DNA of 64,000 nt from a virus, in the IMG/VR virus record IMGVR_UViG_3300035670_008749, positions 1 to 64,000 of that record. One strand, written 5' to 3'. The translations under genes and the position numbers were made by a program. The notes beneath the pieces were generated by a model that had not been told where the DNA came from, did no database searches, and saw only the letters and a program-made list of their open reading frames with translations. The stretch's first letter is position 1. Each line of letters begins with the position of its first letter. Below, piece by piece: positions 1 through 64,000 of this stretch.

Positions 1-2
1 TC

Positions 3-760
3 TCAGGATCTTCAGGAACAAGTGGATCATCAGGATCTTCAGGAACTAGTGGAAGCTCAGGATCTTCAGGAACAAGTGGATCATCAGGATCTTCAGGAAC
101 TAGTGGAAGCTCAGGATCTTCAGGAACTAGTGGAAGCTCAGGATCTTCAGGAACATCAGGTTCTTCAGGAACAAGCGGATCTTCAGGAACTAGTGGAAGC
201 TCAGGATCTTCAGGAACAAGTGGATCATCAGGATCTTCAGGAACTAGTGGATCATCAGGATCTTCGGGAACATCAGGTTCTTCGGGAACTAGTGGATCTT
301 CGGGATCTTCAGGATCTTCAGGAACAAGTGGAACATCAGGTTCTTCAGGAACTAGTGGAAGCTCAGGATCTTCAGGAACTAGTGGATCTTCAGGAACTAG
401 TGGAAGCTCAGGATCTTCAGGAACAAGTGGTTCTTCAGGAACAAGTGGATCCTCAGGAACTAGTGGAAGCTCAGGATCTTCTGGAACAAGTGGAACTAGA
501 GGAACAAGTGGAACATCAGGTTCTTCTGGAACTAGTGGAAGCTCAGGATCTTCAGGAACAAGTGGATCATCAGGAACTAGTGGAAGCTCAGGATCTTCAG
601 GAACAAGTGGATCATCGGGAACATCAGGATCTTCAGGAACAAGTGGAAGCTCAGGATCTTCAGGAACTAGTGGATCTTCAGGAACTAGCGGAAGCTCAGG
701 ATCTTCAGGAACAAGTGGATCATCGGGAACATCGGGATCTTCAGGAACAAGTGGTACAGG
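3..760 (+). repeat. 9-bp-period degenerate tandem repeat encoding (G-S-S / G-T-S)n
   Basis: tcaggatct/tcaggaact/agtggaagc units; Gly at every third codon for about 250 codons. Confidence 0.95.
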
Positions 761-3437
761 ATTTACTGCTATTTCGCCGACGACAAACAATAATGTACTA
801 ACAGCTAACGGAACAACTAACACTGCTAATTCAGAACCAAATTTAACATTTAATGATTTAACTAATCTATTAACAGTTACAGGTACAGAAATAATAAATG
901 ATTCAACAAATAGCGGTATATCTCTAGAAATTAATTCTACTCCTTCTACTGCTGTTGCTTACACTTCTATTGACATTCTAACTCAGGGAGATGGCACAAA
1001 CGCTACGGATTTATTTGGAGTTAATGCTGATGTGTCTAAAGGAACACTCAAACAAGTAGCATTTAAAGGAAATGTTGATGGAGCAATTGATTACAATAGG
1101 GTATTCCAAGGTACTATAGCAAACGCAGCCAAAGGATCAGAAAATACTATATTTTATGGAGTCAACAGCGTTTCTACTAGCGCTAATGACGAAGAGTATG
1201 GATTTAATTTAACAGTTAATGGTAAAGGGTCTACAACTTCAGATAAATTTGGAGGATACATCTTAGTAGAAAACCCTAATAGAAAAAGTTTCGGAATAGA
1301 CATAGTGGTTAGAGATGCTGATGAGAACTACGGTATACGATCACAAGTTAAAGGAGGCAGTGGACCTGCTAATTACGCGGTTTATGCGTCAAATACATCT
1401 ACTATAGGAACAGCAGGGCCTGAACAGCAATGGGGAGGTTATTTTGAAGCAGCTGCTAGCGGGGATCCGGGAACAATGACAAAGTTCGGAATTCAGACGA
1501 TAGCTATAGGAGACGGATCTACTAACTATGGCGCAAACTTTTATGCTTCGGGTGCCGACCTTACCAACTATGGTTTATATTCTATGGTTGATGGACCTTC
1601 AGGAAGCATAGAAAACGTAGCAGTATTTGGAATAAATAGTTCGTCTATTTCTGCAGGAGGGGACTCAGAATATGGTGGATTCTTTATAGTTGACGCAAAG
1701 GGATCTCCCATAAGCACACTAAAGTACGGTGTGAGATCCATTGTAGATAGGTCAGGAGCAACAGGATACGGGGTACTTTCGCAAGTTAATGGTTCTGACA
1801 TTAATAACTATGGAGGTTATTTTGGAGTTAGTGGCACTTCAGGACCGGAAAACTACGGGGTTTACGCTTCTAACGAATCAGCTGTAGGCGCATTGAAGGA
1901 GGATCAGTGGGGAGGTTATTTTGAAGCAGTTGGTGCAGGACTCACCTCCGCAATGATCAAATATGGAGTTGACACTAGTGTTGCTAATGATGGAAGAATT
2001 AGCTATGGGGTTAGAACATCTGTTACCTCAGCAGATGAGTCTAACTGGGGAGTATATGCCGAGCTTAGCGGAACTTCTGGTGATAGAGGAAACGCGGCAG
2101 TATATGGAAGAAATAGCATTTCTAATCCTAACCCGCCAGGAAAAGGTGGACGTCCTGAATGGGGTGGATCCTTTGAAGTGGACGGAATAGGATTAACTGG
2201 AGGCACAGATAAGTTTGGCGTAGCTGGAAGAGTCACCCTAGCATCAAGATATTCATATGGAGTTTGGGGTCTTGCTCAAGATGCAGAAAGCGGTAGTTAC
2301 GGGGGATATTTTCTAGCCAAGGGAACTTCAGGATCAAATGCTGCTGTATCTGCAATAAACAGTTCTGTTAATGGCGCTGGATCTGATGCACAACACGGCG
2401 GATACTTTGAATCCTCTGGTGTAGGTTTACCATCATCAACAACCAAATATGGTATAGAAGCTAACGTAAACGGAAATGGTAAAACTCACTACGGGGTATT
2501 ATCGGTAGTTGAGGATGGAAACCAAACCAACTATGGCGTATATACAAAAGTACAGGGCACTTCTGGATCGAATTATGGAGTATACTCAATAAACGTATCT
2601 ACTGAGTCTGGTACTGACAGTCAATGGGCAGGATATTTTGAAGCATCTGCCACCGGAGGTTTAGGTACGAATAAGCACGGTATAGAGATATCAGTTAAAC
2701 ACTCAGCAGGAAATCACTACGGGGTTAAATCGGAAGTTCAGGGAGCCACTAACATTAATTACGGGGTAAAATCATCTGTCACAGGGTCAGCTGGTACAGC
2801 TAATTATGCAGTTCATGCAGTAAACTCTTCCTTTGATAACGGAGGCGGAGATACTCAATGGGGAGGATATTTCGAAGTTAGTGGGTCTTCGGGTTCAGGA
2901 GCTAAGTATGGCGTACAAGTTATTGCTACAGGAGCAGCTGGTACAAATTACGGAGTTCACGTAGAAACAACCTCAGGGAGCATTAATTATTCACTCTATG
3001 CTAATAAAGGAAGGCACACTTTCTATCACGATCCTAATACAGAATTAGGGGTAAATGATCCGGAAGGATATGGCGATATAGTGTATTTCGGCGGTGGGGG
3101 AAGCACATTTAATGCTGGTGATGTTGTTTATTTAGATAATGCGGGAGATTGGTTACAAACGGATGCAGCTGCAACTGGTACTGCCATTAATATGCTAGCT
3201 GTTGCACTAGGGACTGCCCCTAGTGATGGACTACTAGTTAGGGGATATGTTCGATATTCTGTATGGGGTTTTAACTCAGGAGAACCTCTATATTTAGAAA
3301 CTGGCGTACCTGGGGGAATTACAGGAACAGCTCCTAGTGCTGCTGGTGAAGTCGTAAGAATTATTGGGTATTGTACAGATGCAGCAAATAGGGATAAGAT
3401 CTACTTTAATCCCGATGGAAGTTGGATAGAAATATAA
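3..3437 (+). CDS. Tail/capsid fibre protein, 5'-truncated by the window: Gly-Ser/Thr-Ser collagen-like stalk, ~57-aa beta-rich repeats, C-terminal fibre/cement-like domain
   Basis: Frame 3 is open from base 3 (SGSSGTSGSSG...) through TGFTAISPTTNNNVLTANG into the tracked 1032..3437 ORF in the same frame. The true start is upstream of the window. Confidence 0.8.
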   Translation, partial: SGSSGTSGSSGSSGTSGSSGSSGTSGSSGSSGTSGSSGSSGTSGSSGSSGTSGSSGTSGSSGTSGSSGSSGTSGSSGSSGTSGSSGSSGTSGSSGTSGSSGSSGSSGTSGTSGSSGTSGSSGSSGTSGSSGTSGSSGSSGTSGSSGTSGSSGTSGSSGSSGTSGTRGTSGTSGSSGTSGSSGSSGTSGSSGTSGSSGSSGTSGSSGTSGSSGTSGSSGSSGTSGSSGTSGSSGSSGTSGSSGTSGSSGTSGTGFTAISPTTNNNVLTANGTTNTANSEPNLTFNDLTNLLTVTGTEIINDSTNSGISLEINSTPSTAVAYTSIDILTQGDGTNATDLFGVNADVSKGTLKQVAFKGNVDGAIDYNRVFQGTIANAAKGSENTIFYGVNSVSTSANDEEYGFNLTVNGKGSTTSDKFGGYILVENPNRKSFGIDIVVRDADENYGIRSQVKGGSGPANYAVYASNTSTIGTAGPEQQWGGYFEAAASGDPGTMTKFGIQTIAIGDGSTNYGANFYASGADLTNYGLYSMVDGPSGSIENVAVFGINSSSISAGGDSEYGGFFIVDAKGSPISTLKYGVRSIVDRSGATGYGVLSQVNGSDINNYGGYFGVSGTSGPENYGVYASNESAVGALKEDQWGGYFEAVGAGLTSAMIKYGVDTSVANDGRISYGVRTSVTSADESNWGVYAELSGTSGDRGNAAVYGRNSISNPNPPGKGGRPEWGGSFEVDGIGLTGGTDKFGVAGRVTLASRYSYGVWGLAQDAESGSYGGYFLAKGTSGSNAAVSAINSSVNGAGSDAQHGGYFESSGVGLPSSTTKYGIEANVNGNGKTHYGVLSVVEDGNQTNYGVYTKVQGTSGSNYGVYSINVSTESGTDSQWAGYFEASATGGLGTNKHGIEISVKHSAGNHYGVKSEVQGATNINYGVKSSVTGSAGTANYAVHAVNSSFDNGGGDTQWGGYFEVSGSSGSGAKYGVQVIATGAAGTNYGVHVETTSGSINYSLYANKGRHTFYHDPNTELGVNDPEGYGDIVYFGGGGSTFNAGDVVYLDNAGDWLQTDAAATGTAINMLAVALGTAPSDGLLVRGYVRYSVWGFNSGEPLYLETGVPGGITGTAPSAAGEVVRIIGYCTDAANRDKIYFNPDGSWIEI
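1290..3000 (+). repeat. Degenerate ~57-aa protein repeats in the fibre (NYGVY..V.GTSG..NYAVYA.N.S...QWGGYFEA.G....KYG)
   Basis: About 7-8 recurrences of (Q/E)(W/Y/H)GG(Y/F)F and NYG motifs in the translation. Confidence 0.75.
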
Positions 3438-3441
3438 TATT

Positions 3442-4611
3442 ATGCCTAAGGTAAACGGAGCAACTATAACATCAGAATCTAAAATAATGGGTAGAAGTGT
3501 TACCTCCATGTCGGGAATTATGGGGGTTAAAACCAAGAACATCCCCGGTTGGCCATCTGCTGCTTCTGGTCCTACTAATATTAGTCCCCCAGATATATTT
3601 GCCAACATCAGTCCGCCTCTGCTTTGGAACAATTACGGTGCACAAGCTAGCAGAGGAATATGGACCGGCACAGGAGACATATCATATCTTTATAAATGGT
3701 TTTCCAACGGCGAACTTATATCAACACAAGGTCCCTATCCATACGTAGATAGTAAAGGTAATATAAACGATTCCCCTCCTACGATAATGGTCGGACCTAG
3801 CGTGATGTTTACCACATTGGAGCTTCAAGTAACTGCGACTGATGATCTTGGTTCAACCACAGTTTCGACAAGTGCCCCGGTAGAGGATGCTAATTTAAAT
3901 ACCTTCCTAGCAAATTCGGGAATATCAGCTGAAAATAGAGTTGCAGCCTTGCAGTATTTACAAAAAGAGCTGATCGTTGGTGGTATTTTATCTAACAACT
4001 CGGCTAATTTAGATTATTATCCTTTTGCGGGAGAGGATGAATATCAAAATAAATGGTCTCTTGGAAATCCCTCTGAATATTTACAGTTTAGTGGATCCTG
4101 GAGTCATAGTGCTAATGGATCACAAACTAATGGAGGAATAGCAACAAGTACGAAGACATTTAATAATGAAATTAATAATCTGACCTGGGCTTATGGAATG
4201 TACACTAATACTAACGTGACAGAAAGCTCAATAGACCTATCTTTTAATACTATATACGGAAACTGGGAATTTGGAGCACAGCGTGATGTAGAAGGAGCAA
4301 GAAAAGTCTATTGGACTAGGCCAGGGGGAACAATTGATACTTCTATATCATCAGTAAGCTCAACTGGGCTTTCTGGACTATATAGGTACGGGCAAAATCC
4401 GCCTAATGAAATGATAGTAATATCCGGCGGAACAGTTCTGGGTCCAGTTTCTTTTGTGGGGGTATTCGAAGCAGCAAGAGGATATACTTTCGTTATAGGT
4501 GGGACAGGATCGACTAAAAACTTCCAATTTGCTTTTAATGGAAACAACTTTGTATATTGGGGACCACTTAAAACTATCCTAGAGAATTATAACACGATGT
4601 TAGGTAGATAA
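3442..4611 (+). CDS. Putative virion fibre-associated protein (Ig-like plus beta-sandwich domains)
   Basis: 389-aa ORF tightly coupled to the fibre gene; Ser/Gly/Asn-rich; YLYKW...LQVTATD Ig-like pattern. Confidence 0.55.
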   Translation: MPKVNGATITSESKIMGRSVTSMSGIMGVKTKNIPGWPSAASGPTNISPPDIFANISPPLLWNNYGAQASRGIWTGTGDISYLYKWFSNGELISTQGPYPYVDSKGNINDSPPTIMVGPSVMFTTLELQVTATDDLGSTTVSTSAPVEDANLNTFLANSGISAENRVAALQYLQKELIVGGILSNNSANLDYYPFAGEDEYQNKWSLGNPSEYLQFSGSWSHSANGSQTNGGIATSTKTFNNEINNLTWAYGMYTNTNVTESSIDLSFNTIYGNWEFGAQRDVEGARKVYWTRPGGTIDTSISSVSSTGLSGLYRYGQNPPNEMIVISGGTVLGPVSFVGVFEAARGYTFVIGGTGSTKNFQFAFNGNNFVYWGPLKTILENYNTMLGR

Positions 4612-4626
4612 TATATAAATATTGAA

Positions 4627-5658
4627 ATGGCTAGAGCTTTCGCATACAGTGCATCAGGAACACCTATCCCAGGAACAAAGAAATTATCAACTTTGTATTT
4701 CCAGGATGAGAACCTCGATTATTCATCAAATCCAGGTGGATTAACTTGGTGGCAGGGACCAGATGAAAATTTGGGATATATTATAACAAGAGCAGTTCCA
4801 TCACAGGATCACCCAACTCCTCTTGGGAATATAGGATCTGTAAAATTTTTTAGAACATCATCTTTTACAGAATCTGAGTTTATTTCTTTAGCACAATCAA
4901 TAGCTGGGCAAACCTTTGTTAGTGGAGATGCAGCTAAAATCTGGCTTAATTCTAATAACTATTGGACTTCTTATGAATCAATATATAATCCCACACTTCA
5001 GGTTTACTTAGACGCGGGTAATTCTTCGTCATACGGAGGAGTTGGTTCAACATGGAACGATTTAAGCGGAATAGGAAATAATGCAACACTAATTAATACT
5101 CCCACTTACAATTCATCGTCTGGCGGATATTTTAGTTTTAGCGATACATCATTTGAATATGCAACTATTCCCAACATTGGAGATCTATCCACTTGGACAG
5201 TTGAGGCTTGGGCTAGACCACAAAAATCATTAACAGGAAAGGTCACAATGATTGTTGGTAATCAATATAATCTAGCAACAAAGCTTAATTTTTCGCTCGG
5301 AACTAATAATGCTCCAACTAATTATAACATGACTGCAGGATTTTTTGACGGATCGTGGAAAAGCGCTAATGGTTATACGGTTCCCACATTAAATACCTGG
5401 TACCATTTTGTTGGAACATACGATGGATCAACGGTTAAATTATACGTTAACGGATCATTGTCATCTTCTTTTTCTGTATCAGGAACTCCTCAATCTGGGG
5501 GCGAAATTAGAATAGCAAGAAGATGGGACAGTGCATCTAATAATGCAGCAAACTTCTTTGATGGTGATATAAGTATAGTTAGAGTTTATGGAAGCGCTCT
5601 TAATTTAGTAGATGTACAAGGTAATTTTAACGCATCAAGACACAGATATTCTATTTAA
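4627..5658 (+). CDS. LamG/concanavalin A-like lectin domain virion protein with shared N-terminal module
   Basis: YLDAGN..SY.G.G.TW.DLSG, WYHFVGTYDGSTVKLYVNG and F.GDISIVRVY..AL motifs typical of phage LamG_3 domains. Confidence 0.85.
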   Translation: MARAFAYSASGTPIPGTKKLSTLYFQDENLDYSSNPGGLTWWQGPDENLGYIITRAVPSQDHPTPLGNIGSVKFFRTSSFTESEFISLAQSIAGQTFVSGDAAKIWLNSNNYWTSYESIYNPTLQVYLDAGNSSSYGGVGSTWNDLSGIGNNATLINTPTYNSSSGGYFSFSDTSFEYATIPNIGDLSTWTVEAWARPQKSLTGKVTMIVGNQYNLATKLNFSLGTNNAPTNYNMTAGFFDGSWKSANGYTVPTLNTWYHFVGTYDGSTVKLYVNGSLSSSFSVSGTPQSGGEIRIARRWDSASNNAANFFDGDISIVRVYGSALNLVDVQGNFNASRHRYSI

Positions 5659-5659
5659 T

Positions 5660-6442
5660 ATGGCATCAAGACAGTTTGCATACAATCCCACACAGGCTTC
5701 TATATCTGGAGCAACTTTAGTTGGAACTTTAGCTGTTGGAAGTAGCTCATTAGATTATTCATCAGATCCAGGAGGAATAGATTGGTGGATGGGACCGGAA
5801 GAAAGTACAGGATATGTTATAGCTACCGTTCATACACCATCTGATTTTCCTACCCCAGTAGGAAATGTAGGTACAGTTAAATTCTGGAGAACAAATGCTC
5901 TTAGCGACAGCGAATTTAGAAGTCTAGCAGAATACATAACCGGACAAACTTTTGTCGATGCAGCGGCAGCTAAAACATATTTAAATAATAATAGTTACTG
6001 GACTTCTTGGGCTCCTTCCGCAGTTACATTTTCACAGACATTCACGGGCGGGCAAGCACCGTCCACAGCCACAGAAAACGCATGGACAACATTTAGATCA
6101 CAGCTTACAGGATCTTATACAAGCATGGCTCTTTCAAATAATCTAGGACACAGTATTACAGTTACTGATGCAACTAAAGTACAAGACATAGCTAATGCTT
6201 TAAGAACAGCTACTACGGGTACAAACACCACAGTAGTTATAGGAGCTAATACATGGAGAATAGCTCACGGATGCGTAGCTGGTACTCCTAATGCTAATTC
6301 AATATATTTAACGACTGGAGGATTATGTACATGCGGAGGAACATACACAGTAAGACCCATGATAAAAAATGCCAATTGGGGAGGATTAAATGGAAGTTCT
6401 TGTAACCAGCCTACCCAAACAATAACGCTAACTTTCACATAA
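5660..6442 (+). CDS. Virion protein with N-terminal module paralogous to 4627..5658 and a different Cys-containing C-terminal domain
   Basis: ATG at 5660, in frame with the tracked 5612 start; LDYSS.PGG..WW.GP and N.YWTS shared with the upstream gene. Confidence 0.75.
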   Translation: MASRQFAYNPTQASISGATLVGTLAVGSSSLDYSSDPGGIDWWMGPEESTGYVIATVHTPSDFPTPVGNVGTVKFWRTNALSDSEFRSLAEYITGQTFVDAAAAKTYLNNNSYWTSWAPSAVTFSQTFTGGQAPSTATENAWTTFRSQLTGSYTSMALSNNLGHSITVTDATKVQDIANALRTATTGTNTTVVIGANTWRIAHGCVAGTPNANSIYLTTGGLCTCGGTYTVRPMIKNANWGGLNGSSCNQPTQTITLTFT

Positions 6443-6443
6443 T

Positions 6444-6578
6444 ATGTACTATATAATAGATTTAAGAAAAGACCCACCAGAAAAAGTTCCGGATGTGCAG
6501 TTCGAAACACAGGAAGAATGCTGTAACTGGATAGATGAAAATGGAGACGCATCCATTTACATTATAATCGAAGAATAA
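6444..6578 (+). CDS. Small hypothetical protein (44 aa, MYYIIDLRKDPPEKVPDVQFETQEECCNWIDENG...)
   Basis: ATG 1 nt after the previous stop, fills the gap; below the ORF-track length cutoff. Confidence 0.6.
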   Translation: MYYIIDLRKDPPEKVPDVQFETQEECCNWIDENGDASIYIIIEE

Positions 6579-6591
6579 TTCAATAACTCAA

Positions 6592-6620
6592 GAAAACTTT
6601 AATCATAAAAGGTCTATAAT
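6592..6620 (+). promoter_or_regulatory. Class B promoter-like motif GAAA-N19-TATAAT
   Basis: Same spacing at 30483, 37485, 51787 and 60408. Confidence 0.55.
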
Positions 6621-6637
6621 TTTTAATATAGATAATT

Positions 6638-9600
6638 ATGATTAAAGTTAGAGCTCACACTTGCTATTTAGGCCACAGTGGATATTCAGCACATTCAAGA
6701 TCTTTTTTTAGAGAACTTTCTAAACATGTTGATTTAAGAATAAGGAATTACACATGGGATTCAAATCCTGATTATATAAATGAAACAGACCTAGAAATAA
6801 TCGACAGAATAACTCTTAGAGATCCCGACGGAAAAGATAGCGACTATCCTATTTCACATTCATTTCCAAACTTAAATTGGAAAAATGTAAATTCGGAATT
6901 TACTCCAGATGTTGACATAGTCCTAATGGACATGGATCATTTCTATTTTTACGAAGAATATAATTCTAAAATAAAAATAGCATACACCGTATGGGAAAGC
7001 ACTGAGATACCAAATCACTTCTTTAAACAACTACTAAAATTTGATTACCTCTGGGTAGCCACAGAGTGGCACAAAGAAGTAATAGTAAATCAAGGATATC
7101 CAGAATTTAGAGTCTTTGTAGTAAACGAAGGAGTTAGCAATGAATTTTTTAATGAGGATGGATTTGCAGTTCCAGAGGACTATAATGATAATAGATTTAA
7201 ATTTATTTTCTTTGGTAGATGGGACTATAGAAAATCAGTTCCAGAAATAATAGATTCTTTTCTAAAGGCTTTTCCTAATAACGAGCCAGTAGATCTTATA
7301 ATAAGTGCGGATAATCCATACGCAGTTGATGGAATGAATAGCACAGAAGAAAGAATGAATCACTATGGATTTAATGACGAGAGAATAAAAATAAAACACT
7401 TCTTAACTAGAGAACAGTATGTAAACTACATAAAGAGTGGACATGTGCTAATAACTTGTGCTAGGAGCGAAGGGTGGAATATTCCCCTTATTGAAGCTAT
7501 GGCAGCAGGAACACCAGTGATCTACTCAGATTGGGGAGCTCAATTAGAATTTGCGGGAGGAAAAGGATCTCCCGTAAAAATAAGGACAGAACTACCAGCT
7601 TCGCTTGGTGCAGATCTAGGATTTGCTGGTAACACACCAGGACTTTATGCAGAACCAGACTACGAGGACTTAATAGAGGTATTAAAAGATTGCTTTAATA
7701 ATTATCAGGAGAAAAAAGAGTCTGCTGTTAAGCAGTCTGTTGAAATAAAACAAAAATACAATTGGGAAAAAATAGGGGAGAATGGATATTTCACACTACT
7801 AAAAGTTCTTCCTAGAAAAATAGAGTCAACTCCAAAGGGTGAAGCGGCTGTTGTTCTTTCACATTGCGAGACTAGAGATAAACTTTTGTGCCTAACTAGA
7901 TGTTTGATCAATTTGAAGTCTCAGGGATACTTTGTTATATTATCTTCCCATATATCAGTTCCCGATTACATATTAGATATGTGTGATTATTTTGTATGTG
8001 AAACAGATAATCCTATAGTGGAGAAAAAAGAGTATCACGCTCTTTCAAGAACCACACCAGTTCATTGGTTCAACTATCCAGGAGAATATCAGCTATCGTA
8101 TCCTTTCGATTTTAATCATGGATTTGCAGCTTTAAGACTTATTCAGAATGGTGTTAATGTAGCTATTCAAAACGGATTCAACAAAACACACTTTATAAAT
8201 TATGATTATATAATAGAAGATGAATCAACTATTCCTTCACACTCAGAAGCTTTAGATAGTTTTTCAGTGGTAAGTTATTTATGGAATGCTTATAAATCCA
8301 TCAATTCTGGATTTTTCTCTGCTATAAGCCAAGATTTGTATAAAGCTATAGAATCTACAAGAAAAAAAGCTGACTATTTTAGATTCGATGAGGTTGTAAT
8401 ATTAGAAGACTTTCTTTTCAGATGTATAGAAGAAAGCAGTTTATCGATCAATATAAGAGATCCTAAGGACGAAAAAAAGAAAAATATATTTAACTCCTTC
8501 ATGGTTAAAACTTATCCTTATATAAAGACAAATAAAGGCGGGTACGCTCATATTTATTTAGGTAAAGAAACATCAACAGGAGAGCACTTTGTATGCGTTT
8601 CAGGAACACAAGAAGAGGAGATAAAAGCAGAAATTATATACAACGGAGAAAGTGTAGAAGTCAAAGCACCATTCCATCCTATGAAATTTTTCACAATCCC
8701 AGATGAAATGATGAATAATGGATTTGAAGTTTATGTGCCCGAGTATGATATAAAATATGAATATTCTAAGGATTCTAAATATGCTGATATCAACATACAT
8801 AATAAGGACCTAATTTTTAATCTTTACGAGAGAGAACCTAAATTTAATATCCATTTTATAGATGGTCCTTTCGTAGAAATTAAGAACACTCCCGGTGGAG
8901 TTTTCTTAGTCCAATTCATAGACTCTGACACTAATACTATAAAATACGAGACAGTACTACAGAATAATCATTGGGCAAGATCCTCTTTTAAATACTATAT
9001 AAACTGGTTAATCAAGCTAACTAATTTAAAAACAAATAAAGTTTATGAGTATAGACAAGATTTAACAGGGAAAAGAATTCTTATTTCTTTTGAATCCTCT
9101 TCGTTAGGCGACACCTTAGCTTGGGTTCCTTATGCTGATGAGCTAAGAAAAAAATACAATGCTGATGTTTATGTGTCAACATTTAAAAATTCATTATTTT
9201 CTGGTCAATACCCAGAAGTAAAATTTATTCAACCTGGAACACCTGTTGATAATTTATATGCTTTATATAGGATAGGATGGTTTTATGATGGTGATAGATT
9301 CAATAGCTCTTTGAATCCATCGGACTTTAAAAATGAACCTTTACAAAAAACTGCTTCGGATATCTTAGGAATTGAGTATAGCCCAATACCAGCAAAGCTT
9401 AACTTACCAGATTTACCTAAACCTTTACAAGAACCCTATGTTTGTATTGCTATCCATTCAACAGCACAAGCTAAATACTGGAATAATCCTACAGGATGGC
9501 AAGAAGTTACAGATTGGCTAATATCAAATGGATATAAAGTTGTAATGCTGAGCCTAGAAGAAGATGGATACATGGGTAATTATTATCCAAAGGGTATAAC

Positions 9601-10543
9601 GCTAGTAGAAGGGGAAAGGAGCTTAACAAATGCAATAAACTATTTACAGCATTCTGAAATGTTTATAGGTATTGGATCTGGACTAAGCTGGCTTTCATGG
9701 TCTGCTGGTATACCAACAGTGATTATTTCAGGATTCAGTAATCCTATTACAGAACCTCTAGATGACAAGATAATAAGAATATTTAATGATCAAACATGTA
9801 ACAGCTGTTTTAACAGATATAGATTAGATGCAGGTGATTGGAATTGGTGTCCAGACCACAAAGGAACAGAAAGACAATTCGAATGTACTAAATCTATTAC
9901 AGGTTCTTCTGTAATAAAAGAAATATCTAAATTTCTAAATTTTAAAACACATCAAAAATCAGTAGGGACTATAATCGATGAATCATACTCTCTAGGAATG
10001 ATACAAAATCTAAGTGAGATAACGCAAGCAGCAGAGTTTTTTAAACAGATGAATGTTAAAAATTTCATGGAAATAGGAACAGATCAAGGGGGAACTTTTG
10101 CAATATGGAGCAAGCTATCAGAAGATGGTATAAGAATATCAGTTGATATGCCACACGGTACTTATGGAGTGAGCAGCTATGATGTGAATAAAAGAGATGA
10201 ATATCTTAGATCATTAGGTAGTAACGTAACCATGATACATGGAGATTCACACTCGGAAGAAATAAAAAATAGAATTTCATCTATGTTAAAAGAGGGGGAA
10301 TTAGATTTCCTTTTTATAGACGGAGATCACACATATGAAGGAGTTAAAAAAGATTACGAAGACTATAAGAAGTATGTTAAAGAAGGAGGATGGATAGGAT
10401 TTCATGACATAAAAGACACGGAGTTTCATAGGAACGCAAACTGTAGAGTTGATCTTTTATGGAATGAATTAGGAGGAGAAAAAATAGAATTTGTAGACAA
10501 TTCATCGCAGTATGGAGGAATAGGATTTATTAAAAAACAATAA
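6638..10543 (+). CDS. Multidomain enzyme: GT4 glycosyltransferase + unknown domain + TibC/AAH-like (BAHT) protein O-heptosyltransferase-like domain + class I SAM methyltransferase
   Basis: GT4: GRWDYRK, SEGWNIPLIEAMAAGTPVI. BAHT: SSSLGDTLAW, IGIGSGLSWLSW, CNSC...WCPDHKGTERQFEC. MTase: MEIGTDQGG, FIDGDHTY, GG.IGFHD. Confidence 0.85.
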   Translation: MIKVRAHTCYLGHSGYSAHSRSFFRELSKHVDLRIRNYTWDSNPDYINETDLEIIDRITLRDPDGKDSDYPISHSFPNLNWKNVNSEFTPDVDIVLMDMDHFYFYEEYNSKIKIAYTVWESTEIPNHFFKQLLKFDYLWVATEWHKEVIVNQGYPEFRVFVVNEGVSNEFFNEDGFAVPEDYNDNRFKFIFFGRWDYRKSVPEIIDSFLKAFPNNEPVDLIISADNPYAVDGMNSTEERMNHYGFNDERIKIKHFLTREQYVNYIKSGHVLITCARSEGWNIPLIEAMAAGTPVIYSDWGAQLEFAGGKGSPVKIRTELPASLGADLGFAGNTPGLYAEPDYEDLIEVLKDCFNNYQEKKESAVKQSVEIKQKYNWEKIGENGYFTLLKVLPRKIESTPKGEAAVVLSHCETRDKLLCLTRCLINLKSQGYFVILSSHISVPDYILDMCDYFVCETDNPIVEKKEYHALSRTTPVHWFNYPGEYQLSYPFDFNHGFAALRLIQNGVNVAIQNGFNKTHFINYDYIIEDESTIPSHSEALDSFSVVSYLWNAYKSINSGFFSAISQDLYKAIESTRKKADYFRFDEVVILEDFLFRCIEESSLSINIRDPKDEKKKNIFNSFMVKTYPYIKTNKGGYAHIYLGKETSTGEHFVCVSGTQEEEIKAEIIYNGESVEVKAPFHPMKFFTIPDEMMNNGFEVYVPEYDIKYEYSKDSKYADINIHNKDLIFNLYEREPKFNIHFIDGPFVEIKNTPGGVFLVQFIDSDTNTIKYETVLQNNHWARSSFKYYINWLIKLTNLKTNKVYEYRQDLTGKRILISFESSSLGDTLAWVPYADELRKKYNADVYVSTFKNSLFSGQYPEVKFIQPGTPVDNLYALYRIGWFYDGDRFNSSLNPSDFKNEPLQKTASDILGIEYSPIPAKLNLPDLPKPLQEPYVCIAIHSTAQAKYWNNPTGWQEVTDWLISNGYKVVMLSLEEDGYMGNYYPKGITLVEGERSLTNAINYLQHSEMFIGIGSGLSWLSWSAGIPTVIISGFSNPITEPLDDKIIRIFNDQTCNSCFNRYRLDAGDWNWCPDHKGTERQFECTKSITGSSVIKEISKFLNFKTHQKSVGTIIDESYSLGMIQNLSEITQAAEFFKQMNVKNFMEIGTDQGGTFAIWSKLSEDGIRISVDMPHGTYGVSSYDVNKRDEYLRSLGSNVTMIHGDSHSEEIKNRISSMLKEGELDFLFIDGDHTYEGVKKDYEDYKKYVKEGGWIGFHDIKDTEFHRNANCRVDLLWNELGGEKIEFVDNSSQYGGIGFIKKQ

Positions 10544-10544
10544 T

Positions 10545-11174
10545 ATGGCAAACGGGATATACAAGATAACGGAAGATTTTGAGAAAGCATTAGGAGATTA
10601 TACAGGAGCTCCTTATGTGGTAACAGTTGATAATCAGAGCAATGCTCTTTTTCTCGCTCTAATGTATGAAAAAGTATCAGGTATGGAAATCACTATTCCT
10701 GCTAGAACTTACCCGTCAGTACCTTGTGAAATTATCCATGCTGGTGCTAGGGTTAAATTTAAAGATGTTAAAGGTAAAACTTTAAAAGGTGCTTACCAAT
10801 TAGAGCCAACAAATGTTTGGGATTCTGCTTTAAAATTTACAGCTGATATGTATATCCCAGGAACTCATATGTGTGTATCTTTTACTGGACCGTATAAGCA
10901 CTTTAAGTTGAGCAAGGGTGGAGCTATTCTAACAGATAGCTTGGATGCTTATCATTGGTTTAAGAGAGCGAGATATTCTGGAAGAAGAGAATGTTCTTAC
11001 CATGACGATCACTTTGATATGTTAGGATGGAACTTCTATATGATGCCAGAATTAGCTGCTCGTGGTCTTTTACTTATGAATCAATTTTACAATACTGACG
11101 GTACTAAGAAAGTAAACCAAGATCTGGAACTTCCTTATCCTGATCTATCTAAATTTAAAATATACAAACAATGA
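10545..11174 (+). CDS. Short DegT/DnrJ/EryC1/StrS-family PLP sugar aminotransferase
   Basis: FE..L..YTG....V..., P.RTY.S, DSA, SF...KH...GG.ILTD, GWNFYM motifs; only 209 aa. Confidence 0.75.
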   Translation: MANGIYKITEDFEKALGDYTGAPYVVTVDNQSNALFLALMYEKVSGMEITIPARTYPSVPCEIIHAGARVKFKDVKGKTLKGAYQLEPTNVWDSALKFTADMYIPGTHMCVSFTGPYKHFKLSKGGAILTDSLDAYHWFKRARYSGRRECSYHDDHFDMLGWNFYMMPELAARGLLLMNQFYNTDGTKKVNQDLELPYPDLSKFKIYKQ

Positions 11175-11803
11175 TAATACCGACAAGAGAATCTTTAAGA
11201 ATTGTAAGAGATATAGCTGAAAATATGGAAGGTAATACCTTTCACCATCATTTTCATATTCTATATGATTTAAGAAGCCAAATAGAAAAAGATCACGTTA
11301 AATATTTAGAGATAGGTACACATTCGGGTGCTTCTGCTTGTCTAATGTTATTACATCCCAAAAAAACTGACGTCTTTGCAGTTGATTTATTAGAAAGTCC
11401 AATGCACTATGCAGTTTTAATAAACACTGCCAGATTTAAAATGCCAGAAAATTCTTTTGAATATTTTACAGGTAATTCAAGAGAAAGTAAATTTGTAGAT
11501 AAGATTACAAAAGAAGTAGGAAACATTGACATTCTTTTTATAGATGGTGATCATAGGAGAGAGGCAGTCATAGATGATTTTTTAAATTATAAGGATCTAC
11601 TAAACCCCGGAGGTTTTATTATATTTGACGACTACAACGACTATGAATACAATCCCATAGTTAAACATGGCGTTGATTATATAGTAAACGAATTACTTTT
11701 TGATGAATACGAAGTTTGGGGATTCTGTTACAATAAAGTAGGAGCTCATCCAGTAGAGATGATCTATAACAACGAATTTGTTATCAGAAAAAAAATTAAA
11801 TGA
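11171..11803 (+). CDS. Class I SAM-dependent methyltransferase (Methyltransf_24-like)
   Basis: YLEIGTHSGAS, LFIDGDH, LNPGGFIIFDDY. Confidence 0.85.
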   Translation: MIIPTRESLRIVRDIAENMEGNTFHHHFHILYDLRSQIEKDHVKYLEIGTHSGASACLMLLHPKKTDVFAVDLLESPMHYAVLINTARFKMPENSFEYFTGNSRESKFVDKITKEVGNIDILFIDGDHRREAVIDDFLNYKDLLNPGGFIIFDDYNDYEYNPIVKHGVDYIVNELLFDEYEVWGFCYNKVGAHPVEMIYNNEFVIRKKIK

Positions 11804-12378
11804 GGAAAGCTTTATTTGGATTTGGTGGACATGCTAAGGAAGTATATACACAGATAGGAGGAGATATAACATTTTTCGTTGATGATAATTACGCCAACGA
11901 AAAGACTCTACCTATATCTTCTTTTGATCCCGAAGAATTCCAAATAATGATATGTGTGGCTAATTCTTTTGAAAGAGAAAGAATAGCTAAAAGATTACCT
12001 AGCAAAACTAAATACTTTTCATTTATCCATCCTACATGCTTAGTCATGGACAATAATATAGAAATAGGGGAAGGATCTTTTATTGGAGCTTATTCAATAT
12101 TAACTACAAATATTAGATTAGGTAAGCACACATTAATTAATAGAGGAAATCATATAGGGCACGACACAATAGCAGGGGATTTTTTAAGTATGATGCCTGG
12201 ATCTATAATATCTGGAAATGTTACTATTGGGGATAGAGTGTATCTAGGGACTAATTCTTCTATTATAGAAAAAATTAAAGTGTGTGACGATGTTATACTA
12301 GGAGCTAATAGTGCCACAGTAAAAAATATAGATGTCCCTGGAACATATGTTGGTGTTCCCTCTAAAAAGATTAAATAA
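11800..12378 (+). CDS. NeuD/PglD-like sugar N/O-acetyltransferase (left-handed beta helix)
   Basis: G.GGHAKEV, IHP, IGHD, hexapeptide repeats, GVPSK. Confidence 0.9.
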   Translation: MRKALFGFGGHAKEVYTQIGGDITFFVDDNYANEKTLPISSFDPEEFQIMICVANSFERERIAKRLPSKTKYFSFIHPTCLVMDNNIEIGEGSFIGAYSILTTNIRLGKHTLINRGNHIGHDTIAGDFLSMMPGSIISGNVTIGDRVYLGTNSSIIEKIKVCDDVILGANSATVKNIDVPGTYVGVPSKKIK

Positions 12379-12382
12379 ATTT

Positions 12383-13342
12383 ATGGTACTTCACGACGAC
12401 GGACAAAGATTAAATTTTTTAGTTGGTGTTCATGTTTCTTACCGAGAGGCATTAACTGGAGGTATAGTTGCTATGCACATGTTAGCATATAAACTTGCTG
12501 AGAGAGGTCACAATGTTTATGTTTTTACAGATCCAGAATTTCCACACGAGAACATTAAAAAAATACAATCATATCCTTCAGAATATGTTGATGGAGTGCC
12601 CACTGTTTTTCATTGGGAAAATATACAATTCCCGATTAGGAACACTATCTCAATATATCCCCAGATAACCAGAGGAAATCCTTACAGAACTAAACATGTT
12701 TGTAGATGGATTTTGTATCACACAGAACTTCCTATTGAGGATGACTATGAATGTGATGATGCCTATTTTAATTTTGGAAATTTTAAAACTTTTAGAAATA
12801 TAGGAGATGATAAAAAGCTTACGGTTTTTGATTATAGATTTAAAGACCTATATGTAACTAATAAGGGTAAAAGAAAAGGGTTTTGTCATATATTTCATAA
12901 AAACACCCCAGAAGGGGCAAATGATTTTGTTTCTAAATTTAATTCAACAGATCTTGGAGCATGGAAAACTTCAGGATGCTATGATTATTTAAGGGAAAAG
13001 TTTAACGAGCATGAGTATTTTCTTACATACGACCAAAAAAGCTTTTTGACTCTAGCAGCTATTTTATGTGGATGTAAAGCAATTGTACTTAGAGATAATA
13101 TCATAAAAGAGGAATGGAGCAATGCCTTTACTGAATCCCTCTCATATAATTTAAAAATGACCCCCACCGAATACAGATTAAATAATCCTATTCAAATGTT
13201 CGGTGTTGCTTATGGAATAGATGACATATCCTGGGCAAATAAAACTATAGATTTAGCAAGAAACCATCTCGAAGAGCTACAAAAGATGGACGACAAAACC
13301 GTTGATTCGTTCATAGAATTTTGGTTAAGAAGAACAGAATAA
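12383..13342 (+). CDS. Putative GT-B-like glycosyltransferase / surface-polysaccharide protein
   Basis: GGIVAMH.L...L...GH.V, IYP.I..GNP, YD...L.A.LCGC; lies in the glycan cluster; ATG 12383 preferred over the overlapping 12332 start. Confidence 0.5.
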   Translation: MVLHDDGQRLNFLVGVHVSYREALTGGIVAMHMLAYKLAERGHNVYVFTDPEFPHENIKKIQSYPSEYVDGVPTVFHWENIQFPIRNTISIYPQITRGNPYRTKHVCRWILYHTELPIEDDYECDDAYFNFGNFKTFRNIGDDKKLTVFDYRFKDLYVTNKGKRKGFCHIFHKNTPEGANDFVSKFNSTDLGAWKTSGCYDYLREKFNEHEYFLTYDQKSFLTLAAILCGCKAIVLRDNIIKEEWSNAFTESLSYNLKMTPTEYRLNNPIQMFGVAYGIDDISWANKTIDLARNHLEELQKMDDKTVDSFIEFWLRRTE

Positions 13343-13384
13343 CATTTTAATTTAGGGATTTTAATTTATATCTCGTCCAGCGGG

Positions 13385-13392
13385 GATATATA
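13385..13392 (+). promoter_or_regulatory. Class A (late-type) promoter-like motif GATATATA
   Basis: Recurs in orientation upstream of many genes on both strands. Confidence 0.55.
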
Positions 13393-13439
13393 ATAGTGAG
13401 GAAAAGATTAACCTAAAGGTGGAAACACTTTCTTGATGT

Positions 13440-14006
13440 TTGAGTAAAATTAATAAAGGGCAAATGGTGATATCAGAAAAAAATAAGTTGTTGATAAATA
13501 GGGTGATAAACACCATCGATTGGCCTCTAATCCATAAATTTTATAAATTAGTGGGAAGGACAATAGGAAACGAAACCACACAAATCCCCGGAATAAAAAA
13601 GCTAGACAAAAAAGTAAAGCTAACAGATGAACATATAAAAGACGAGGTTTTACACGTTATAAATCACGTCGTTGAAAATGACATATCCCAATATATGTAT
13701 GGTCCATGGAATGTGATCTGGGTAAACGGAGAATGGGAAATGGAAATACCAGAGACTGACGAAAACGGGAAAGAAATAGAAAACGGAGAGAGTACTTTTA
13801 TTCCTATAATGGAGTCAATGTTGGAAGTATATTTTTCTCCTATGGTTGTAGTTTCAAAAGAAACTGTTTTTACTGAGGAAGAAATGGAGGAAAAGCCAGA
13901 AACGGTTGATCTACAAAAACAATTAGAAAAAGCTCTAAGCGATGAAAATTATGAACTAGCTTCAAAACTTAGAGATCTAATTGAGGTATATAAGAAACAG
14001 AAATGA
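13440..14006 (+). CDS. Hypothetical protein with C-terminal UvrB/UvrC (UVR) coiled-coil motif
   Basis: LQKQLEKALSDENYELASKLRDLI. Confidence 0.7.
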   Translation: MSKINKGQMVISEKNKLLINRVINTIDWPLIHKFYKLVGRTIGNETTQIPGIKKLDKKVKLTDEHIKDEVLHVINHVVENDISQYMYGPWNVIWVNGEWEMEIPETDENGKEIENGESTFIPIMESMLEVYFSPMVVVSKETVFTEEEMEEKPETVDLQKQLEKALSDENYELASKLRDLIEVYKKQK

Positions 14007-14875
14007 AAAGAAGAATCAAGCTAATAAACGAACAATTTGCACAATCTATAAATGGTGATGGGTTTAATAGTTCCAACGGAGTATTTAAAGTCAACTACAA
14101 GGCTTACTCCGATCTTTCCATTGCGGTTGGAAGAGATGCAGATCCTAGTTTATTAGTCAAGGATTCTGTTTTTCAAGTTGGTGACATAGTAGAAGGTAAA
14201 GCAAAAGGAACAAATAAAAAGATAAAAGGCGAAGTCATAGAAACGTTTAAAGCTACTGATGGTAAGTCCTATATCATAAAAATACAGTCATTAAAAAATA
14301 AAAAAAATTACACACTAATCCCAGGATCTATTGAATTTTGTGAGGATAGAGGTAATTCAAAAAATGTTATGGGAATGGGAATAGATTCCAGGGAAAAAAA
14401 CGCACAAAATCTTAAATATAACGGGGGAAACATTATTTGGGGATCTTTAGAAAATAAAGCCCTAGATCATCCATATTTGGATGTTGAAGGTGATCCAGTA
14501 GAAGGACCGATGGGAACTGGCTGGAAAATTCAATTCTCCGACAATTTACCGGAGGAGGATCTTGTGTTTAATTGTTTTATACCAGCTCCAGAAAAAAATA
14601 CTATACATTTTTCTAGGTCATCCACCAATAGTGCATTTAAGGACATTTTAAAAGCAGCAGAGGCATTCTGTTATTTCTGTTATCATCCTGAACTTTCAGA
14701 AGAAACCCTAGATTTAAAAACTCTACTTTCCATTTTATTTTTAGAATTAAAAAACGAAATGGAACCAAAAAAACATGTTATACAGCATTTCCCTTCGATT
14801 TGTAATAAGTCATACGGAGAATCCAAAGACGAAAATATAGAAAAAGCAAGAGAAATCATAAACCGATTTTTGTAA
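14003..14875 (+). CDS. Hypothetical protein, possible head internal protein
   Basis: 290-aa ORF; N-terminus MKRRIKLINE resembles the shared targeting motif. Confidence 0.55.
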   Translation: MKRRIKLINEQFAQSINGDGFNSSNGVFKVNYKAYSDLSIAVGRDADPSLLVKDSVFQVGDIVEGKAKGTNKKIKGEVIETFKATDGKSYIIKIQSLKNKKNYTLIPGSIEFCEDRGNSKNVMGMGIDSREKNAQNLKYNGGNIIWGSLENKALDHPYLDVEGDPVEGPMGTGWKIQFSDNLPEEDLVFNCFIPAPEKNTIHFSRSSTNSAFKDILKAAEAFCYFCYHPELSEETLDLKTLLSILFLELKNEMEPKKHVIQHFPSICNKSYGESKDENIEKAREIINRFL

Positions 14876-15660
14876 TGTCCATAGAGAGAAAGAGAAATCT
14901 TTTAAGAGTAACAAGGGAAAGATTTGTTAATGGTATAAAGCCGCCGGCTCCTCCGCCAAATCATATGACTACCCCAAGTGTAGAAAAAAAAGAAATTATC
15001 CATAATAAATCGGAAAGGATAAAGACATCTATAAAATCATCCTATCTAGGAAATTCACTCTATCCTAATTACATAAATAAATTTAACGGGGAGACATTTA
15101 TTGTAGCAGGATGTGGTTCATCTATTAATATCTATAAGGACTTTAGTAAATATTATGTAATAGGGGTTAATGATATAGAGAGAATATTAACTCCAGATTT
15201 TTTAGTGGTAGTAAACGACCATAGAACTTTTATGAGAGGAAGATGGGAATATGTAAGGGATTCTTTAAGTCCTGTCATATTTACACACCTTGATAATCCC
15301 GGACCTATAAATAGAGCTAGCCATCTATCTAGAATAAAAATAGGATCTAGGAACACCCCGAATTTAGATAATCTAACAGCTGTAGATTACACAATGAATT
15401 CACCTTACATGGCAATCATAATAGCATACCAATTAGGAGCTAAAAAGATAGGAATGGTAGGAGTAGATTTTACACAAGATCATTTCTTTGCAAATACAGG
15501 ATCACACAAACTATCTAAGCACGTTAAAAATATTGATCAGGAATATCTTGTTCTAAGGAATCTTTTAGAAGCTAAGGGAGTAAAAGTTGCAAATCTTTCC
15601 CCTATAAGTTTATTGTCTTCCTGGCCAAAAATGGATCTAGATCAGTTTGATTCTCTTTAA
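14875..15660 (+). CDS. Maf/DUF115-like (sialyltransferase-fold) putative glycosyltransferase
   Basis: IVAGCGSSI, VIGVND, NS.YMAI.IAYQLGAKKI.MVGVDF...HF motifs. Confidence 0.6.
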   Translation: MSIERKRNLLRVTRERFVNGIKPPAPPPNHMTTPSVEKKEIIHNKSERIKTSIKSSYLGNSLYPNYINKFNGETFIVAGCGSSINIYKDFSKYYVIGVNDIERILTPDFLVVVNDHRTFMRGRWEYVRDSLSPVIFTHLDNPGPINRASHLSRIKIGSRNTPNLDNLTAVDYTMNSPYMAIIIAYQLGAKKIGMVGVDFTQDHFFANTGSHKLSKHVKNIDQEYLVLRNLLEAKGVKVANLSPISLLSSWPKMDLDQFDSL

Positions 15661-15692
15661 GAAACTTATTTCTTTTTTTCAATAAAAAATAT

Positions 15693-16445
15693 ATGGACAC
15701 AATAAGAAATGGATTCATTATAAGGATTCCTGAGGGGAATTACAAGGGATCATCACTTGCTAGAATTATATGTGACAGAATAAAAAGTTACTTAAGCTTA
15801 GGATATAAGTTATTTATAGTAGAGCTTTCTGAGAAGGATATAGAATTTTCCACTGAAGTTACTGAACCGGAGAAGGAGAGATTTTTTTATTATCTAGACG
15901 ATCTTAATATAAGAATCGCTTTTTATATAAAGAGTAAGTATCATGTAGTATCGACCGATCCTGATTCAAGAAAAAAAGCTAAGAACGAAATTATTAAGAT
16001 CGGCAGGTTTATAGAAGAGATAGACGCGGGAAGATTTGATATACCACTAATATGTCACATTGGAGGAGCTAATGGAAACAGAAGAAAAAGTATGGGGGAT
16101 TTTTGTAAATTCTTTGATACTCTTCCTTGGAGAATACAGAAACAAATAGCACTAATCAATGATGATAAGCCTAGTCTTTTTTCTGTTAAGGACTTATTGT
16201 CTGTTACTTATGTAGAGAAAAAAATACCTATCATATTTAGAACAGGATCTCATAGAACTAATCAAGGGGGTTTAACATATAAGGAAAGTCTTTTTTTAGC
16301 TGCTTCAACTTGGGCTGAAAGATCGAATCCTATAATGTTTTATTGTCCTTCTAGCAAAGAAGAAACTATAACGGTAAACGATCTTAATCCGTACAATTTA
16401 ATTATAGATGTGGCTTTTGATAACAATTTACCAGAACCTAACTAG
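15693..16445 (+). CDS. UV-damage endonuclease UvsE-like protein, apparently degenerate
   Basis: HIGG, LINDDK..LFSVKDLL, IPIIF, L.LAASTW match the UvsE layout, but the ENDD and FD.HH residues are altered. Confidence 0.6.
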   Translation: MDTIRNGFIIRIPEGNYKGSSLARIICDRIKSYLSLGYKLFIVELSEKDIEFSTEVTEPEKERFFYYLDDLNIRIAFYIKSKYHVVSTDPDSRKKAKNEIIKIGRFIEEIDAGRFDIPLICHIGGANGNRRKSMGDFCKFFDTLPWRIQKQIALINDDKPSLFSVKDLLSVTYVEKKIPIIFRTGSHRTNQGGLTYKESLFLAASTWAERSNPIMFYCPSSKEETITVNDLNPYNLIIDVAFDNNLPEPN

Positions 16446-16453
16446 AAAATTCT

Positions 16454-16461
16454 TACATTTG
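16454..16461 (+). promoter_or_regulatory. Bacteroidota primary-sigma -7 element (TAnnTTTG)
   Basis: TACATTTG in the 20-nt gap, 4 nt before the ATG of the Nei gene; no well-spaced -33 TTTG. Confidence 0.4.
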
Positions 16462-16465
16462 CTAT

Positions 16466-17266
16466 ATGCCAGAACTAGCAGAAATAAAAATAATGAGTGA
16501 CCACATTAATAATAAATGTGGGGATAAAGAATTTTTTCTCTTAGAAAAAAATCCAGCTCACAAGTCAAAAACGGATCTTTCCCCTATTCACGAAATAATT
16601 TCATCAGGGTGTAATATTTTCAGCGAAGCCAGAGGAAAAGAATTAAGAATGGATTTTAAAAATAAGGAAAACAAGATTTCTTTATTTTTTATGATGGGTA
16701 TGTCCGGTAATTTTAAATTTGGAAATTCTCAACAAGAACCAAAGCACACTCATTTAAAATTTCGTACAAGAGAAGGAGAATACCTTTATATGTATGATCT
16801 AAGGAGATTTGCTAGATGGAAAGTGGGAACTCAATGGAACACAGAAAGAGGTCCTTGCCCGGTAAATGAATTTGTGGAATTTAGAAAAAATTTACACGAA
16901 TCCCTAGATAGAAAATGCTTTCAAAAGCCTATCTATGAAGTATTAATGAATCAGGAATACTTTAACGGAATAGGAAATTATTTAAGAGCAGAAATACTTG
17001 GTAGGATAGATTCAGATCCCACAGTAAGCGGAAAAGAATTTATTACTAAGAATCCGGAAGTAGTTGATTTATGTAAACGTATACCACAAGAAGCTTACAT
17101 ATTGGGAGGAGGAAGATTAAAGGATTGGTATAATAATGAAAAAATAAATCAAGAAGATTTAGATTTTAAATCTTGGATGCGTTTTTATGGAAACATAGAA
17201 ACGTGTATGCCTTTTAAAGACTCAAACGGAAGAACTTTTTGGATTGATAAAAAATGGGTTCAGTAA
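16466..17266 (+). CDS. nei: Fpg/Nei family DNA glycosylase/AP lyase, NEIL1-like (zincless finger)
   Basis: N-terminal MPE, ARGKEL, GMSG, D.RRF, H2TH motif FNGIGNYLRAEIL, C-terminal KDSNGRTFW without a Cys4 zinc finger. Confidence 0.9.
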   Translation: MPELAEIKIMSDHINNKCGDKEFFLLEKNPAHKSKTDLSPIHEIISSGCNIFSEARGKELRMDFKNKENKISLFFMMGMSGNFKFGNSQQEPKHTHLKFRTREGEYLYMYDLRRFARWKVGTQWNTERGPCPVNEFVEFRKNLHESLDRKCFQKPIYEVLMNQEYFNGIGNYLRAEILGRIDSDPTVSGKEFITKNPEVVDLCKRIPQEAYILGGGRLKDWYNNEKINQEDLDFKSWMRFYGNIETCMPFKDSNGRTFWIDKKWVQ

Positions 17267-17271
17267 ATATA

Positions 17272-17538
17272 TTACCAGGCAACGTATCCTTTAGGCTTTC
17301 TTTGATTAGTAATAGCCTTACTCATCTTATCATTAGCTTTTATAAGATCGTCGATAGTCTTAACGTAATATCTTGTTTGTCCTGGCATTCCCCAGTCTCC
17401 TTTTTTCTTAAGATCAACAAAGTCATAAGTTGTAAGCTCGTCTCCTTCTACAGGACCGTGATCAACTCTACCATCTCTTTTGGTAGCCTTTTCAAACTCA
17501 TTTCTAGAGCTTATATTTTTATAACCGTATTTTTCCAT
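17272..17538 (-). CDS. Hypothetical protein (88 aa)
   Basis: Fills the gap; GATATATA on the minus strand at 17545-17552 just upstream. Confidence 0.65.
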   Translation of the reverse strand: MEKYGYKNISSRNEFEKATKRDGRVDHGPVEGDELTTYDFVDLKKKGDWGMPGQTRYYVKTIDDLIKANDKMSKAITNQRKPKGYVAW

Positions 17539-17552
17539 ATAAACTATATATC

Positions 17553-18248
17553 ATGTTACACAAAGGAACATTAGAAGGTTCGATTTTTTTCGACATTGAG
17601 ACATCCGGATTATATCCAACATTAGAGGAGCTAAAATCAAATGATCCACACTTAGCTGAATTATGGGTTAAGCGATGTAAATGGCTACAGAAACAAGTAG
17701 ATCCAGGAGAATCAACAGATCCGAGCGATCTTTGGATAAATCGTTCATCCTTACATCCTGAATTTGGTAGGATTGTTTGTGTTACCTTCGGAGTGTTTAC
17801 ACCGGAAGGATTGGAAAGATTAACTAGCTTTTACGGAGATGACGAAAAAGACATCTTAGAGAAAACAAATAAAGTACTAGCAAACTCAAGATCCAAATCA
17901 TATAAACTAGCAGGACAGAACATAAAAAACTTCGATGTTCCATATTTGGGTAAAAGAATGCTAATAAACAACTTAACTCCAGATCCAATAATTCAAACAT
18001 GGAACAAAAAGCCATGGGAAACATCTTTTATGGATCTTGCAGAGATATTTTCATTCGGTGCGTGGGGGCAAACATTTTCATCTCTTGATTTAATTTCACA
18101 TGTTTTAGGGGTGCCAACTTCTAAAGACAATATGGAAGGGTCTCAAGTACATGAATACTATTGGGACGGTAGAGTTGAAGAGATTAAAGAATACTGTGAG
18201 CAGGATGTTGTTTGTACAATGAATTGTTTTAAGAAAATAACATCTTAA
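17553..18248 (+). CDS. DnaQ/PolB-type 3'-5' exonuclease (DEDDy)
   Basis: FDIET, G.NIKNFDVPY, YCEQDV Exo I-III motifs. Confidence 0.85.
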   Translation: MLHKGTLEGSIFFDIETSGLYPTLEELKSNDPHLAELWVKRCKWLQKQVDPGESTDPSDLWINRSSLHPEFGRIVCVTFGVFTPEGLERLTSFYGDDEKDILEKTNKVLANSRSKSYKLAGQNIKNFDVPYLGKRMLINNLTPDPIIQTWNKKPWETSFMDLAEIFSFGAWGQTFSSLDLISHVLGVPTSKDNMEGSQVHEYYWDGRVEEIKEYCEQDVVCTMNCFKKITS

Positions 18249-18289
18249 TATAGAAGATTGGGATATATACGTTAAAGTGATATCCTGAT

Positions 18290-19084
18290 TTGAAAAATAT
18301 TTTAAATTTTTATTCTTGGGTTTTAGAAAAGGAGGAAAGGGACGATTTTTATAAAAAAGAACTAAATCCTCTATTCTGGGAAAAAATCAGCGAAGATCTC
18401 CCAGAAAATGCCGGCGCTGAAAACTATCAGTTTGATCCTAAATTAAGAAAGAAACTCCTAGAGTTAGCCGAAGATTTTTACACATCATTAGGATTCGAAC
18501 CAGAAATAAAAGACATCCAATTAACAGGATCTTTAGCTAATTACAACTGGACCGATAAATCGGATTTAGATGTACACGTCTTAATAGATTTTACTGAAAT
18601 AGACGAAAATTTCCCTCTTGTTAAAAAAGCAATAGATGGTGTAAGATTTATATGGAATCTTAGACACAAAATAAAAATAAGAGGATTTGATGTGGAATTA
18701 TATGTCCAAGATATTAACGAGCCCCACACTGCTTCAGGATTATATTCATTATTGAAAAACGAGTGGATTAGAGTACCCAAGTACAGTCCACCAGAAATAG
18801 ATTACAAAGACGTAGATCTAAAATTCCAAGGTATAGTTTCTGATATATTAAAAATGGAAAATTTAATGGCGGCATCAGATTTTTCAACCGTTACTGAAAT
18901 TGAACTCTATAATCACGCTTTAGAAATAAAGAAAAAAATAATGAAAATGCGAAAAGAAGGACTGGAGAGAGAAGGGGAATTTTCGGTTGAAAATTTAGCA
19001 TTTAAAAAATTAAGAAACGAAGGATATATAGAAAAGATAATAGAGTTAATCTCTAAAGCATATTCAAATATATACAATGAATAA
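18290..19084 (+). CDS. Pol-beta-superfamily nucleotidyltransferase
   Basis: LTGSLANYNW...SDLDVH and a later VELY; preceded by GATATATA at 18262. Confidence 0.8.
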   Translation: MKNILNFYSWVLEKEERDDFYKKELNPLFWEKISEDLPENAGAENYQFDPKLRKKLLELAEDFYTSLGFEPEIKDIQLTGSLANYNWTDKSDLDVHVLIDFTEIDENFPLVKKAIDGVRFIWNLRHKIKIRGFDVELYVQDINEPHTASGLYSLLKNEWIRVPKYSPPEIDYKDVDLKFQGIVSDILKMENLMAASDFSTVTEIELYNHALEIKKKIMKMRKEGLEREGEFSVENLAFKKLRNEGYIEKIIELISKAYSNIYNE

Positions 19085-21671
19085 TAACATGAAAAAAGAC
19101 ATCTACGGAGGATTTAATCCCATTTTCGAAAGTATGAGAAATTCCCTTAATGAGGAAGACAGAAGCACTAGAAAAGAAAAAGCAATAGATACTATTACTG
19201 CTGTTGTTACAACATTAAACACAATGTTTAGTTTGTTACTTTCATCTAAAATGGAAGACGCTAAAACTGTAAGAGGGTTCGAGTCTATAAAGAATAAGAT
19301 ATTAGGCTCTGATAACTTTGGGTCTTTCAGACAATATGTTCTTTCTTTTTTAGAATCGCTTTCGGTTTTAGACCCCTCACAAAAAGTTGCTTATGAATCT
19401 AATATAAAACTAGTTAATGGTTTGCTTGGTGGAGAAATCGAAGCTGTTTTAGGAGACCCTAAAATTTTTAAGAGCTTAAAAAATGACACTATCGCTAAGA
19501 TCTTAGAAAACTTTACTAATGATCTTAAAGACAGAGAAAACCAAATGAGAAAAACTAACCCTAAGCTTTTCGGAGAAGTTGTTAAGAAGGGAATGGTTGT
19601 TAAAGAAGGTTTAACTGAAAAAAGAAAAACCGGAGACGAAACGGATACAACAGATGCAGAATTTAGAGGGCAAGCTTTTAATAAATCTAAGGAGTCTTTA
19701 GATGCTGCTAATTCATTTGTTGGTATGGTTGATAGAGATAAGTATGTACCAACTTTAAAAGATAACGCTGATGTAAGAAGATACAAGGAAATAGCAGATT
19801 CATTATACAAAAAAGCGCAGGATCTACAAATGATTGATAGAGGTGGTGCTTTAGGAGGTAAAATTGTTACTCCTACTGGTGAATTTAAAGCAAAAGAATA
19901 TAAAAGAAAACAGGACGATCTTATAAACGAAATTATTAGACAGAAGAAGGAGTACGAAAGACTTAAGTCTTCTCTATTAAAAATACCTCAGCAAGAAGTT
20001 GCTGCTGACCCCGTGTGTGGACCAGGTCAGATTTATGACAAAGCATTAGGTAAGTGCGTAGATGTTGTTAAAGATCCTTCTCCTAAGCCTAAGCCTAAGC
20101 CTACACCAGTTCCAGTTAAGGAGTGTACTTTCCCTATACCATTAAATAAGAAATGTACACAGGTAGGAGAACTACAGAAAAAACTAATGGATCTTATTCC
20201 TTCGGCTAAAACATATTTAGAAAAATTCGGAGGACAGGATAAAGTATATGGAAAAGGAACAGCAGCAGTAACTAATATTGTTTGGGGTTATTTATCTGGG
20301 CAAAGCGGACAGGCACTAACTTCTGAACTTAGTGAACCTATGTACGATGGAATAATGGCTCTAACTGATGCTGATGTAGACGTTACTTCAATAATCATAG
20401 AAGGAAATTATAATACTTACTATATTGATGATTTTGAAGAAATGGATATCGATCAGAAGATCCAAGAAAGAGAAGAAATAAAAGGCTCATCAATTTTATC
20501 ATTCGAAGATTTTTATTCAGTAATAGAAGAATCTTATTCATTTAAAAAAATAGATGAGCAAAGCGTATTCGACAGGCTTAAAGCTAAAGCAGATCCTGCA
20601 CCGGGAGCAACAGGAGCAACAGGAGCAACAGCTGCTCCTGCCCCAGCAAAAAAGAAAATCGTAGACAACTGCGTTAAAAAATCTCTAGAACAAGGTAAAG
20701 TTTTAGATTGCGTTTCTGGTACAGGACCATCACCTACAGGACCTACTGGAGAAACTGGACCTACTGGAGAAACTGGACCTAAATGGAAAGGATTAAAACC
20801 AGTACAGGACGGAGCTTATACTGTTCTTTATGACGAAAGTTGGGGAGAATGGTGGTCAGACGCTGCAAAAGGAGCTGTAGTAGCAGGACTTATAACTGTT
20901 GCTGTAGTTGCTACTGCGGGAGCAGCTGGTATTGCAGTTCCTATAGGAGGTACTTTAATAGGAGCTTCTTCTCTAGGAGCATCTGGTCTTGCCGGGGCAG
21001 GAGCAGCAGTAGGAGGATTAGCAACAACAACAGCTGGAGCAGCTGTATTAACAACTGGAGCAATAGGTGGAGCTTCGATAGCAAACTGGGCAGGAAGCGA
21101 CAGGAAGATGGTTACGATCCTAGTTTACAATGGATACATCGAAGAAATAGCAGTAAGAGCTATGGCTAGGGGTTTATATAACAGCTTAGGTGGAACAGTA
21201 TCTTCTCAAGACTTACTAGCTATATTCTCATCACTTATTCTTTGTAGAGGTACGTTTACAGATACTGGGGATGGTAAAGCAGTTTCAGTTTGGAGTTTGG
21301 TTAAGAGACAATACTCTTCTTTTGGAGGAGGAAGTCTAGAAGGAGATATAGCTTCTATTACTTCAGGAGGACTTGGCGGATTCGTAAAAGATTTTGTTAC
21401 CGATATGGACACTATCCCAGGATTCCCTAAATCTTTCAAAACTAAAAATCCTACGAACGGTATGCCAATTGAATTTGAAGATGCTAAAGACGCTTGTGTA
21501 GCTGCAACTGGTAAATTAAATTCTAACGAACCTAAATTAATGGAGAATCTTAAGAATATAAAAGAAGAAGATCTAGAATTACTTGGGGATCTAATGGAAG
21601 AAATCACCGACGGTGTAGTAGCAGAAATTGGAGCTTCTGCAGAAAAAGGGGAAGAAAAATCCGAAGAATAG
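19077..21671 (+). CDS. Large putative internal virion/ejection protein (coiled coil, PG-binding-like segment, short collagen repeats, Gly/Ala hydrophobic region)
   Basis: Directly upstream of the prohead protease; V.ELQ..L...D..YG..T; GATGATGAT, GPTGETGPTGETGP; long AVVAGLITVAVVATAGAAG... segment. Confidence 0.55.
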   Translation: MNNNMKKDIYGGFNPIFESMRNSLNEEDRSTRKEKAIDTITAVVTTLNTMFSLLLSSKMEDAKTVRGFESIKNKILGSDNFGSFRQYVLSFLESLSVLDPSQKVAYESNIKLVNGLLGGEIEAVLGDPKIFKSLKNDTIAKILENFTNDLKDRENQMRKTNPKLFGEVVKKGMVVKEGLTEKRKTGDETDTTDAEFRGQAFNKSKESLDAANSFVGMVDRDKYVPTLKDNADVRRYKEIADSLYKKAQDLQMIDRGGALGGKIVTPTGEFKAKEYKRKQDDLINEIIRQKKEYERLKSSLLKIPQQEVAADPVCGPGQIYDKALGKCVDVVKDPSPKPKPKPTPVPVKECTFPIPLNKKCTQVGELQKKLMDLIPSAKTYLEKFGGQDKVYGKGTAAVTNIVWGYLSGQSGQALTSELSEPMYDGIMALTDADVDVTSIIIEGNYNTYYIDDFEEMDIDQKIQEREEIKGSSILSFEDFYSVIEESYSFKKIDEQSVFDRLKAKADPAPGATGATGATAAPAPAKKKIVDNCVKKSLEQGKVLDCVSGTGPSPTGPTGETGPTGETGPKWKGLKPVQDGAYTVLYDESWGEWWSDAAKGAVVAGLITVAVVATAGAAGIAVPIGGTLIGASSLGASGLAGAGAAVGGLATTTAGAAVLTTGAIGGASIANWAGSDRKMVTILVYNGYIEEIAVRAMARGLYNSLGGTVSSQDLLAIFSSLILCRGTFTDTGDGKAVSVWSLVKRQYSSFGGGSLEGDIASITSGGLGGFVKDFVTDMDTIPGFPKSFKTKNPTNGMPIEFEDAKDACVAATGKLNSNEPKLMENLKNIKEEDLELLGDLMEEITDGVVAEIGASAEKGEEKSEE

Positions 21672-21674
21672 TTA

Positions 21675-21682
21675 GATATATA
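21675..21682 (+). promoter_or_regulatory. Class A promoter-like motif GATATATA for the protease/capsid operon
   Basis: 11 nt upstream of ATG 21694. Confidence 0.65.
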
Positions 21683-21693
21683 AAAAAACAAAA

Positions 21694-23784
21694 ATGGAAA
21701 ATAACCTAGATTACGTACTGATATTAGAGAAATCCTCTCACAACCTTAGCACTAAAAAGCAAGGGGGTGAATATTTTCTTGAAGGTATAGCTGCTGTTTT
21801 TGGAGTTGAAAACTCTAATCACAGAATTTATGAGGAAAATGAATATTTGCCTCATATGGATTATCTTAAAAAGAAAATAGATCAGAATCGTTTAGTTGGT
21901 GAGTTAGATCACCCTAAGGAGTTTGATGTTTCTCTTAAGAACATATCACACGTTATTACAGATCTTTCCTATGATAAAGGAAACAGAAATGTAAAAATCA
22001 AAGTTAAACTTCTAGATACACCAGCAGGTAAAATTGCTAAAAGTTTAATCGATGCGGGTATTCCTATTTCTATATCTTCTAGAGCAGCTGGTAACGTTAA
22101 GGAGAATAAAAAAGTAGAGATTAAGAAAATATTTACATATGACTTAGTTGCTGATCCAGGATTTGAAAATGCTCAATTAGAAAGGGTTTATGAAAGTTTA
22201 GGATCACATTTACCTTCAGAATCTATTAAAGATTCAATTATTTCTTCATTAACCAACATAAATGAAAGTTTTGGACTTAGAAAAAATTCTAACACACAGA
22301 TATATAGAATAAAAGATACAGAGAAAATCTCTAGACTTTTAAAAGAAAACACAAATAATTCAAGAAACATGGACAATAACTTTGTCACTGCAGAAGAACT
22401 AAACGAATACTCGTTAATCCTTAAAAAAGAAATGGATTCATTGAAAAATGAATTAAGATCTGTTTCTAAAGGATCATCTTCTAGATTATCATCTAATAAC
22501 ACAGATTCAGGGTTGGAAGAAAGAATTCAAAGATTAGAAAAATATTCTGAGTATCTTGCTGAGAATTTAGAATCTGCTATTAAATATGGAGATTACTTAG
22601 CTGAAAATTTAGAAGGATCTATTTCTTATAATAAATATTTAGCCGAAAATTTAGATAAGGCTATTTCTTATGCTAAATACTTAGCTGAGCACGTTGATGG
22701 AAATATTTCATATTCTGAATACATCGCAGAAAATCTTGATAACAATATTGCTTATAGCAAGTATCTTGCTGAGAATTTGGATAAAAATATTTCTTACTCT
22801 GAGTACTTAGCAGAAAACCTTGATAAGAACATTTCTTACTCCGAATACTTAGCAGAAAACCTTGATAAGAACATTTCTTACTCTGAGTATCTTGCAGAGA
22901 ATTTGGATAAAAATATTTCTTACTCTGAGTACTTAGCAGAAAACCTTGATAAGAACATTTCTTATTCGGATTATTTAGCTGAGAACCTAGATAAGAGTAT
23001 CACTTACTCTGACTACTTAGGAGAAAAATTAGATCAAAACATTACTTACTCTGATTACTTAGGAGAGAAATTAAACGGAAACATTAACTATTCAGATTAT
23101 ATCGCTGAAAAAGTTAAATCTGGAATTGATTACACTGAATATTTAGCAGAGTCTATTAATAGAGGAGGAAAAACAACAAGAAAAAATCTTTCTCAAAACG
23201 TAAACGAATCTATTAATGAAGGAAGAAGAACTTCTGGATTCTCTGGAGATTATACAGATCTTTCTTCCAAAGTTGATAAACTTATCGAATCTGTTAGCAC
23301 AGCAAAAACAGATCAGATTATAAACGAAAATAAATACTCCTTCTTAAAGCTTGTCGATGACAGAACTAAGAAAGGATTTTTATCTCTGAACGAGGCCGAA
23401 AAACAAAAGGTCGTTAAAGCTCTTAACGAGCAGAACTATAATTCGGGTACGGATGTAGTTCAAATTATGGGATCCGCTTTAACTGAACAAGTTGAGTCTG
23501 GAGAAAAATTCCTCGATATGATACCGGGTGAATTGGTTCCTGCATGGGAAGGTCTAAATGAATCACAGAGAGCATCTATTATTGCTCAAAGTAAATTCTA
23601 TAAATTAGACACTGCTTATCAGATCAATCACTTCTGGAAAACTAGAGGACTTAATTCTGCAAAACCAGCATCTACTGAATTCTTAAACGAATCTCAAAAC
23701 ACTAACCCTAATGCTAACATGGGTGTAAGCAACTCTTACATGCAGAATATAGCAGCAGAGTTAGAAAAAAGATTTAAAAAATAA
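21694..23784 (+). CDS. T4 gp21-like prohead protease fused to a repeat-containing scaffold-like region
   Basis: N.N.RIY, GELDHP, SH.I, LDTP.G.I, ISSR..G, TYDLVADPGF..A; immediately upstream of the capsid gene. Confidence 0.9.
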   Translation: MENNLDYVLILEKSSHNLSTKKQGGEYFLEGIAAVFGVENSNHRIYEENEYLPHMDYLKKKIDQNRLVGELDHPKEFDVSLKNISHVITDLSYDKGNRNVKIKVKLLDTPAGKIAKSLIDAGIPISISSRAAGNVKENKKVEIKKIFTYDLVADPGFENAQLERVYESLGSHLPSESIKDSIISSLTNINESFGLRKNSNTQIYRIKDTEKISRLLKENTNNSRNMDNNFVTAEELNEYSLILKKEMDSLKNELRSVSKGSSSRLSSNNTDSGLEERIQRLEKYSEYLAENLESAIKYGDYLAENLEGSISYNKYLAENLDKAISYAKYLAEHVDGNISYSEYIAENLDNNIAYSKYLAENLDKNISYSEYLAENLDKNISYSEYLAENLDKNISYSEYLAENLDKNISYSEYLAENLDKNISYSDYLAENLDKSITYSDYLGEKLDQNITYSDYLGEKLNGNINYSDYIAEKVKSGIDYTEYLAESINRGGKTTRKNLSQNVNESINEGRRTSGFSGDYTDLSSKVDKLIESVSTAKTDQIINENKYSFLKLVDDRTKKGFLSLNEAEKQKVVKALNEQNYNSGTDVVQIMGSALTEQVESGEKFLDMIPGELVPAWEGLNESQRASIIAQSKFYKLDTAYQINHFWKTRGLNSAKPASTEFLNESQNTNPNANMGVSNSYMQNIAAELEKRFKK
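22540..23155 (+). repeat. 15 tandem 14-aa (42-bp) repeats ISYSEYLAENLDKN
   Basis: Counted in the translation; four consecutive units are identical in protein. Confidence 0.9.
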
Positions 23785-23793
23785 TCTAACAAA

Positions 23794-25572
23794 ATGCAAC
23801 TCTTAAACGAAAACGAGATCTATGAAACATGGTCTCCAATTATCGAGAGTAAGACCGGTATGACGGATCGTTCAAAGGTAGAGTGGTTATCTAAATATTG
23901 CCACTTCCACTCATTAAACGAGTCTGCTGGAGCTTATAACTCTCTAGGCGTATTAAACGGTATGGGTAACGTACTTCCTGCTGGTAACTACCAAGGTGGT
24001 GCAGCTGGTGCGGGTCCTGCTGGTTTCTACTACAACAACACTTATGACGCTGGTCGTCCATATGTTGGTTCTGGTGATAAATTCCCATCATTACTTCCAT
24101 TGGCTATTCAGGTAGCTGCTAAAACCGTTGGTTTTGACATCGTTCCTGTTATTCCTATGGCTGGTCCTACTGGGGTATTATCTTACCTAGACTATGTATA
24201 CGCAGGTGGTACATTATCTGGTACATCTACAGATTCTTCTACTAACTTCGTAGCTAACACACCGGATATGATTAAAATCCCTACGGCTATTGCTTCTCCA
24301 GCAACTGGTCTTACAGTAGGTAATAATTATGCTATTGGTGTTGGTCTTTCAGGTACTGATGACCCATCAAACGGTGATGCTTTAGCAGTTGGTAAATTTA
24401 TCGGTAACTCACGTATTGATGGTTTCCCTATCTTTGAAATCACTATTATTGGTAGCGGAAAATCTATCTCTGATGTTTGTCCTGCTGCTGGTACTGCTGA
24501 TATCTATGCGGTAACTGGTACTCCTACTAGTTCTCAAGTAATTATTGGATCTTTAGCAGCTACTACTGCTGGTTCAGCTGTATTAGTTAAAACGTTAGAA
24601 GATCACATCCAAGGTTTCTCTGGAGCTGGTCCTGACAACACTAACGATTGGCAAGGTCCATACGTAGACGGTACTAAAAACTACGATCCTATGTTAAGAG
24701 GAGTAGGTGAGACCACTTATTACAAGTCATTAGGTCTTTCTACTTTCACTAAGTTCGTAGAAGCTGGTACTTTCCAAGTTGCTGCTTCTGTTACTACTGA
24801 GCAAATCCAAGACCTTAACAAGCAGTTCGGTATCGACGTAGTTTCTATGATCGAGAACGCACTTGTTAACGAGGTTTCTCAAGCTATTAACAAGCACATC
24901 TTATCTAGAGCATATGCTCTTGGATGGTCTAACCACTCTCAGTTCTTAATCACTGAAAACACAAACCTTAACCTTAACTTAGTAATTGGTGGTGCTGCTA
25001 CTTATACAGTTCCTAACTACATCGGTAAACAAGGTACTGCTATCACAGGCGGTTCTAAACCAGGTGCAGTTGCTGGTCCTGCTTCAGGTACTTTCGAGAA
25101 CTTATCAACAGTTCAAAGAAGACTTTACAGCCGCATCTTAGCTGCTGCTAACGTAGTTGCTAACAGAGGTCGTAGAGGTCCTGCTAACTTCATCGTTACT
25201 AACTCTCAAATCGCGTCTGCTTTACAAGACATCAGTCAGTTCACATTCGCTCCGTTTACTAACACACTTACTCAAAACAACGGTACTTTATACCCCGTAG
25301 GTTCGCTTGCTGGTATGACAGTATATGTTGATCAAAACATGTCATTCGGTGACACTAGAGTATTAGTTGGTAGAAAAGGTGCTGATGATGAGCCAGGTAT
25401 GAAATTCATGCCTTACATGATGGCTGAGTCAATTCAGACTATCTCTGAGGGTACTATGTCTCCTAAAATCGCGGTTAAATCCCGTTACTCTTTAGTTGAG
25501 GCTGGTCACCACCCAGAAACAATGTATTTCTGCTTCCACGTTAACACTGGAACTGCTACTGCTATTATCTAA
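23794..25572 (+). CDS. Major capsid protein, T4 gp23-like
   Basis: V.PM.GPTG, E.IQDL....GID, E....IN..I, GRRG.ANFIV, G.L.G..VYVD, F.PY, PKI.VKSRY; strong codon bias. Confidence 0.95.
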   Translation: MQLLNENEIYETWSPIIESKTGMTDRSKVEWLSKYCHFHSLNESAGAYNSLGVLNGMGNVLPAGNYQGGAAGAGPAGFYYNNTYDAGRPYVGSGDKFPSLLPLAIQVAAKTVGFDIVPVIPMAGPTGVLSYLDYVYAGGTLSGTSTDSSTNFVANTPDMIKIPTAIASPATGLTVGNNYAIGVGLSGTDDPSNGDALAVGKFIGNSRIDGFPIFEITIIGSGKSISDVCPAAGTADIYAVTGTPTSSQVIIGSLAATTAGSAVLVKTLEDHIQGFSGAGPDNTNDWQGPYVDGTKNYDPMLRGVGETTYYKSLGLSTFTKFVEAGTFQVAASVTTEQIQDLNKQFGIDVVSMIENALVNEVSQAINKHILSRAYALGWSNHSQFLITENTNLNLNLVIGGAATYTVPNYIGKQGTAITGGSKPGAVAGPASGTFENLSTVQRRLYSRILAAANVVANRGRRGPANFIVTNSQIASALQDISQFTFAPFTNTLTQNNGTLYPVGSLAGMTVYVDQNMSFGDTRVLVGRKGADDEPGMKFMPYMMAESIQTISEGTMSPKIAVKSRYSLVEAGHHPETMYFCFHVNTGTATAII

Positions 25573-25597
25573 TCAGTAATAGTATAAGTACATACTC

Positions 25598-25628
25598 AAA
25601 AGGGTCTTCTTCGGAAGACCCTTTTTTT
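25598..25628 (+). terminator. Rho-independent terminator after the capsid gene
   Basis: aaaagggtcttc-TTCG-gaagaccctttttttt: perfect stem, C(UUCG)G loop, U tract. Confidence 0.9.
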
Positions 25629-25670
25629 GTTTTTAATGGTTTTTTGGATATATAGAATAAAAGGTAAACT

Positions 25671-26723
25671 ATGTTGTTTGAAAATGCAAGCCAATTCCAA
25701 AAAGCAAAACAAACCCTGTTAGATAATAATAGAGACGTAAATAAAACTGCTTATATTCTTAAAAAATCACCTCTCTTTGATGATTTATCAGAAGGAGAGA
25801 TAATATCACATCTAACCGAGTTAAACGAAGGATTAGGAGATAATATAATGAACTTCTTAAGCAGTGCTTTCGGAGGGGACATTAGTAAATTAAAAACAGT
25901 GCTCACTCAGATGAAGGAACAGGAGCTTAAGTTCAATAGAGAAGAGTATCAGATATGGGATGAGTTTTATAGATTATTAGAAGATCAAAAGGCCTTAGAC
26001 AAGGATAAAAATAATCCCAACTACCAAACACTTAGTAGAGAACTGCAGCAATCAAGAAATGCTTTAAATTTAAGATTAAAAGAGTTAACGAAAACCCACA
26101 ATGAAATATTCAATGCTCTAGAGGAAAAGGTTAGAGATTTAACAAAAGATAGTGCAAGAAAGAAAACATATTTCAATGCACAAAGAGCTAACGATGTTTT
26201 AGAAACAAGAAACGATCGATACGAAAAAATAAAGTCAATCACAGCAAGAAGTGCTTCTAGGTCGCAAGAATTAGAAAATTTCTTTAATGTTAGTGTTTCT
26301 GACTTAGACAAAGAAAGAGCTGAAGCAGAAAGAAAAGCAAAAGCACAGGAAGAAAAATTAAGAAGACAACAAACGTCTACTGAAAATAATCCTCATGATA
26401 GTGATGATCCGTCTTCCTTACCATCTAAATTTAAGAAAAGAATAGAGGAGATTTCTTCTTTTCCTGGAGATATCCATTACACCAAGATAAGAAAGCTAGG
26501 GGATTTACAACACGAGATAGTTGATGTTATAACAGACGATAATAAGACCATCACTAGAGAAAATCCTCATGGTAATTTAGGAAAAGATGTAAGAGATGAA
26601 CTAGTAAGAATGTCTAATGAGCTGACAGCTAAGATAAAAGATCTTGTAAAAACCAAAGAGGAAAAGATTACTGCAGAAGAGGCAGAGGATGCAGCCAAAA
26701 AAATAACGTCGAGAAAAAAATGA
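25671..26723 (+). CDS. Coiled-coil hypothetical protein, putative head internal protein
   Basis: GATATATA at 25647; LNE-G motif; helical charged composition. Confidence 0.6.
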   Translation: MLFENASQFQKAKQTLLDNNRDVNKTAYILKKSPLFDDLSEGEIISHLTELNEGLGDNIMNFLSSAFGGDISKLKTVLTQMKEQELKFNREEYQIWDEFYRLLEDQKALDKDKNNPNYQTLSRELQQSRNALNLRLKELTKTHNEIFNALEEKVRDLTKDSARKKTYFNAQRANDVLETRNDRYEKIKSITARSASRSQELENFFNVSVSDLDKERAEAERKAKAQEEKLRRQQTSTENNPHDSDDPSSLPSKFKKRIEEISSFPGDIHYTKIRKLGDLQHEIVDVITDDNKTITRENPHGNLGKDVRDELVRMSNELTAKIKDLVKTKEEKITAEEAEDAAKKITSRKK

Positions 26724-27607
26724 TCTCTAGAAACATAAAAAGCATAAATGAATTCGATAGAATAGATGAAGGAATTCTTTCTTCTTTATTAGGCGGTGTT
26801 AAAAACTTTTTTACCTCTAAAAAAGGAAAGGTTGAAAATATTCTTAAAAAAATAAGAGATGCAAGACACGAAGAGGTTAGCAACACAATCTCTATAGAAA
26901 AAGAAATACAAGGATTAACTAAAGATAATACTCCTGAGTATAGATTTGCATTAACTAACTTAAGAAGACAATCTAGAACATATGCTGCTTTAAAGGGACA
27001 AGAAATAAACTCTTTAGCTAAAGAGGCTAGAAGCATAATGGAAGATGATCCTAGACTAGAGGCATTTTTTGCCTCAGAGATGGCTAAGATAGAGGTTGAA
27101 ACCAAGGAAAAACTTCTTAAAAACTTGGGGGGAATATCGGATTCTGGGTTTTTAAATCAAATAAATGCTGAATTTGATTCTCTGGTTAAAGACGCTAATA
27201 GGAAAGCTTCTTTTTATGATGATTATAAGGAAAGAGAAAATTATATGCCTTCCATTGAAATACCAGCAAAGATGTCTGATGATGTATTAACATTTCTTAA
27301 TATGCCCTCAAAAGAAGCATCATCTTTTACTAGATCTTTGGATGAAACCAATTTGAACAAGTATTATTCACAAATTAGGGATTTCTTTTTCGATCTTGAG
27401 GACAAATATTCAACCTCGATAGAAAGAATAAGAAGAGACAAGAAAAATGCTGAAAAACAAGGTCATGATTGGATTATTCCTTCACTAGAAAAAGAGGAGA
27501 TGAATGTTAAATATCATTTAAGAAAAAATATAGACAAGCTTCGATCGAGAGTAAACACTCTTGAAAGAGAAATGAAAAATAGAAGATATGCAACACAGAC
27601 TGCTTAA
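26720..27607 (+). CDS. Coiled-coil hypothetical protein, putative head internal protein
   Basis: N-terminal IKSINEFDRIDE-G; segment similar to 25671..26723. Confidence 0.6.
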   Translation: MISRNIKSINEFDRIDEGILSSLLGGVKNFFTSKKGKVENILKKIRDARHEEVSNTISIEKEIQGLTKDNTPEYRFALTNLRRQSRTYAALKGQEINSLAKEARSIMEDDPRLEAFFASEMAKIEVETKEKLLKNLGGISDSGFLNQINAEFDSLVKDANRKASFYDDYKERENYMPSIEIPAKMSDDVLTFLNMPSKEASSFTRSLDETNLNKYYSQIRDFFFDLEDKYSTSIERIRRDKKNAEKQGHDWIIPSLEKEEMNVKYHLRKNIDKLRSRVNTLEREMKNRRYATQTA

Positions 27608-27878
27608 ACTTAAAGAATTTGTTTTTGAACAAGAAAGCACACAGCAAAAAACAAAAGAGCTACAGGCTAAAACAGATGCTGAAAAACAAATAATGGATAT
27701 AGACAAAAGAATATCTGAAGTTGATCTTGCCATTGCTAATCTACAAAAAAGAGAAAAGGATGGGACACTATCAAAGAGCGAATCACTGAACCAGCAAGCA
27801 ATAGAGATGCAAAAGAAAGTAGCTGAATTTCAAAAAAAAGCAGTTGCATATAAAAAGATAGAATCTATCCAAAAATAA
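27588..27878 (+). CDS. Small coiled-coil protein with targeting-like N-terminus
   Basis: RLLKLKEFVFE N-terminus. Confidence 0.6.
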   Translation: MQHRLLKLKEFVFEQESTQQKTKELQAKTDAEKQIMDIDKRISEVDLAIANLQKREKDGTLSKSESLNQQAIEMQKKVAEFQKKAVAYKKIESIQK

Positions 27879-27901
27879 GATATATAATAAAAAATCTAAA
27901 A

Positions 27902-28444
27902 ATGAATAATAGAAGATTAGAATATAACCCTCTTTTTGAATCACTTACAGATTCAGCTAGAAGATACGAGACAATATCAGAGCAATCTACTGCAGACAAA
28001 ATGAAATATGCTATAGAATATGCTAGAAGAATAATAGAAACATGCTATACACAATATGTGTATTTTGTTAACACTATTCCGGACTCAGCTACTAAAAAAA
28101 CTGTACTAACAGAGCTAGAAACATTTCTAAAAAAAGAAAATGAGCAACCGAGCATTGATTTTAAAAATTTCTTTGATTCGATGATAGCTAAGATGGAGGA
28201 GCTTGCAGGAAAAGTATCTGGTAACCAAGCTATTAGAAATCTGGAAAATTTTGAAAAATTGCAACAGATTTACAATAAAATAGAACAAGGTAAAGACGAA
28301 CTAAAGAACGTTACCGTTCCTGAATACACTAAACAGTATGCAACAGAATACACTTCGGATGCTGTTAAGAATGCGGTTAAATCCTTTGTTAAATTTAGTT
28401 CGGAATCTTTATCACAGATATTGACTTCGTCTACGATGAAATAA
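27902..28444 (+). CDS. Hypothetical helical protein
   Basis: GATATATA at 27879; YNPLFES resembles FNPIFES of the 19077 gene. Confidence 0.6.
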   Translation: MNNRRLEYNPLFESLTDSARRYETISEQSTADKMKYAIEYARRIIETCYTQYVYFVNTIPDSATKKTVLTELETFLKKENEQPSIDFKNFFDSMIAKMEELAGKVSGNQAIRNLENFEKLQQIYNKIEQGKDELKNVTVPEYTKQYATEYTSDAVKNAVKSFVKFSSESLSQILTSSTMK

Positions 28445-28458
28445 TAAAAAATAAAAAA

Positions 28459-30480
28459 ATGAGAAACTTCAGTAATAAATTCCTAAGCCTTTTAGAAAGC
28501 ATGAAATCTTCCAATATGATGATGGAAGATGCTGCAGGATCAACGGGAGAAAAAACAGGACTTAGAGGTGATAGAACCTCTACTGGTAGATCACAGAAAA
28601 GATCAGATCGAAGAGAAGCAAGACTCGAAGATAAATTCCTAGATGGCGACAAATTTGTAGTAAGATCATTCATAAAAGCAATAGAGCTATTACAGGGTCA
28701 GATATTAGCAACAAGAATAGATGTTTCTAACACCATAAAAAATAAATTTGCGGGAGCTAAGTATGGCGACGCATCTCTTAGAGCAGCAGACACTCTTCTT
28801 TCTTTAGTTCTAAACATAAAAAGAAGTGCAGAAAAAATGGCTCAGTCAGAGGGTTCTAGATTGGAGTTAGATGCAAATGCTGCAGATATAAAATTTTACC
28901 AGGACGAATACACAAAATATGAGAAGGAATACGAGGAGCTAAAAACCCAATGGGCAGATGCACAAAGAAAAGAACAACAGGAACAACCTATTCTCGCAGC
29001 AAATCAAAAGATAGAAAAATCATTAAACGTAGCTAAGGGATTCTTTAAACAAGCTCAGGATGAATTTACTGCTAGTTTTTCACAATTTGTACCTAAAAAG
29101 ACCGAGGTTAAACAGGATCAACAAGGAGGAGGAGGAGAACAATTAGAAGCTGGAGGAGATTTAGGAGCAACCTTAGTAGAAAAACCTAAGCCTTTTGTCT
29201 ACAAAGGAAAAGATGGTGAGATCGTAATGGAGGTTAAAAAATTAATCTACAATAAATTTAAAAAATATAAGTCAGTTTCCAGTAGCTATGATTGGGGGGT
29301 GGTTTATAAGAACTGGCCAGAAGTTAGTGCCACATTAAGAGAAAACACCGCTAAGGTTATTAAAGCAATAAAAGCAGGATTAGCAAAGGATCATAAGGAT
29401 TTAGCTTCAGATAAAACAGGGAGTATTACTCCTAAATTTTTAGAGATATTAAGAGGAATAAAAGAGGGATTATCGCACAATACAAATAAAATAGTTTCTT
29501 TCGAATCTTTTATGAAAAACAGAATCAATGAGGATTTTGACGAAGAAGCAGCGGGATCAGTACTTTCTTCTGGATCTTCTGGATCTTCCGGGTCTGGTAA
29601 AAAATCTTCATCATCGTCTTCATCATCGTCTTCTCCCTCTTCTCAAAGTGGAAAAAAACAAGCCGAGGCGAATATACCTGCATACCCTGCTACACCTTTT
29701 AAAACAGACGAGGAGGGTAACAAGTTTAGAGAATGGGTTAATAAAACCTACCCAGACTGGGCAAAAAAGAATAACCTGGATGCTTCTGGTGCCAAGGATA
29801 ATTCATATATTAGAAAAGCATATGCTGAATATGGTAAGGATTATAAACCTAAGTCGGATGCTCCTAAAATCAATATAATGGATAATAAACAATTATCCGC
29901 ACTTAATGATAAAATTAAAGCAGCCGGAGGTAAAACAAAATTAGAATTTACTACAGACACTAAAAACCCTGTCATTCTGTTCTACGCTGGAAAAGAGTAT
30001 GGACATGTATATATTAATTATAGGGTTGATTATGTCACTAGCTCCGGATCAAAATTCCTGGGAACATATGATCCTAAAACAAATAATGTAAAATTTGACA
30101 ACGGAAAAACATTCGATCTTACTAAATGGGTCACGACATGTAAAGTAGGAAATAAATTAGCTCCTAGTGAGGTTTCAACCTCACAAGGTAAAAAGGTTTA
30201 TATGAAACCTTCTAATAATGAAGTTAATGTGAGAAGCAGCGCTGAAGCTAATACAGGATCAGTAAACAATTTAATATACACGCACAAAGATAAGAGTAAA
30301 CCTATTGGAATACTTTTGTCTAGCACACTAACTAAAAGTTCTAAAATAGGTGATTGGACCTGGTATAAAGTACAATTCCCTTCTTCTATTACATCCGTAG
30401 GTGGAGGAGTTTCAGGTCACCCGTATGGTAAAAAATTCGAATCTGGTTGGGTGAGATCTGACACGGTAGATGTAAAATAA
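28459..30480 (+). CDS. Multidomain putative internal virion protein with Ser-rich linker and C-terminal SH3b-like domain
   Basis: Internal KIVSFESFMKNRINE; VNVRS....WYKV....GWVRSD SH3b pattern. Confidence 0.6.
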   Translation: MRNFSNKFLSLLESMKSSNMMMEDAAGSTGEKTGLRGDRTSTGRSQKRSDRREARLEDKFLDGDKFVVRSFIKAIELLQGQILATRIDVSNTIKNKFAGAKYGDASLRAADTLLSLVLNIKRSAEKMAQSEGSRLELDANAADIKFYQDEYTKYEKEYEELKTQWADAQRKEQQEQPILAANQKIEKSLNVAKGFFKQAQDEFTASFSQFVPKKTEVKQDQQGGGGEQLEAGGDLGATLVEKPKPFVYKGKDGEIVMEVKKLIYNKFKKYKSVSSSYDWGVVYKNWPEVSATLRENTAKVIKAIKAGLAKDHKDLASDKTGSITPKFLEILRGIKEGLSHNTNKIVSFESFMKNRINEDFDEEAAGSVLSSGSSGSSGSGKKSSSSSSSSSSPSSQSGKKQAEANIPAYPATPFKTDEEGNKFREWVNKTYPDWAKKNNLDASGAKDNSYIRKAYAEYGKDYKPKSDAPKINIMDNKQLSALNDKIKAAGGKTKLEFTTDTKNPVILFYAGKEYGHVYINYRVDYVTSSGSKFLGTYDPKTNNVKFDNGKTFDLTKWVTTCKVGNKLAPSEVSTSQGKKVYMKPSNNEVNVRSSAEANTGSVNNLIYTHKDKSKPIGILLSSTLTKSSKIGDWTWYKVQFPSSITSVGGGVSGHPYGKKFESGWVRSDTVDVK

Positions 30481-30482
30481 TC

Positions 30483-30511
30483 GAAATTTTTAATTAATTT
30501 AGGGGTATAAT
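30483..30511 (+). promoter_or_regulatory. Class B promoter-like motif GAAA-N19-TATAAT
   Basis: In the intergenic gap before the kinase gene. Confidence 0.55.
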
Positions 30512-30525
30512 CATAAACAAAGGTT

Positions 30526-31062
30526 ATGCCCCTTATTATTGTAGAAGGCCCCAGAAAATCTGGAAAATCATATCTAATAGAAAATCAAAAAGAACTTCCC
30601 GTTTTTAAATTTGATTTTAATTCAAACTTTACTGCATGGGATTTTGGTAAACAATCAGAACAAATACATTGGTTTGGATTAGGTAAAGAAGTCATGTTGC
30701 ACGAATTAAATAATAGCGGATTTTTACCTAAAATGCTAGTAGATCGAGGAATACTTACTAATTCAGTATGGGGTGTTTTCCAAGGAAGAGTCACTATAAA
30801 ACAAGCAGAAGCAGATTTAGTAAATTTTAGTAGAAGGGGTCTTTTTAAGAATGTGTCTATAGTATTAGTTAGAGGAGAATGGCAAGAAAAAAGAACTAAG
30901 GATATTTGGGATCAAGATGATAAAAGAGGCGAGGAGGAAAGATCCCTTTTTGATAGGTTTTCTTTAGTTTTAAGAGGACTTGGTGTTAATGTGAAGGTCT
31001 TTGATAATAAATTCGATTTAGAGTCCGTAGTACGCTTTAAACAAGAAATTAGAAATATTTAA
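30526..31062 (+). CDS. P-loop nucleoside monophosphate (thymidylate-kinase-like) kinase
   Basis: IIVEGPRKSGKS Walker A and LVDR motif. Confidence 0.7.
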   Translation: MPLIIVEGPRKSGKSYLIENQKELPVFKFDFNSNFTAWDFGKQSEQIHWFGLGKEVMLHELNNSGFLPKMLVDRGILTNSVWGVFQGRVTIKQAEADLVNFSRRGLFKNVSIVLVRGEWQEKRTKDIWDQDDKRGEEERSLFDRFSLVLRGLGVNVKVFDNKFDLESVVRFKQEIRNI

Positions 31063-31065
31063 AAT

Positions 31066-32481
31066 ATGTGTGGAATATTAGTAGCAAAAAGACCCAGCGA
31101 GGAAAGAATTCTATCTATAGCGCATAGGGGAATCGAACATAATACAATTTACAAAGATGAGTTATGTCTTGTACATCACAGATTACCTATTCAAACAATA
31201 GATGGTGATTCTTGGTCACAGCCTATACAAATAGGCGAAGATAGATGGCTTCTTTTTAACGGAGAGATTTTTAATTATGGAGATTATGAATCAGATACAG
31301 CATATCTCCAATCCCTTTTCTCTACATTTCAGTTTGGAGGTCTGGGGATTTTAAAATCCCTATATGACCCACATGTGATTTCTTGGGATGGATTTTGGGC
31401 TATAGTTTTAGTTGATACTAAAAAGAGAGAGCTTTACGCATTTACTGATCCCCTAGGTAAAAAATGTTTATATAGAAATGACAAAGGAGAAATCTGTTCA
31501 GAAATAAAAGGACTTTATGAGCCTGACGAAAAAATGGAGCTAGACTATTCATTTTTTTCAGGGATAACTAAATATGGATATCTTCCCACTGAACAAACAC
31601 CTTTTTCTAATATTAAAAAATTAGAACCTAACAGATTCTATAAATGGAGCTTGGATTACCCCTCAATTGTAGAGATTTCTGATCCTTATTATAATTTTCA
31701 CTTTTTTGAAGCTGGCTTACAAACATATGACGACCGATGTGAATGGCTCTTTGAAAAAATGGAAAAATCAGTAGAAAACAGATTGTTGTCTAAAAATTAT
31801 CCAACATCACTTCTTTTATCCGGTGGATTAGATTCATCAATAATAGCAGGACTTTTGCTTAAACTAGGATCTGATGTAAGCTTTTACTCTATATCTAACG
31901 GAGAAGATGAAGACTACGTTAAAGCATGTGAGTACTATTGGGGAGTAGAGTCAAAAAGATTAGACTACAACATAGATCTTGAAAGTGAAGAAGGTAAAAT
32001 GGGACTTATAGAGATCTATAAAAAATGGAACGAATCCCCAGTAGACATGGGAAGTGTAGTTCCACAGTATCATTTATTTGACGCCATTAAGAAAAACTCA
32101 AACACTAGGATAGTCATTTCTGGAGATGGTGCGGATGAATTATTCGGGGGATATCGAAGAATCAATGAGTATGACTCACAGCAGTCCGATATTTTTCATG
32201 AGTTGACATACTATCATTTACCAAGATTGGATAAATTATCTATGGCACACACATTAGAATTAAGAAGTCCTTTCTTAAATCACGATATAGTTAGATTCGC
32301 AATAAATCTTCCTTTCGAGGAAAGAAAGCATAAAAAAATTCTAAAAGACACATTCAAAGGATTAGTTCCAGATTCAGTTATAGAAAGAAGCAAACTGCCA
32401 TTGAAAAATAATAAGATTGTAGAGGATCAGATAGCTTATAGAAAAGAAATCATTAATCTTTTCTTAGGAGTTTCCGTTTGA
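31066..32481 (+). CDS. asnB: Asparagine synthetase B-like glutamine amidotransferase
   Basis: MCGI, HRG, FNGEIFNY, LSGGLDSS, SGDGADELFGGY, ELRSPFL. Confidence 0.9.
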   Translation: MCGILVAKRPSEERILSIAHRGIEHNTIYKDELCLVHHRLPIQTIDGDSWSQPIQIGEDRWLLFNGEIFNYGDYESDTAYLQSLFSTFQFGGLGILKSLYDPHVISWDGFWAIVLVDTKKRELYAFTDPLGKKCLYRNDKGEICSEIKGLYEPDEKMELDYSFFSGITKYGYLPTEQTPFSNIKKLEPNRFYKWSLDYPSIVEISDPYYNFHFFEAGLQTYDDRCEWLFEKMEKSVENRLLSKNYPTSLLLSGGLDSSIIAGLLLKLGSDVSFYSISNGEDEDYVKACEYYWGVESKRLDYNIDLESEEGKMGLIEIYKKWNESPVDMGSVVPQYHLFDAIKKNSNTRIVISGDGADELFGGYRRINEYDSQQSDIFHELTYYHLPRLDKLSMAHTLELRSPFLNHDIVRFAINLPFEERKHKKILKDTFKGLVPDSVIERSKLPLKNNKIVEDQIAYRKEIINLFLGVSV

Positions 32482-33957
32482 TTTAACTATATTAACACCT
32501 GCGATAGGATCGCCTTTAGCATCCTTAGGTGAATATCCCTCGGGTCTATCAGTAAGTACGAAGTCTTCTGAAGGATCTACCACTAAACCAGCAGCACTAA
32601 GGAAGTCCCTATTTAACAAAAGAGGGGTACTTTTTTCTGTTCTATCAACTAAAGAAAATTTAACTTTCTTGTAAACAATTCCATTGAAGTCTACGTCAAG
32701 ATTAACAACTGCTCTTTTGTGTATTTTTTCACCAACCTCTGCTTTAGATTGACCTACTATTTTATTAGTAAATTCTTGATTTCCTAGTTTCCAATGAACA
32801 CTTCCGTCGACTTCTTCTATGCTATCAGCGTGTAAGCTACAAGAAGTAGCTCCGTTTCCTGTATCAAGTTTACCTACAAAAGTGCCTATACCTGAAATAG
32901 TAATCATTTCTCTAAATCCAGTGATTTTTTTAGGCTTAACCCAGTTTTTCTTGTCTAATAAGAAATCTACAACCATGTCGGTTACTGGTATATCTGTTGT
33001 TTTTTCTATTCCAGTTGTTCCAGGGGAAGCATTAACTTCTAAAACATAAGGTTTTTCTTCTCCGTCTCCGTCTCTTGTTTTTTCGACTATTATATCAACC
33101 CCGCACCATAAACATCCAGTAGCTTTTGCAGATTCAATAGCTATTTTTTCTATGTTCTCGCTCAGCTTTACTTTTTCTGTATCTCCTCCAAGTGAGAAAT
33201 TAGTTCTAAAATCCCCCTTTATTTTTATTCTTTTCATAGCTGCTATGACCTTGTATTCTCTACCAGCCATACCATCACTTTCTGCAACAACGTGTATTCT
33301 TAAATCGTAATCTGCATCTATTTTTTCTTGTAGTACTATTTCAGTTCCAGGGGACAAATACCAAAGTGCCTGTAGAGTAGAAACTAATGAAGGTCTAGAA
33401 TCTATCATAAAAACACCAATCCCTTTAGTTCCGGATAAGAATTTACAAACAACTGGATATTCTCCGCCAACTTCCTCTACTGCCTTGTCTATATCTGCCT
33501 CAGATGATATTAGTGATGTTCTAGGAACAGGTATTTTAGCTAACTGAAGTTTTCTTGTGGTTTGTAATTTGTCTTCGCACATGATAACAGAATCATACGA
33601 ATTAACACAAGGAAACCCTAAATCTTCCATTTTCTTAAAAAATCCCTTAGCTGCGTTATTTTTAATAGAAGATCTCCTAGTTAAAACTATTGTTCTGTCT
33701 AAATATATTTCTTGTTGTTTTCCTCCCCTACTAGAGATTAGGAAAGTACCTTTATTTGTTTTTTGTATAGCACCTTTTTCTGTGTCTATTATTATACATC
33801 TAACACCCCTTTCCTCACAGATTTTCATTATTTTATCAGTGCTTGGAGCATTCTTTAAACTTTTACCAAGTTTAGTAGTTAAGATAACTACGGTTAAGGG
33901 TCTTTCCTTTCCTTTTATACCTTTAAAAACAAACTTTTCTAATAATGAAGAATCCAT
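32464..33957 (-). CDS. rimK: RimK-family ATP-grasp ligase fused to a C-terminal retropepsin-like (RimB-type) protease domain
   Basis: DK, G..G.GV, QE.I, DLR, FRTN.S.GG, GVD, LEVNASPG; then GFRE, KLDTG....SLHA, F.L.DR.....LL.R.FL. ATG 33957 preferred because GATATATA lies at 33962-33969. Confidence 0.85.
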   Translation of the reverse strand: MDSSLLEKFVFKGIKGKERPLTVVILTTKLGKSLKNAPSTDKIMKICEERGVRCIIIDTEKGAIQKTNKGTFLISSRGGKQQEIYLDRTIVLTRRSSIKNNAAKGFFKKMEDLGFPCVNSYDSVIMCEDKLQTTRKLQLAKIPVPRTSLISSEADIDKAVEEVGGEYPVVCKFLSGTKGIGVFMIDSRPSLVSTLQALWYLSPGTEIVLQEKIDADYDLRIHVVAESDGMAGREYKVIAAMKRIKIKGDFRTNFSLGGDTEKVKLSENIEKIAIESAKATGCLWCGVDIIVEKTRDGDGEEKPYVLEVNASPGTTGIEKTTDIPVTDMVVDFLLDKKNWVKPKKITGFREMITISGIGTFVGKLDTGNGATSCSLHADSIEEVDGSVHWKLGNQEFTNKIVGQSKAEVGEKIHKRAVVNLDVDFNGIVYKKVKFSLVDRTEKSTPLLLNRDFLSAAGLVVDPSEDFVLTDRPEGYSPKDAKGDPIAGVNIVKSNGNS

Positions 33958-34034
33958 AATGTATATATCTTTAAACAAAGAAAAAGCCCAGATTTTAATC
34001 TAGGCTTTAATTTATTATAGTCTTTTGTTTAATC

Positions 34035-34679
34035 TTATTTTCCAAAGAAATTATCGAACCTTATAACCTCAGTACCTGTGGATTCTTCTCCTAAATCAGA
34101 TTCGTCCTCCTCCTCGATCTCTTCCTCCTCGTCATCATCTTCATCCTCATCAAAATCCATATCATCTTCCTCCTCGTCTTCATCTTCGTCGTCATCTTCT
34201 TCGGAGTCCTCGTCCTCGTCCTCGTCTTCGTCCTCTTCTTCGAAGTCCATTTCTTCGTCCTCATCCTCGTCCTCGTCCTCTTCTTCGTCCTCATCCTCGT
34301 CTTCTTCAGAGTCTTCGTCCTCTTCTTCGTCCTCATCCTCGTCCTCGTCCTCTTCTTCGTCCTCTTCTTCGTCCTCATCCTCGTCTTCTTCAGAGTCTTC
34401 GTCCTCTTCTTCGTCCTCTTCTTCGTCCTCATCCTCGTCTTCGTCCTCTTCTTCGTCCTCATCCTCGTCTTCGTCCTCTTCTTCGAAGTCCATTTCTTCG
34501 TCTTCTTCAGAGTCTTCGTCCTCGTCTTCGTCCTCGTCTTCGTCCTCTTCTTCGAAGTCCATTTCTTCGTCTTCTTCCTCCTCTTCTATCTCCATATCGT
34601 TCCAGAAGTCGTTATCTTCAGGTAGTTCTTGAGGCTTTTTATAGCTAAATTCCTCAAATGTTAATATTTTTTTATCCAT
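34035..34679 (-). CDS. Extremely acidic poly-Asp/Glu protein
   Basis: Same strand as its neighbours; non-repeat ends (MDKKILTFEEF; EVIRFDNFFGK) match the shared motif; about 170 near-continuous D/E residues. Confidence 0.8.
   Translation of the reverse strand: MDKKILTFEEFSYKKPQELPEDNDFWNDMEIEEEEEDEEMDFEEEDEDEDEDEDEDSEEDEEMDFEEEDEDEDEDEEEDEDEDEDEEEDEEEDEDSEEDEDEDEEEDEEEDEDEDEDEEEDEDSEEDEDEDEEEDEDEDEDEEMDFEEEDEDEDEDEDSEEDDDEDEDEEEDDMDFDEDEDDDEEEEIEEEDESDLGEESTGTEVIRFDNFFGK
34100..34590. repeat. Low-complexity GAN-codon repeat with duplicated blocks (MDFEEEDEDE, EDSEEDE)
   Basis: tcttcgtcctcatcctcg-type units on the + strand. Confidence 0.9.
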
Positions 34680-34691
34680 CTTTTTGATTTT

Positions 34692-34943
34692 TTATTCTGT
34701 TACTCCTATAGAAGCTCCGCTTCCTGTTTCAGTTGCGCCGTATCCAGGGTAGTCTATTTTAGATGTTTTATTAAAAACTGCATCTTTGTATCCTACATAG
34801 TCATATGCAGACTCTGGTGTAATTTTATGAAATCCTGTTCTATCCTCTTTGCTAAGATTGTCAGGATTCCATGGATCACTTGCTACTTTCATAAAATCTT
34901 TGTAGCTTAGTATTTCTCTTTTTTTTACGTTTCTTTGGTTCAT
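34692..34943 (-). CDS. Hypothetical protein (83 aa) with targeting-like motif
   Basis: EILSYKDFMK near the N-terminus; operon-like spacing. Confidence 0.65.
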   Translation of the reverse strand: MNQRNVKKREILSYKDFMKVASDPWNPDNLSKEDRTGFHKITPESAYDYVGYKDAVFNKTSKIDYPGYGATETGSGASIGVTE

Positions 34944-34945
34944 AA

Positions 34946-35683
34946 TTACTTATTGAATTGTAGAACACTGGATAAACCAGATTTCATTGCTTTTGTATAT
35001 ATATCAGGATTTCTTTCGCCAGCTGCTTGTATTTCATTTTGAATTTTTTGCTTGTCTGCAGTTGTCACGCTAGAGGTTGATAATACATCACCTAGTTTAA
35101 ATCCACATATTTTATCAGAAATCATTTTTTCAATATTGTTCATGAAGTTAGTGTTATTGATAGCATTAGTTAAAGCCTCCCTTAATCCTGCTGCTATAGT
35201 TCCACCAAATCCAGTATTAGTATCTAATTGCATACCTAATCGTGGTAATAAATATTCTATTCCTCTTTCTTGTAATGTTTCAGATAAACCTTCTACTATA
35301 GCTACCGACCAGTTCTTACATGAGCCAGATCCGAAATATTTACCTAGATCTGTCCAATGCACCTGCTCGATTACGTTTCTTATTACTTGATAAAAGAATG
35401 TGGGCTGTCCGTTCTCGTCCATTGGATTAATACCAAATTTTTGAGCCGCCCAGTCTATAATATAATCTTTGAAAGTATCTGTAAAACCTCCTCCTAAGGA
35501 GCTAAAAAATGAGGTAAATATATTTTCATTTATTTCACTCTCAGTAAGTCCCTCTGATTGCATTCTAAGATATTCGTTTTCTAGCATTGCCATTTCTTCT
35601 CTGTAATGACCTATGCCTAAATTACGTCCCTTAGATCCGTTTCTGGACTCTGATATAAATTTTGAATAACTACGAATAACCAT
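34946..35683 (-). CDS. Hypothetical protein with targeting-like N-terminus
   Basis: MVIRSYSKFISE; GATATATA on the minus strand at 35702-35709. Confidence 0.7.
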   Translation of the reverse strand: MVIRSYSKFISESRNGSKGRNLGIGHYREEMAMLENEYLRMQSEGLTESEINENIFTSFFSSLGGGFTDTFKDYIIDWAAQKFGINPMDENGQPTFFYQVIRNVIEQVHWTDLGKYFGSGSCKNWSVAIVEGLSETLQERGIEYLLPRLGMQLDTNTGFGGTIAAGLREALTNAINNTNFMNNIEKMISDKICGFKLGDVLSTSSVTTADKQKIQNEIQAAGERNPDIYTKAMKSGLSSVLQFNK

Positions 35684-35701
35684 TGGGTTTTACTTTTATA
35701 G

Positions 35702-35736
35702 TATATATCGTTTTATCTTAAAGAATCCGATATATA
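35702..35736. promoter_or_regulatory. Back-to-back divergent GATATATA promoter-like pair
   Basis: TATATATC at 35702-35709 and GATATATA at 35729-35736 between divergent genes. Confidence 0.65.
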
Positions 35737-35743
35737 TGATGAA

Positions 35744-36148
35744 ATGCCTAGAATTTTAAAGATCGATAATTTTGAAAAAGACTTCAAGCCAGAGTATGGA
35801 TTAGACTCAGATGGCTCTTGTTATATAGTAAAATCGCCTTTCTATATAGAGATAATATCATCCTACGAAATAGAGGAATTGGGTACACCACCTAAGATTA
35901 AGCCCGTATGGAGCAGAATAAAGCTTATGCAAAATGATATAATAAGCGTAACTAAATCCGGTTGTTTCACGCAATTAAAAGATTATGACGGATTTGTTGA
36001 ATGTAAACCGGAAAATCTATCCAAAGAAGGGGAACCTAAATTTGATAGATTTCCTAAAGAAATGCTAAGAAAAATAGGAAAGGATATTATAAATTCTAAA
36101 CCAATGACTTTCGAGGAGAGGGGTAAAATAATTATTGCTAGAACATGA
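35744..36148 (+). CDS. Hypothetical protein
   Basis: 134-aa ORF after the promoter motif; RILKIDNFE N-terminus. Confidence 0.65.
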   Translation: MPRILKIDNFEKDFKPEYGLDSDGSCYIVKSPFYIEIISSYEIEELGTPPKIKPVWSRIKLMQNDIISVTKSGCFTQLKDYDGFVECKPENLSKEGEPKFDRFPKEMLRKIGKDIINSKPMTFEERGKIIIART

Positions 36149-36702
36149 GAAGAATATTTAGCTTCGATCAATTTATAAATGAAAGCAGTGCTGCTGGCAA
36201 TATGGACAGAACATACAGTGTTCCTTTTGCTTACTCTTCTAATGATCCTAAAGACGGATACAACAGTAAAACATTTGTTGATGATCTCGAATCTATTTTT
36301 GTAGAAAAACCGGAACTTAAGGAAGAGATCACTAAATTTATATCAACCACAATGAAAGTATCCTCAGTAGACCAGCTCTCATCTAGGCCTTTTTCTGAAA
36401 TAATTAAAATAATTCCTGAGATAGAAAGGATCATAGAAGCGGGAGAGTATGAGCCAGAGGAAGCAATGCCAGGAGGTGCTATTTTGTTTATTAGAAATAA
36501 GATGTTAAAAAACGGCTTTGGTGCAGATTTTTATCTCAACAGTCACGGAACTAAAATTGAGGTGGTTACAGAAGACGAAACAGGGATGGAAAAGGTTTAT
36601 ATGTTTAAATCTGATAAATTTCCTTTCGAAAGATTCAATTTTACAGAGGAGGAAAAACAGGAAACAGAGGATCTTATTAATCAAAGGAGATCTAACTCTT
36701 AA
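36145..36702 (+). CDS. Hypothetical protein with strong capsid-targeting-like N-terminus
   Basis: MRRIFSFDQFINE-S. Confidence 0.7.
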   Translation: MRRIFSFDQFINESSAAGNMDRTYSVPFAYSSNDPKDGYNSKTFVDDLESIFVEKPELKEEITKFISTTMKVSSVDQLSSRPFSEIIKIIPEIERIIEAGEYEPEEAMPGGAILFIRNKMLKNGFGADFYLNSHGTKIEVVTEDETGMEKVYMFKSDKFPFERFNFTEEEKQETEDLINQRRSNS

Positions 36703-37423
36703 ACCTATTCATTATCATATCTATGGATTTTTCTTTACTTAGCTCTGTGCCTATTTCCATATCAATCTCCTTAGATACTTCAGCAACAAGAACACAATCA
36801 TATTGATCTGAAAAATCCTTTATGTTGCTTTTTAAAAATTTTTTTATTTTAGCAATATCCTTTGTTGTCTCACAAAGAGGATCTAATAACTCAGTCATAA
36901 GGAGTGCAACATTCTCTTTTTGAGATATTTTTACTATGGAAAAGAACCATGTAAATATTCTCATAGTTTTTTCACCCTTCTTTCTAATTATTAAAAATCC
37001 TTGGTCCCATAGATTATATTTAGAACAATAACTTTCTAAGTCTACCAGTGAATTGTATTTTTCATAGAAATTATTATTCTCCTCAATAAAATTATCAATC
37101 GTGCTAATTGAGTTCTTAGCAATTTCTTCTATCTCACCAATACGATCTAAATTTTTGTCCAGCATATTATAGAAGTGGTCTTTATCATCCTCCGTCATTC
37201 TAGCTAATGTCTTTTGGCTAAACTCCGTGTTTTTAATAAAGCTTTCTAAATCCTTCTTAATGGAAAGGAGGGTTTTGAAATATTTTTCAAATCCTGGCTT
37301 ATTAAAGTTTTCTTTAACCTTCATAAGATAAGCCATTAGAACATAGTACTTGTATTCCAAATCTATTGGATCTTCCAAAAACCAGTATGGTCTCATTTCT
37401 GATATGTATGGACTCTTTTCCAT
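36692..37423 (-). CDS. Hypothetical protein
   Basis: 243-aa ORF with TATATATA just upstream on the minus strand. Confidence 0.7.
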   Translation of the reverse strand: MEKSPYISEMRPYWFLEDPIDLEYKYYVLMAYLMKVKENFNKPGFEKYFKTLLSIKKDLESFIKNTEFSQKTLARMTEDDKDHFYNMLDKNLDRIGEIEEIAKNSISTIDNFIEENNNFYEKYNSLVDLESYCSKYNLWDQGFLIIRKKGEKTMRIFTWFFSIVKISQKENVALLMTELLDPLCETTKDIAKIKKFLKSNIKDFSDQYDCVLVAEVSKEIDMEIGTELSKEKSIDMIMNRFKS

Positions 37424-37484
37424 TTATTATTATATATAGAAAAACACTAAATTATTCACATAAAAAAAATATTTTTAAAAACCT

Positions 37485-37513
37485 GAAACTATCCTGCGAA
37501 CGGGGACTAAAAT
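37485..37513 (+). promoter_or_regulatory. Class B promoter-like motif GAAA-N19-TAAAAT heading glycan cluster 2
   Basis: Same spacing as the other copies; overlaps an inverted repeat at 37501-37533. Confidence 0.5.
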
Positions 37514-37561
37514 TTTTACGAAGTAAATCCCCGGCTATGAACACTATATTAATTTAATCCT

Positions 37562-38185
37562 ATGAGCCCCCAGTTTTTAGTTATAGCATATTACACAGAA
37601 AACACTTCGTACGAAGCACTCGCAGGCAATCTTAAAAGATCCCTGCAGAACTTTAGTTTGGCTCATTACATAGAGCCTATCAAAGATTTAGGATCTTGGG
37701 AAAAAAATACACATCACAAGGCTTATTTTATTAAAGAAATATTAGAGTCAAGAAACCAAGATGTTTTATATGTAGATGTAGATGCACAATTTAAATCTTA
37801 TCCCGATCTTATTCCAAATCTTGACTGCGACATAGCATACAGAACTCAAGATTTTAAATGGAGAGCAGATGAAGCTTTATCAGGTACATTATTCTTGAAA
37901 AACAATGATCGTGTGAGATCATTCGTTGATAGATGGATAGAATTAAATGAAGCAACTCCAGCTGAAAGAATGAAGCCAGAAACATGGGAACAAAAAAATA
38001 TGCAGAGGGCACATAGAGAAATGGAAGATCTTGTTTATTATAATCTTCCACCCGAATATACATTTATTTACGATCACATGCGTACGATGTATCCTCGTAC
38101 GTCACCCGTCATAGAGCATTACCAGGAATCGAGAAATGTACACAGAAAAATGAATCAAAATTCTAATTTTAGAGTAAGAAGATAG
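37562..38185 (+). CDS. Nucleotide-diphospho-sugar transferase (GT-A, GT77-like)
   Basis: K..FI, VLYVDVDA DxD motif, SGTLFL, LPPEY..I.D, I.HYQ.SR. Confidence 0.7.
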   Translation: MSPQFLVIAYYTENTSYEALAGNLKRSLQNFSLAHYIEPIKDLGSWEKNTHHKAYFIKEILESRNQDVLYVDVDAQFKSYPDLIPNLDCDIAYRTQDFKWRADEALSGTLFLKNNDRVRSFVDRWIELNEATPAERMKPETWEQKNMQRAHREMEDLVYYNLPPEYTFIYDHMRTMYPRTSPVIEHYQESRNVHRKMNQNSNFRVRR

Positions 38186-38186
38186 T

Positions 38187-38924
38187 ATGAAATTAGAATA
38201 TGCTGTAGTTAGCTCTAACTCTAATCCTGAGTATCTTGATTTTTGGCCATATGTAGCTAAGGCATGGAAGAATTTGATAGGATTAGAACCGGTTCTTCTT
38301 TATATAGACAATGCAGCACCCCCTGCTTGGGTTTATGAACACGGTAAGGTTTTTTATTTGGAATCAAGAAATGATTGGGACATTGCACAACAGGCACAAT
38401 GTATTAGATTCTGGGCGGCAAACATACTGGATAAGCCATTTATCATATCCGATATGGATATGCTCCCTATCTCCAAGGATTACTATATAAATCACGCTGA
38501 GTATATAGGAGACACTGGACTAATATCGTATAGTTCAGATATTATTAAATATAGATGGTATAGGACTAATCCACAATATCCAATGTGCTATCTTGCGGGA
38601 GATCCAAAAAGTTTTTCAGATCTTCTAGATTTGAATGAAGAAAGTCATTTGGATTTTCTTCTAAGATTGAAAAGAATGAATCTGCGAAGTGGGACTGATC
38701 AGAAGTTTTTTTATAATCAAACCCTAAGAAAATCTGGATACTATATTAGACATCTTGAGAGAGGCTGGATAGAAGAAAAATATGCTACTGGTAGGTTGGA
38801 TAAGGTAATATGGCCTAAAAACGACTATAATGCACACGAATATATAGATTGTCACTTACCAAGACCCTTATCGGCTAATCTTGGTATGTGTAAAGAATTA
38901 TTTAATAAGCTTAAAATAGATTGA
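38187..38924 (+). CDS. Putative GT-A glycosyltransferase
   Basis: Y..FWP.V...W, ISDMDMLP DxD motif, DQ, DCHLPRP. Confidence 0.55.
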   Translation: MKLEYAVVSSNSNPEYLDFWPYVAKAWKNLIGLEPVLLYIDNAAPPAWVYEHGKVFYLESRNDWDIAQQAQCIRFWAANILDKPFIISDMDMLPISKDYYINHAEYIGDTGLISYSSDIIKYRWYRTNPQYPMCYLAGDPKSFSDLLDLNEESHLDFLLRLKRMNLRSGTDQKFFYNQTLRKSGYYIRHLERGWIEEKYATGRLDKVIWPKNDYNAHEYIDCHLPRPLSANLGMCKELFNKLKID

Positions 38925-39727
38925 TGAGATTATCTATAATACTTCCAACAGGTGGAAATGATCATTTAAGAAATAGGAATTTTAATGAATGCTTATCTGC
39001 TATAAAGAATCAAACCTTTACTGATTACGAGGTAATAGTGGTGGAACAGGCATTAGATGGTAATTTTTATAAAAGAAGTAACCCTATAATACCATATAAG
39101 CACATAGCAATAAAAGACCCGCAAAACAGAGGATTCAATCTTAGCTGGTGTAGAAACGTAGGAGCGAGAGAGGCTAATGGAGAGCTAATAGTTTTGATGG
39201 ATTCAGACTTCGTGTTTGAAAATAATTATTTTACAGTTATAAGCCAATTTGCAGGTGAATTTGCAGCAGGTGCAGAAACATACTATTGGTGTAATACCGA
39301 AGAGGCAACTATGGATTGGATTAGAACTAAAAATTTTGATGTCTTTAGAAAAAGAGGAGGAGAGCCCAGGGATCCGGTATTTAAATTTAGATCAATGACT
39401 AGGGGATGTGGATTCGGAGCTATCTTGGTTTATAACAAAGATTGGTTTTGGAACGTATTCGGTGGATATAACGAGAATTTCTTTAGGTATGGATGGGAAG
39501 ATAAAGCAGCAACAGAAACAATAAAATTCTTGCTTAAAAGAAGTGACGAAACGATGGATAGGATTCCTTATGAAGCTGCACATTTAAGCCACAGGTCTAA
39601 GGATGTAAGAAATATTAATCTAAACGAAAAGCTTTTTAATGATTTTACTAATATGGATCAGAATGATTTAGTTAGTAAAATAAAGGAAGTAGGAGTAGGA
39701 AAAAAATCTAATCCGAGCACGATATGA
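38924..39727 (+). CDS. GT2 / GT7-C-terminal-like glycosyltransferase
   Basis: SIILP, EVIVVEQ, RNVGA, MDSD, GGYNENF..YGWED. Confidence 0.85.
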   Translation: MRLSIILPTGGNDHLRNRNFNECLSAIKNQTFTDYEVIVVEQALDGNFYKRSNPIIPYKHIAIKDPQNRGFNLSWCRNVGAREANGELIVLMDSDFVFENNYFTVISQFAGEFAAGAETYYWCNTEEATMDWIRTKNFDVFRKRGGEPRDPVFKFRSMTRGCGFGAILVYNKDWFWNVFGGYNENFFRYGWEDKAATETIKFLLKRSDETMDRIPYEAAHLSHRSKDVRNINLNEKLFNDFTNMDQNDLVSKIKEVGVGKKSNPSTI

Positions 39728-40644
39728 CAGAAAGAAGAAAAAGAAATATAACCCCGCAAGGATTTAAAAGAATATTAAATAGATTTCCTCCTGCTCCTTC
39801 CGTGGTAATAAAAAATAATGAAAATATATCTAATAAAGAATTAGGTAATAAGAGTGAAGTAAATGTTGTACCTAAAGAAGAAAGAGATAACATGAATAAT
39901 TATTATGAATTATATAATGACTATGAGGATGATCCTAAAAAATATAATGTAAGTGTGGGATTTCTTATAGTAGCAACAGGAAAATATGATGTATTTATAG
40001 AGCCACTAATAAGATCAATAGAGAAATATTTTCTTCCTAATAACAAGAAGTTTTATAATATTTTTAGCGATAAGGATCTTTCATTTAAAAACATTGATTA
40101 TTCTGTGTTTCCGGTGGAACATAAACCATTTCCTTACCCTACATTGTATAGATTTCACTTTTTTGAAAAATATAAAGAATCAATAAAAGGAGATCAACTT
40201 ATTTATATAGATGCTGATACATTAATTACGTCATCTATTGGAACAGAAGTTATAACACCTATTACTGTTACACAGCATTGCGGGTATGTTAATCGATGGG
40301 GGACTTTTGAAAATAGAACGGAGTCTAAATGCTTCGTTAGTAGAATGGATGGAAGAAATTATTATGGCGGGGGATTTTATTCGTTATCGAGAGACGAGTT
40401 TTTTAAGATGAGTTCGGAATGTAAAGAGATGATAGATTGGGAATCTAATAAAGGGAGAGTACCTATTTGGCACGATGAATCTGCTTTAAATAAATATTTA
40501 ACAATAGTAAAACCAACTAGGGTTCTTAGCCCTTCGTATCATTATCCGGAAGACAACCAAAAAATTTATTCATCGTGGGGGAACAATAAATTTGAATGTA
40601 AAATACTTTTATTAAACAAAGACCATAAAGAAATAAGATCATGA
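39724..40644 (+). CDS. GT6 family alpha-1,3-Gal/GalNAc transferase (ABO-like)
   Basis: IVATGKY, P..TLYRF, YIDAD, YYGGGF, WHDESALNKY, LSPSY.YP, K.H..IR. Confidence 0.9.
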   Translation: MTERRKRNITPQGFKRILNRFPPAPSVVIKNNENISNKELGNKSEVNVVPKEERDNMNNYYELYNDYEDDPKKYNVSVGFLIVATGKYDVFIEPLIRSIEKYFLPNNKKFYNIFSDKDLSFKNIDYSVFPVEHKPFPYPTLYRFHFFEKYKESIKGDQLIYIDADTLITSSIGTEVITPITVTQHCGYVNRWGTFENRTESKCFVSRMDGRNYYGGGFYSLSRDEFFKMSSECKEMIDWESNKGRVPIWHDESALNKYLTIVKPTRVLSPSYHYPEDNQKIYSSWGNNKFECKILLLNKDHKEIRS

Positions 40645-41258
40645 GAATAGCATTAATATCTTTTCACAAAAACATAAGTAGATATCCCACAGAATGGATA
40701 GAAAAATACAGGGAATCAATAATAAATCAAACGCATAAGGATTTTGATATATTTGAATTAAACTACGGTAATAGTGAGGAAAGAATATTTGAAAATAGTG
40801 AATTTATATCACTGAATCTTAATGATCATGCCCAAGCTCATAATTATCTGATTGAAAAATGCTTTAGTTTAAATTATGATATGGTATTAAATACCAATGT
40901 TGATGATCGATATCCATTAGACAGAGTAAAAATACAGATAGATAATTTTAATCCCGAGATTTCTGTTATGTCTGGAAACTATGTTTCTTTTAGTGAAACA
41001 AGAGAAAATATACACTGTACAAAATTCCATGAGCTTGATATTTCTAAAGAATTTTTTAACAATCATAATATAGTTGCTCATCCTGCATGTGCTTATACTA
41101 AGAAAATGCTAGAATACAATGAAAAACTAATATCTGAAGAAATTGCATCTGATGATTTTTGTATGTGGAAAAGGCTTTTATCCAAAGGGGCTAAATTTAA
41201 AATACTACCTAATGTACTTCTATACTATCGGATAAGTGAACTTAAAACAAAATCGTAA
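40641..41258 (+). CDS. GT2-like glycosyltransferase
   Basis: SI.NQT..DF, NVDD...R...Q, HP, DDF.MW.R, L.YYR. Confidence 0.7.
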   Translation: MRIALISFHKNISRYPTEWIEKYRESIINQTHKDFDIFELNYGNSEERIFENSEFISLNLNDHAQAHNYLIEKCFSLNYDMVLNTNVDDRYPLDRVKIQIDNFNPEISVMSGNYVSFSETRENIHCTKFHELDISKEFFNNHNIVAHPACAYTKKMLEYNEKLISEEIASDDFCMWKRLLSKGAKFKILPNVLLYYRISELKTKS

Positions 41259-41261
41259 AAT

Positions 41262-41882
41262 ATGATAAACGATATATTCAAAGAAAATGTAAAAAAGTGG
41301 TTTAAAGATAAAGGTGATGTGTACAAAAGATTAGATTATCCAGAGTTAAATGAAAATTCCGTGGTATTTGATGTTGGTGGGTATTTGGGAACATTTGCCG
41401 AGTCTATTTATACTCGATACGGATCTAATATTTATTTATTTGAGCCTGTCGATGAGTTTTATCATGCTTGTAATTTTAAATTTAATCACCTTTCCAAGAT
41501 AAGAAACTATAAGTTCGGTTTATCTAGTAATAATACTATCTCTAATATTTATATTTCAGATGACGCTAGCTCTATCACGTATATAGATGATGCTAATATT
41601 GAATCTATAGAATTAAGGGATATAATAGAAGTAATAAGGGAATTAAATATAGATTCTGTTGATTTAATTAAGATTAACATAGAAGGTGAAGAATATAATC
41701 TATTAGAAAAACTCGTATCTGATGTGGATTTATTAAAAAAAGTAAAAAATATACAAGTACAATATCACACTTTTATTCATGACGCAGAGGAAAGAAGAAA
41801 AAGCATAAATGAATCATTAAAAAATACCCACGAATGTACATGGTGCTATGATTGGGTTTGGGAGAACTGGAAATTAAAATAG
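41262..41882 (+). CDS. FkbM family methyltransferase
   Basis: VFDVGGY.G, FEP, LIKINIEGEEY. Confidence 0.85.
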   Translation: MINDIFKENVKKWFKDKGDVYKRLDYPELNENSVVFDVGGYLGTFAESIYTRYGSNIYLFEPVDEFYHACNFKFNHLSKIRNYKFGLSSNNTISNIYISDDASSITYIDDANIESIELRDIIEVIRELNIDSVDLIKINIEGEEYNLLEKLVSDVDLLKKVKNIQVQYHTFIHDAEERRKSINESLKNTHECTWCYDWVWENWKLK

Positions 41883-41883
41883 G

Positions 41884-42471
41884 ATGTTTTATTCACAAGC
41901 AGGACAGGATAAATGGGTTTTAGAAAAAACAAATTCTAAAAAAAATGGATATTTTTTAGATATAGGTGCTTATGATGGAATTAATTATAGTAATACCTTA
42001 TATTTTGAAAAGTATTTAAGTTGGAATGGTGTATGTATAGAGCCAGATCTAAAAAATTATCAATTACTTGTTAAAAATAGGGACTGTATATGTGAAAACG
42101 TTGCAGTTAGCAATTTCAAAGGAAAAGTACCTTTTAGCAGTTCTGAAATGGGTAGCAAAATAAATGATTCCTATGATTATTTTATAGAATGTGATACACT
42201 AGAAAATATATTGATTAAAAATAATGCACCTCTATTTATAGATTATTTATCGATAGATGTTGAGGGTAGTGAGATAGCTATAATAGAAAATTTTCCTTTT
42301 AATAATTGGAAATTTGGAGCTATTACTATAGAGCATAATCTATATTCTGATGGTGACTATAGAAAAAAAGAAATACAAAAAATACTTACAAGTAACGGAT
42401 ATGTTATAGACAAAGAAAACGTAACTCATAACGGTTTACCTTTTGAAGATTGGTACATCATTAAAAAATAA
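41884..42471 (+). CDS. FkbM family methyltransferase
   Basis: SQAGQD, FLDIGAYDG...SNT, IEP, YLSIDVEGSE. Confidence 0.9.
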   Translation: MFYSQAGQDKWVLEKTNSKKNGYFLDIGAYDGINYSNTLYFEKYLSWNGVCIEPDLKNYQLLVKNRDCICENVAVSNFKGKVPFSSSEMGSKINDSYDYFIECDTLENILIKNNAPLFIDYLSIDVEGSEIAIIENFPFNNWKFGAITIEHNLYSDGDYRKKEIQKILTSNGYVIDKENVTHNGLPFEDWYIIKK

Positions 42472-42473
42472 AT

Positions 42474-43379
42474 ATGAAATTTAAAAAAGTAGTAATATGG
42501 GGATACCCATTAGACACACATACTCATTCATATATACATGCTTCATTTTATAAAGCTTTTAAAAGTTTAGGGTATGATACTTATTGGTTTACTGACGACA
42601 GATACGAGGACATAGGATTTGACGACTGTTTATTTATTGCTGCAGGTGAACAAGAAAAAAATATACCTATTAATAAAAAATCTTATTATGTTTTACATAA
42701 TGTTGATGGTAAAAAATATATCGACGCTGGATGTAAAATATTAGTTCTACAGGTTCATACTAAAAAGGATGAATCATTTAAGAGTGAGGTAATAAACGAT
42801 TATACTTTTATAAATAAAGATACAATTAATACACTATATACATGTTGGGCAACTGATCTATTGCCATCAGAGATAGATCTAGGACTTGCTAAAAATGTAC
42901 AGAATCCCAAGAAATGTCTTTGGATAGGAACATTCGGAGATTCTGTAGGTGTTTATCAGAATGGTACTGAATTAGATCCATTTTTTAATTCTTGTAAAGC
43001 AAACGGAATAGATGTTATTAAGATAAACCCATGGTCATCCCCGGTTTCTTTTGAACAAAATATGGTTATGGTAAATTCATCGTACATCTCTCCTACTATA
43101 CAAGGACCTTGGCAAATTGAGAACGAATATATTCCTTGTAGGATATTTAAGAATCTATCTTACGGACATATGGGATATGTTAATTCACCTAGGGTTAATT
43201 CTTTATTTAGTAATGAACTTATATTCAGCAGAGATACCTCTGAGCTGTTTAATAAATCTATAGATTTTAAAAATTCCAATGATCATATTGAAAGATTAAA
43301 ATATCTGATGAATGAGGTTAAAGAAAAGCACACATATGTAAATAGAATAAAACAAATAATAGAATGCTTACCAGAGTAG
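42474..43379 (+). CDS. Putative GT-B glycosyltransferase (CgeB-like C-terminus)
   Basis: AF..LGY, PCRIF, HTYVNRI. Confidence 0.6.
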   Translation: MKFKKVVIWGYPLDTHTHSYIHASFYKAFKSLGYDTYWFTDDRYEDIGFDDCLFIAAGEQEKNIPINKKSYYVLHNVDGKKYIDAGCKILVLQVHTKKDESFKSEVINDYTFINKDTINTLYTCWATDLLPSEIDLGLAKNVQNPKKCLWIGTFGDSVGVYQNGTELDPFFNSCKANGIDVIKINPWSSPVSFEQNMVMVNSSYISPTIQGPWQIENEYIPCRIFKNLSYGHMGYVNSPRVNSLFSNELIFSRDTSELFNKSIDFKNSNDHIERLKYLMNEVKEKHTYVNRIKQIIECLPE

Positions 43380-44125
43380 ATAAAGCCTTATTATGTAAAG
43401 ATTGTGATTCTCTAGATAGAGACTTAAATAGTGGAAATATAGTGGATAATTTCCAGATAATGCACAATGGAATAAAAATAATAAAGGACTGTTATTGTGG
43501 AGAATGGATGACTGAATTAATATTAAAATGTAAAGGACACCACGAACCACAGGAGGAGTTTGCTTTTTATAAAGTTTTAGAAAAAATAAAGGAAGGAGCA
43601 TTAATGATAGAAGTTGGATCATCATGGTCTTACTATTCTATGTGGTTTAATAAAAAAATAGAAGGAGCTAAAAATTTCATGATAGACGTGGATTCAATTA
43701 ACCTTAATTTAGGTATAGAGAATTTTAAAATTAATAACATGAAAGGGAGATTTCATATAGGAAGAATACCAGAATTAAATATTTTAGATTTTATAAATCA
43801 AAATTCCATTGATTTTGTAGATATCCTTCATGTAGATATACAAGGATGGGAATATCATCTTCTGGAACAGCTTGGTGACTCTATAAAAAATATCGGATAC
43901 ATTTTTATATCTACTCACACTGATAAGAATAATAATGGTAAAGATTGGGGAGCACCTAAAGAATTACTACACGAGGAATGCTTATCCTTTTTGATCGATA
44001 AAAAATTTAAAATACTGTGTGAACATGATATGAATGAATCATATTCACACGACGGATTAATAGTAGCTAGAAATCCAACCATAGATAATGATTTCTCTAA
44101 AATAAATATTTCAAAATATTGTTGA
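43364..44125 (+). CDS. FkbM-like methyltransferase
   Basis: HHEPQEE, MIEVGS.W.YYS, ILHVDIQG.E, FISTH. Confidence 0.75.
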   Translation: MLTRVDKALLCKDCDSLDRDLNSGNIVDNFQIMHNGIKIIKDCYCGEWMTELILKCKGHHEPQEEFAFYKVLEKIKEGALMIEVGSSWSYYSMWFNKKIEGAKNFMIDVDSINLNLGIENFKINNMKGRFHIGRIPELNILDFINQNSIDFVDILHVDIQGWEYHLLEQLGDSIKNIGYIFISTHTDKNNNGKDWGAPKELLHEECLSFLIDKKFKILCEHDMNESYSHDGLIVARNPTIDNDFSKINISKYC

Positions 44126-44127
44126 TT

Positions 44128-44826
44128 ATGAATAAAATAGAATTGCTTGATAAGTACAAAGATTTATTAGATGGAGGATCTAATGAGGGATTAAGATATA
44201 ATGATCCTGATAGATCGAGATATATGTCATTTAAACACTGCTTGGAATTTTTAAGTAAAAGGGATAATGCTGATGTATTAGAACTAGGTACTTCCAGAAG
44301 TTTTGTTGATGGTAAATTTGAAGGATGTAACATGAATGACCCTAAATACTGGGATCCTAATGATTTCTCTAAGTGGGATTGGGGAGCTGGATGTTTTACA
44401 TTAATATTCGGTACTATTGGTAATTATAATTCATTTACCACTGTTGATTTAATTGAATCACATTTGAAAAGATGTAAGATAATGACAGATTCTTTAAATA
44501 TTAAGTGTAATCATGTTACATCCGATTCCACAATATATTTAGAAAACACTGATAAAAAATATGATCTTATATATTTAGATACTGGCGACATGTGGCCTAT
44601 AGAATATACATGTAATCTACAACTAAAAGAAGCAGAAATCATAGTTCGTAGAGATCTTTTAAAAGAGGGTGGAATAATATTAATCGATGATGTATTAAAT
44701 GGTACACCTAGAGAAATGGGAGATATAGACAATAAATTAGGTAAATCTGAAGAATCAATACCCTACCTTGTTCAAAAAGGATATGATATAATATTCGAAG
44801 GATATCAATATATACTAAAAAAATAA
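44128..44826 (+). CDS. Class I SAM-dependent methyltransferase
   Basis: VLELGTSR, DLIYLD, GGIILIDD. Confidence 0.75.
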   Translation: MNKIELLDKYKDLLDGGSNEGLRYNDPDRSRYMSFKHCLEFLSKRDNADVLELGTSRSFVDGKFEGCNMNDPKYWDPNDFSKWDWGAGCFTLIFGTIGNYNSFTTVDLIESHLKRCKIMTDSLNIKCNHVTSDSTIYLENTDKKYDLIYLDTGDMWPIEYTCNLQLKEAEIIVRRDLLKEGGIILIDDVLNGTPREMGDIDNKLGKSEESIPYLVQKGYDIIFEGYQYILKK

Positions 44827-44830
44827 AAAA

Positions 44831-45463
44831 ATGACAAATTACAATTTTACAGCTACACAGGACTGGCATTTTTACTTTTCTAAAATATTTGAAACTACTA
44901 AGATAGCAAATATGTTAGAATTTGGATTAGGAGTGGGCACACCATACCTAGCAGATAACTGCGAATATTTAAAATCAGTCGAACTATCTCTAGGATCTTA
45001 TAATTTAGAGTGGTATCAACAAACACTAGAAAAAATGAAGGATCGAAAAAATTGGGATTGTGTTTATGTGGAAGTCAATCAAAATATAGTACAGGCTAAT
45101 GAGAATGCACAAAGATTAAGATTTCCTTTAGCAGATACTAATTATCTTAATGACCTTAGTGAATTGGTTTTGCCTTTTATGTCAGATAGAAAATATGACT
45201 TTATATTTGTAGACGCGGGAATACACACAAGAGGAGATCTAGTAAATTTATCTTTTCATAAAGCTGATATAATTGCAGCACATGACACGAGTAGGGATAC
45301 TAATAGAGTTTTAAAAAATGTCTATGGATATAACATAGTAAAAGTTCCAGCTGATTACGAAGAAATACATTTTGAAGATACGTATATGGGCACTACAATC
45401 TGGGTTAAAAATGACAGAGTAGATCTAATAAATATTTTAAGAAACTATAAAGTAAATCAATGA
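44831..45463 (+). CDS. Methyltransferase-like protein
   Basis: MLEFGLG.GT, SVE, DFIFVD, AHDT. Confidence 0.65.
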   Translation: MTNYNFTATQDWHFYFSKIFETTKIANMLEFGLGVGTPYLADNCEYLKSVELSLGSYNLEWYQQTLEKMKDRKNWDCVYVEVNQNIVQANENAQRLRFPLADTNYLNDLSELVLPFMSDRKYDFIFVDAGIHTRGDLVNLSFHKADIIAAHDTSRDTNRVLKNVYGYNIVKVPADYEEIHFEDTYMGTTIWVKNDRVDLINILRNYKVNQ

Positions 45464-46431
45464 GAATCTTACACGTAACATATCATTCAGGGTGTGTTAT
45501 ATCTGTGGATTATATTTGTAATAAGCTCGGATATCATTTAGAAACCCAAAGAGCTAATTGGAATTATAATATTTCTCAAGACCTTGCTGATAATATATGG
45601 AATCAAAACAGGGATTACTACAATTCTTTCGATTGTGTTATTACCTCAGATACCGCGCCTCTTTCTAGAATATTTCTTAGAGAACAGTTCAGAGGAAAAT
45701 TAATAATCTGGGTGTGTAATAGATTTGATTACAACGACGGAGCAACTAATTCGGTAAATTTTCCAGATCCCGGTTATTATGACATATTCAAGTCTGCTCT
45801 CAATAGGCCTAATACCATTATTAGATCCTATACAAAATTTGAACACGAATATGCTAAAAAGTACAGAGGCATAGAATGGGATCCCGAAGTTTTTAGACCT
45901 GTTAGTATTGTTGAGAAAATTGCTAAGTCTGAATTTTTCCCTAGCGGACAAAAAAAGAGTGACACCTTTTTAATAACCAGATATCACAACGATAATATTT
46001 ATATGGATCTTAAAGGAGTTTGCGATAAATTAGGTATACCTACATACAGAGGGGAATATAATGGACCTTCGGATCTTATAGGGATAAGAGGTATAATACA
46101 CATTCCGTATGCCTGGTCTAATCTAGCGATCTTTGAAAATTGGTCTATCGGTAATGTTTACTTTATACCATCTAAAAAATTCTTATTAGATCTTTCGTGT
46201 CAATCTAATTTTTTCTGGAGCCCCCCGTTTGATAGGGGATATATTGAATCTTCCGAATGGTATTTACCCGAGCACAATGATTTATTTATTTACTTTAATT
46301 CTTTTGATCATCTGGTAGAATTAACTAAAAATAATGAATTGATAGAAAAGAAAAGAAACAATATTATAAATTTCAGTAAGATCCATGAGGGGAAATGTAT
46401 TTCTCAGTGGAAAGATATAATTGAAAGATGA
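45460..46431 (+). CDS. Putative GT-B-like glycosyltransferase
   Basis: MRILHVT N-terminus, IIHIPY.WS..A.FE....G; cluster context. Confidence 0.45.
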   Translation: MRILHVTYHSGCVISVDYICNKLGYHLETQRANWNYNISQDLADNIWNQNRDYYNSFDCVITSDTAPLSRIFLREQFRGKLIIWVCNRFDYNDGATNSVNFPDPGYYDIFKSALNRPNTIIRSYTKFEHEYAKKYRGIEWDPEVFRPVSIVEKIAKSEFFPSGQKKSDTFLITRYHNDNIYMDLKGVCDKLGIPTYRGEYNGPSDLIGIRGIIHIPYAWSNLAIFENWSIGNVYFIPSKKFLLDLSCQSNFFWSPPFDRGYIESSEWYLPEHNDLFIYFNSFDHLVELTKNNELIEKKRNNIINFSKIHEGKCISQWKDIIER

Positions 46432-47174
46432 TAACGTTTTCTAGAATTGGATCCTTCGGTAGATTGGGTAACCAGATGTTCCAAATAGCAGCAGCAATAG
46501 GACTTGCAGAAAGAAATAATGATATTGCTTTTTTTAATAAATGGGAATACTCTAAATATTTCAAAATCCCCATAAATCAAAATCTAGATCGGAATAATAT
46601 AAAGAAAGTTTTCAACGAGAGAGGATTTCATTACTCTCCTATACCTTATTATAACGGGACAGATTTGGTTGGATATTTCCAGTCCGAAAAGTATTTTATA
46701 GATGCTATTGAAACTGTTAAAAAACACTTTGATTTTATAGATGAACTGCACGATGGTACTATAGAAAGTAATAAGGAAACTTGTTCCATACACGTAAGGA
46801 GAGGTGATTATTTAAATATTACTGAATATCATCCTGTACAAGATATGCAGTATTATAATAAAGCTATTGATCACATGAGAGGGAGAGGTGTAAATCTTTT
46901 CTACGTTTTTTCTGATGATGTTGATTGGTGTAAAAAAAACTTTCCTATCGATGATAGTATTAAATATGTACAGGGAAATATAGACGTAAAGGATTTGTGT
47001 CTTATGTCCTCTTGTAAAAATAATATAATAGCTAATTCTAGTTTTTCTTGGTGGGGTGCTTGGCTAAACAAGAATCCAAATAAAATTGTGATAGCACCCG
47101 AAAGATGGTTTGGTCCAGCTAAAAGAGGTACTATACTTGATGATTTATATTGCGAAAGCTGGCTAAAATTCTAA
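46428..47174 (+). CDS. GT11 alpha-1,2-fucosyltransferase
   Basis: GRLGNQMFQ, GYFQSEKYF, IHVRRGDY, FSDD..WC, IIANSSFSWWGAWL. Confidence 0.92.
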   Translation: MITFSRIGSFGRLGNQMFQIAAAIGLAERNNDIAFFNKWEYSKYFKIPINQNLDRNNIKKVFNERGFHYSPIPYYNGTDLVGYFQSEKYFIDAIETVKKHFDFIDELHDGTIESNKETCSIHVRRGDYLNITEYHPVQDMQYYNKAIDHMRGRGVNLFYVFSDDVDWCKKNFPIDDSIKYVQGNIDVKDLCLMSSCKNNIIANSSFSWWGAWLNKNPNKIVIAPERWFGPAKRGTILDDLYCESWLKF

Positions 47175-47178
47175 AAAA

Positions 47179-48117
47179 ATGAAAAAAATACTTATTCTTG
47201 GTTCTAATGGATTGGTTGGATCTAATCTATATAAAAAATATATAGAAAAATATCCTGATGCTAGTGTTTTAGCACCGAAGAGATATAATCTAAATTTAAC
47301 TTCTTGGAAGGATACAATAGATTACTTTTTGACTCACAAACCGGATGTTGTTTTTCTTTGTGCAGCTAAGGTGGGAGGAATAAAAGCCAATAACGATAAT
47401 AAAGCTACTTTTATAACTACTAACCTAAAAATACAAACCAATGTTATCGAATCCTGTCATTTATCTGGGGTTAAAAAATTGGTCTTTCTAGGATCTTCCT
47501 GCATATATCCAAAAAATTGTCCGCAGCCTATAAAGGAAGAATATCTTTTGACTGGTCCTTTAGAAGAAACAAACGATGCTTATGCTATAGCTAAGATTGC
47601 TGGTATTAAGATGTGTCAATCATACAGACAACAATACGGAACTGATTATATCTCTGTTATGCCTTGTAATCTTTATGGTCCAGGTGATAATTTTGATCTT
47701 AATACGTGTCACGTTCTTCCGGCTTTAATTAGGAAATTTCATGAGGCTAAAAAAAATAATCTCCCCGAAGTTGAAGTGTGGGGGACAGGAAAACCGATGA
47801 GGGAATTTTTATATGTCGAAGATTTAGTAGAAGCTCTTATTTATTTGTCAGAAAATTATTCTTCGGGTGAAATAATAAATGTTGGTTCTGGTGAGGATAT
47901 CTCAATATCAGATCTTTCTAATACTATAGCTAAAGTTGTTGGATATAATGGAGCTATAAGATTTAATACTGAATATCCGGATGGGACTTATCGTAAAGTT
48001 ATGGATGTTTCTCGAATCACTGAAACCGGATGGAAGCCTTCTACTACAATAGATGAGGGGATTAAAAAAACTTATGAATACTATAAAAATACAATATGCC
48101 GATTAGAAAAGCAATAA
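47179..48117 (+). CDS. fcl: GDP-L-fucose synthase
   Basis: G..GLVGS, AAKVGGI.AN, FLGSSCIYP, YAIAKIAG, MPCNLYGPGDNF, WGTGKP.REFL. Confidence 0.95.
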   Translation: MKKILILGSNGLVGSNLYKKYIEKYPDASVLAPKRYNLNLTSWKDTIDYFLTHKPDVVFLCAAKVGGIKANNDNKATFITTNLKIQTNVIESCHLSGVKKLVFLGSSCIYPKNCPQPIKEEYLLTGPLEETNDAYAIAKIAGIKMCQSYRQQYGTDYISVMPCNLYGPGDNFDLNTCHVLPALIRKFHEAKKNNLPEVEVWGTGKPMREFLYVEDLVEALIYLSENYSSGEIINVGSGEDISISDLSNTIAKVVGYNGAIRFNTEYPDGTYRKVMDVSRITETGWKPSTTIDEGIKKTYEYYKNTICRLEKQ

Positions 48118-49118
48118 TAACTGGCGTCAATGGACAAGATGGTAGTTATCTTGCGGAGCTGCTTTTAGAAAAAGGATACAAAGTACATGGAACAATACGA
48201 AGATCCTCGTCTTTTAATACATGGAGAATAGATCATCTCAGAAAAAATCCAATGTTTAAGTGGCACTACGCTGATGTTACGGATCCAGTATCGATTAGTA
48301 ATCTAATATCAACAATTAAACCTGACGAATTTTACAACTTGGCTGCTCAAAGTCATGTGAAGATCTCTTTTGAAATCCCTTATTATACTGGACAAGTAGA
48401 TGCTATAGGAACTTTAAACGTTTTAGAGTCAATAAGAACTCATTCACCAAAGACTAAACTATATCAAGCATCGACATCTGAGCTTTATGGCAAAGTACAG
48501 GAAATACCTCAAACAGAAAAAACTCCTTTTTATCCAAGAAGTCCTTACGGGGTTGCTAAACTTTACGGATTTTGGATTATAAAAAACTACAGAGAAGCTT
48601 ACAACATCTTTGCATGTAATGGTATTCTCTTTAATCATACATCTCCCAGAAGGGGCGAGAATTTTGTAGAGAAGAAGATTGTTGATGGATTAGTTGACAT
48701 TAAACTAGGTAAATCTGATATTTTAAAATTAGGTAACTTAAATTCATCAAGAGATATTGGACACGCTAAAGAATATGTTGAAGGTATGTGGAGGATGCTA
48801 CAGCAGGAACATCCGAGGGACTTTGTTCTTGCAACAGGTGTTACATATACAATAAAAGAAATTGTAGAAATGACCTCTTTAAAGTTGGGAATGGAAATAG
48901 AATTTACGGGAAAAGAAGAGGAAGAGATTGGTAGAATAAAAGAAACCGGAAGAAGAATAATTGAGGTGGATCCTAAATATTTCAGACCATCAGAGGTTGA
49001 TCTATTAATTGGTGATGCTACTGAGGCAAAAAAAAATCTAGGATGGGAACCTAAGCTTTCCCTTTCTAATATAATAGATGAAATGATAGAAGATAAAATA
49101 AAATCTTATGGACTATAA
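48096..49118 (+). CDS. gmd: GDP-mannose 4,6-dehydratase
   Basis: ITG..GQDGSYLAE, LAAQSHV, QASTSELYG, PFYPRSPYGVAK, GILFNH. Confidence 0.97.
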   Translation: MPIRKAIITGVNGQDGSYLAELLLEKGYKVHGTIRRSSSFNTWRIDHLRKNPMFKWHYADVTDPVSISNLISTIKPDEFYNLAAQSHVKISFEIPYYTGQVDAIGTLNVLESIRTHSPKTKLYQASTSELYGKVQEIPQTEKTPFYPRSPYGVAKLYGFWIIKNYREAYNIFACNGILFNHTSPRRGENFVEKKIVDGLVDIKLGKSDILKLGNLNSSRDIGHAKEYVEGMWRMLQQEHPRDFVLATGVTYTIKEIVEMTSLKLGMEIEFTGKEEEEIGRIKETGRRIIEVDPKYFRPSEVDLLIGDATEAKKNLGWEPKLSLSNIIDEMIEDKIKSYGL

Positions 49119-49686
49119 TCTATTAATAGAAAAAGAGATAGAAGCTCTAAGAAAAATACCAGTCGAAAGGGTTGAGGATATTATTAGACACATACATTGG
49201 AATTTAACGTCTGGTAGGATAATTACTTCTGGGATGGGCAAAGCTGGTCAGATAGCTCATACTTTTGCAACAACTCTTTCTTCTACGGGAACCCCAGCTT
49301 TCTTTTTACACCCCTCAGAAGCTCAACATGGAGATTTGGGAATAATACAACCTGGTGATATAATTATAGTTTTTAGTAATTCGGGTAAGACTAGAGAGGT
49401 TATAGAACTAATAGATCTAATCCATAATCTGGGATACAACAATTACATATACGCTATCGTTGGAACCAAAACCCAAGATATCTCTATAAAATGTGCAGAC
49501 TACATTGAATTTGGTCCTGTTGAGGAAATATGTCCGATGGGATTAACCCCAACAACTTCAACAACATGTATGTCTGTTATATCTGATCTAATCGTAGTTG
49601 GTCTGATGAAAAAAAATAGTTTTAATAAAGAAAAATACTCAAAGCTTCACCATGGTGGATATCTCGGTCAGAAATCAAAAAACTAG
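49108..49686 (+). CDS. kdsD: Arabinose-5-phosphate isomerase (SIS domain only, no CBS pair)
   Basis: GMGKAG.IA, STGTPAFFLHP.EA.HGDLG, S.SG.T.E, PT.STT, H.GG.LG. Confidence 0.88.
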   Translation: MDYNLLIEKEIEALRKIPVERVEDIIRHIHWNLTSGRIITSGMGKAGQIAHTFATTLSSTGTPAFFLHPSEAQHGDLGIIQPGDIIIVFSNSGKTREVIELIDLIHNLGYNNYIYAIVGTKTQDISIKCADYIEFGPVEEICPMGLTPTTSTTCMSVISDLIVVGLMKKNSFNKEKYSKLHHGGYLGQKSKN

Positions 49687-50455
49687 GATTCTTATAGGAG
49701 GTCCTTGCGTTATACAAAGCTGGGACACGTGTTTTGAGGTAGCAACAGAGGTTAGGAGATGTGGACTTCTTCATAATTTCCAAACAATATTTAAAGCAAG
49801 TTTTGATAAGGCTAATAGAACATCTACTGATGGCTTTAGAGGGATAGGCATAGATAAGGGTTTAGAAGTGCTAAGAAATATAAAATCTCGTTTAAACATA
49901 GACATAATAACAGACGTTCATGAAACTAATCAGGTTGAAAGGGTGGCTTCTGTTGTAGATTATTTACAGATCCCAGCATTTCTATGTAGACAAACAGATC
50001 TTATAGAAGCTTGCGCTAAAACTGGTTTACCGGTTTTAATTAAAAAGGGACAATTTCTTTCTCCTGAATCTTGCAAATTCATAGAGGATAAATTTTATAA
50101 TTTCGGCGGTAAAGAGTTAATGATAGGGGAAAGAGGAAATACCTTTGGATACAATGATCTAGTAGTAGACGCCACTTCAATATCAAGGTTAAAAAAATCA
50201 TGCGAAAGATCTAAAATAATTATGGACTGTACACACAGTTTGCAAAGACCTAACGGGATAAACGGAAAAACAGAAGGAAGAGGAGAAATGATAGAAGATA
50301 TGGTTAAGTTTGCTTCTGTTATGGATGCAGATGGATTATTTATAGAAACCCATCCTTATCCAAGCCTTTCACCTTCCGATTCAGAAAATATGCTGGAACT
50401 TAATAAATTGGAGGGAATAATTAAAAAATCTAGATTAATATATGACACCCACTAA
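49652..50455 (+). CDS. kdsA: KDO-8-phosphate synthase
   Basis: GPCVI, FKASFDKANRTS, TDVHE, QIPAFLCRQTDL, KKGQF, ERG..FGY..LVVD, D.THS.Q.P. Confidence 0.95.
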   Translation: MVDISVRNQKTRILIGGPCVIQSWDTCFEVATEVRRCGLLHNFQTIFKASFDKANRTSTDGFRGIGIDKGLEVLRNIKSRLNIDIITDVHETNQVERVASVVDYLQIPAFLCRQTDLIEACAKTGLPVLIKKGQFLSPESCKFIEDKFYNFGGKELMIGERGNTFGYNDLVVDATSISRLKKSCERSKIIMDCTHSLQRPNGINGKTEGRGEMIEDMVKFASVMDADGLFIETHPYPSLSPSDSENMLELNKLEGIIKKSRLIYDTH

Positions 50456-51152
50456 ATTACTAGATATTGTTATAATTAGCTATGCTAATGACGATTATTG
50501 TAAGAATCTTACTAAGAGCTGTATAACATCTATATTAAACTCCGAGAGTAATGCTATTAAAGATTTTAATATTATAGTGGTAGAATCTGAACCTGGGGTT
50601 AAATGGGAAGATTTAGCTGAAAATGTAAAAACCTACCAAGCTCCTCTTCCTTATGGATATCACAAATTTTTAAATTTTGGTAGGAAACAAGGAAATTCCC
50701 CGTGGGTTGCTCTTTGTAATAACGACCTTGAATTTACACAGGGATGGTTTACTAGAATACTAGAAGCTTCTTCTACAGTTCCTGAAGCACTTTCTTTTTC
50801 TCCTTTATGTCCTAAGACCCAAACTCTTTACGGGATAAATGAAAACATGGGACTTATTGAAGGATATGAAATAAGAAAACAAATTTCAGGCTGGTGTATA
50901 ATACACAAAAGAGAAATTTATGAAAAGATAGGAGACCTAGATGAAAGATTTCATCATTGGTTCTGTGATAATGATTACTCAATGGAACTAATGAAAAATA
51001 AAATTAAACACGTTTTAGTTACTAATTCAGTTGTGGTGCACCACGATAAAAACATAGGGAAGACAACAGAAAGAGTGATCAAAGATTATAATTTAATGCA
51101 CAAAATGACTAGCGGATCTTATCCGTTATTTAAGGAAAAATGGAACTTATAA
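50442..51152 (+). CDS. GT2 family glycosyltransferase
   Basis: DIVIIS, IIVVE, N.G, CNND, IG.LDERF...F.D.DY. Confidence 0.85.
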   Translation: MTPTKLLDIVIISYANDDYCKNLTKSCITSILNSESNAIKDFNIIVVESEPGVKWEDLAENVKTYQAPLPYGYHKFLNFGRKQGNSPWVALCNNDLEFTQGWFTRILEASSTVPEALSFSPLCPKTQTLYGINENMGLIEGYEIRKQISGWCIIHKREIYEKIGDLDERFHHWFCDNDYSMELMKNKIKHVLVTNSVVVHHDKNIGKTTERVIKDYNLMHKMTSGSYPLFKEKWNL

Positions 51153-51162
51153 AAATATAAAT

Positions 51163-51783
51163 ATGACTAGATACGACATAATAAACAGAATTATTGAAAA
51201 TAGGGGATATAAAAATTATCTCGAGATAGGGGTAAGAGATGGCGAATGTTTTAAAGAAGTTTGTTGTGAAAATAAAACAGGGGTAGATCCTGCTCCAACA
51301 TCTTCTGATACCACTCATATAATGACATCAGATTCTTTCTTTAGTTCTCTTGATCCAGAGCAAAAGTTTGATATCATTTTTATTGATGGATTGCATTTAG
51401 AACATCAAGTAGATAAAGATATTGAAAACTCTTTAAATTATCTATCTGAGGGTGGTACTATTGTTTTACACGACTGTAATCCCCCGACTAAATTTCATAC
51501 GGAGGAGAGACCGGTTTTTACTGCTCCTGCAAACGGGAATTGGAACGGAACGGTATATCTTTCTTTAGTAAAATTAAGACTTTATAGAAACGATCTAAAA
51601 TTAGTAACTGTTGACACTGATTGGGGGGTAGGAATACTAACTAGAGATGCTAGCGAAACTATTGACGTATTTCCTAGCGAGGCTACAACATGGGATTTTT
51701 TCACATTAAATAGACATAGCGTATTAGATTTAATATCTCCCGAGGAATTTGAAGAAAATTATCCCGTTTATAAAACGGAATAA
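51163..51783 (+). CDS. Class I SAM methyltransferase (Methyltransf_24-like)
   Basis: YLEIGV, GVDP, FDIIFIDGLH, GG.IVLHDCNP, DWGVG. Confidence 0.85.
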   Translation: MTRYDIINRIIENRGYKNYLEIGVRDGECFKEVCCENKTGVDPAPTSSDTTHIMTSDSFFSSLDPEQKFDIIFIDGLHLEHQVDKDIENSLNYLSEGGTIVLHDCNPPTKFHTEERPVFTAPANGNWNGTVYLSLVKLRLYRNDLKLVTVDTDWGVGILTRDASETIDVFPSEATTWDFFTLNRHSVLDLISPEEFEENYPVYKTE

Positions 51784-51786
51784 TTC

Positions 51787-51815
51787 GAAATTATTTATGA
51801 GTCATAACCTATAAA
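51787..51815 (+). promoter_or_regulatory. Class B promoter-like motif GAAA-N19-TATAAA
   Basis: Intergenic; same spacing as the other copies. Confidence 0.5.
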
Positions 51816-51822
51816 ATATAGT

Positions 51823-52083
51823 ATGAATCTGGAAGAGGGTTTTAAAATGGTTATTTCTAGAGAAAAAGGTAAAGCTTATGTAGAAATAACTAGACACAAA
51901 GAGTCCTATATGAGCAACATACTTATAATAAATAGCTTCGGCAGTAAAAGATATGAAGAAACTTGGATAATAGAAAAAGATTTAGATGCCTGGATTTCTT
52001 CTTTAGCAAGGGAAGGATTCACAAAGATAAAAACTATAGAAGATGTGGAGTCTCCTAAAAAAAGTACTAAAAAGAAAAAATAA
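51823..52083 (+). CDS. Hypothetical protein
   Basis: 86-aa ORF following the promoter motif. Confidence 0.6.
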   Translation: MNLEEGFKMVISREKGKAYVEITRHKESYMSNILIINSFGSKRYEETWIIEKDLDAWISSLAREGFTKIKTIEDVESPKKSTKKKK

Positions 52084-52087
52084 TAAT

Positions 52088-52669
52088 ATGGAAAACATAG
52101 AAGAGATAGATGTCGAGTTTCTTGACAGGGAACTTAAACCTTTTCTTTATAAATGGGCTAAGGGGGACAATTCAGGTACTGTTTGTGAATATGAAAGTGT
52201 ATTTAAAGATCCAACTACAGGAATAATCTGGATAAATTTTAAAGGAGGAACTAGAATAAATTATGCTCTACTTAATGAGTATATGATGCAAATAGATTCT
52301 TCTTCTATAGTTCATAATGAACCGGTAGCGCAAAACAATAACCTACCAGTTAAAAATGTAATGCTTTCTGAATCTAAAGCTAAGGTTCCAGATTTAGAAA
52401 ATCCCATAGTTTCTCTTTTACAAAAACAAAAACCAAACTGGGTAGAGGTTGGAATTAATCTTAAACTAAATCTCCCCACTAAAAATCTTTATAATGTTCT
52501 AACATCATCTTTTGATGATGCAGAGGAGGAAATTATAGAGTTTGTTGTTAGAGATTTAGATATTGAAATAATAAAAGAGAGCCTGAGGATAAATATAAAG
52601 GATATATATAAATCAAATGGAACTTTACGAAAAGGCGGAACAATCAGTAATACAAAAAACGAGGAATAG
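52088..52669 (+). CDS. Hypothetical protein
   Basis: ATG 52088, in frame with the tracked 52043 ORF and avoiding overlap. Confidence 0.65.
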   Translation: MENIEEIDVEFLDRELKPFLYKWAKGDNSGTVCEYESVFKDPTTGIIWINFKGGTRINYALLNEYMMQIDSSSIVHNEPVAQNNNLPVKNVMLSESKAKVPDLENPIVSLLQKQKPNWVEVGINLKLNLPTKNLYNVLTSSFDDAEEEIIEFVVRDLDIEIIKESLRINIKDIYKSNGTLRKGGTISNTKNEE

Positions 52670-53180
52670 AGAGGTCGTAGAAATAGATGGACATCTATTT
52701 ATTAGACAGATAAATCCTGGGGTTATTATAATGCCCTACACTTTAAATGAAGAGGGATTTCCGTTTAAAATAGGAATCATATCTGAAGTATTGGATCAAC
52801 GTCCAGGAGGAATGGCAAAAACTCTAATAACTGGCTCGCAAGACGATAAAGATTCTAACATATACCAAACAGCTGTTAGAGAAATGGAAGAGGAATCGGG
52901 GTTCCTAGTCGAGGATCTTAAAAGATGGCAGTTCTTAGGGAGTTTATATACATCAAAAATGGTAATTAATTCTAATCCATGTTTTGCTGTGAATATTACC
53001 GGATTAGTTTCGGGAGAAAAAAAGACAGATGGCTCTAAATCTGAGAAAGACACTAAGTTTGAACTTGTATCTATAGATGAGGCTCTAAATTTAGAGGATT
53101 CTTTAGTTAGTACACTATTCATAAAAACATTCAAAGACATTTTTAACAGTAAAGAGGAAGAAGATGAATCTACCAAATAG
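52617..53180 (+). CDS. NUDIX hydrolase
   Basis: G..D......TAVREMEEESG Nudix box; GATATATA at 52601. Confidence 0.8.
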   Translation: MELYEKAEQSVIQKTRNREVVEIDGHLFIRQINPGVIIMPYTLNEEGFPFKIGIISEVLDQRPGGMAKTLITGSQDDKDSNIYQTAVREMEEESGFLVEDLKRWQFLGSLYTSKMVINSNPCFAVNITGLVSGEKKTDGSKSEKDTKFELVSIDEALNLEDSLVSTLFIKTFKDIFNSKEEEDESTK

Positions 53181-53331
53181 AAAAGAAAGAAGGAGAGCTG
53201 CAAAAGAAATGGGCCTTCTAGGAAAGAAAAAAGAAATTAGCGAAGAGTCTAAAGAAAGAGCTAAAGCTATGGGTAATCTCATTAGGCTCCGAAATTTGAC
53301 CGAGCAAAGAAATAGAAAAAAAGATAACTGA
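53164..53331 (+). CDS. Small basic protein (55 aa, MNLPNRKERRRAAKEMGLLGKKK...)
   Basis: Fills the gap on the coding strand; below the track cutoff. Confidence 0.6.
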   Translation: MNLPNRKERRRAAKEMGLLGKKKEISEESKERAKAMGNLIRLRNLTEQRNRKKDN

Positions 53332-53337
53332 TTTATA

Positions 53338-53664
53338 GTGTCCAATAAATCTTTTATAATTCCTAAAGCAGACAAGCTAAAGTCCTTTAATCAGGATTCT
53401 TGTGATAATTTCCATGTGATAGATGTTAATCTATGGTTCAAGAATAATAATCTTACTCCTTCGTCCATGAATGAAATAAGACAGTACATTTTTGAAGAAT
53501 GGTTGCATAAGAAAATAACTAGTTCTAAATCTAAGATCTCTACTGGATCAAAACTTGTTATAATTTACGATAGTCCTACAGATCCTTTTGTAGATCTTTT
53601 AAAACATAAAATCTTAGAAATTTTAGATTACGATTTTTGTGATATTATTTTAATGGACGAATAA
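53338..53664 (+). CDS. Hypothetical protein
   Basis: 108-aa ORF with GTG start, operon-like spacing. Confidence 0.55.
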   Translation: MSNKSFIIPKADKLKSFNQDSCDNFHVIDVNLWFKNNNLTPSSMNEIRQYIFEEWLHKKITSSKSKISTGSKLVIIYDSPTDPFVDLLKHKILEILDYDFCDIILMDE

Positions 53665-53683
53665 AAGCTCGGGTATATACTAT

Positions 53684-55585
53684 ATGGCAGAAGAACCCAA
53701 GCACATATTATCCAAAGGTGGAGCTTTAAATGATATAAAAAATCTCCAGGACGCTGGTCAGGTAGTAAGTGATGTACAGTATTACAACAGTAAGATAATA
53801 TATGCTTTTCCCAGTGATAAAGCGTTTGCTACTTACGAGCTTTCAGAATTAAGGTATCTTCCTAAAAGTTTATTCTATGATGCAGCCACATCAGATGGTG
53901 TATATAGAGGACTTTTCGCTTATTACGTTTTAGGTGGTTCTAAAGATAGAGTTAGATATCATGCTTCTGAACTAGAACAAGGTTTATCTAAGATAACTCC
54001 TGTCGAATCAAGAAATCCATCTGCCCGACAAATAATAGAAACAGTTACTGGAGGGGGAAAGACCCCAAATTACTTAAATCCTAATAGTCCATATAGGGGA
54101 CAAATATACAATGTAAAAGATTTTATCTTCTGTAAGTATTACGGTATTATTCCAAACAACAGAATGTTAACTCTGCGGAGGTTTGCACATCCAACATTAG
54201 ATTCTTTAAGAGTTATAGCTAATGACATGGTAGGGGATTTTAGCGCTGTTAGTGGTGCTTCAGGTTCGCTTATTCCACAGTACGATAAGCCAAAAGAACC
54301 GATAAAAGATTTAGGTATATTACAAGATACCGATGCAGTTTTTAATACATCTCTTCCAGTTGCTCAATTAGTTACTTTTTTTGGAGCAGATACAGGAAAT
54401 AATCTTAGTACTATATTAGGAATAGATACTGGACTAAATTTCTCTTTACAAACACAGGATCCGATGAAAAACGAACAGACTGGGGATCCTGGATTAATGA
54501 ATACCCCATATGGAGATTTGATAAAAGCAGCGGTAACTAGCGGAACTAACAGCGTAGGAGCGGAGGATATAGAATCTATTGATAAATTAATAGGTACTAT
54601 AGTTGCTCCTGAAAAAAATATAAATAGATTACAAAGAGCTCTTTTAGACGAAGCAGTAACTGCTGATGGACCGCTTTCTAAAAAAATATTTGTCAACCTA
54701 AACACAGTAAATCAAGTTGCAATTAGACAACAGGGATTTGCAGGAGGAACTAATGGTTTCACCCTGAATTTTCATTACACTCTTAGTTCTGCGGGAGAGG
54801 TTAATTCTAAATTATTGTTCCTTGATTTAATGACTAATGTATTATCTGTTGGTACTGACTATGGGCAATTTTTAACTCCGGAGATAAGAATACAACAAAC
54901 TGCAGTAGGTATGGGATTCCCTGGAGGGCCTGCTGGATATGCAAAATCCATAACCGATCCTATTAATTATATAAGAGACGTGGTAGGAAAAATGCTATCC
55001 GCCGGCGAGGTTAACAAAGCCAAAGCACAAGAGGAGGAGGTCAACAAAGGTGTTTCTGCTGTTTATGCCGACGTTCAGAAATTTATAAGTAATCCTGACA
55101 CATTTAAGTTTGAAGGAACGCAGCTTTCTAAATCGATTGCCGTTATGCTTTCTGAGGCATTCCTTAAAAAGATATACTATAGTCCAATCATGTTAAGTGG
55201 ATACCCAACTGGCGAATGGCATTTAACAATAGGCAATCCTTTGAATCCTATAGCCATGATGGGAAATTTAGTTTGTAACAATGTTAAAATAAACTTTAAC
55301 GATGATTTAGGACCTGACGATTTTCCAACTGAAATGACTGTTTCACTACAGCTTATGCCAGGGAGACAAAGACACAGAGGGGATTGGGAATCTATGTTTA
55401 ACAGAGGTAACGGAAGATTGTATCTAGGTCAATTAGTTAGCAGCAAAGAAACGACTAATGCCTTTGTTAACACTCAAGGTAACTTCGTTAATAATACTGC
55501 AGGACAAAACATTTACAATATAGTAGAGGAAAATGTAAACCCTCTTACAGGAACAGAAACTAATGCCCAAGGTCCAGGAGAATAG
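53684..55585 (+). CDS. Putative baseplate/tail-tube-fold structural protein
   Basis: Heads the baseplate block; C-terminal WHLTIGNP..PI...GNLV...V.....LGPDDFP...V...L resembles tube-fold proteins; GGTATATA at 53672. Confidence 0.5.
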   Translation: MAEEPKHILSKGGALNDIKNLQDAGQVVSDVQYYNSKIIYAFPSDKAFATYELSELRYLPKSLFYDAATSDGVYRGLFAYYVLGGSKDRVRYHASELEQGLSKITPVESRNPSARQIIETVTGGGKTPNYLNPNSPYRGQIYNVKDFIFCKYYGIIPNNRMLTLRRFAHPTLDSLRVIANDMVGDFSAVSGASGSLIPQYDKPKEPIKDLGILQDTDAVFNTSLPVAQLVTFFGADTGNNLSTILGIDTGLNFSLQTQDPMKNEQTGDPGLMNTPYGDLIKAAVTSGTNSVGAEDIESIDKLIGTIVAPEKNINRLQRALLDEAVTADGPLSKKIFVNLNTVNQVAIRQQGFAGGTNGFTLNFHYTLSSAGEVNSKLLFLDLMTNVLSVGTDYGQFLTPEIRIQQTAVGMGFPGGPAGYAKSITDPINYIRDVVGKMLSAGEVNKAKAQEEEVNKGVSAVYADVQKFISNPDTFKFEGTQLSKSIAVMLSEAFLKKIYYSPIMLSGYPTGEWHLTIGNPLNPIAMMGNLVCNNVKINFNDDLGPDDFPTEMTVSLQLMPGRQRHRGDWESMFNRGNGRLYLGQLVSSKETTNAFVNTQGNFVNNTAGQNIYNIVEENVNPLTGTETNAQGPGE

Positions 55586-55601
55586 ACATAAATTATAAAA
55601 G

Positions 55602-56207
55602 ATGCTAACAATAGATATTATAAATGATAAGCCCTTCTTTACCAATCCTAACACGCAGGATAGGTATGTAGACTTATTGACACCATCATGGGTTGCTAGA
55701 GCAGTAAGATACTCTATAAAAGCAATAGCCTTTGTTACTGACGAAACAAAAATGAGACCTGATTTGGTTTCTATGCAATATATGGGAGATACTTCTAGAT
55801 TAGGAACCTTATTAAAACTCAATAATATATCTAATCCATTGAGTGTTAATTCAGGGGAAATATTATTAGTACCCGGGGATCAGATGGTCACGGATCTATT
55901 TCAAAGTGGCAAGGCGGTTTCTTCACAAAAACAAAAAGCAAGATCTTTTAGGAAAGAACTACAAGATAAAATATCTCAGGTCAGTAAAGATCGTTTAGAA
56001 TATCTTAATGCTAAAAACGTGTCCAATCTAGCAGAAGTTCCCCTTCCTCCTAATTTACTACAAGAGGGACAGCAACAAATACTTGTTACAGAGGGAAGAC
56101 TGATCTTTGGACCTGATATAGGGCAGTGTAGAAGTAGAGCAAAGAAAAACGTTTCCGTTACTGACATAAAAACCAAATTAGCACAAAAGAACATTTTTAG
56201 AAGATAA
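55602..56207 (+). CDS. Baseplate wedge protein, T4 gp53/LysM-like
   Basis: RPDLVS..Y.G......LLK.N.I.NP.....GEILLVP. Confidence 0.7.
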   Translation: MLTIDIINDKPFFTNPNTQDRYVDLLTPSWVARAVRYSIKAIAFVTDETKMRPDLVSMQYMGDTSRLGTLLKLNNISNPLSVNSGEILLVPGDQMVTDLFQSGKAVSSQKQKARSFRKELQDKISQVSKDRLEYLNAKNVSNLAEVPLPPNLLQEGQQQILVTEGRLIFGPDIGQCRSRAKKNVSVTDIKTKLAQKNIFRR

Positions 56208-56210
56208 AAT

Positions 56211-57833
56211 ATGCCTGCAGAAATAAACATAAGGAAGGCGATATTACAGTACAGAAATCCTGATATATTTCTGGATGAGCTTAGTGTAATTGACACATCT
56301 AACCAAGACGGAGATACCCAATTAAATGACCAAAAGAATGGGAACGTACAAAAGAAGTATTTTGGATCAACCACTCCTTTGGTTAGAATAAACACAGAAA
56401 TAATAAGTGGTATAAAGTATTTTAAATTAGATCTTACTGGATTTAAACCCACCCTTCTTTTTAGATTTGAAACAATAGATCAGAAATTTATATTTACATC
56501 CTATCCTAAAGACGGTGACTTAGTTTCTATATACATAAGACCTTATGGTGAAATGTTTAAACCAATAAGGATGGACTTTATAATAAATGAAGTTATAGCA
56601 CCTTTTAATGGCGGTCCCTACACAGACTACACTCCGTCTACGGGTAAATATCAGACCTATACAATAATGGCCGAGGTTAGAATACCTAAGCTCTATAAGC
56701 ACATATGTAAAAGCTTCAATGGTAATAGTTCGGATGCCCTTTTAAAAATATCAGAGGATCTAGGATTAGGCTATGCTTCAAATGAAGCAAAAACCAACGA
56801 TTCTATGAATTGGATATCACCTAATCTTGACTATCAAACTCTAATAAAAGATATAGTAAACAATGCCTGGTTAAGTGAAGAGGATTATTTTGATTGTTGG
56901 ATAGATCAATATTACAATATAAATTTAATAAATCTAAAAAAACAATTCGACGACGTAAATCCAAATCTAGAAAACATGAGAATGGCTTATGGAGCAGACT
57001 CATTTGGAGATGTTTTCTCCGGAGGTGGAGCACCAGAGACACACGAAGTAGAATTCCCACTTTTGCTTACGAACTCTACACAGTTTAGTAAGTCGCCTCT
57101 TTTTATTAGTGATATTTCCATAGAACAGAATGCTGGTAGTATAAACAAGGATCTAGGATACTTTCAAAAGATTCAGTTTTATGATAGCAAACTTGTTTCT
57201 GACAAGCCAAAGAACAAATTTGTTGAATATGATATAGAGTCTGTCACAAATAAAAATCTAGGTTCTAGAGACACGCTGAATAAGGGAAGGCTAGGTGAGG
57301 ACACTTACAAGGAAGAAATAAAGAAGACATATGTTGGAACCATGTATTTTGAAAATGTACACGAAAATTTTCAGCAAGCTTCAACTCAAAATATTCTAAA
57401 CAGAAACGATTCTTATAAGATAATACTTAGAGTTAAAAATAGATCATGGACTCCTTTTTTATATAGAGGGCAAACATTTCCTGTAGCGATTTTTTCTGAG
57501 GGCAATCCAGAAGTAAGTGCATCCTCTAGTTATAGCCCAGTAGGGGATCAAAAAAAATCCCTTGCCAATGATCCAGATAAAAGAACCATAAATGCTTTTC
57601 TTTCTGGTAATTATGTTGTTCTTGGATTTACTATAGAATATGACGAGGAAGGAATATACCAAACGATGTTACTAGGAAAGAAACAATGGGCACTAAATCC
57701 TGGATTGGCTTCAGAACCTATTCCTTTAGATCCCAAGATATTCGATGCTGATTTCAATGATTTGGCTAAGAGTGTTTCCTTTACTGTTCAAGAAAATACA
57801 CAAAAGCTGAAAGGCGACATATATAATAATTAA
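56211..57833 (+). CDS. Putative baseplate hub protein (gp27-like)
   Basis: Lies between gp53-like and gp5-like genes; L..I...LGLG and C-terminal LSGNYVV...I.Y....YQ...L.K pattern. Confidence 0.55.
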   Translation: MPAEINIRKAILQYRNPDIFLDELSVIDTSNQDGDTQLNDQKNGNVQKKYFGSTTPLVRINTEIISGIKYFKLDLTGFKPTLLFRFETIDQKFIFTSYPKDGDLVSIYIRPYGEMFKPIRMDFIINEVIAPFNGGPYTDYTPSTGKYQTYTIMAEVRIPKLYKHICKSFNGNSSDALLKISEDLGLGYASNEAKTNDSMNWISPNLDYQTLIKDIVNNAWLSEEDYFDCWIDQYYNINLINLKKQFDDVNPNLENMRMAYGADSFGDVFSGGGAPETHEVEFPLLLTNSTQFSKSPLFISDISIEQNAGSINKDLGYFQKIQFYDSKLVSDKPKNKFVEYDIESVTNKNLGSRDTLNKGRLGEDTYKEEIKKTYVGTMYFENVHENFQQASTQNILNRNDSYKIILRVKNRSWTPFLYRGQTFPVAIFSEGNPEVSASSSYSPVGDQKKSLANDPDKRTINAFLSGNYVVLGFTIEYDEEGIYQTMLLGKKQWALNPGLASEPIPLDPKIFDADFNDLAKSVSFTVQENTQKLKGDIYNN

Positions 57834-57839
57834 AAGGAT

Positions 57840-60419
57840 ATGGCAAATTTTTTATCGGATCTTAAAAGCGGCCCTTTGGGAAGTAAGCTAATTCCTGACG
57901 GGGATGCTCTCAAAAGAAAAGTAGACGGACAAAGAGAAACTTTCTTAAAGGGAGTATCAACTACTAAGCACGGTAAAAAAGAAGACCCCACTTATTTACA
58001 TTTTAGATTTATCTTTGATTTCGGAGAAACATCTATAATGGACCCCGAAACTTTTCTTGCGCCATCTCCATTATTTAGACCAACTGAACGCACAGCTAAT
58101 CAGGACGAAATAAACAGTTTTGCAAGAGCTAATGGAGTTGCAGAACAGGACATACCTAATTATATTAGAGCCCTAACAGAAAACGAAGCAAAATCTGGGA
58201 ATGGAAATTTTTATAGTGACACTGATTTTTTCTACGGAAGTAAATTTAAAGTAAACTCTAGAGCACAGCAGGGAGCCTTTAATATAAATGGTGGGGGTGT
58301 AGGATATATGGGTGCTCAGAGATTTCTTGCACAGAGATCGGTCAAAAGACAGCAAATGCTTGAAGCCTTTAAAAAGGGTTTAAGATTCATAAACGAAAAA
58401 TGTCCTTATTACTTCCAATCAATTAGCGGATTGGACCAGTTATTAAAGGTTGATATAAAAAATTTACATAAACCTGCAGGTAAGCCACAAAGAATGGGAA
58501 CGTTAACAATAGATTGTTTAGAATCTATTGATATGAGGATATTTTCTCTATCTGAACTTTACAGAAAAGCAATATATGACTACACATATCATCGTGTAAT
58601 GTTACCAGAGAATCTTAGAAAGTTTAGAATGTGGCTAGTTGTTTCTGAGATTAGAAACATCCAAATGAGCTACGGAATAAACGATATTCTGAATCCTTTT
58701 TCTATTCCTTCGGTTGCACAAGCAGCAAATTTCGTAGACAGCTTTAATAGTCAAACCGGATTTTTAGACAATACCGGAGGACTACTACAAAAATCTACAA
58801 ACGCTTTAGGTATAACCCAAGAACAGCCAGAGGACAAGTTTGGATCATACACTTTAGGACCATATGCTTTCATTTATCAATTTGATCAATGTGAATTTGA
58901 TTTTGATGATTCGTATCCATCTTTCAGTTCAATAGATAATAAAGGAGGATCTGCTGTTACTAATAAATTTAAGATACACGTAGGAAGAGTTAAGGATTAC
59001 AAAATACAATTTAATGCTCTGTCTGACGTTATAAAGAAAGAAGACAACATAAAATCCATGGTTCTTTCCGATGTATGGGGATCTAAAACAAGTGGATATA
59101 CCAACTACGACTATACAGGAACTGAGGGATTAAATCCAGTTACTTTTGATGATAAAGCTAATCCTGCTGAATACTTTGCTAGCTTAGCTGCTAATTTTAT
59201 AACTAACAGTGTGGCTGATCTAAAAGACCAAGGTGTACAATTATTACAGGGAGCTTTATTGGGTAACATTTATGGGTTGGGTGGTATTAACGTTGGTGCT
59301 GCAACGAGGAATGTTCAATCCCTAGTTAATACGTTAAAAGAAGGAATACCAAACCCTTTTGCTGATAACACACCACAGGCACAGGGTCTAGGTGGACCGG
59401 ATCAGAGACAATATCCAACTATTAATGAAGATGCTTATCTTGGAGTTCCTAACCCTAATCAACAAAATCTAGGAACTGCATATAATAACCAAACGGGAAC
59501 ACCTGGAACTGCTAGCGGAGATGTGTATTCTAACAATCCGGGTTCAGATTTAGGATTACCTGATAGACAATATCCCGTTCCTGGTGGTGATGAATATAAG
59601 AACGTACCTGGTTCAGATTCAGGCGTACCTGGAAGAGTATATCCTACGATAGAACAAGATATCTACACTACTAATCCTGGAGCAGATGCGGGATTGCCGG
59701 ATAGACAATATCCAACATCACAAAGTGATGAGTATAATGATGTACCAGGAAATAGCTTAGGTGTACCTGGTAGGATTTATCCAGAGCCAAACGACGATGC
59801 TTACGAGAACAACCCTGGATCCGATTTAGGTCTTCCGGAGCGCCAATATCCTCAAGTAAATGACGACGCTTATTCTGATCCTTCTGTGGTGGATACTAGC
59901 AACATTGGAAGTGTTTACCCAGATCCTAATAACACTTATGGGAATTTAAGCGACAAGGAATATGATGAACCACAAAAAGTTGTTCCTGAAAATATAGGCG
60001 ATGTATATCCGGAAACAGTTAACAGCTATGGTAATTTGAATGATAAAGAATATGCGGAGCCTAGATCTTCTTCTACTGAAAATATAGGGGATGTTTACGA
60101 GAGTACAGAGAATAAATACCCGGGATTGAACGAGAAGGTTTATGTAAATTCAGCTCCGAGAGAGGAAAACTTAGGGGAAGTATATAAGGATACTAAAAAT
60201 GAATATCCTAGTGTTAATGATGCTTCATATGATCTTCCATCTAATGTCAATAACATATTAAATGATGATGTTTATAAAAGTGTACCTGGGAGCGATTTAG
60301 GAACTCCTGGAAGAAATTACGAATCTATAAACGAATCTCTATATAGGAGATCAAATGGACCTATCAATATATCTAATATAGGAAGAGTATATCCTACTAC
60401 AGGAAATGAAAACAATTAG
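57840..60419 (+). CDS. Putative tail/baseplate structural protein with C-terminal Pro/Tyr/Asp repeats
   Basis: Baseplate context; N-terminal beta-rich domain, repetitive C-terminal third. Confidence 0.55.
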   Translation: MANFLSDLKSGPLGSKLIPDGDALKRKVDGQRETFLKGVSTTKHGKKEDPTYLHFRFIFDFGETSIMDPETFLAPSPLFRPTERTANQDEINSFARANGVAEQDIPNYIRALTENEAKSGNGNFYSDTDFFYGSKFKVNSRAQQGAFNINGGGVGYMGAQRFLAQRSVKRQQMLEAFKKGLRFINEKCPYYFQSISGLDQLLKVDIKNLHKPAGKPQRMGTLTIDCLESIDMRIFSLSELYRKAIYDYTYHRVMLPENLRKFRMWLVVSEIRNIQMSYGINDILNPFSIPSVAQAANFVDSFNSQTGFLDNTGGLLQKSTNALGITQEQPEDKFGSYTLGPYAFIYQFDQCEFDFDDSYPSFSSIDNKGGSAVTNKFKIHVGRVKDYKIQFNALSDVIKKEDNIKSMVLSDVWGSKTSGYTNYDYTGTEGLNPVTFDDKANPAEYFASLAANFITNSVADLKDQGVQLLQGALLGNIYGLGGINVGAATRNVQSLVNTLKEGIPNPFADNTPQAQGLGGPDQRQYPTINEDAYLGVPNPNQQNLGTAYNNQTGTPGTASGDVYSNNPGSDLGLPDRQYPVPGGDEYKNVPGSDSGVPGRVYPTIEQDIYTTNPGADAGLPDRQYPTSQSDEYNDVPGNSLGVPGRIYPEPNDDAYENNPGSDLGLPERQYPQVNDDAYSDPSVVDTSNIGSVYPDPNNTYGNLSDKEYDEPQKVVPENIGDVYPETVNSYGNLNDKEYAEPRSSSTENIGDVYESTENKYPGLNEKVYVNSAPREENLGEVYKDTKNEYPSVNDASYDLPSNVNNILNDDVYKSVPGSDLGTPGRNYESINESLYRRSNGPINISNIGRVYPTTGNENN
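59380..60410 (+). repeat. 23-aa repeats (D.Y.N.PG.DLG.P.R.YP) followed by ~28-aa repeats (NIG.VYP...N.Y.NL.DKEY)
   Basis: Seen in the translation of 57840..60419. Confidence 0.8.
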
Positions 60420-60436
60420 TAATATTTAGGTATAAT
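60408..60436 (+). promoter_or_regulatory. Class B promoter-like motif GAAA-N19-TATAAT
   Basis: Ends 5 nt before ATG 60442. Confidence 0.45.
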
Positions 60437-60441
60437 TAAAA

Positions 60442-61347
60442 ATGGGATTAGTAGACAGAAATAAACTAGAGAAACCTAATACGGAGATATCACATTATCT
60501 TGGTGTAGTTGTGGATAATAAAGATCCAGAATTTAAAGGAAGGGCTAAAGTTCGTGTATTTGGTATTTTTGATGAGCTAGCTGATGCTGATCTTCCTTGG
60601 TCACATCAGAGATTTGAACAAAGCTACGGTTTGGGCGGGGGATCTGGAAGAATATCAGTGCCTAAATTAGGATCTGTAGTTCATGTTCAATTTAACAACG
60701 GAAACTATTACAGTCCGGAATATAAAGCAGTACAGGAACTATCTCCTGATTTAATAGATGAAATTAGAGCTAGTTACGACGGAGCGCATTCTTTAATCTA
60801 TGATGGTATAGAAAGATTGAAGATGTATTATACTGTAGAGAAAGGATTAGTAATAGATTTAAAGGAGTCTAAGATAATAATAAGAAACGATAATTCCATA
60901 CTAATCACACATGCTGATGACACTGCATCGATTGAACTTAAAGGTGGTAAGATAACTAAGTATGCTGACCAAGAAATAGAAAACACTGCGGTAACTAGAA
61001 TTAAGCACAGCTCCGAAGAGGTTTGGATGGATGGAAAAACTACCAATCTAGGTCACTCACCTTTATTCTCAGCAGTTTGTGCGGAACCTTTATGGGATTT
61101 CTTAAAAAAATTAGCTATATCAGTCGATAGTAAAATGCCAGCTACACCAGGGGTTAATTCAACTTTAGCATCTAGCTTCGAACAATTAGCAACAAGTCAG
61201 ACCGTGAGGGTTACTAGAGAAAATGCTCCAGACTTTCCGACCGTACCTGCTGATGCTAACTCTCCTGTTGGTATACCTAATACAGGAACATCAGGAACAT
61301 CAGGCACCAGTGGAACATCAGGAACTAGCGGAATAACTGGAGTATGA
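60442..61347 (+). CDS. Baseplate central spike, gp5/gpV OB-fold, no lysozyme domain, GTS-repeat tail
   Basis: YLGVVVDNKDP...GR.KVRV, LPW, VPKLGSVV.V.F.NG. Confidence 0.85.
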   Translation: MGLVDRNKLEKPNTEISHYLGVVVDNKDPEFKGRAKVRVFGIFDELADADLPWSHQRFEQSYGLGGGSGRISVPKLGSVVHVQFNNGNYYSPEYKAVQELSPDLIDEIRASYDGAHSLIYDGIERLKMYYTVEKGLVIDLKESKIIIRNDNSILITHADDTASIELKGGKITKYADQEIENTAVTRIKHSSEEVWMDGKTTNLGHSPLFSAVCAEPLWDFLKKLAISVDSKMPATPGVNSTLASSFEQLATSQTVRVTRENAPDFPTVPADANSPVGIPNTGTSGTSGTSGTSGTSGITGV

Positions 61348-61348
61348 T

Positions 61349-64000
61349 ATGGCAGGAAGTATAGAATCTAGAATAGATGATTTATTAGGCAAGGATTTTT
61401 CCGAGATGTCTACCGAGGAGATATTAAATATAATATCCGGTGGAAGTGATTTTAATATTCCCTATGAAGATCTACAATCTAAAGAAGGATTCGAAAAAGA
61501 GTTAGATAAAAGCCAAAAAGAAGTTAACTCTATTATAGAAAGTTTAAATCCGCAAAAGCCGCCTATTCCTATAAAAGATATAGAAGATCTTTCTTGTAAT
61601 TATGAAGGCGATGATTTATATAGCAGGATAATTTTAGAAACGCTCAAAAGGGAAGATATTAAGCTGTATAATGAACTTTTGGAGTCTGATGAATACAAAG
61701 GTAATCTACCTGTTTCGGAAAGAGATCTAGGGGTAAAAATAGCGGGTAATAGGGATCTTGGATTTTCTAAAAAGATACCTTCAGAAGGAATTACAAAATA
61801 TCTTAGAAGCAAAAATCCTGAATTTTTAGAAAAAACAAACGAAAAAATATTTGATAATCTGGATCCTTTGTTATTGGGTAAACCTTCTAATTCTGGATCT
61901 AGAAAGAAAAGAAAAATGAATGTATTGGGATTTGAAATTCCTTTACAATTTATAATGAACGGAACTCAAATAGTTCACGTTAAAATTGGTGATGGGGAAA
62001 TAAACTTAGACGGTGCCCTAGAAAAAATAAACAGCATTCTAAAAACACAGAATAGCAATACTAATCCCTGTGATTTCAAAGACGTCGACGAAAATACATC
62101 CTCTGAAAGAATAGATGCTTTTGATGCTAACTTTTATCCCGACGGAGACGACCCAATAATAGATGATGACTGTTTACCAGGTATACCGGAAGATCCTATA
62201 ACTGGCGATCCTATTCTAACAAAATCTAGTTTTGATGAAACATTGGAAGATTTTTGTGATCCTCCGGTCTACGAATTTAAAAGAGAGGAAGTTAATGATC
62301 CCGAACCTCCTAGCGTGGATGTTGATGCTATAGATGCCTGTGTTTCTTCAGCTTTGGATGCAGGTAAAAAATTAGAAGAGGACGTAAAACTTTTAGCTAG
62401 ATGGCAAATGATAGAGAGAAATCTAGAGGAGATACTTTATCACTATGAAGCTATATACGAATATCAAAAATCATTGTATGATAATTGGCTTTCAAGAGTA
62501 CCAAAAAACGAGGGAGGAGATCCCACCGATCTTCAAATTGGAATTTCTATATTGACCTATAGGGATCAGATTTCTATATACCAGAAAGAGTTAATAGATC
62601 AGATACAGAAATACAACAACGATAAGACTATATTTCTTGAGAATAATAACATATTCACTGAAGAGCTATTTCTTTTAGATGTTTATGCTACTGAACTAAG
62701 TGATAGTGATACTGAACAGCTTTTTAATGATCAAATAAATGCCGGATTATCTCCTGTTACATATAATGATTCCACGCAATCTTGGCCTGTTACCGAAGCG
62801 GTTCTTAGATTTAAAGAAAACGTAGAGGACATAAGATCTATCATGATAGAAGGCAACTTTATATCTGTTATAGAAAATAAAATACAAGAAACACAGGATC
62901 TACTAGAAGCGGCGACATCAACACTAGCACAAAGAAAAGATGCTCCTGTTTCAGTAGAAGATGTAGAGAAATCTTTTCTTCCTTCGAATACTGCTACCTC
63001 AGATGTTTATGGACAGGGGAATTCTGCTCTAAACATAAACGAGAGAGTTTTTAAAAGTCCTTTACAACTAAGTTTAACAACCGAGTCATATGCTTATGAT
63101 TCTTATGGATATGATTTCTTAGAAGCACTAAAAGAATTTTCAGTAAGATACAAAACAAACTTTGTTAAATCTAGAGGGGAATTGCAATTTGAGTTATCAT
63201 TTGTTAGCGACTATGGATTTCCTTTACCATACAAAAAAACAAAAAAACCTGCTAAGATAAGTTTTAAGGGTGCTTCCTCTGAGCCTCTATCTGAAGTAAC
63301 TGAACCAGACGAAGAAAAAATAAAAATAGGAAATGAACACGCAGAAAACGGTGGTTTACTTAGTAATTATTCCCCCGAGTATCTAAAGTCTTATCAGTTC
63401 TTAAAAATTAACAATATAAGAACCGGATTTCCCGATGTAGCTAAATTCTATGATTTTATAGAAAAGATAATAAAAAAGAATGACTCTAAGGAAAGCATAA
63501 TTGAAAAAATAGTTGAAGAACGTGGAATACTATATGGAAATCTCATAGAGAAGTCGTCTTCTAATTGGTTATTTTTTACTGCGGAAGAAAGAGGAGATAA
63601 TGATGCTAGGGATCCTTCTAAAACAAGGCCAGCTGGTTTTACCTCAGAAGGAGAGCCCACACCGGTATTTACAGATTTCTATAGTAATTTTAAAACTAAA
63701 TGGAATGCTAAATATCTAGAGAATAAAAATCTGTACGTAAATCCTGCTTTACAAAATCTTAGAACGCAAGCTATTAAAGCTGGAGAGGGATTAGCAAAGA
63801 CATTACCCGCTTCCGATGTTATAGGTATTAGAATTTTAGAAAACTATTTAGATGTAAAAAAGAAATATGAGCAGATAAAGGAAATTATGCTTCTTTCTGC
63901 ACAGAAAATAAGTGAGATAAACGAGACGATTAGTCCAGAGAATGTAGGTAAAAGATTTTCTGATATAAAATGTGCAGGAGCTAACACACCCCCTGCGGAT
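61349..64000 (+). CDS. Large hypothetical (likely structural) protein, 3'-truncated by the window
   Basis: ATG 1 nt after the spike stop (MAGSIESRIDDLLGK...). The frame reads open where spot-checked, to ...DIKCAGANTPPAD at the window end; probably absent from the track because it has no stop. Confidence 0.75.
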   Translation, partial: MAGSIESRIDDLLGKDFSEMSTEEILNIISGGSDFNIPYEDLQSKEGFEKELDKSQKEVNSIIESLNPQKPPIPIKDIEDLSCNYEGDDLYSRIILETLKREDIKLYNELLESDEYKGNLPVSERDLGVKIAGNRDLGFSKKIPSEGITKYLRSKNPEFLEKTNEKIFDNLDPLLLGKPSNSGSRKKRKMNVLGFEIPLQFIMNGTQIVHVKIGDGEINLDGALEKINSILKTQNSNTNPCDFKDVDENTSSERIDAFDANFYPDGDDPIIDDDCLPGIPEDPITGDPILTKSSFDETLEDFCDPPVYEFKREEVNDPEPPSVDVDAIDACVSSALDAGKKLEEDVKLLARWQMIERNLEEILYHYEAIYEYQKSLYDNWLSRVPKNEGGDPTDLQIGISILTYRDQISIYQKELIDQIQKYNNDKTIFLENNNIFTEELFLLDVYATELSDSDTEQLFNDQINAGLSPVTYNDSTQSWPVTEAVLRFKENVEDIRSIMIEGNFISVIENKIQETQDLLEAATSTLAQRKDAPVSVEDVEKSFLPSNTATSDVYGQGNSALNINERVFKSPLQLSLTTESYAYDSYGYDFLEALKEFSVRYKTNFVKSRGELQFELSFVSDYGFPLPYKKTKKPAKISFKGASSEPLSEVTEPDEEKIKIGNEHAENGGLLSNYSPEYLKSYQFLKINNIRTGFPDVAKFYDFIEKIIKKNDSKESIIEKIVEERGILYGNLIEKSSSNWLFFTAEERGDNDARDPSKTRPAGFTSEGEPTPVFTDFYSNFKTKWNAKYLENKNLYVNPALQNLRTQAIKAGEGLAKTLPASDVIGIRILENYLDVKKKYEQIKEIMLLSAQKISEINETISPENVGKRFSDIKCAGANTPPAD

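Follow-up and report, generated by a model that had tools for sequence, protein, structure and literature searches.

The 1301-aa protein encoded at 6638–10543 on the plus strand of this DNA from a large uncultured phage is, as judged from sequence and predicted structure, probably a single-polypeptide O-glycosylation enzyme that acts on the Gly-Ser/Thr-Ser tract of the phage's own fibre, the attached glycan being extended and methylated. The window analysed here covers 64,000 nucleotides of a 77.6 kb IMG/VR fragment, which is about 26% complete by CheckV. Because the branch of BAHT (TibC/Aah-family) domains to which this protein belongs travels with Gly-Ser/Thr repeats in both phages and bacteria, the enzyme most likely sugar-coats the fibre.

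The BAHT domain (8891–9931, plus strand, residues 752–1098) is a genuine relative of TibC and Aah, bacterial enzymes by which adhesins receive heptose. An earlier note on this DNA had named an HMM search and a comparison of a predicted structure with TibC as checks of this assignment, and both place the domain in the family. Specifically, the 1301-aa protein matches TIGR04414 with 316.5 bits (E 2e-94, model positions 25–373 of 374) against a curated cutoff of 200 bits, and with 320.3 bits in the genome search, whereas the LPS heptosyltransferase I model reaches E 1e-3 on the same domain. The TibC chains 4RB4 and 4RAP match over TibC residues 36–393 at E 2e-68. In line with this, an AF2 model of the domain (pLDDT 93.4) superposes in Foldseek on 4RAP/4RB4 with E of approximately 4e-35, a TM score of 0.88–0.90 and an rmsd of 2.7 Å over 355 columns, as opposed to a TM score of about 0.5 with WaaC/WaaF; once TibC is set aside, every one of the nearest folds belongs to an ADP-heptose enzyme.

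The active site is retained as well. Both motifs reported in the earlier note are present, namely SSSLGDTLAW, which contains Asp825, and C-N-S-C-x13-C-x11-C, which ends in WCPDHKGTERQFEC. Asp825 corresponds to TibC Asp110 of the LGD motif and is invariant in all 130 phage and cellular sequences aligned; Thr942 and Lys946 correspond to Thr226 and Lys230, and Trp1018 to Trp305, and these are kept in both clades of the family described below. Cys1054, Cys1057, Cys1071 and Cys1083 align with the iron-finger cysteines of TibC and are predicted to bind iron. Among 51 phage domains, no variation is seen at the positions of Asp110, Lys230, Trp305 and the four cysteines and almost none at that of Thr226, and the conservation of the active-site residues extends across the whole set of 130.

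Along the 1301-aa chain, the predicted modules follow each other in the order GT4, GT-A-fold module, BAHT and SAM methyltransferase, all on the plus strand. Pfam matches fall at residues 183–304 (Glycos_transf_1), 930–1060 (GT9) and 1145–1258 (Methyltransf_24). The GT4 module with a GT-B fold (6896–7780, residues ~87–381) is assigned from Glycos_transf_1 (E 6e-11) and phrog_2170 (E 1e-29), and the C-terminal SAM methyltransferase module (9998–10411, residues ~1121–1258) resembles Methyltransf_24 and CmcI/rhamnosyl O-methyltransferases. Between GT4 and BAHT lies a module at 7820–8887 (residues 395–750) that matches no Pfam or other sequence family and consists of a putative nucleotide-sugar transferase-like GT-A-fold part (~395–620) followed by a β-sandwich. 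GT-A enzymes combine a Rossmann-like fold with a DxD-type metal/nucleotide motif. The AF2 model of the module has a pLDDT of 80.6, its alignment contains an invariant NYDY motif, and Foldseek relates it to KdsB, LH3/COLGALT1, WrtF and PBCV-1 A64R at E of about 1e-5 with a TMq of only 0.31–0.39. The earlier description of the protein as a GT4 and a methyltransferase fused to BAHT was correct for these parts and overlooked the GT-A-fold module, and its suggested order of action (BAHT first, GT4 next, methyl cap last) leaves out what appears to be a third transferase module. TibC forms a dodecamer around a folded β-helix, an assembly that the 1301-aa fusion may not adopt.

The enzyme gene lies in a block of ORFs from 3 to 13342 that are all co-directional, with gaps of at most 196 bp; the GATATATA motif of the genome has no copy within this block. 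The block opens with a fibre protein (3–3437, plus strand) of which 1144 aa are seen, its 5' end being cut by the contig start, and which is composed of a Gly-Ser/Thr-Ser tract, a body with a 14-residue YG periodicity and a conserved C-terminal domain. More than 80 G-(S/T)-S triplets had been claimed for this gene, and the count bears this out: the tract (3–767), our proposed acceptor, contains 82 such triplets (48 GSS and 34 GTS) which, together with one GTR and one GTG, form 84 consecutive Gly-X-Y triplets, encoded by 27-, 45- and 108-nt tandem repeats. The 255 N-terminal residues seen comprise 131 Ser, 85 Gly, 37 Thr, one Arg and one Phe. The uninterrupted Gly-X-Y pattern matches Pfam Collagen (PF01391, E 6e-29), the sole Pfam match of the ORF, and Pfam detects neither AIDA repeats nor an autotransporter domain in it. 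A collagen triple helix normally relies on Pro/Hyp or on charged pairs, and the tract has zero Pro and one charged residue, which makes a triple helix doubtful as read from its composition. Small lipoproteins and secreted proteins of bacteria carry this tract too, which calls for caution about the fold; compared with a collagen triple helix devoid of Pro, an extended, mucin-like stalk bearing glycans is no less probable. Two observations, the match of PHROG tail-fibre families to the repeat part and the closeness to structural genes, make the protein a putative virion fibre. Head protease and major capsid genes are located at 21.7–25.6 kb.

The fibre cluster continues on the plus strand with a 389-aa ORF (3442–4611) lacking Pfam and PHROG matches, a 343-aa protein (4627–5658) with a concanavalin-A-like/LamG domain (Laminin_G_3, E 5e-22) that is related to phage structural proteins and matches the virion structural protein family phrog_8510, and a 276-aa ORF (5612–6442) to which no family is given. 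Downstream of the enzyme gene, also on the plus strand, the aminotransferase of the earlier note is present as a DegT/perosamine-synthase-like ORF (10545–11174), which is putative and shortened: it has 209 aa versus about 370, Pfam covers profile positions 24–98 of 360 only, with a further weak SF..P.KH..GGA-type stretch visible in an alignment to PDB entries. The methyltransferase and acetyltransferase named alongside it are both there, the former as a stand-alone Methyltransf_24 protein (11171–11803) and the latter as a hexapeptide-repeat sugar N-acetyltransferase of the NeuD/PglD/VioB family (11800–12378; Pfam Hexapep and PglD_N; TIGR03570 at E 1e-41 and 142.6 bits, below the 160.8 cutoff). 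A 336-aa ORF (12332–13342) without Pfam, NCBIfam, PHROG or PDB match ends the block. Additionally, a second sugar-pathway block at 38921–51783 (plus strand) encodes GT2, GT6, three FkbM methyltransferases, GT11, an Fcl-like reductase, Gmd, a SIS isomerase, a KdsA-like protein, another GT2 and Methyltransf_24, and may serve donor supply or glycan extension.

The pairing of enzyme and tract recurs elsewhere. A Gly-X-Y ORF lies within 10 kb of the BAHT in 55 of 80 IMG/VR loci, mostly with at least 75% Ser/Thr and almost no Pro; after dereplication this holds for 31 of 50 clusters, the distance being at most 2 kb in 17 and at most 200 bp in 7. Among clade II rows with full flanks, 19 of 27 have a Gly-Ser/Thr repeat within 10 kb, and approximately 30% have none in that range. 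Conversely, 18 of 79 loci chosen by the repeat alone carry a BAHT within 10 kb, against a background of about 484 BAHT-bearing contigs in 2.9 million. The co-occurrence of BAHT with (G-S/T-S/T)n proteins, which the earlier note had proposed to examine, is far above background and tracks the phylogeny. A 249 kb contig with 90% completeness has all of its repeat matches at a distance of 2–10 kb from the BAHT, with none elsewhere. The same order is seen in a cultured phage of Microcystis, Mel-JY01, with a 185-triplet GSS/GTS frame, a structural protein and then a BAHT fusion. One subclade adjoins more ordinary collagen-like proteins with 26–37% Ser/Thr, and the closest relative carries GSSGTSG cassettes inside an otherwise Ala/Gln collagen. 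The coupling persists even where gene order and strand differ, and it is also present on bacterial chromosomes.

A tree of 130 BAHT domains from phages and cells is split into two clades by a branch of length 0.65 with 100% support. The classical clade I (43 rows) has no repeat neighbours and 28 giant ORFs, all four inspected being AIDA autotransporters, whereas clade II (87 rows, none of which falls in the AIDA-linked clade) contains all phage members and some bacteria, and, of its 72 unbiased rows, 44 have a Gly-X-Y protein of the Ser/Thr type no more than 10 kb away. The difference gives a Fisher p of 7e-13, and of 1e-8 for cellular rows alone (14 of 23 versus 0 of 43), values that overstate independence because the association amounts to approximately one evolutionary switch followed by maintenance. 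In bacteria, clade II is partnered by (GTS)n proteins that are small and secreted; they carry signal peptides or lipoboxes and have the (GTS)n/(GSS)n tract, and nothing else, in common, and their surroundings (LpxC, FtsA/FtsZ, Ddl, pyruvate kinase) are housekeeping loci rather than prophages.

Taken together, we propose that the BAHT module, with Asp825 as catalytic base, would transfer a sugar to serines of the (Gly-Ser/Thr-Ser)n tract, whose gene lies 3.2 kb upstream. The reaction would take place in the cytoplasm of the host, either ahead of virion assembly or while it proceeds. Because TibC glycosylates Ser of short synthetic peptides, a tract of this kind, flexible and rich in Ser, is suited as an acceptor; TibC modifies Ser, not Thr (PMC4358343). 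The sugar would most likely be a heptose whose nucleotide-activated form is made by the host. GT4 and the GT-A-fold module, both part of the fusion, may then lengthen the glycan, in whichever order they act, and the C-terminal methyltransferase may O-methylate it. The short DegT-like protein, the methyltransferase and the PglD-like acetyltransferase could supply or tailor sugars, as could the more distant Gmd, Fcl, GT11 and GT6 genes for further ones, and the fibre would end up with an extended segment densely covered in glycans.

BAHTs use ADP-heptose. The position of TibC Arg286 is occupied by Ala999 in the phage enzyme, and no ADP-heptose pathway genes (gmhA, hldE-type) were found on the fragment or, among four large related contigs, on three; ADP-heptose is therefore only a candidate donor. 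Arg286 is an adenine-N1 contact that gives ADP specificity and is highly conserved in BAHTs, and the R286A change cripples TibC, with loss of activity (PMC4358343). This position holds Arg in 42 of the 43 classical BAHTs and V, T, L, R, I or A in clade II, most of which have lost the Arg, and the phage also has genes for GDP-sugar enzymes (Gmd, Fcl-like) and for numerous further transferases. Clade II BAHTs might thus modify the same acceptor with another nucleotide or sugar, which we regard as rather unlikely: the residues contacting heptose O4 (Trp305) and the β-phosphate (Thr226, Lys230) are conserved in either clade, the Arg286 contact is termed weak by the TibC paper itself (PMC4358343), the closest folds beyond TibC all belong to ADP-heptose enzymes, and one related contig has an HldC-like adenylyltransferase (87 bits).

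With regard to the acceptor, classical BAHTs recognise folded β-helical repeats, the fibre body has its regular 14-residue YG periodicity, and relatives of the LamG protein and of the 276-aa ORF (the latter at 11 loci) recur at 11–12 of the 80 BAHT loci. It is nonetheless improbable that another virion site, such as the fibre body, the LamG protein or the capsid, is the one glycosylated and the tract a mere flexible spacer within the true substrates, given that the fibre has no detectable AIDA-type repeat, that homologues of its body are found at few BAHT loci and the tract at most, that the tract is the sole feature common to the bacterial partners, and that the closest relative retains its cassettes within a collagen of otherwise different composition. 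A role on the host side during infection, in which the enzyme would remodel surface proteins or the LPS core (to exclude superinfecting phages, for instance) and adjoin the fibre genes by chance, is highly improbable, since the common occurrence of LPS-modifying transferases in phages, the Kdo-, fucose- and GT6/GT11-type genes of the second block, typical of surface polysaccharide synthesis, and the role of GT9 as chiefly an LPS heptosyltransferase family are countered by the 316-bit protein-heptosyltransferase match versus E 1e-3 for LPS heptosyltransferase I, by the TM score of about 0.5 to WaaC/WaaF and by a clade-specific repeat coupling, bacteria included, that is unexpected for an LPS enzyme.

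Returning to glycosylation of the tract, we found no paper describing a BAHT plus Gly-Ser/Thr fibre cassette. We tentatively put forward, as a serious possibility, that clade II BAHTs form an undescribed O-glycosylation system of hundreds of uncultured phages and several bacterial phyla with (Gly-Ser/Thr-Ser/Thr)n as sequon, that the phage fusion covers the stalks of fibres with a coat of capped oligosaccharide, that the donor nucleotide may differ from the classical one, and that dense glycan may replace Pro in keeping the tract extended or triple-helical. If so, one phage polypeptide would make such a coat.

Among known systems, WaaC/WaaF (GT9) share the GT-B fold and the GT9 match of residues 930–1060 with the phage enzyme, but they are only ~12–16% identical to it, lack the Cys finger and the N-terminal β domain, and act on a lipid acceptor. 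Mycobacteriophage glycosyltransferases O-glycosylate the phages' own structural proteins (Freeman et al. 2023, PMC10527164, cited in PMC12619734); in these actinobacteriophages the reported targets are the C-terminal ends of capsid and tail-tube subunits, and neither a BAHT domain nor a Gly-Ser/Thr repeat fibre is known to take part. BclA, a collagen-like glycoprotein in the exosporium of Bacillus anthracis, is a Thr-rich Gly-X-Y filament with an O-linked oligosaccharide capped by a methylated, N-acylated 4-amino-4,6-dideoxy sugar (PMC7793302, PMC6222408). The parallel is one of analogy: the phage transferases are likewise accompanied by an aminotransferase-like gene, an N-acetyltransferase and methyltransferases, although BclA repeats are of the GPT type with Pro and its transferases are not BAHTs. 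The closest counterparts are TibC and Aah/AAH (TIGR04414; PDB 4RAP/4RB4; PMC4358343), which share with the phage domain the family, the fold including the N-terminal β-strand region, the LGD catalytic Asp, the β-phosphate Thr/Lys, the heptose-contacting Trp, the four-Cys iron finger and a gene position adjoining a Ser-rich repetitive surface protein. Unlike them, the phage domain sits in a separate clade on a long, fully supported branch, does not conserve Arg286, neighbours a Gly-Ser/Thr-Ser repeat protein instead of an AIDA-type autotransporter, and is phage-encoded and fused to GT4, GT-A-fold and methyltransferase modules in one 1301-aa protein.

The 1301-aa protein encoded at 6638-10543 carries at residues 752-1098 a bacterial autotransporter heptosyltransferase (BAHT) domain of the TibC/Aah family. 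Specifically, the NCBIfam model TIGR04414, "autotransporter strand-loop-strand O-heptosyltransferase", matches with 316.5 bits (curated cutoff 200) and is covered from position 25 to 373 of 374, and the NCBIfam LPS heptosyltransferase I model matches the same enzyme no better than E 1e-3. A phmmer search of PDB sequences returns TibC (4RB4/4RAP) as sole match (E 2e-68), and an AlphaFold2 model of the domain, derived from 51 phage homologues (pLDDT 93.4), fits TibC at TM 0.88-0.90 and an rmsd of 2.7 Å, the next folds being WaaF and WaaC at ~0.5. The motifs from which the earlier note had recognised a TibC/Aah-like glycosyltransferase are thus present in the sequence, and the identity that it proposed is borne out by the family model and the predicted structure alike. 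The residues defined in the TibC paper were mapped through the phmmer alignment to TibC: the catalytic base Asp110 corresponds to Asp825, the β-phosphate contacts Thr226 and Lys230 to Thr942 and Lys946, and the heptose O4 contact Trp305 to Trp1018, with Cys1054, Cys1057, Cys1071 and Cys1083 as the predicted iron-finger cysteines, all of them invariant or nearly so among the 51 phage domains and among 130 phage and cellular sequences. Pro300 of TibC (Ser in Aah) is Gly here, and Arg286, which is presented as the basis of ADP specificity and whose replacement by Ala costs TibC its activity (PMC4358343), is Ala999.

The fusion to a GT4 domain and a methyltransferase, also claimed earlier, holds as well: Pfam assigns Glycos_transf_1 to residues 183-304, Glyco_transf_9 to 930-1060 and Methyltransf_24 to 1145-1258. 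Residues 395-750, between the GT4 and BAHT domains, match no sequence family. Their model (pLDDT 80.6) consists of a GT-A-type Rossmann domain followed by a β-sandwich, its Foldseek hits, all at E ~1e-5 and modest TM, include KdsB, the glycosyltransferase domains of LH3 and COLGALT1, WrtF and PBCV-1 A64R, and an NYDY motif is invariant among its homologues. The polypeptide therefore comprises three transferase-type modules and one methyltransferase. No PHROGs family spans the BAHT or GT-A modules, and megablast of the enzyme gene against 50,697 phage records gives zero matches.

The enzyme gene lies in a block, from 3 to 13342, in which all ORFs are on the plus strand with gaps of at most 196 bp. 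The block opens with the fibre ORF (3-3437, +), truncated at its 5' end by the contig start, and three structural-type ORFs, one with a LamG/ConA-like domain, separate the fibre from the enzyme. It closes with an ORF of no assigned family (12332-13342, +), relatives of which are not detected in Pfam, NCBIfam, PHROGs or PDB sequences. The IMG/VR record totals 77.6 kb, the window being its first 64 kb, and its CheckV completeness of ~26% makes it a fragment of a jumbo-size tailed phage; the head maturation protease and major capsid protein are encoded at 21694-23784 and 23794-25572. Between the glycosylation block and the head genes lies a DNA repair cluster (15693-18248) encoding a UvdE-like UV endonuclease, an Fpg/Nei-type glycosylase and a PolB-exonuclease-like 3'-5' exonuclease, and a protein with a UvrB/UvrC motif is encoded at 13440-14006. 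A tRNA search of the window returns zero, and a promoter and terminator scan of 3-14.2 kb gives no greater signal than shuffles. The octamer GATATATA occurs 13 times in the window, where 6.9 copies are expected and 13 are reached in 4 of 100 shuffles; most copies closely precede co-oriented starts in the region of the head genes. All fall within 13385-52608, and 1-13384 has none. This enrichment is modest, and the motif provides no positive evidence for late expression of the glycosylation block.

Fibre residues 1-255 consist of 48 GSS, 34 GTS, one GTR and one GTG triplets, with no Pro, which agrees with the more than 80 G-(S/T)-S triplets counted by the earlier note. This tract is followed by a fibre body with a 14-residue YG periodicity and a C-terminal domain common to a few other phage fibres. 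Collagen is the only Pfam match, and PHROGs tail-fibre families match via the repeat. No AIDA or strand-loop-strand repeats are detected in the fibre, so the fibre body is rejected as a mimic of an autotransporter passenger at the level of sequence, its homologues being too scarce for a structure model. Further along the genome, an 82% Ser/Thr frame at 34033-34632 (+) is rejected as a second substrate, being the antisense of a gene at 34035-34679 (-) for a 214-aa protein of nearly all Asp/Glu, which adjoins a RimK-like ATP-grasp protein (phrog_2599, 32464-33978, -). Past the window, an 1810-aa open frame (72202-77631, +) reaches the contig end; it is 52% Ser/Thr across a 50-residue stretch without any Gly-X-Y run, and may encode a further structural protein, possibly one with a glycosylated region.

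BAHT-domain relatives occur on at least 484 IMG/VR contigs. In 55 of the best 80 loci, a Gly-X-Y ORF lies within 10 kb, mostly with at least 75% Ser/Thr at X/Y and Pro nearly nil. Dereplicated at 90% BAHT identity, the loci form 50 clusters, and a Ser/Thr-type repeat ORF is present in 31 of them (17 within 2 kb, 7 within 200 bp). In the reverse direction, using a protein query of the repeat, a BAHT lies within 10 kb in 18 of the 79 loci picked by repeat similarity only. The co-occurrence expected by the earlier note is thereby found from both sides. In a 249 kb contig of 90% completeness, every repeat match lies 2-10 kb from the BAHT and none elsewhere; one contig of 176 kb has no repeat match, and another contig has a match at a contig end only. 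Contigs very often begin or end inside the repeat (for example loci L005, L006, L010, L013, L040 and L046, and base 1 of the window). Gly-Ser/Thr repeats break metagenome assemblies and hide fibre genes, so the co-occurrence counts are an underestimate. The closest relative of the window enzyme, L003, has the same four modules; its longest run contains 0.03 Ser/Thr, and it is rejected as a counterexample because its Ala/Gln collagen embeds repeated GSSGTSG cassettes. BAHT domains of 36-43% identity are also encoded by three unannotated, uncultured huge phages of 636-735 kb (LR756501.1, LR756503.1 and LR756504.1), which extends the range of the domain up to the largest phage genomes known.

BAHT relatives are found in cellular genomes too, on at least 585 contigs. 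A maximum-likelihood tree of 130 dereplicated BAHT domains splits on a branch of length 0.65 with 100% support. Clade I contains 43 rows, all cellular (Enterobacteriaceae, Paraburkholderia, Acetobacteraceae, Selenomonadales and others); a giant ORF lies nearby in 28, the four checked all being AIDA-type autotransporters. Clade II (87 rows) contains every phage sequence together with Methylococcales, other Gammaproteobacteria, Bdellovibrionota, Bacteroidota (Bacteroides) and Ignavibacteriota MAGs, and a Ser/Thr Gly-X-Y ORF neighbours the BAHT in 58 rows, or in 19 of the 27 with full flanks. Its cellular members include stand-alone genes of methanotrophs, of other Gammaproteobacteria and of Bdellovibrionota and Bacteroidota/Ignavibacteriota MAGs. 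With the repeat-selected loci and the window left out, the repeat is a neighbour in 44 of 72 clade II rows, in contrast to none of the 43 in clade I (Fisher p = 7e-13, phylogeny ignored); among cellular rows only, the counts are 14/23 versus 0/43 (p = 1e-8, phylogeny likewise ignored). In effect, this is one partner switch followed by maintenance down to ~40% identity, across varying gene order and strand.

In bacteria, the partner proteins are small and bear signal peptides or lipoboxes; all that they share is a (GTS)n or (GSS)n tract. The bacterial clade II neighbourhoods checked are housekeeping regions (LpxC, FtsA, FtsZ, Ddl, pyruvate kinase, HrcA), not prophages. These housekeeping loci and tract-only partners are the strongest argument for a coupling of enzyme and substrate, as opposed to hitch-hiking inside modules of phage structural genes. 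The evidence points to the tract, not the remainder of the fibre, as the feature that the enzyme requires. The tract sits at the ends of small lipoproteins in bacteria, which suggests an extended, glycosylated stalk and not a true collagen; the idea that glycosylated Thr may stabilise a Gly-X-Y helix has a parallel in worm cuticle collagen. Stand-alone clade II BAHT genes are present at seven loci (L163, L167, L169, L173, L175, L181 and L183) from Methylococcales, other Gammaproteobacteria, a Burkholderiaceae MAG and a Pseudobdellovibrionaceae MAG, with small (GTS)n or (GSS)n secreted proteins or lipoproteins within ~1 kb and housekeeping surroundings in 4/4 checked; this looks like an undescribed bacterial glycoprotein system.

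Taken together, we lean towards the phage's own fibre as the substrate of the 1301-aa enzyme, with glycosylation of its Gly-Ser/Thr tract. TibC acts in the cytoplasm, where it glycosylates Ser and leaves Thr unmodified ahead of export; short synthetic peptides also serve as its acceptors (PMC4358343). In the same manner, the phage enzyme would attach sugars to serines of the tract during infection, inside the host cell; elongation of the glycan would fall to the GT4 and GT-A modules and capping to the methyltransferase module. The earlier interpretation is thus partly supported, its enzyme identity and co-occurrence being upheld.

The donor is the weakest link of this mechanism. The conserved residues predicted to contact heptose and phosphate argue for a nucleotide-heptose donor, but the loss of the adenine contact at the Arg286 position in most of clade II counts against it. 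Additionally, no ADP-heptose genes (rfaE domain II, gmhA; hldE-type) are found in the phage fragment or in three of four large relatives, so host supply or another donor is required. Of the sugar genes described downstream of the enzyme, a Methyltransf_24 enzyme (11171-11803, +) and a NeuD/PglD/VioB-type sugar N-acetyltransferase (11800-12378, +) stand, but the "aminotransferase" (10545-11174, +) is a 209-aa protein lacking much of that fold; what it retains is the N-terminal portion of DegT/perosamine-synthase-like aminotransferases, along with an SF..P.KH..GGA-type stretch, and it is only a putative aminotransferase. A second, co-directional sugar block (38921-51783, +) encodes GT2, GT6, three FkbM methyltransferases, GT11 (fucosyltransferase family), an Fcl-like reductase, Gmd (E 1e-138), a 192-aa SIS isomerase, a KdsA-like synthase, GT2 and Methyltransf_24, which together are the enzymes for making GDP-fucose and Kdo and for building a glycan that is fucosylated and GT6-extended. 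The SIS protein at 49108 is read as a Kdo-pathway isomerase, since it adjoins the KdsA-like gene and is unmatched by the gmhA model. Gmd, a perosamine-synthase-type aminotransferase and a PglD/PerB-type acetyltransferase yield GDP-N-acetylperosamine, and Gmd with Fcl yields GDP-fucose. The phage set of Gmd, DegT-like and PglD-like proteins would accordingly give the former, and its Gmd and Fcl the latter.

The sole cultured carrier of the BAHT fusion is Microcystis phage Mel-JY01 (PP395634.1). Its 2-3049 is a 1016-aa open plus-strand frame that contains 185 GSS/GTS triplets and continues past the start of the record, followed by a "structural protein" and then the BAHT fusion (4750-8430), which is deposited as "methyltransferase FkbM". 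Minus-strand hypothetical ORFs are annotated over the repeat frame, itself not annotated as one gene, and the repeat fibre is probably mis-annotated. Small repeat ORFs also lie at 9.1-10.0 kb of the Mel-JY01 genome. The annotation gap is systematic: the BAHT domain has no PHROG family, and the only cultured phage labels the gene as a methyltransferase and leaves its repeat fibre unannotated. Should the tract prove to be the acceptor, this would account for many odd "collagen-like" fibres without Pro in phage metagenomes, virion glycosylation would extend from mycobacteriophages to large aquatic phages, and the enzyme with GSSGTS repeats would make a simple portable glycosylation tag for glycoengineering.

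To our knowledge, BAHTs have been known solely as virulence-associated heptosylating enzymes of Proteobacteria autotransporter adhesins, and the full-text literature, within incomplete journal coverage, yields no description of a phage BAHT or of a BAHT-repeat link. The phage domain agrees with the family in sequence, fold and catalytic apparatus, but unlike classical BAHTs it lacks both the autotransporter partner and the conserved Arg286; we class it as a sister clade with a proposed new class of acceptor. This sister clade is large, has a Gly-Ser/Thr repeat as its different partner, and holds all viral sequences of the tree. For the biology, not the enzyme, there are precedents in BclA of Bacillus anthracis, an O-glycosylated collagen-like protein capped with a methylated, N-acylated amino-dideoxy sugar (PMC7793302, PMC6222408), and in mycobacteriophages, whose virions are glycosylated according to PMC10527164 as cited in PMC12619734.
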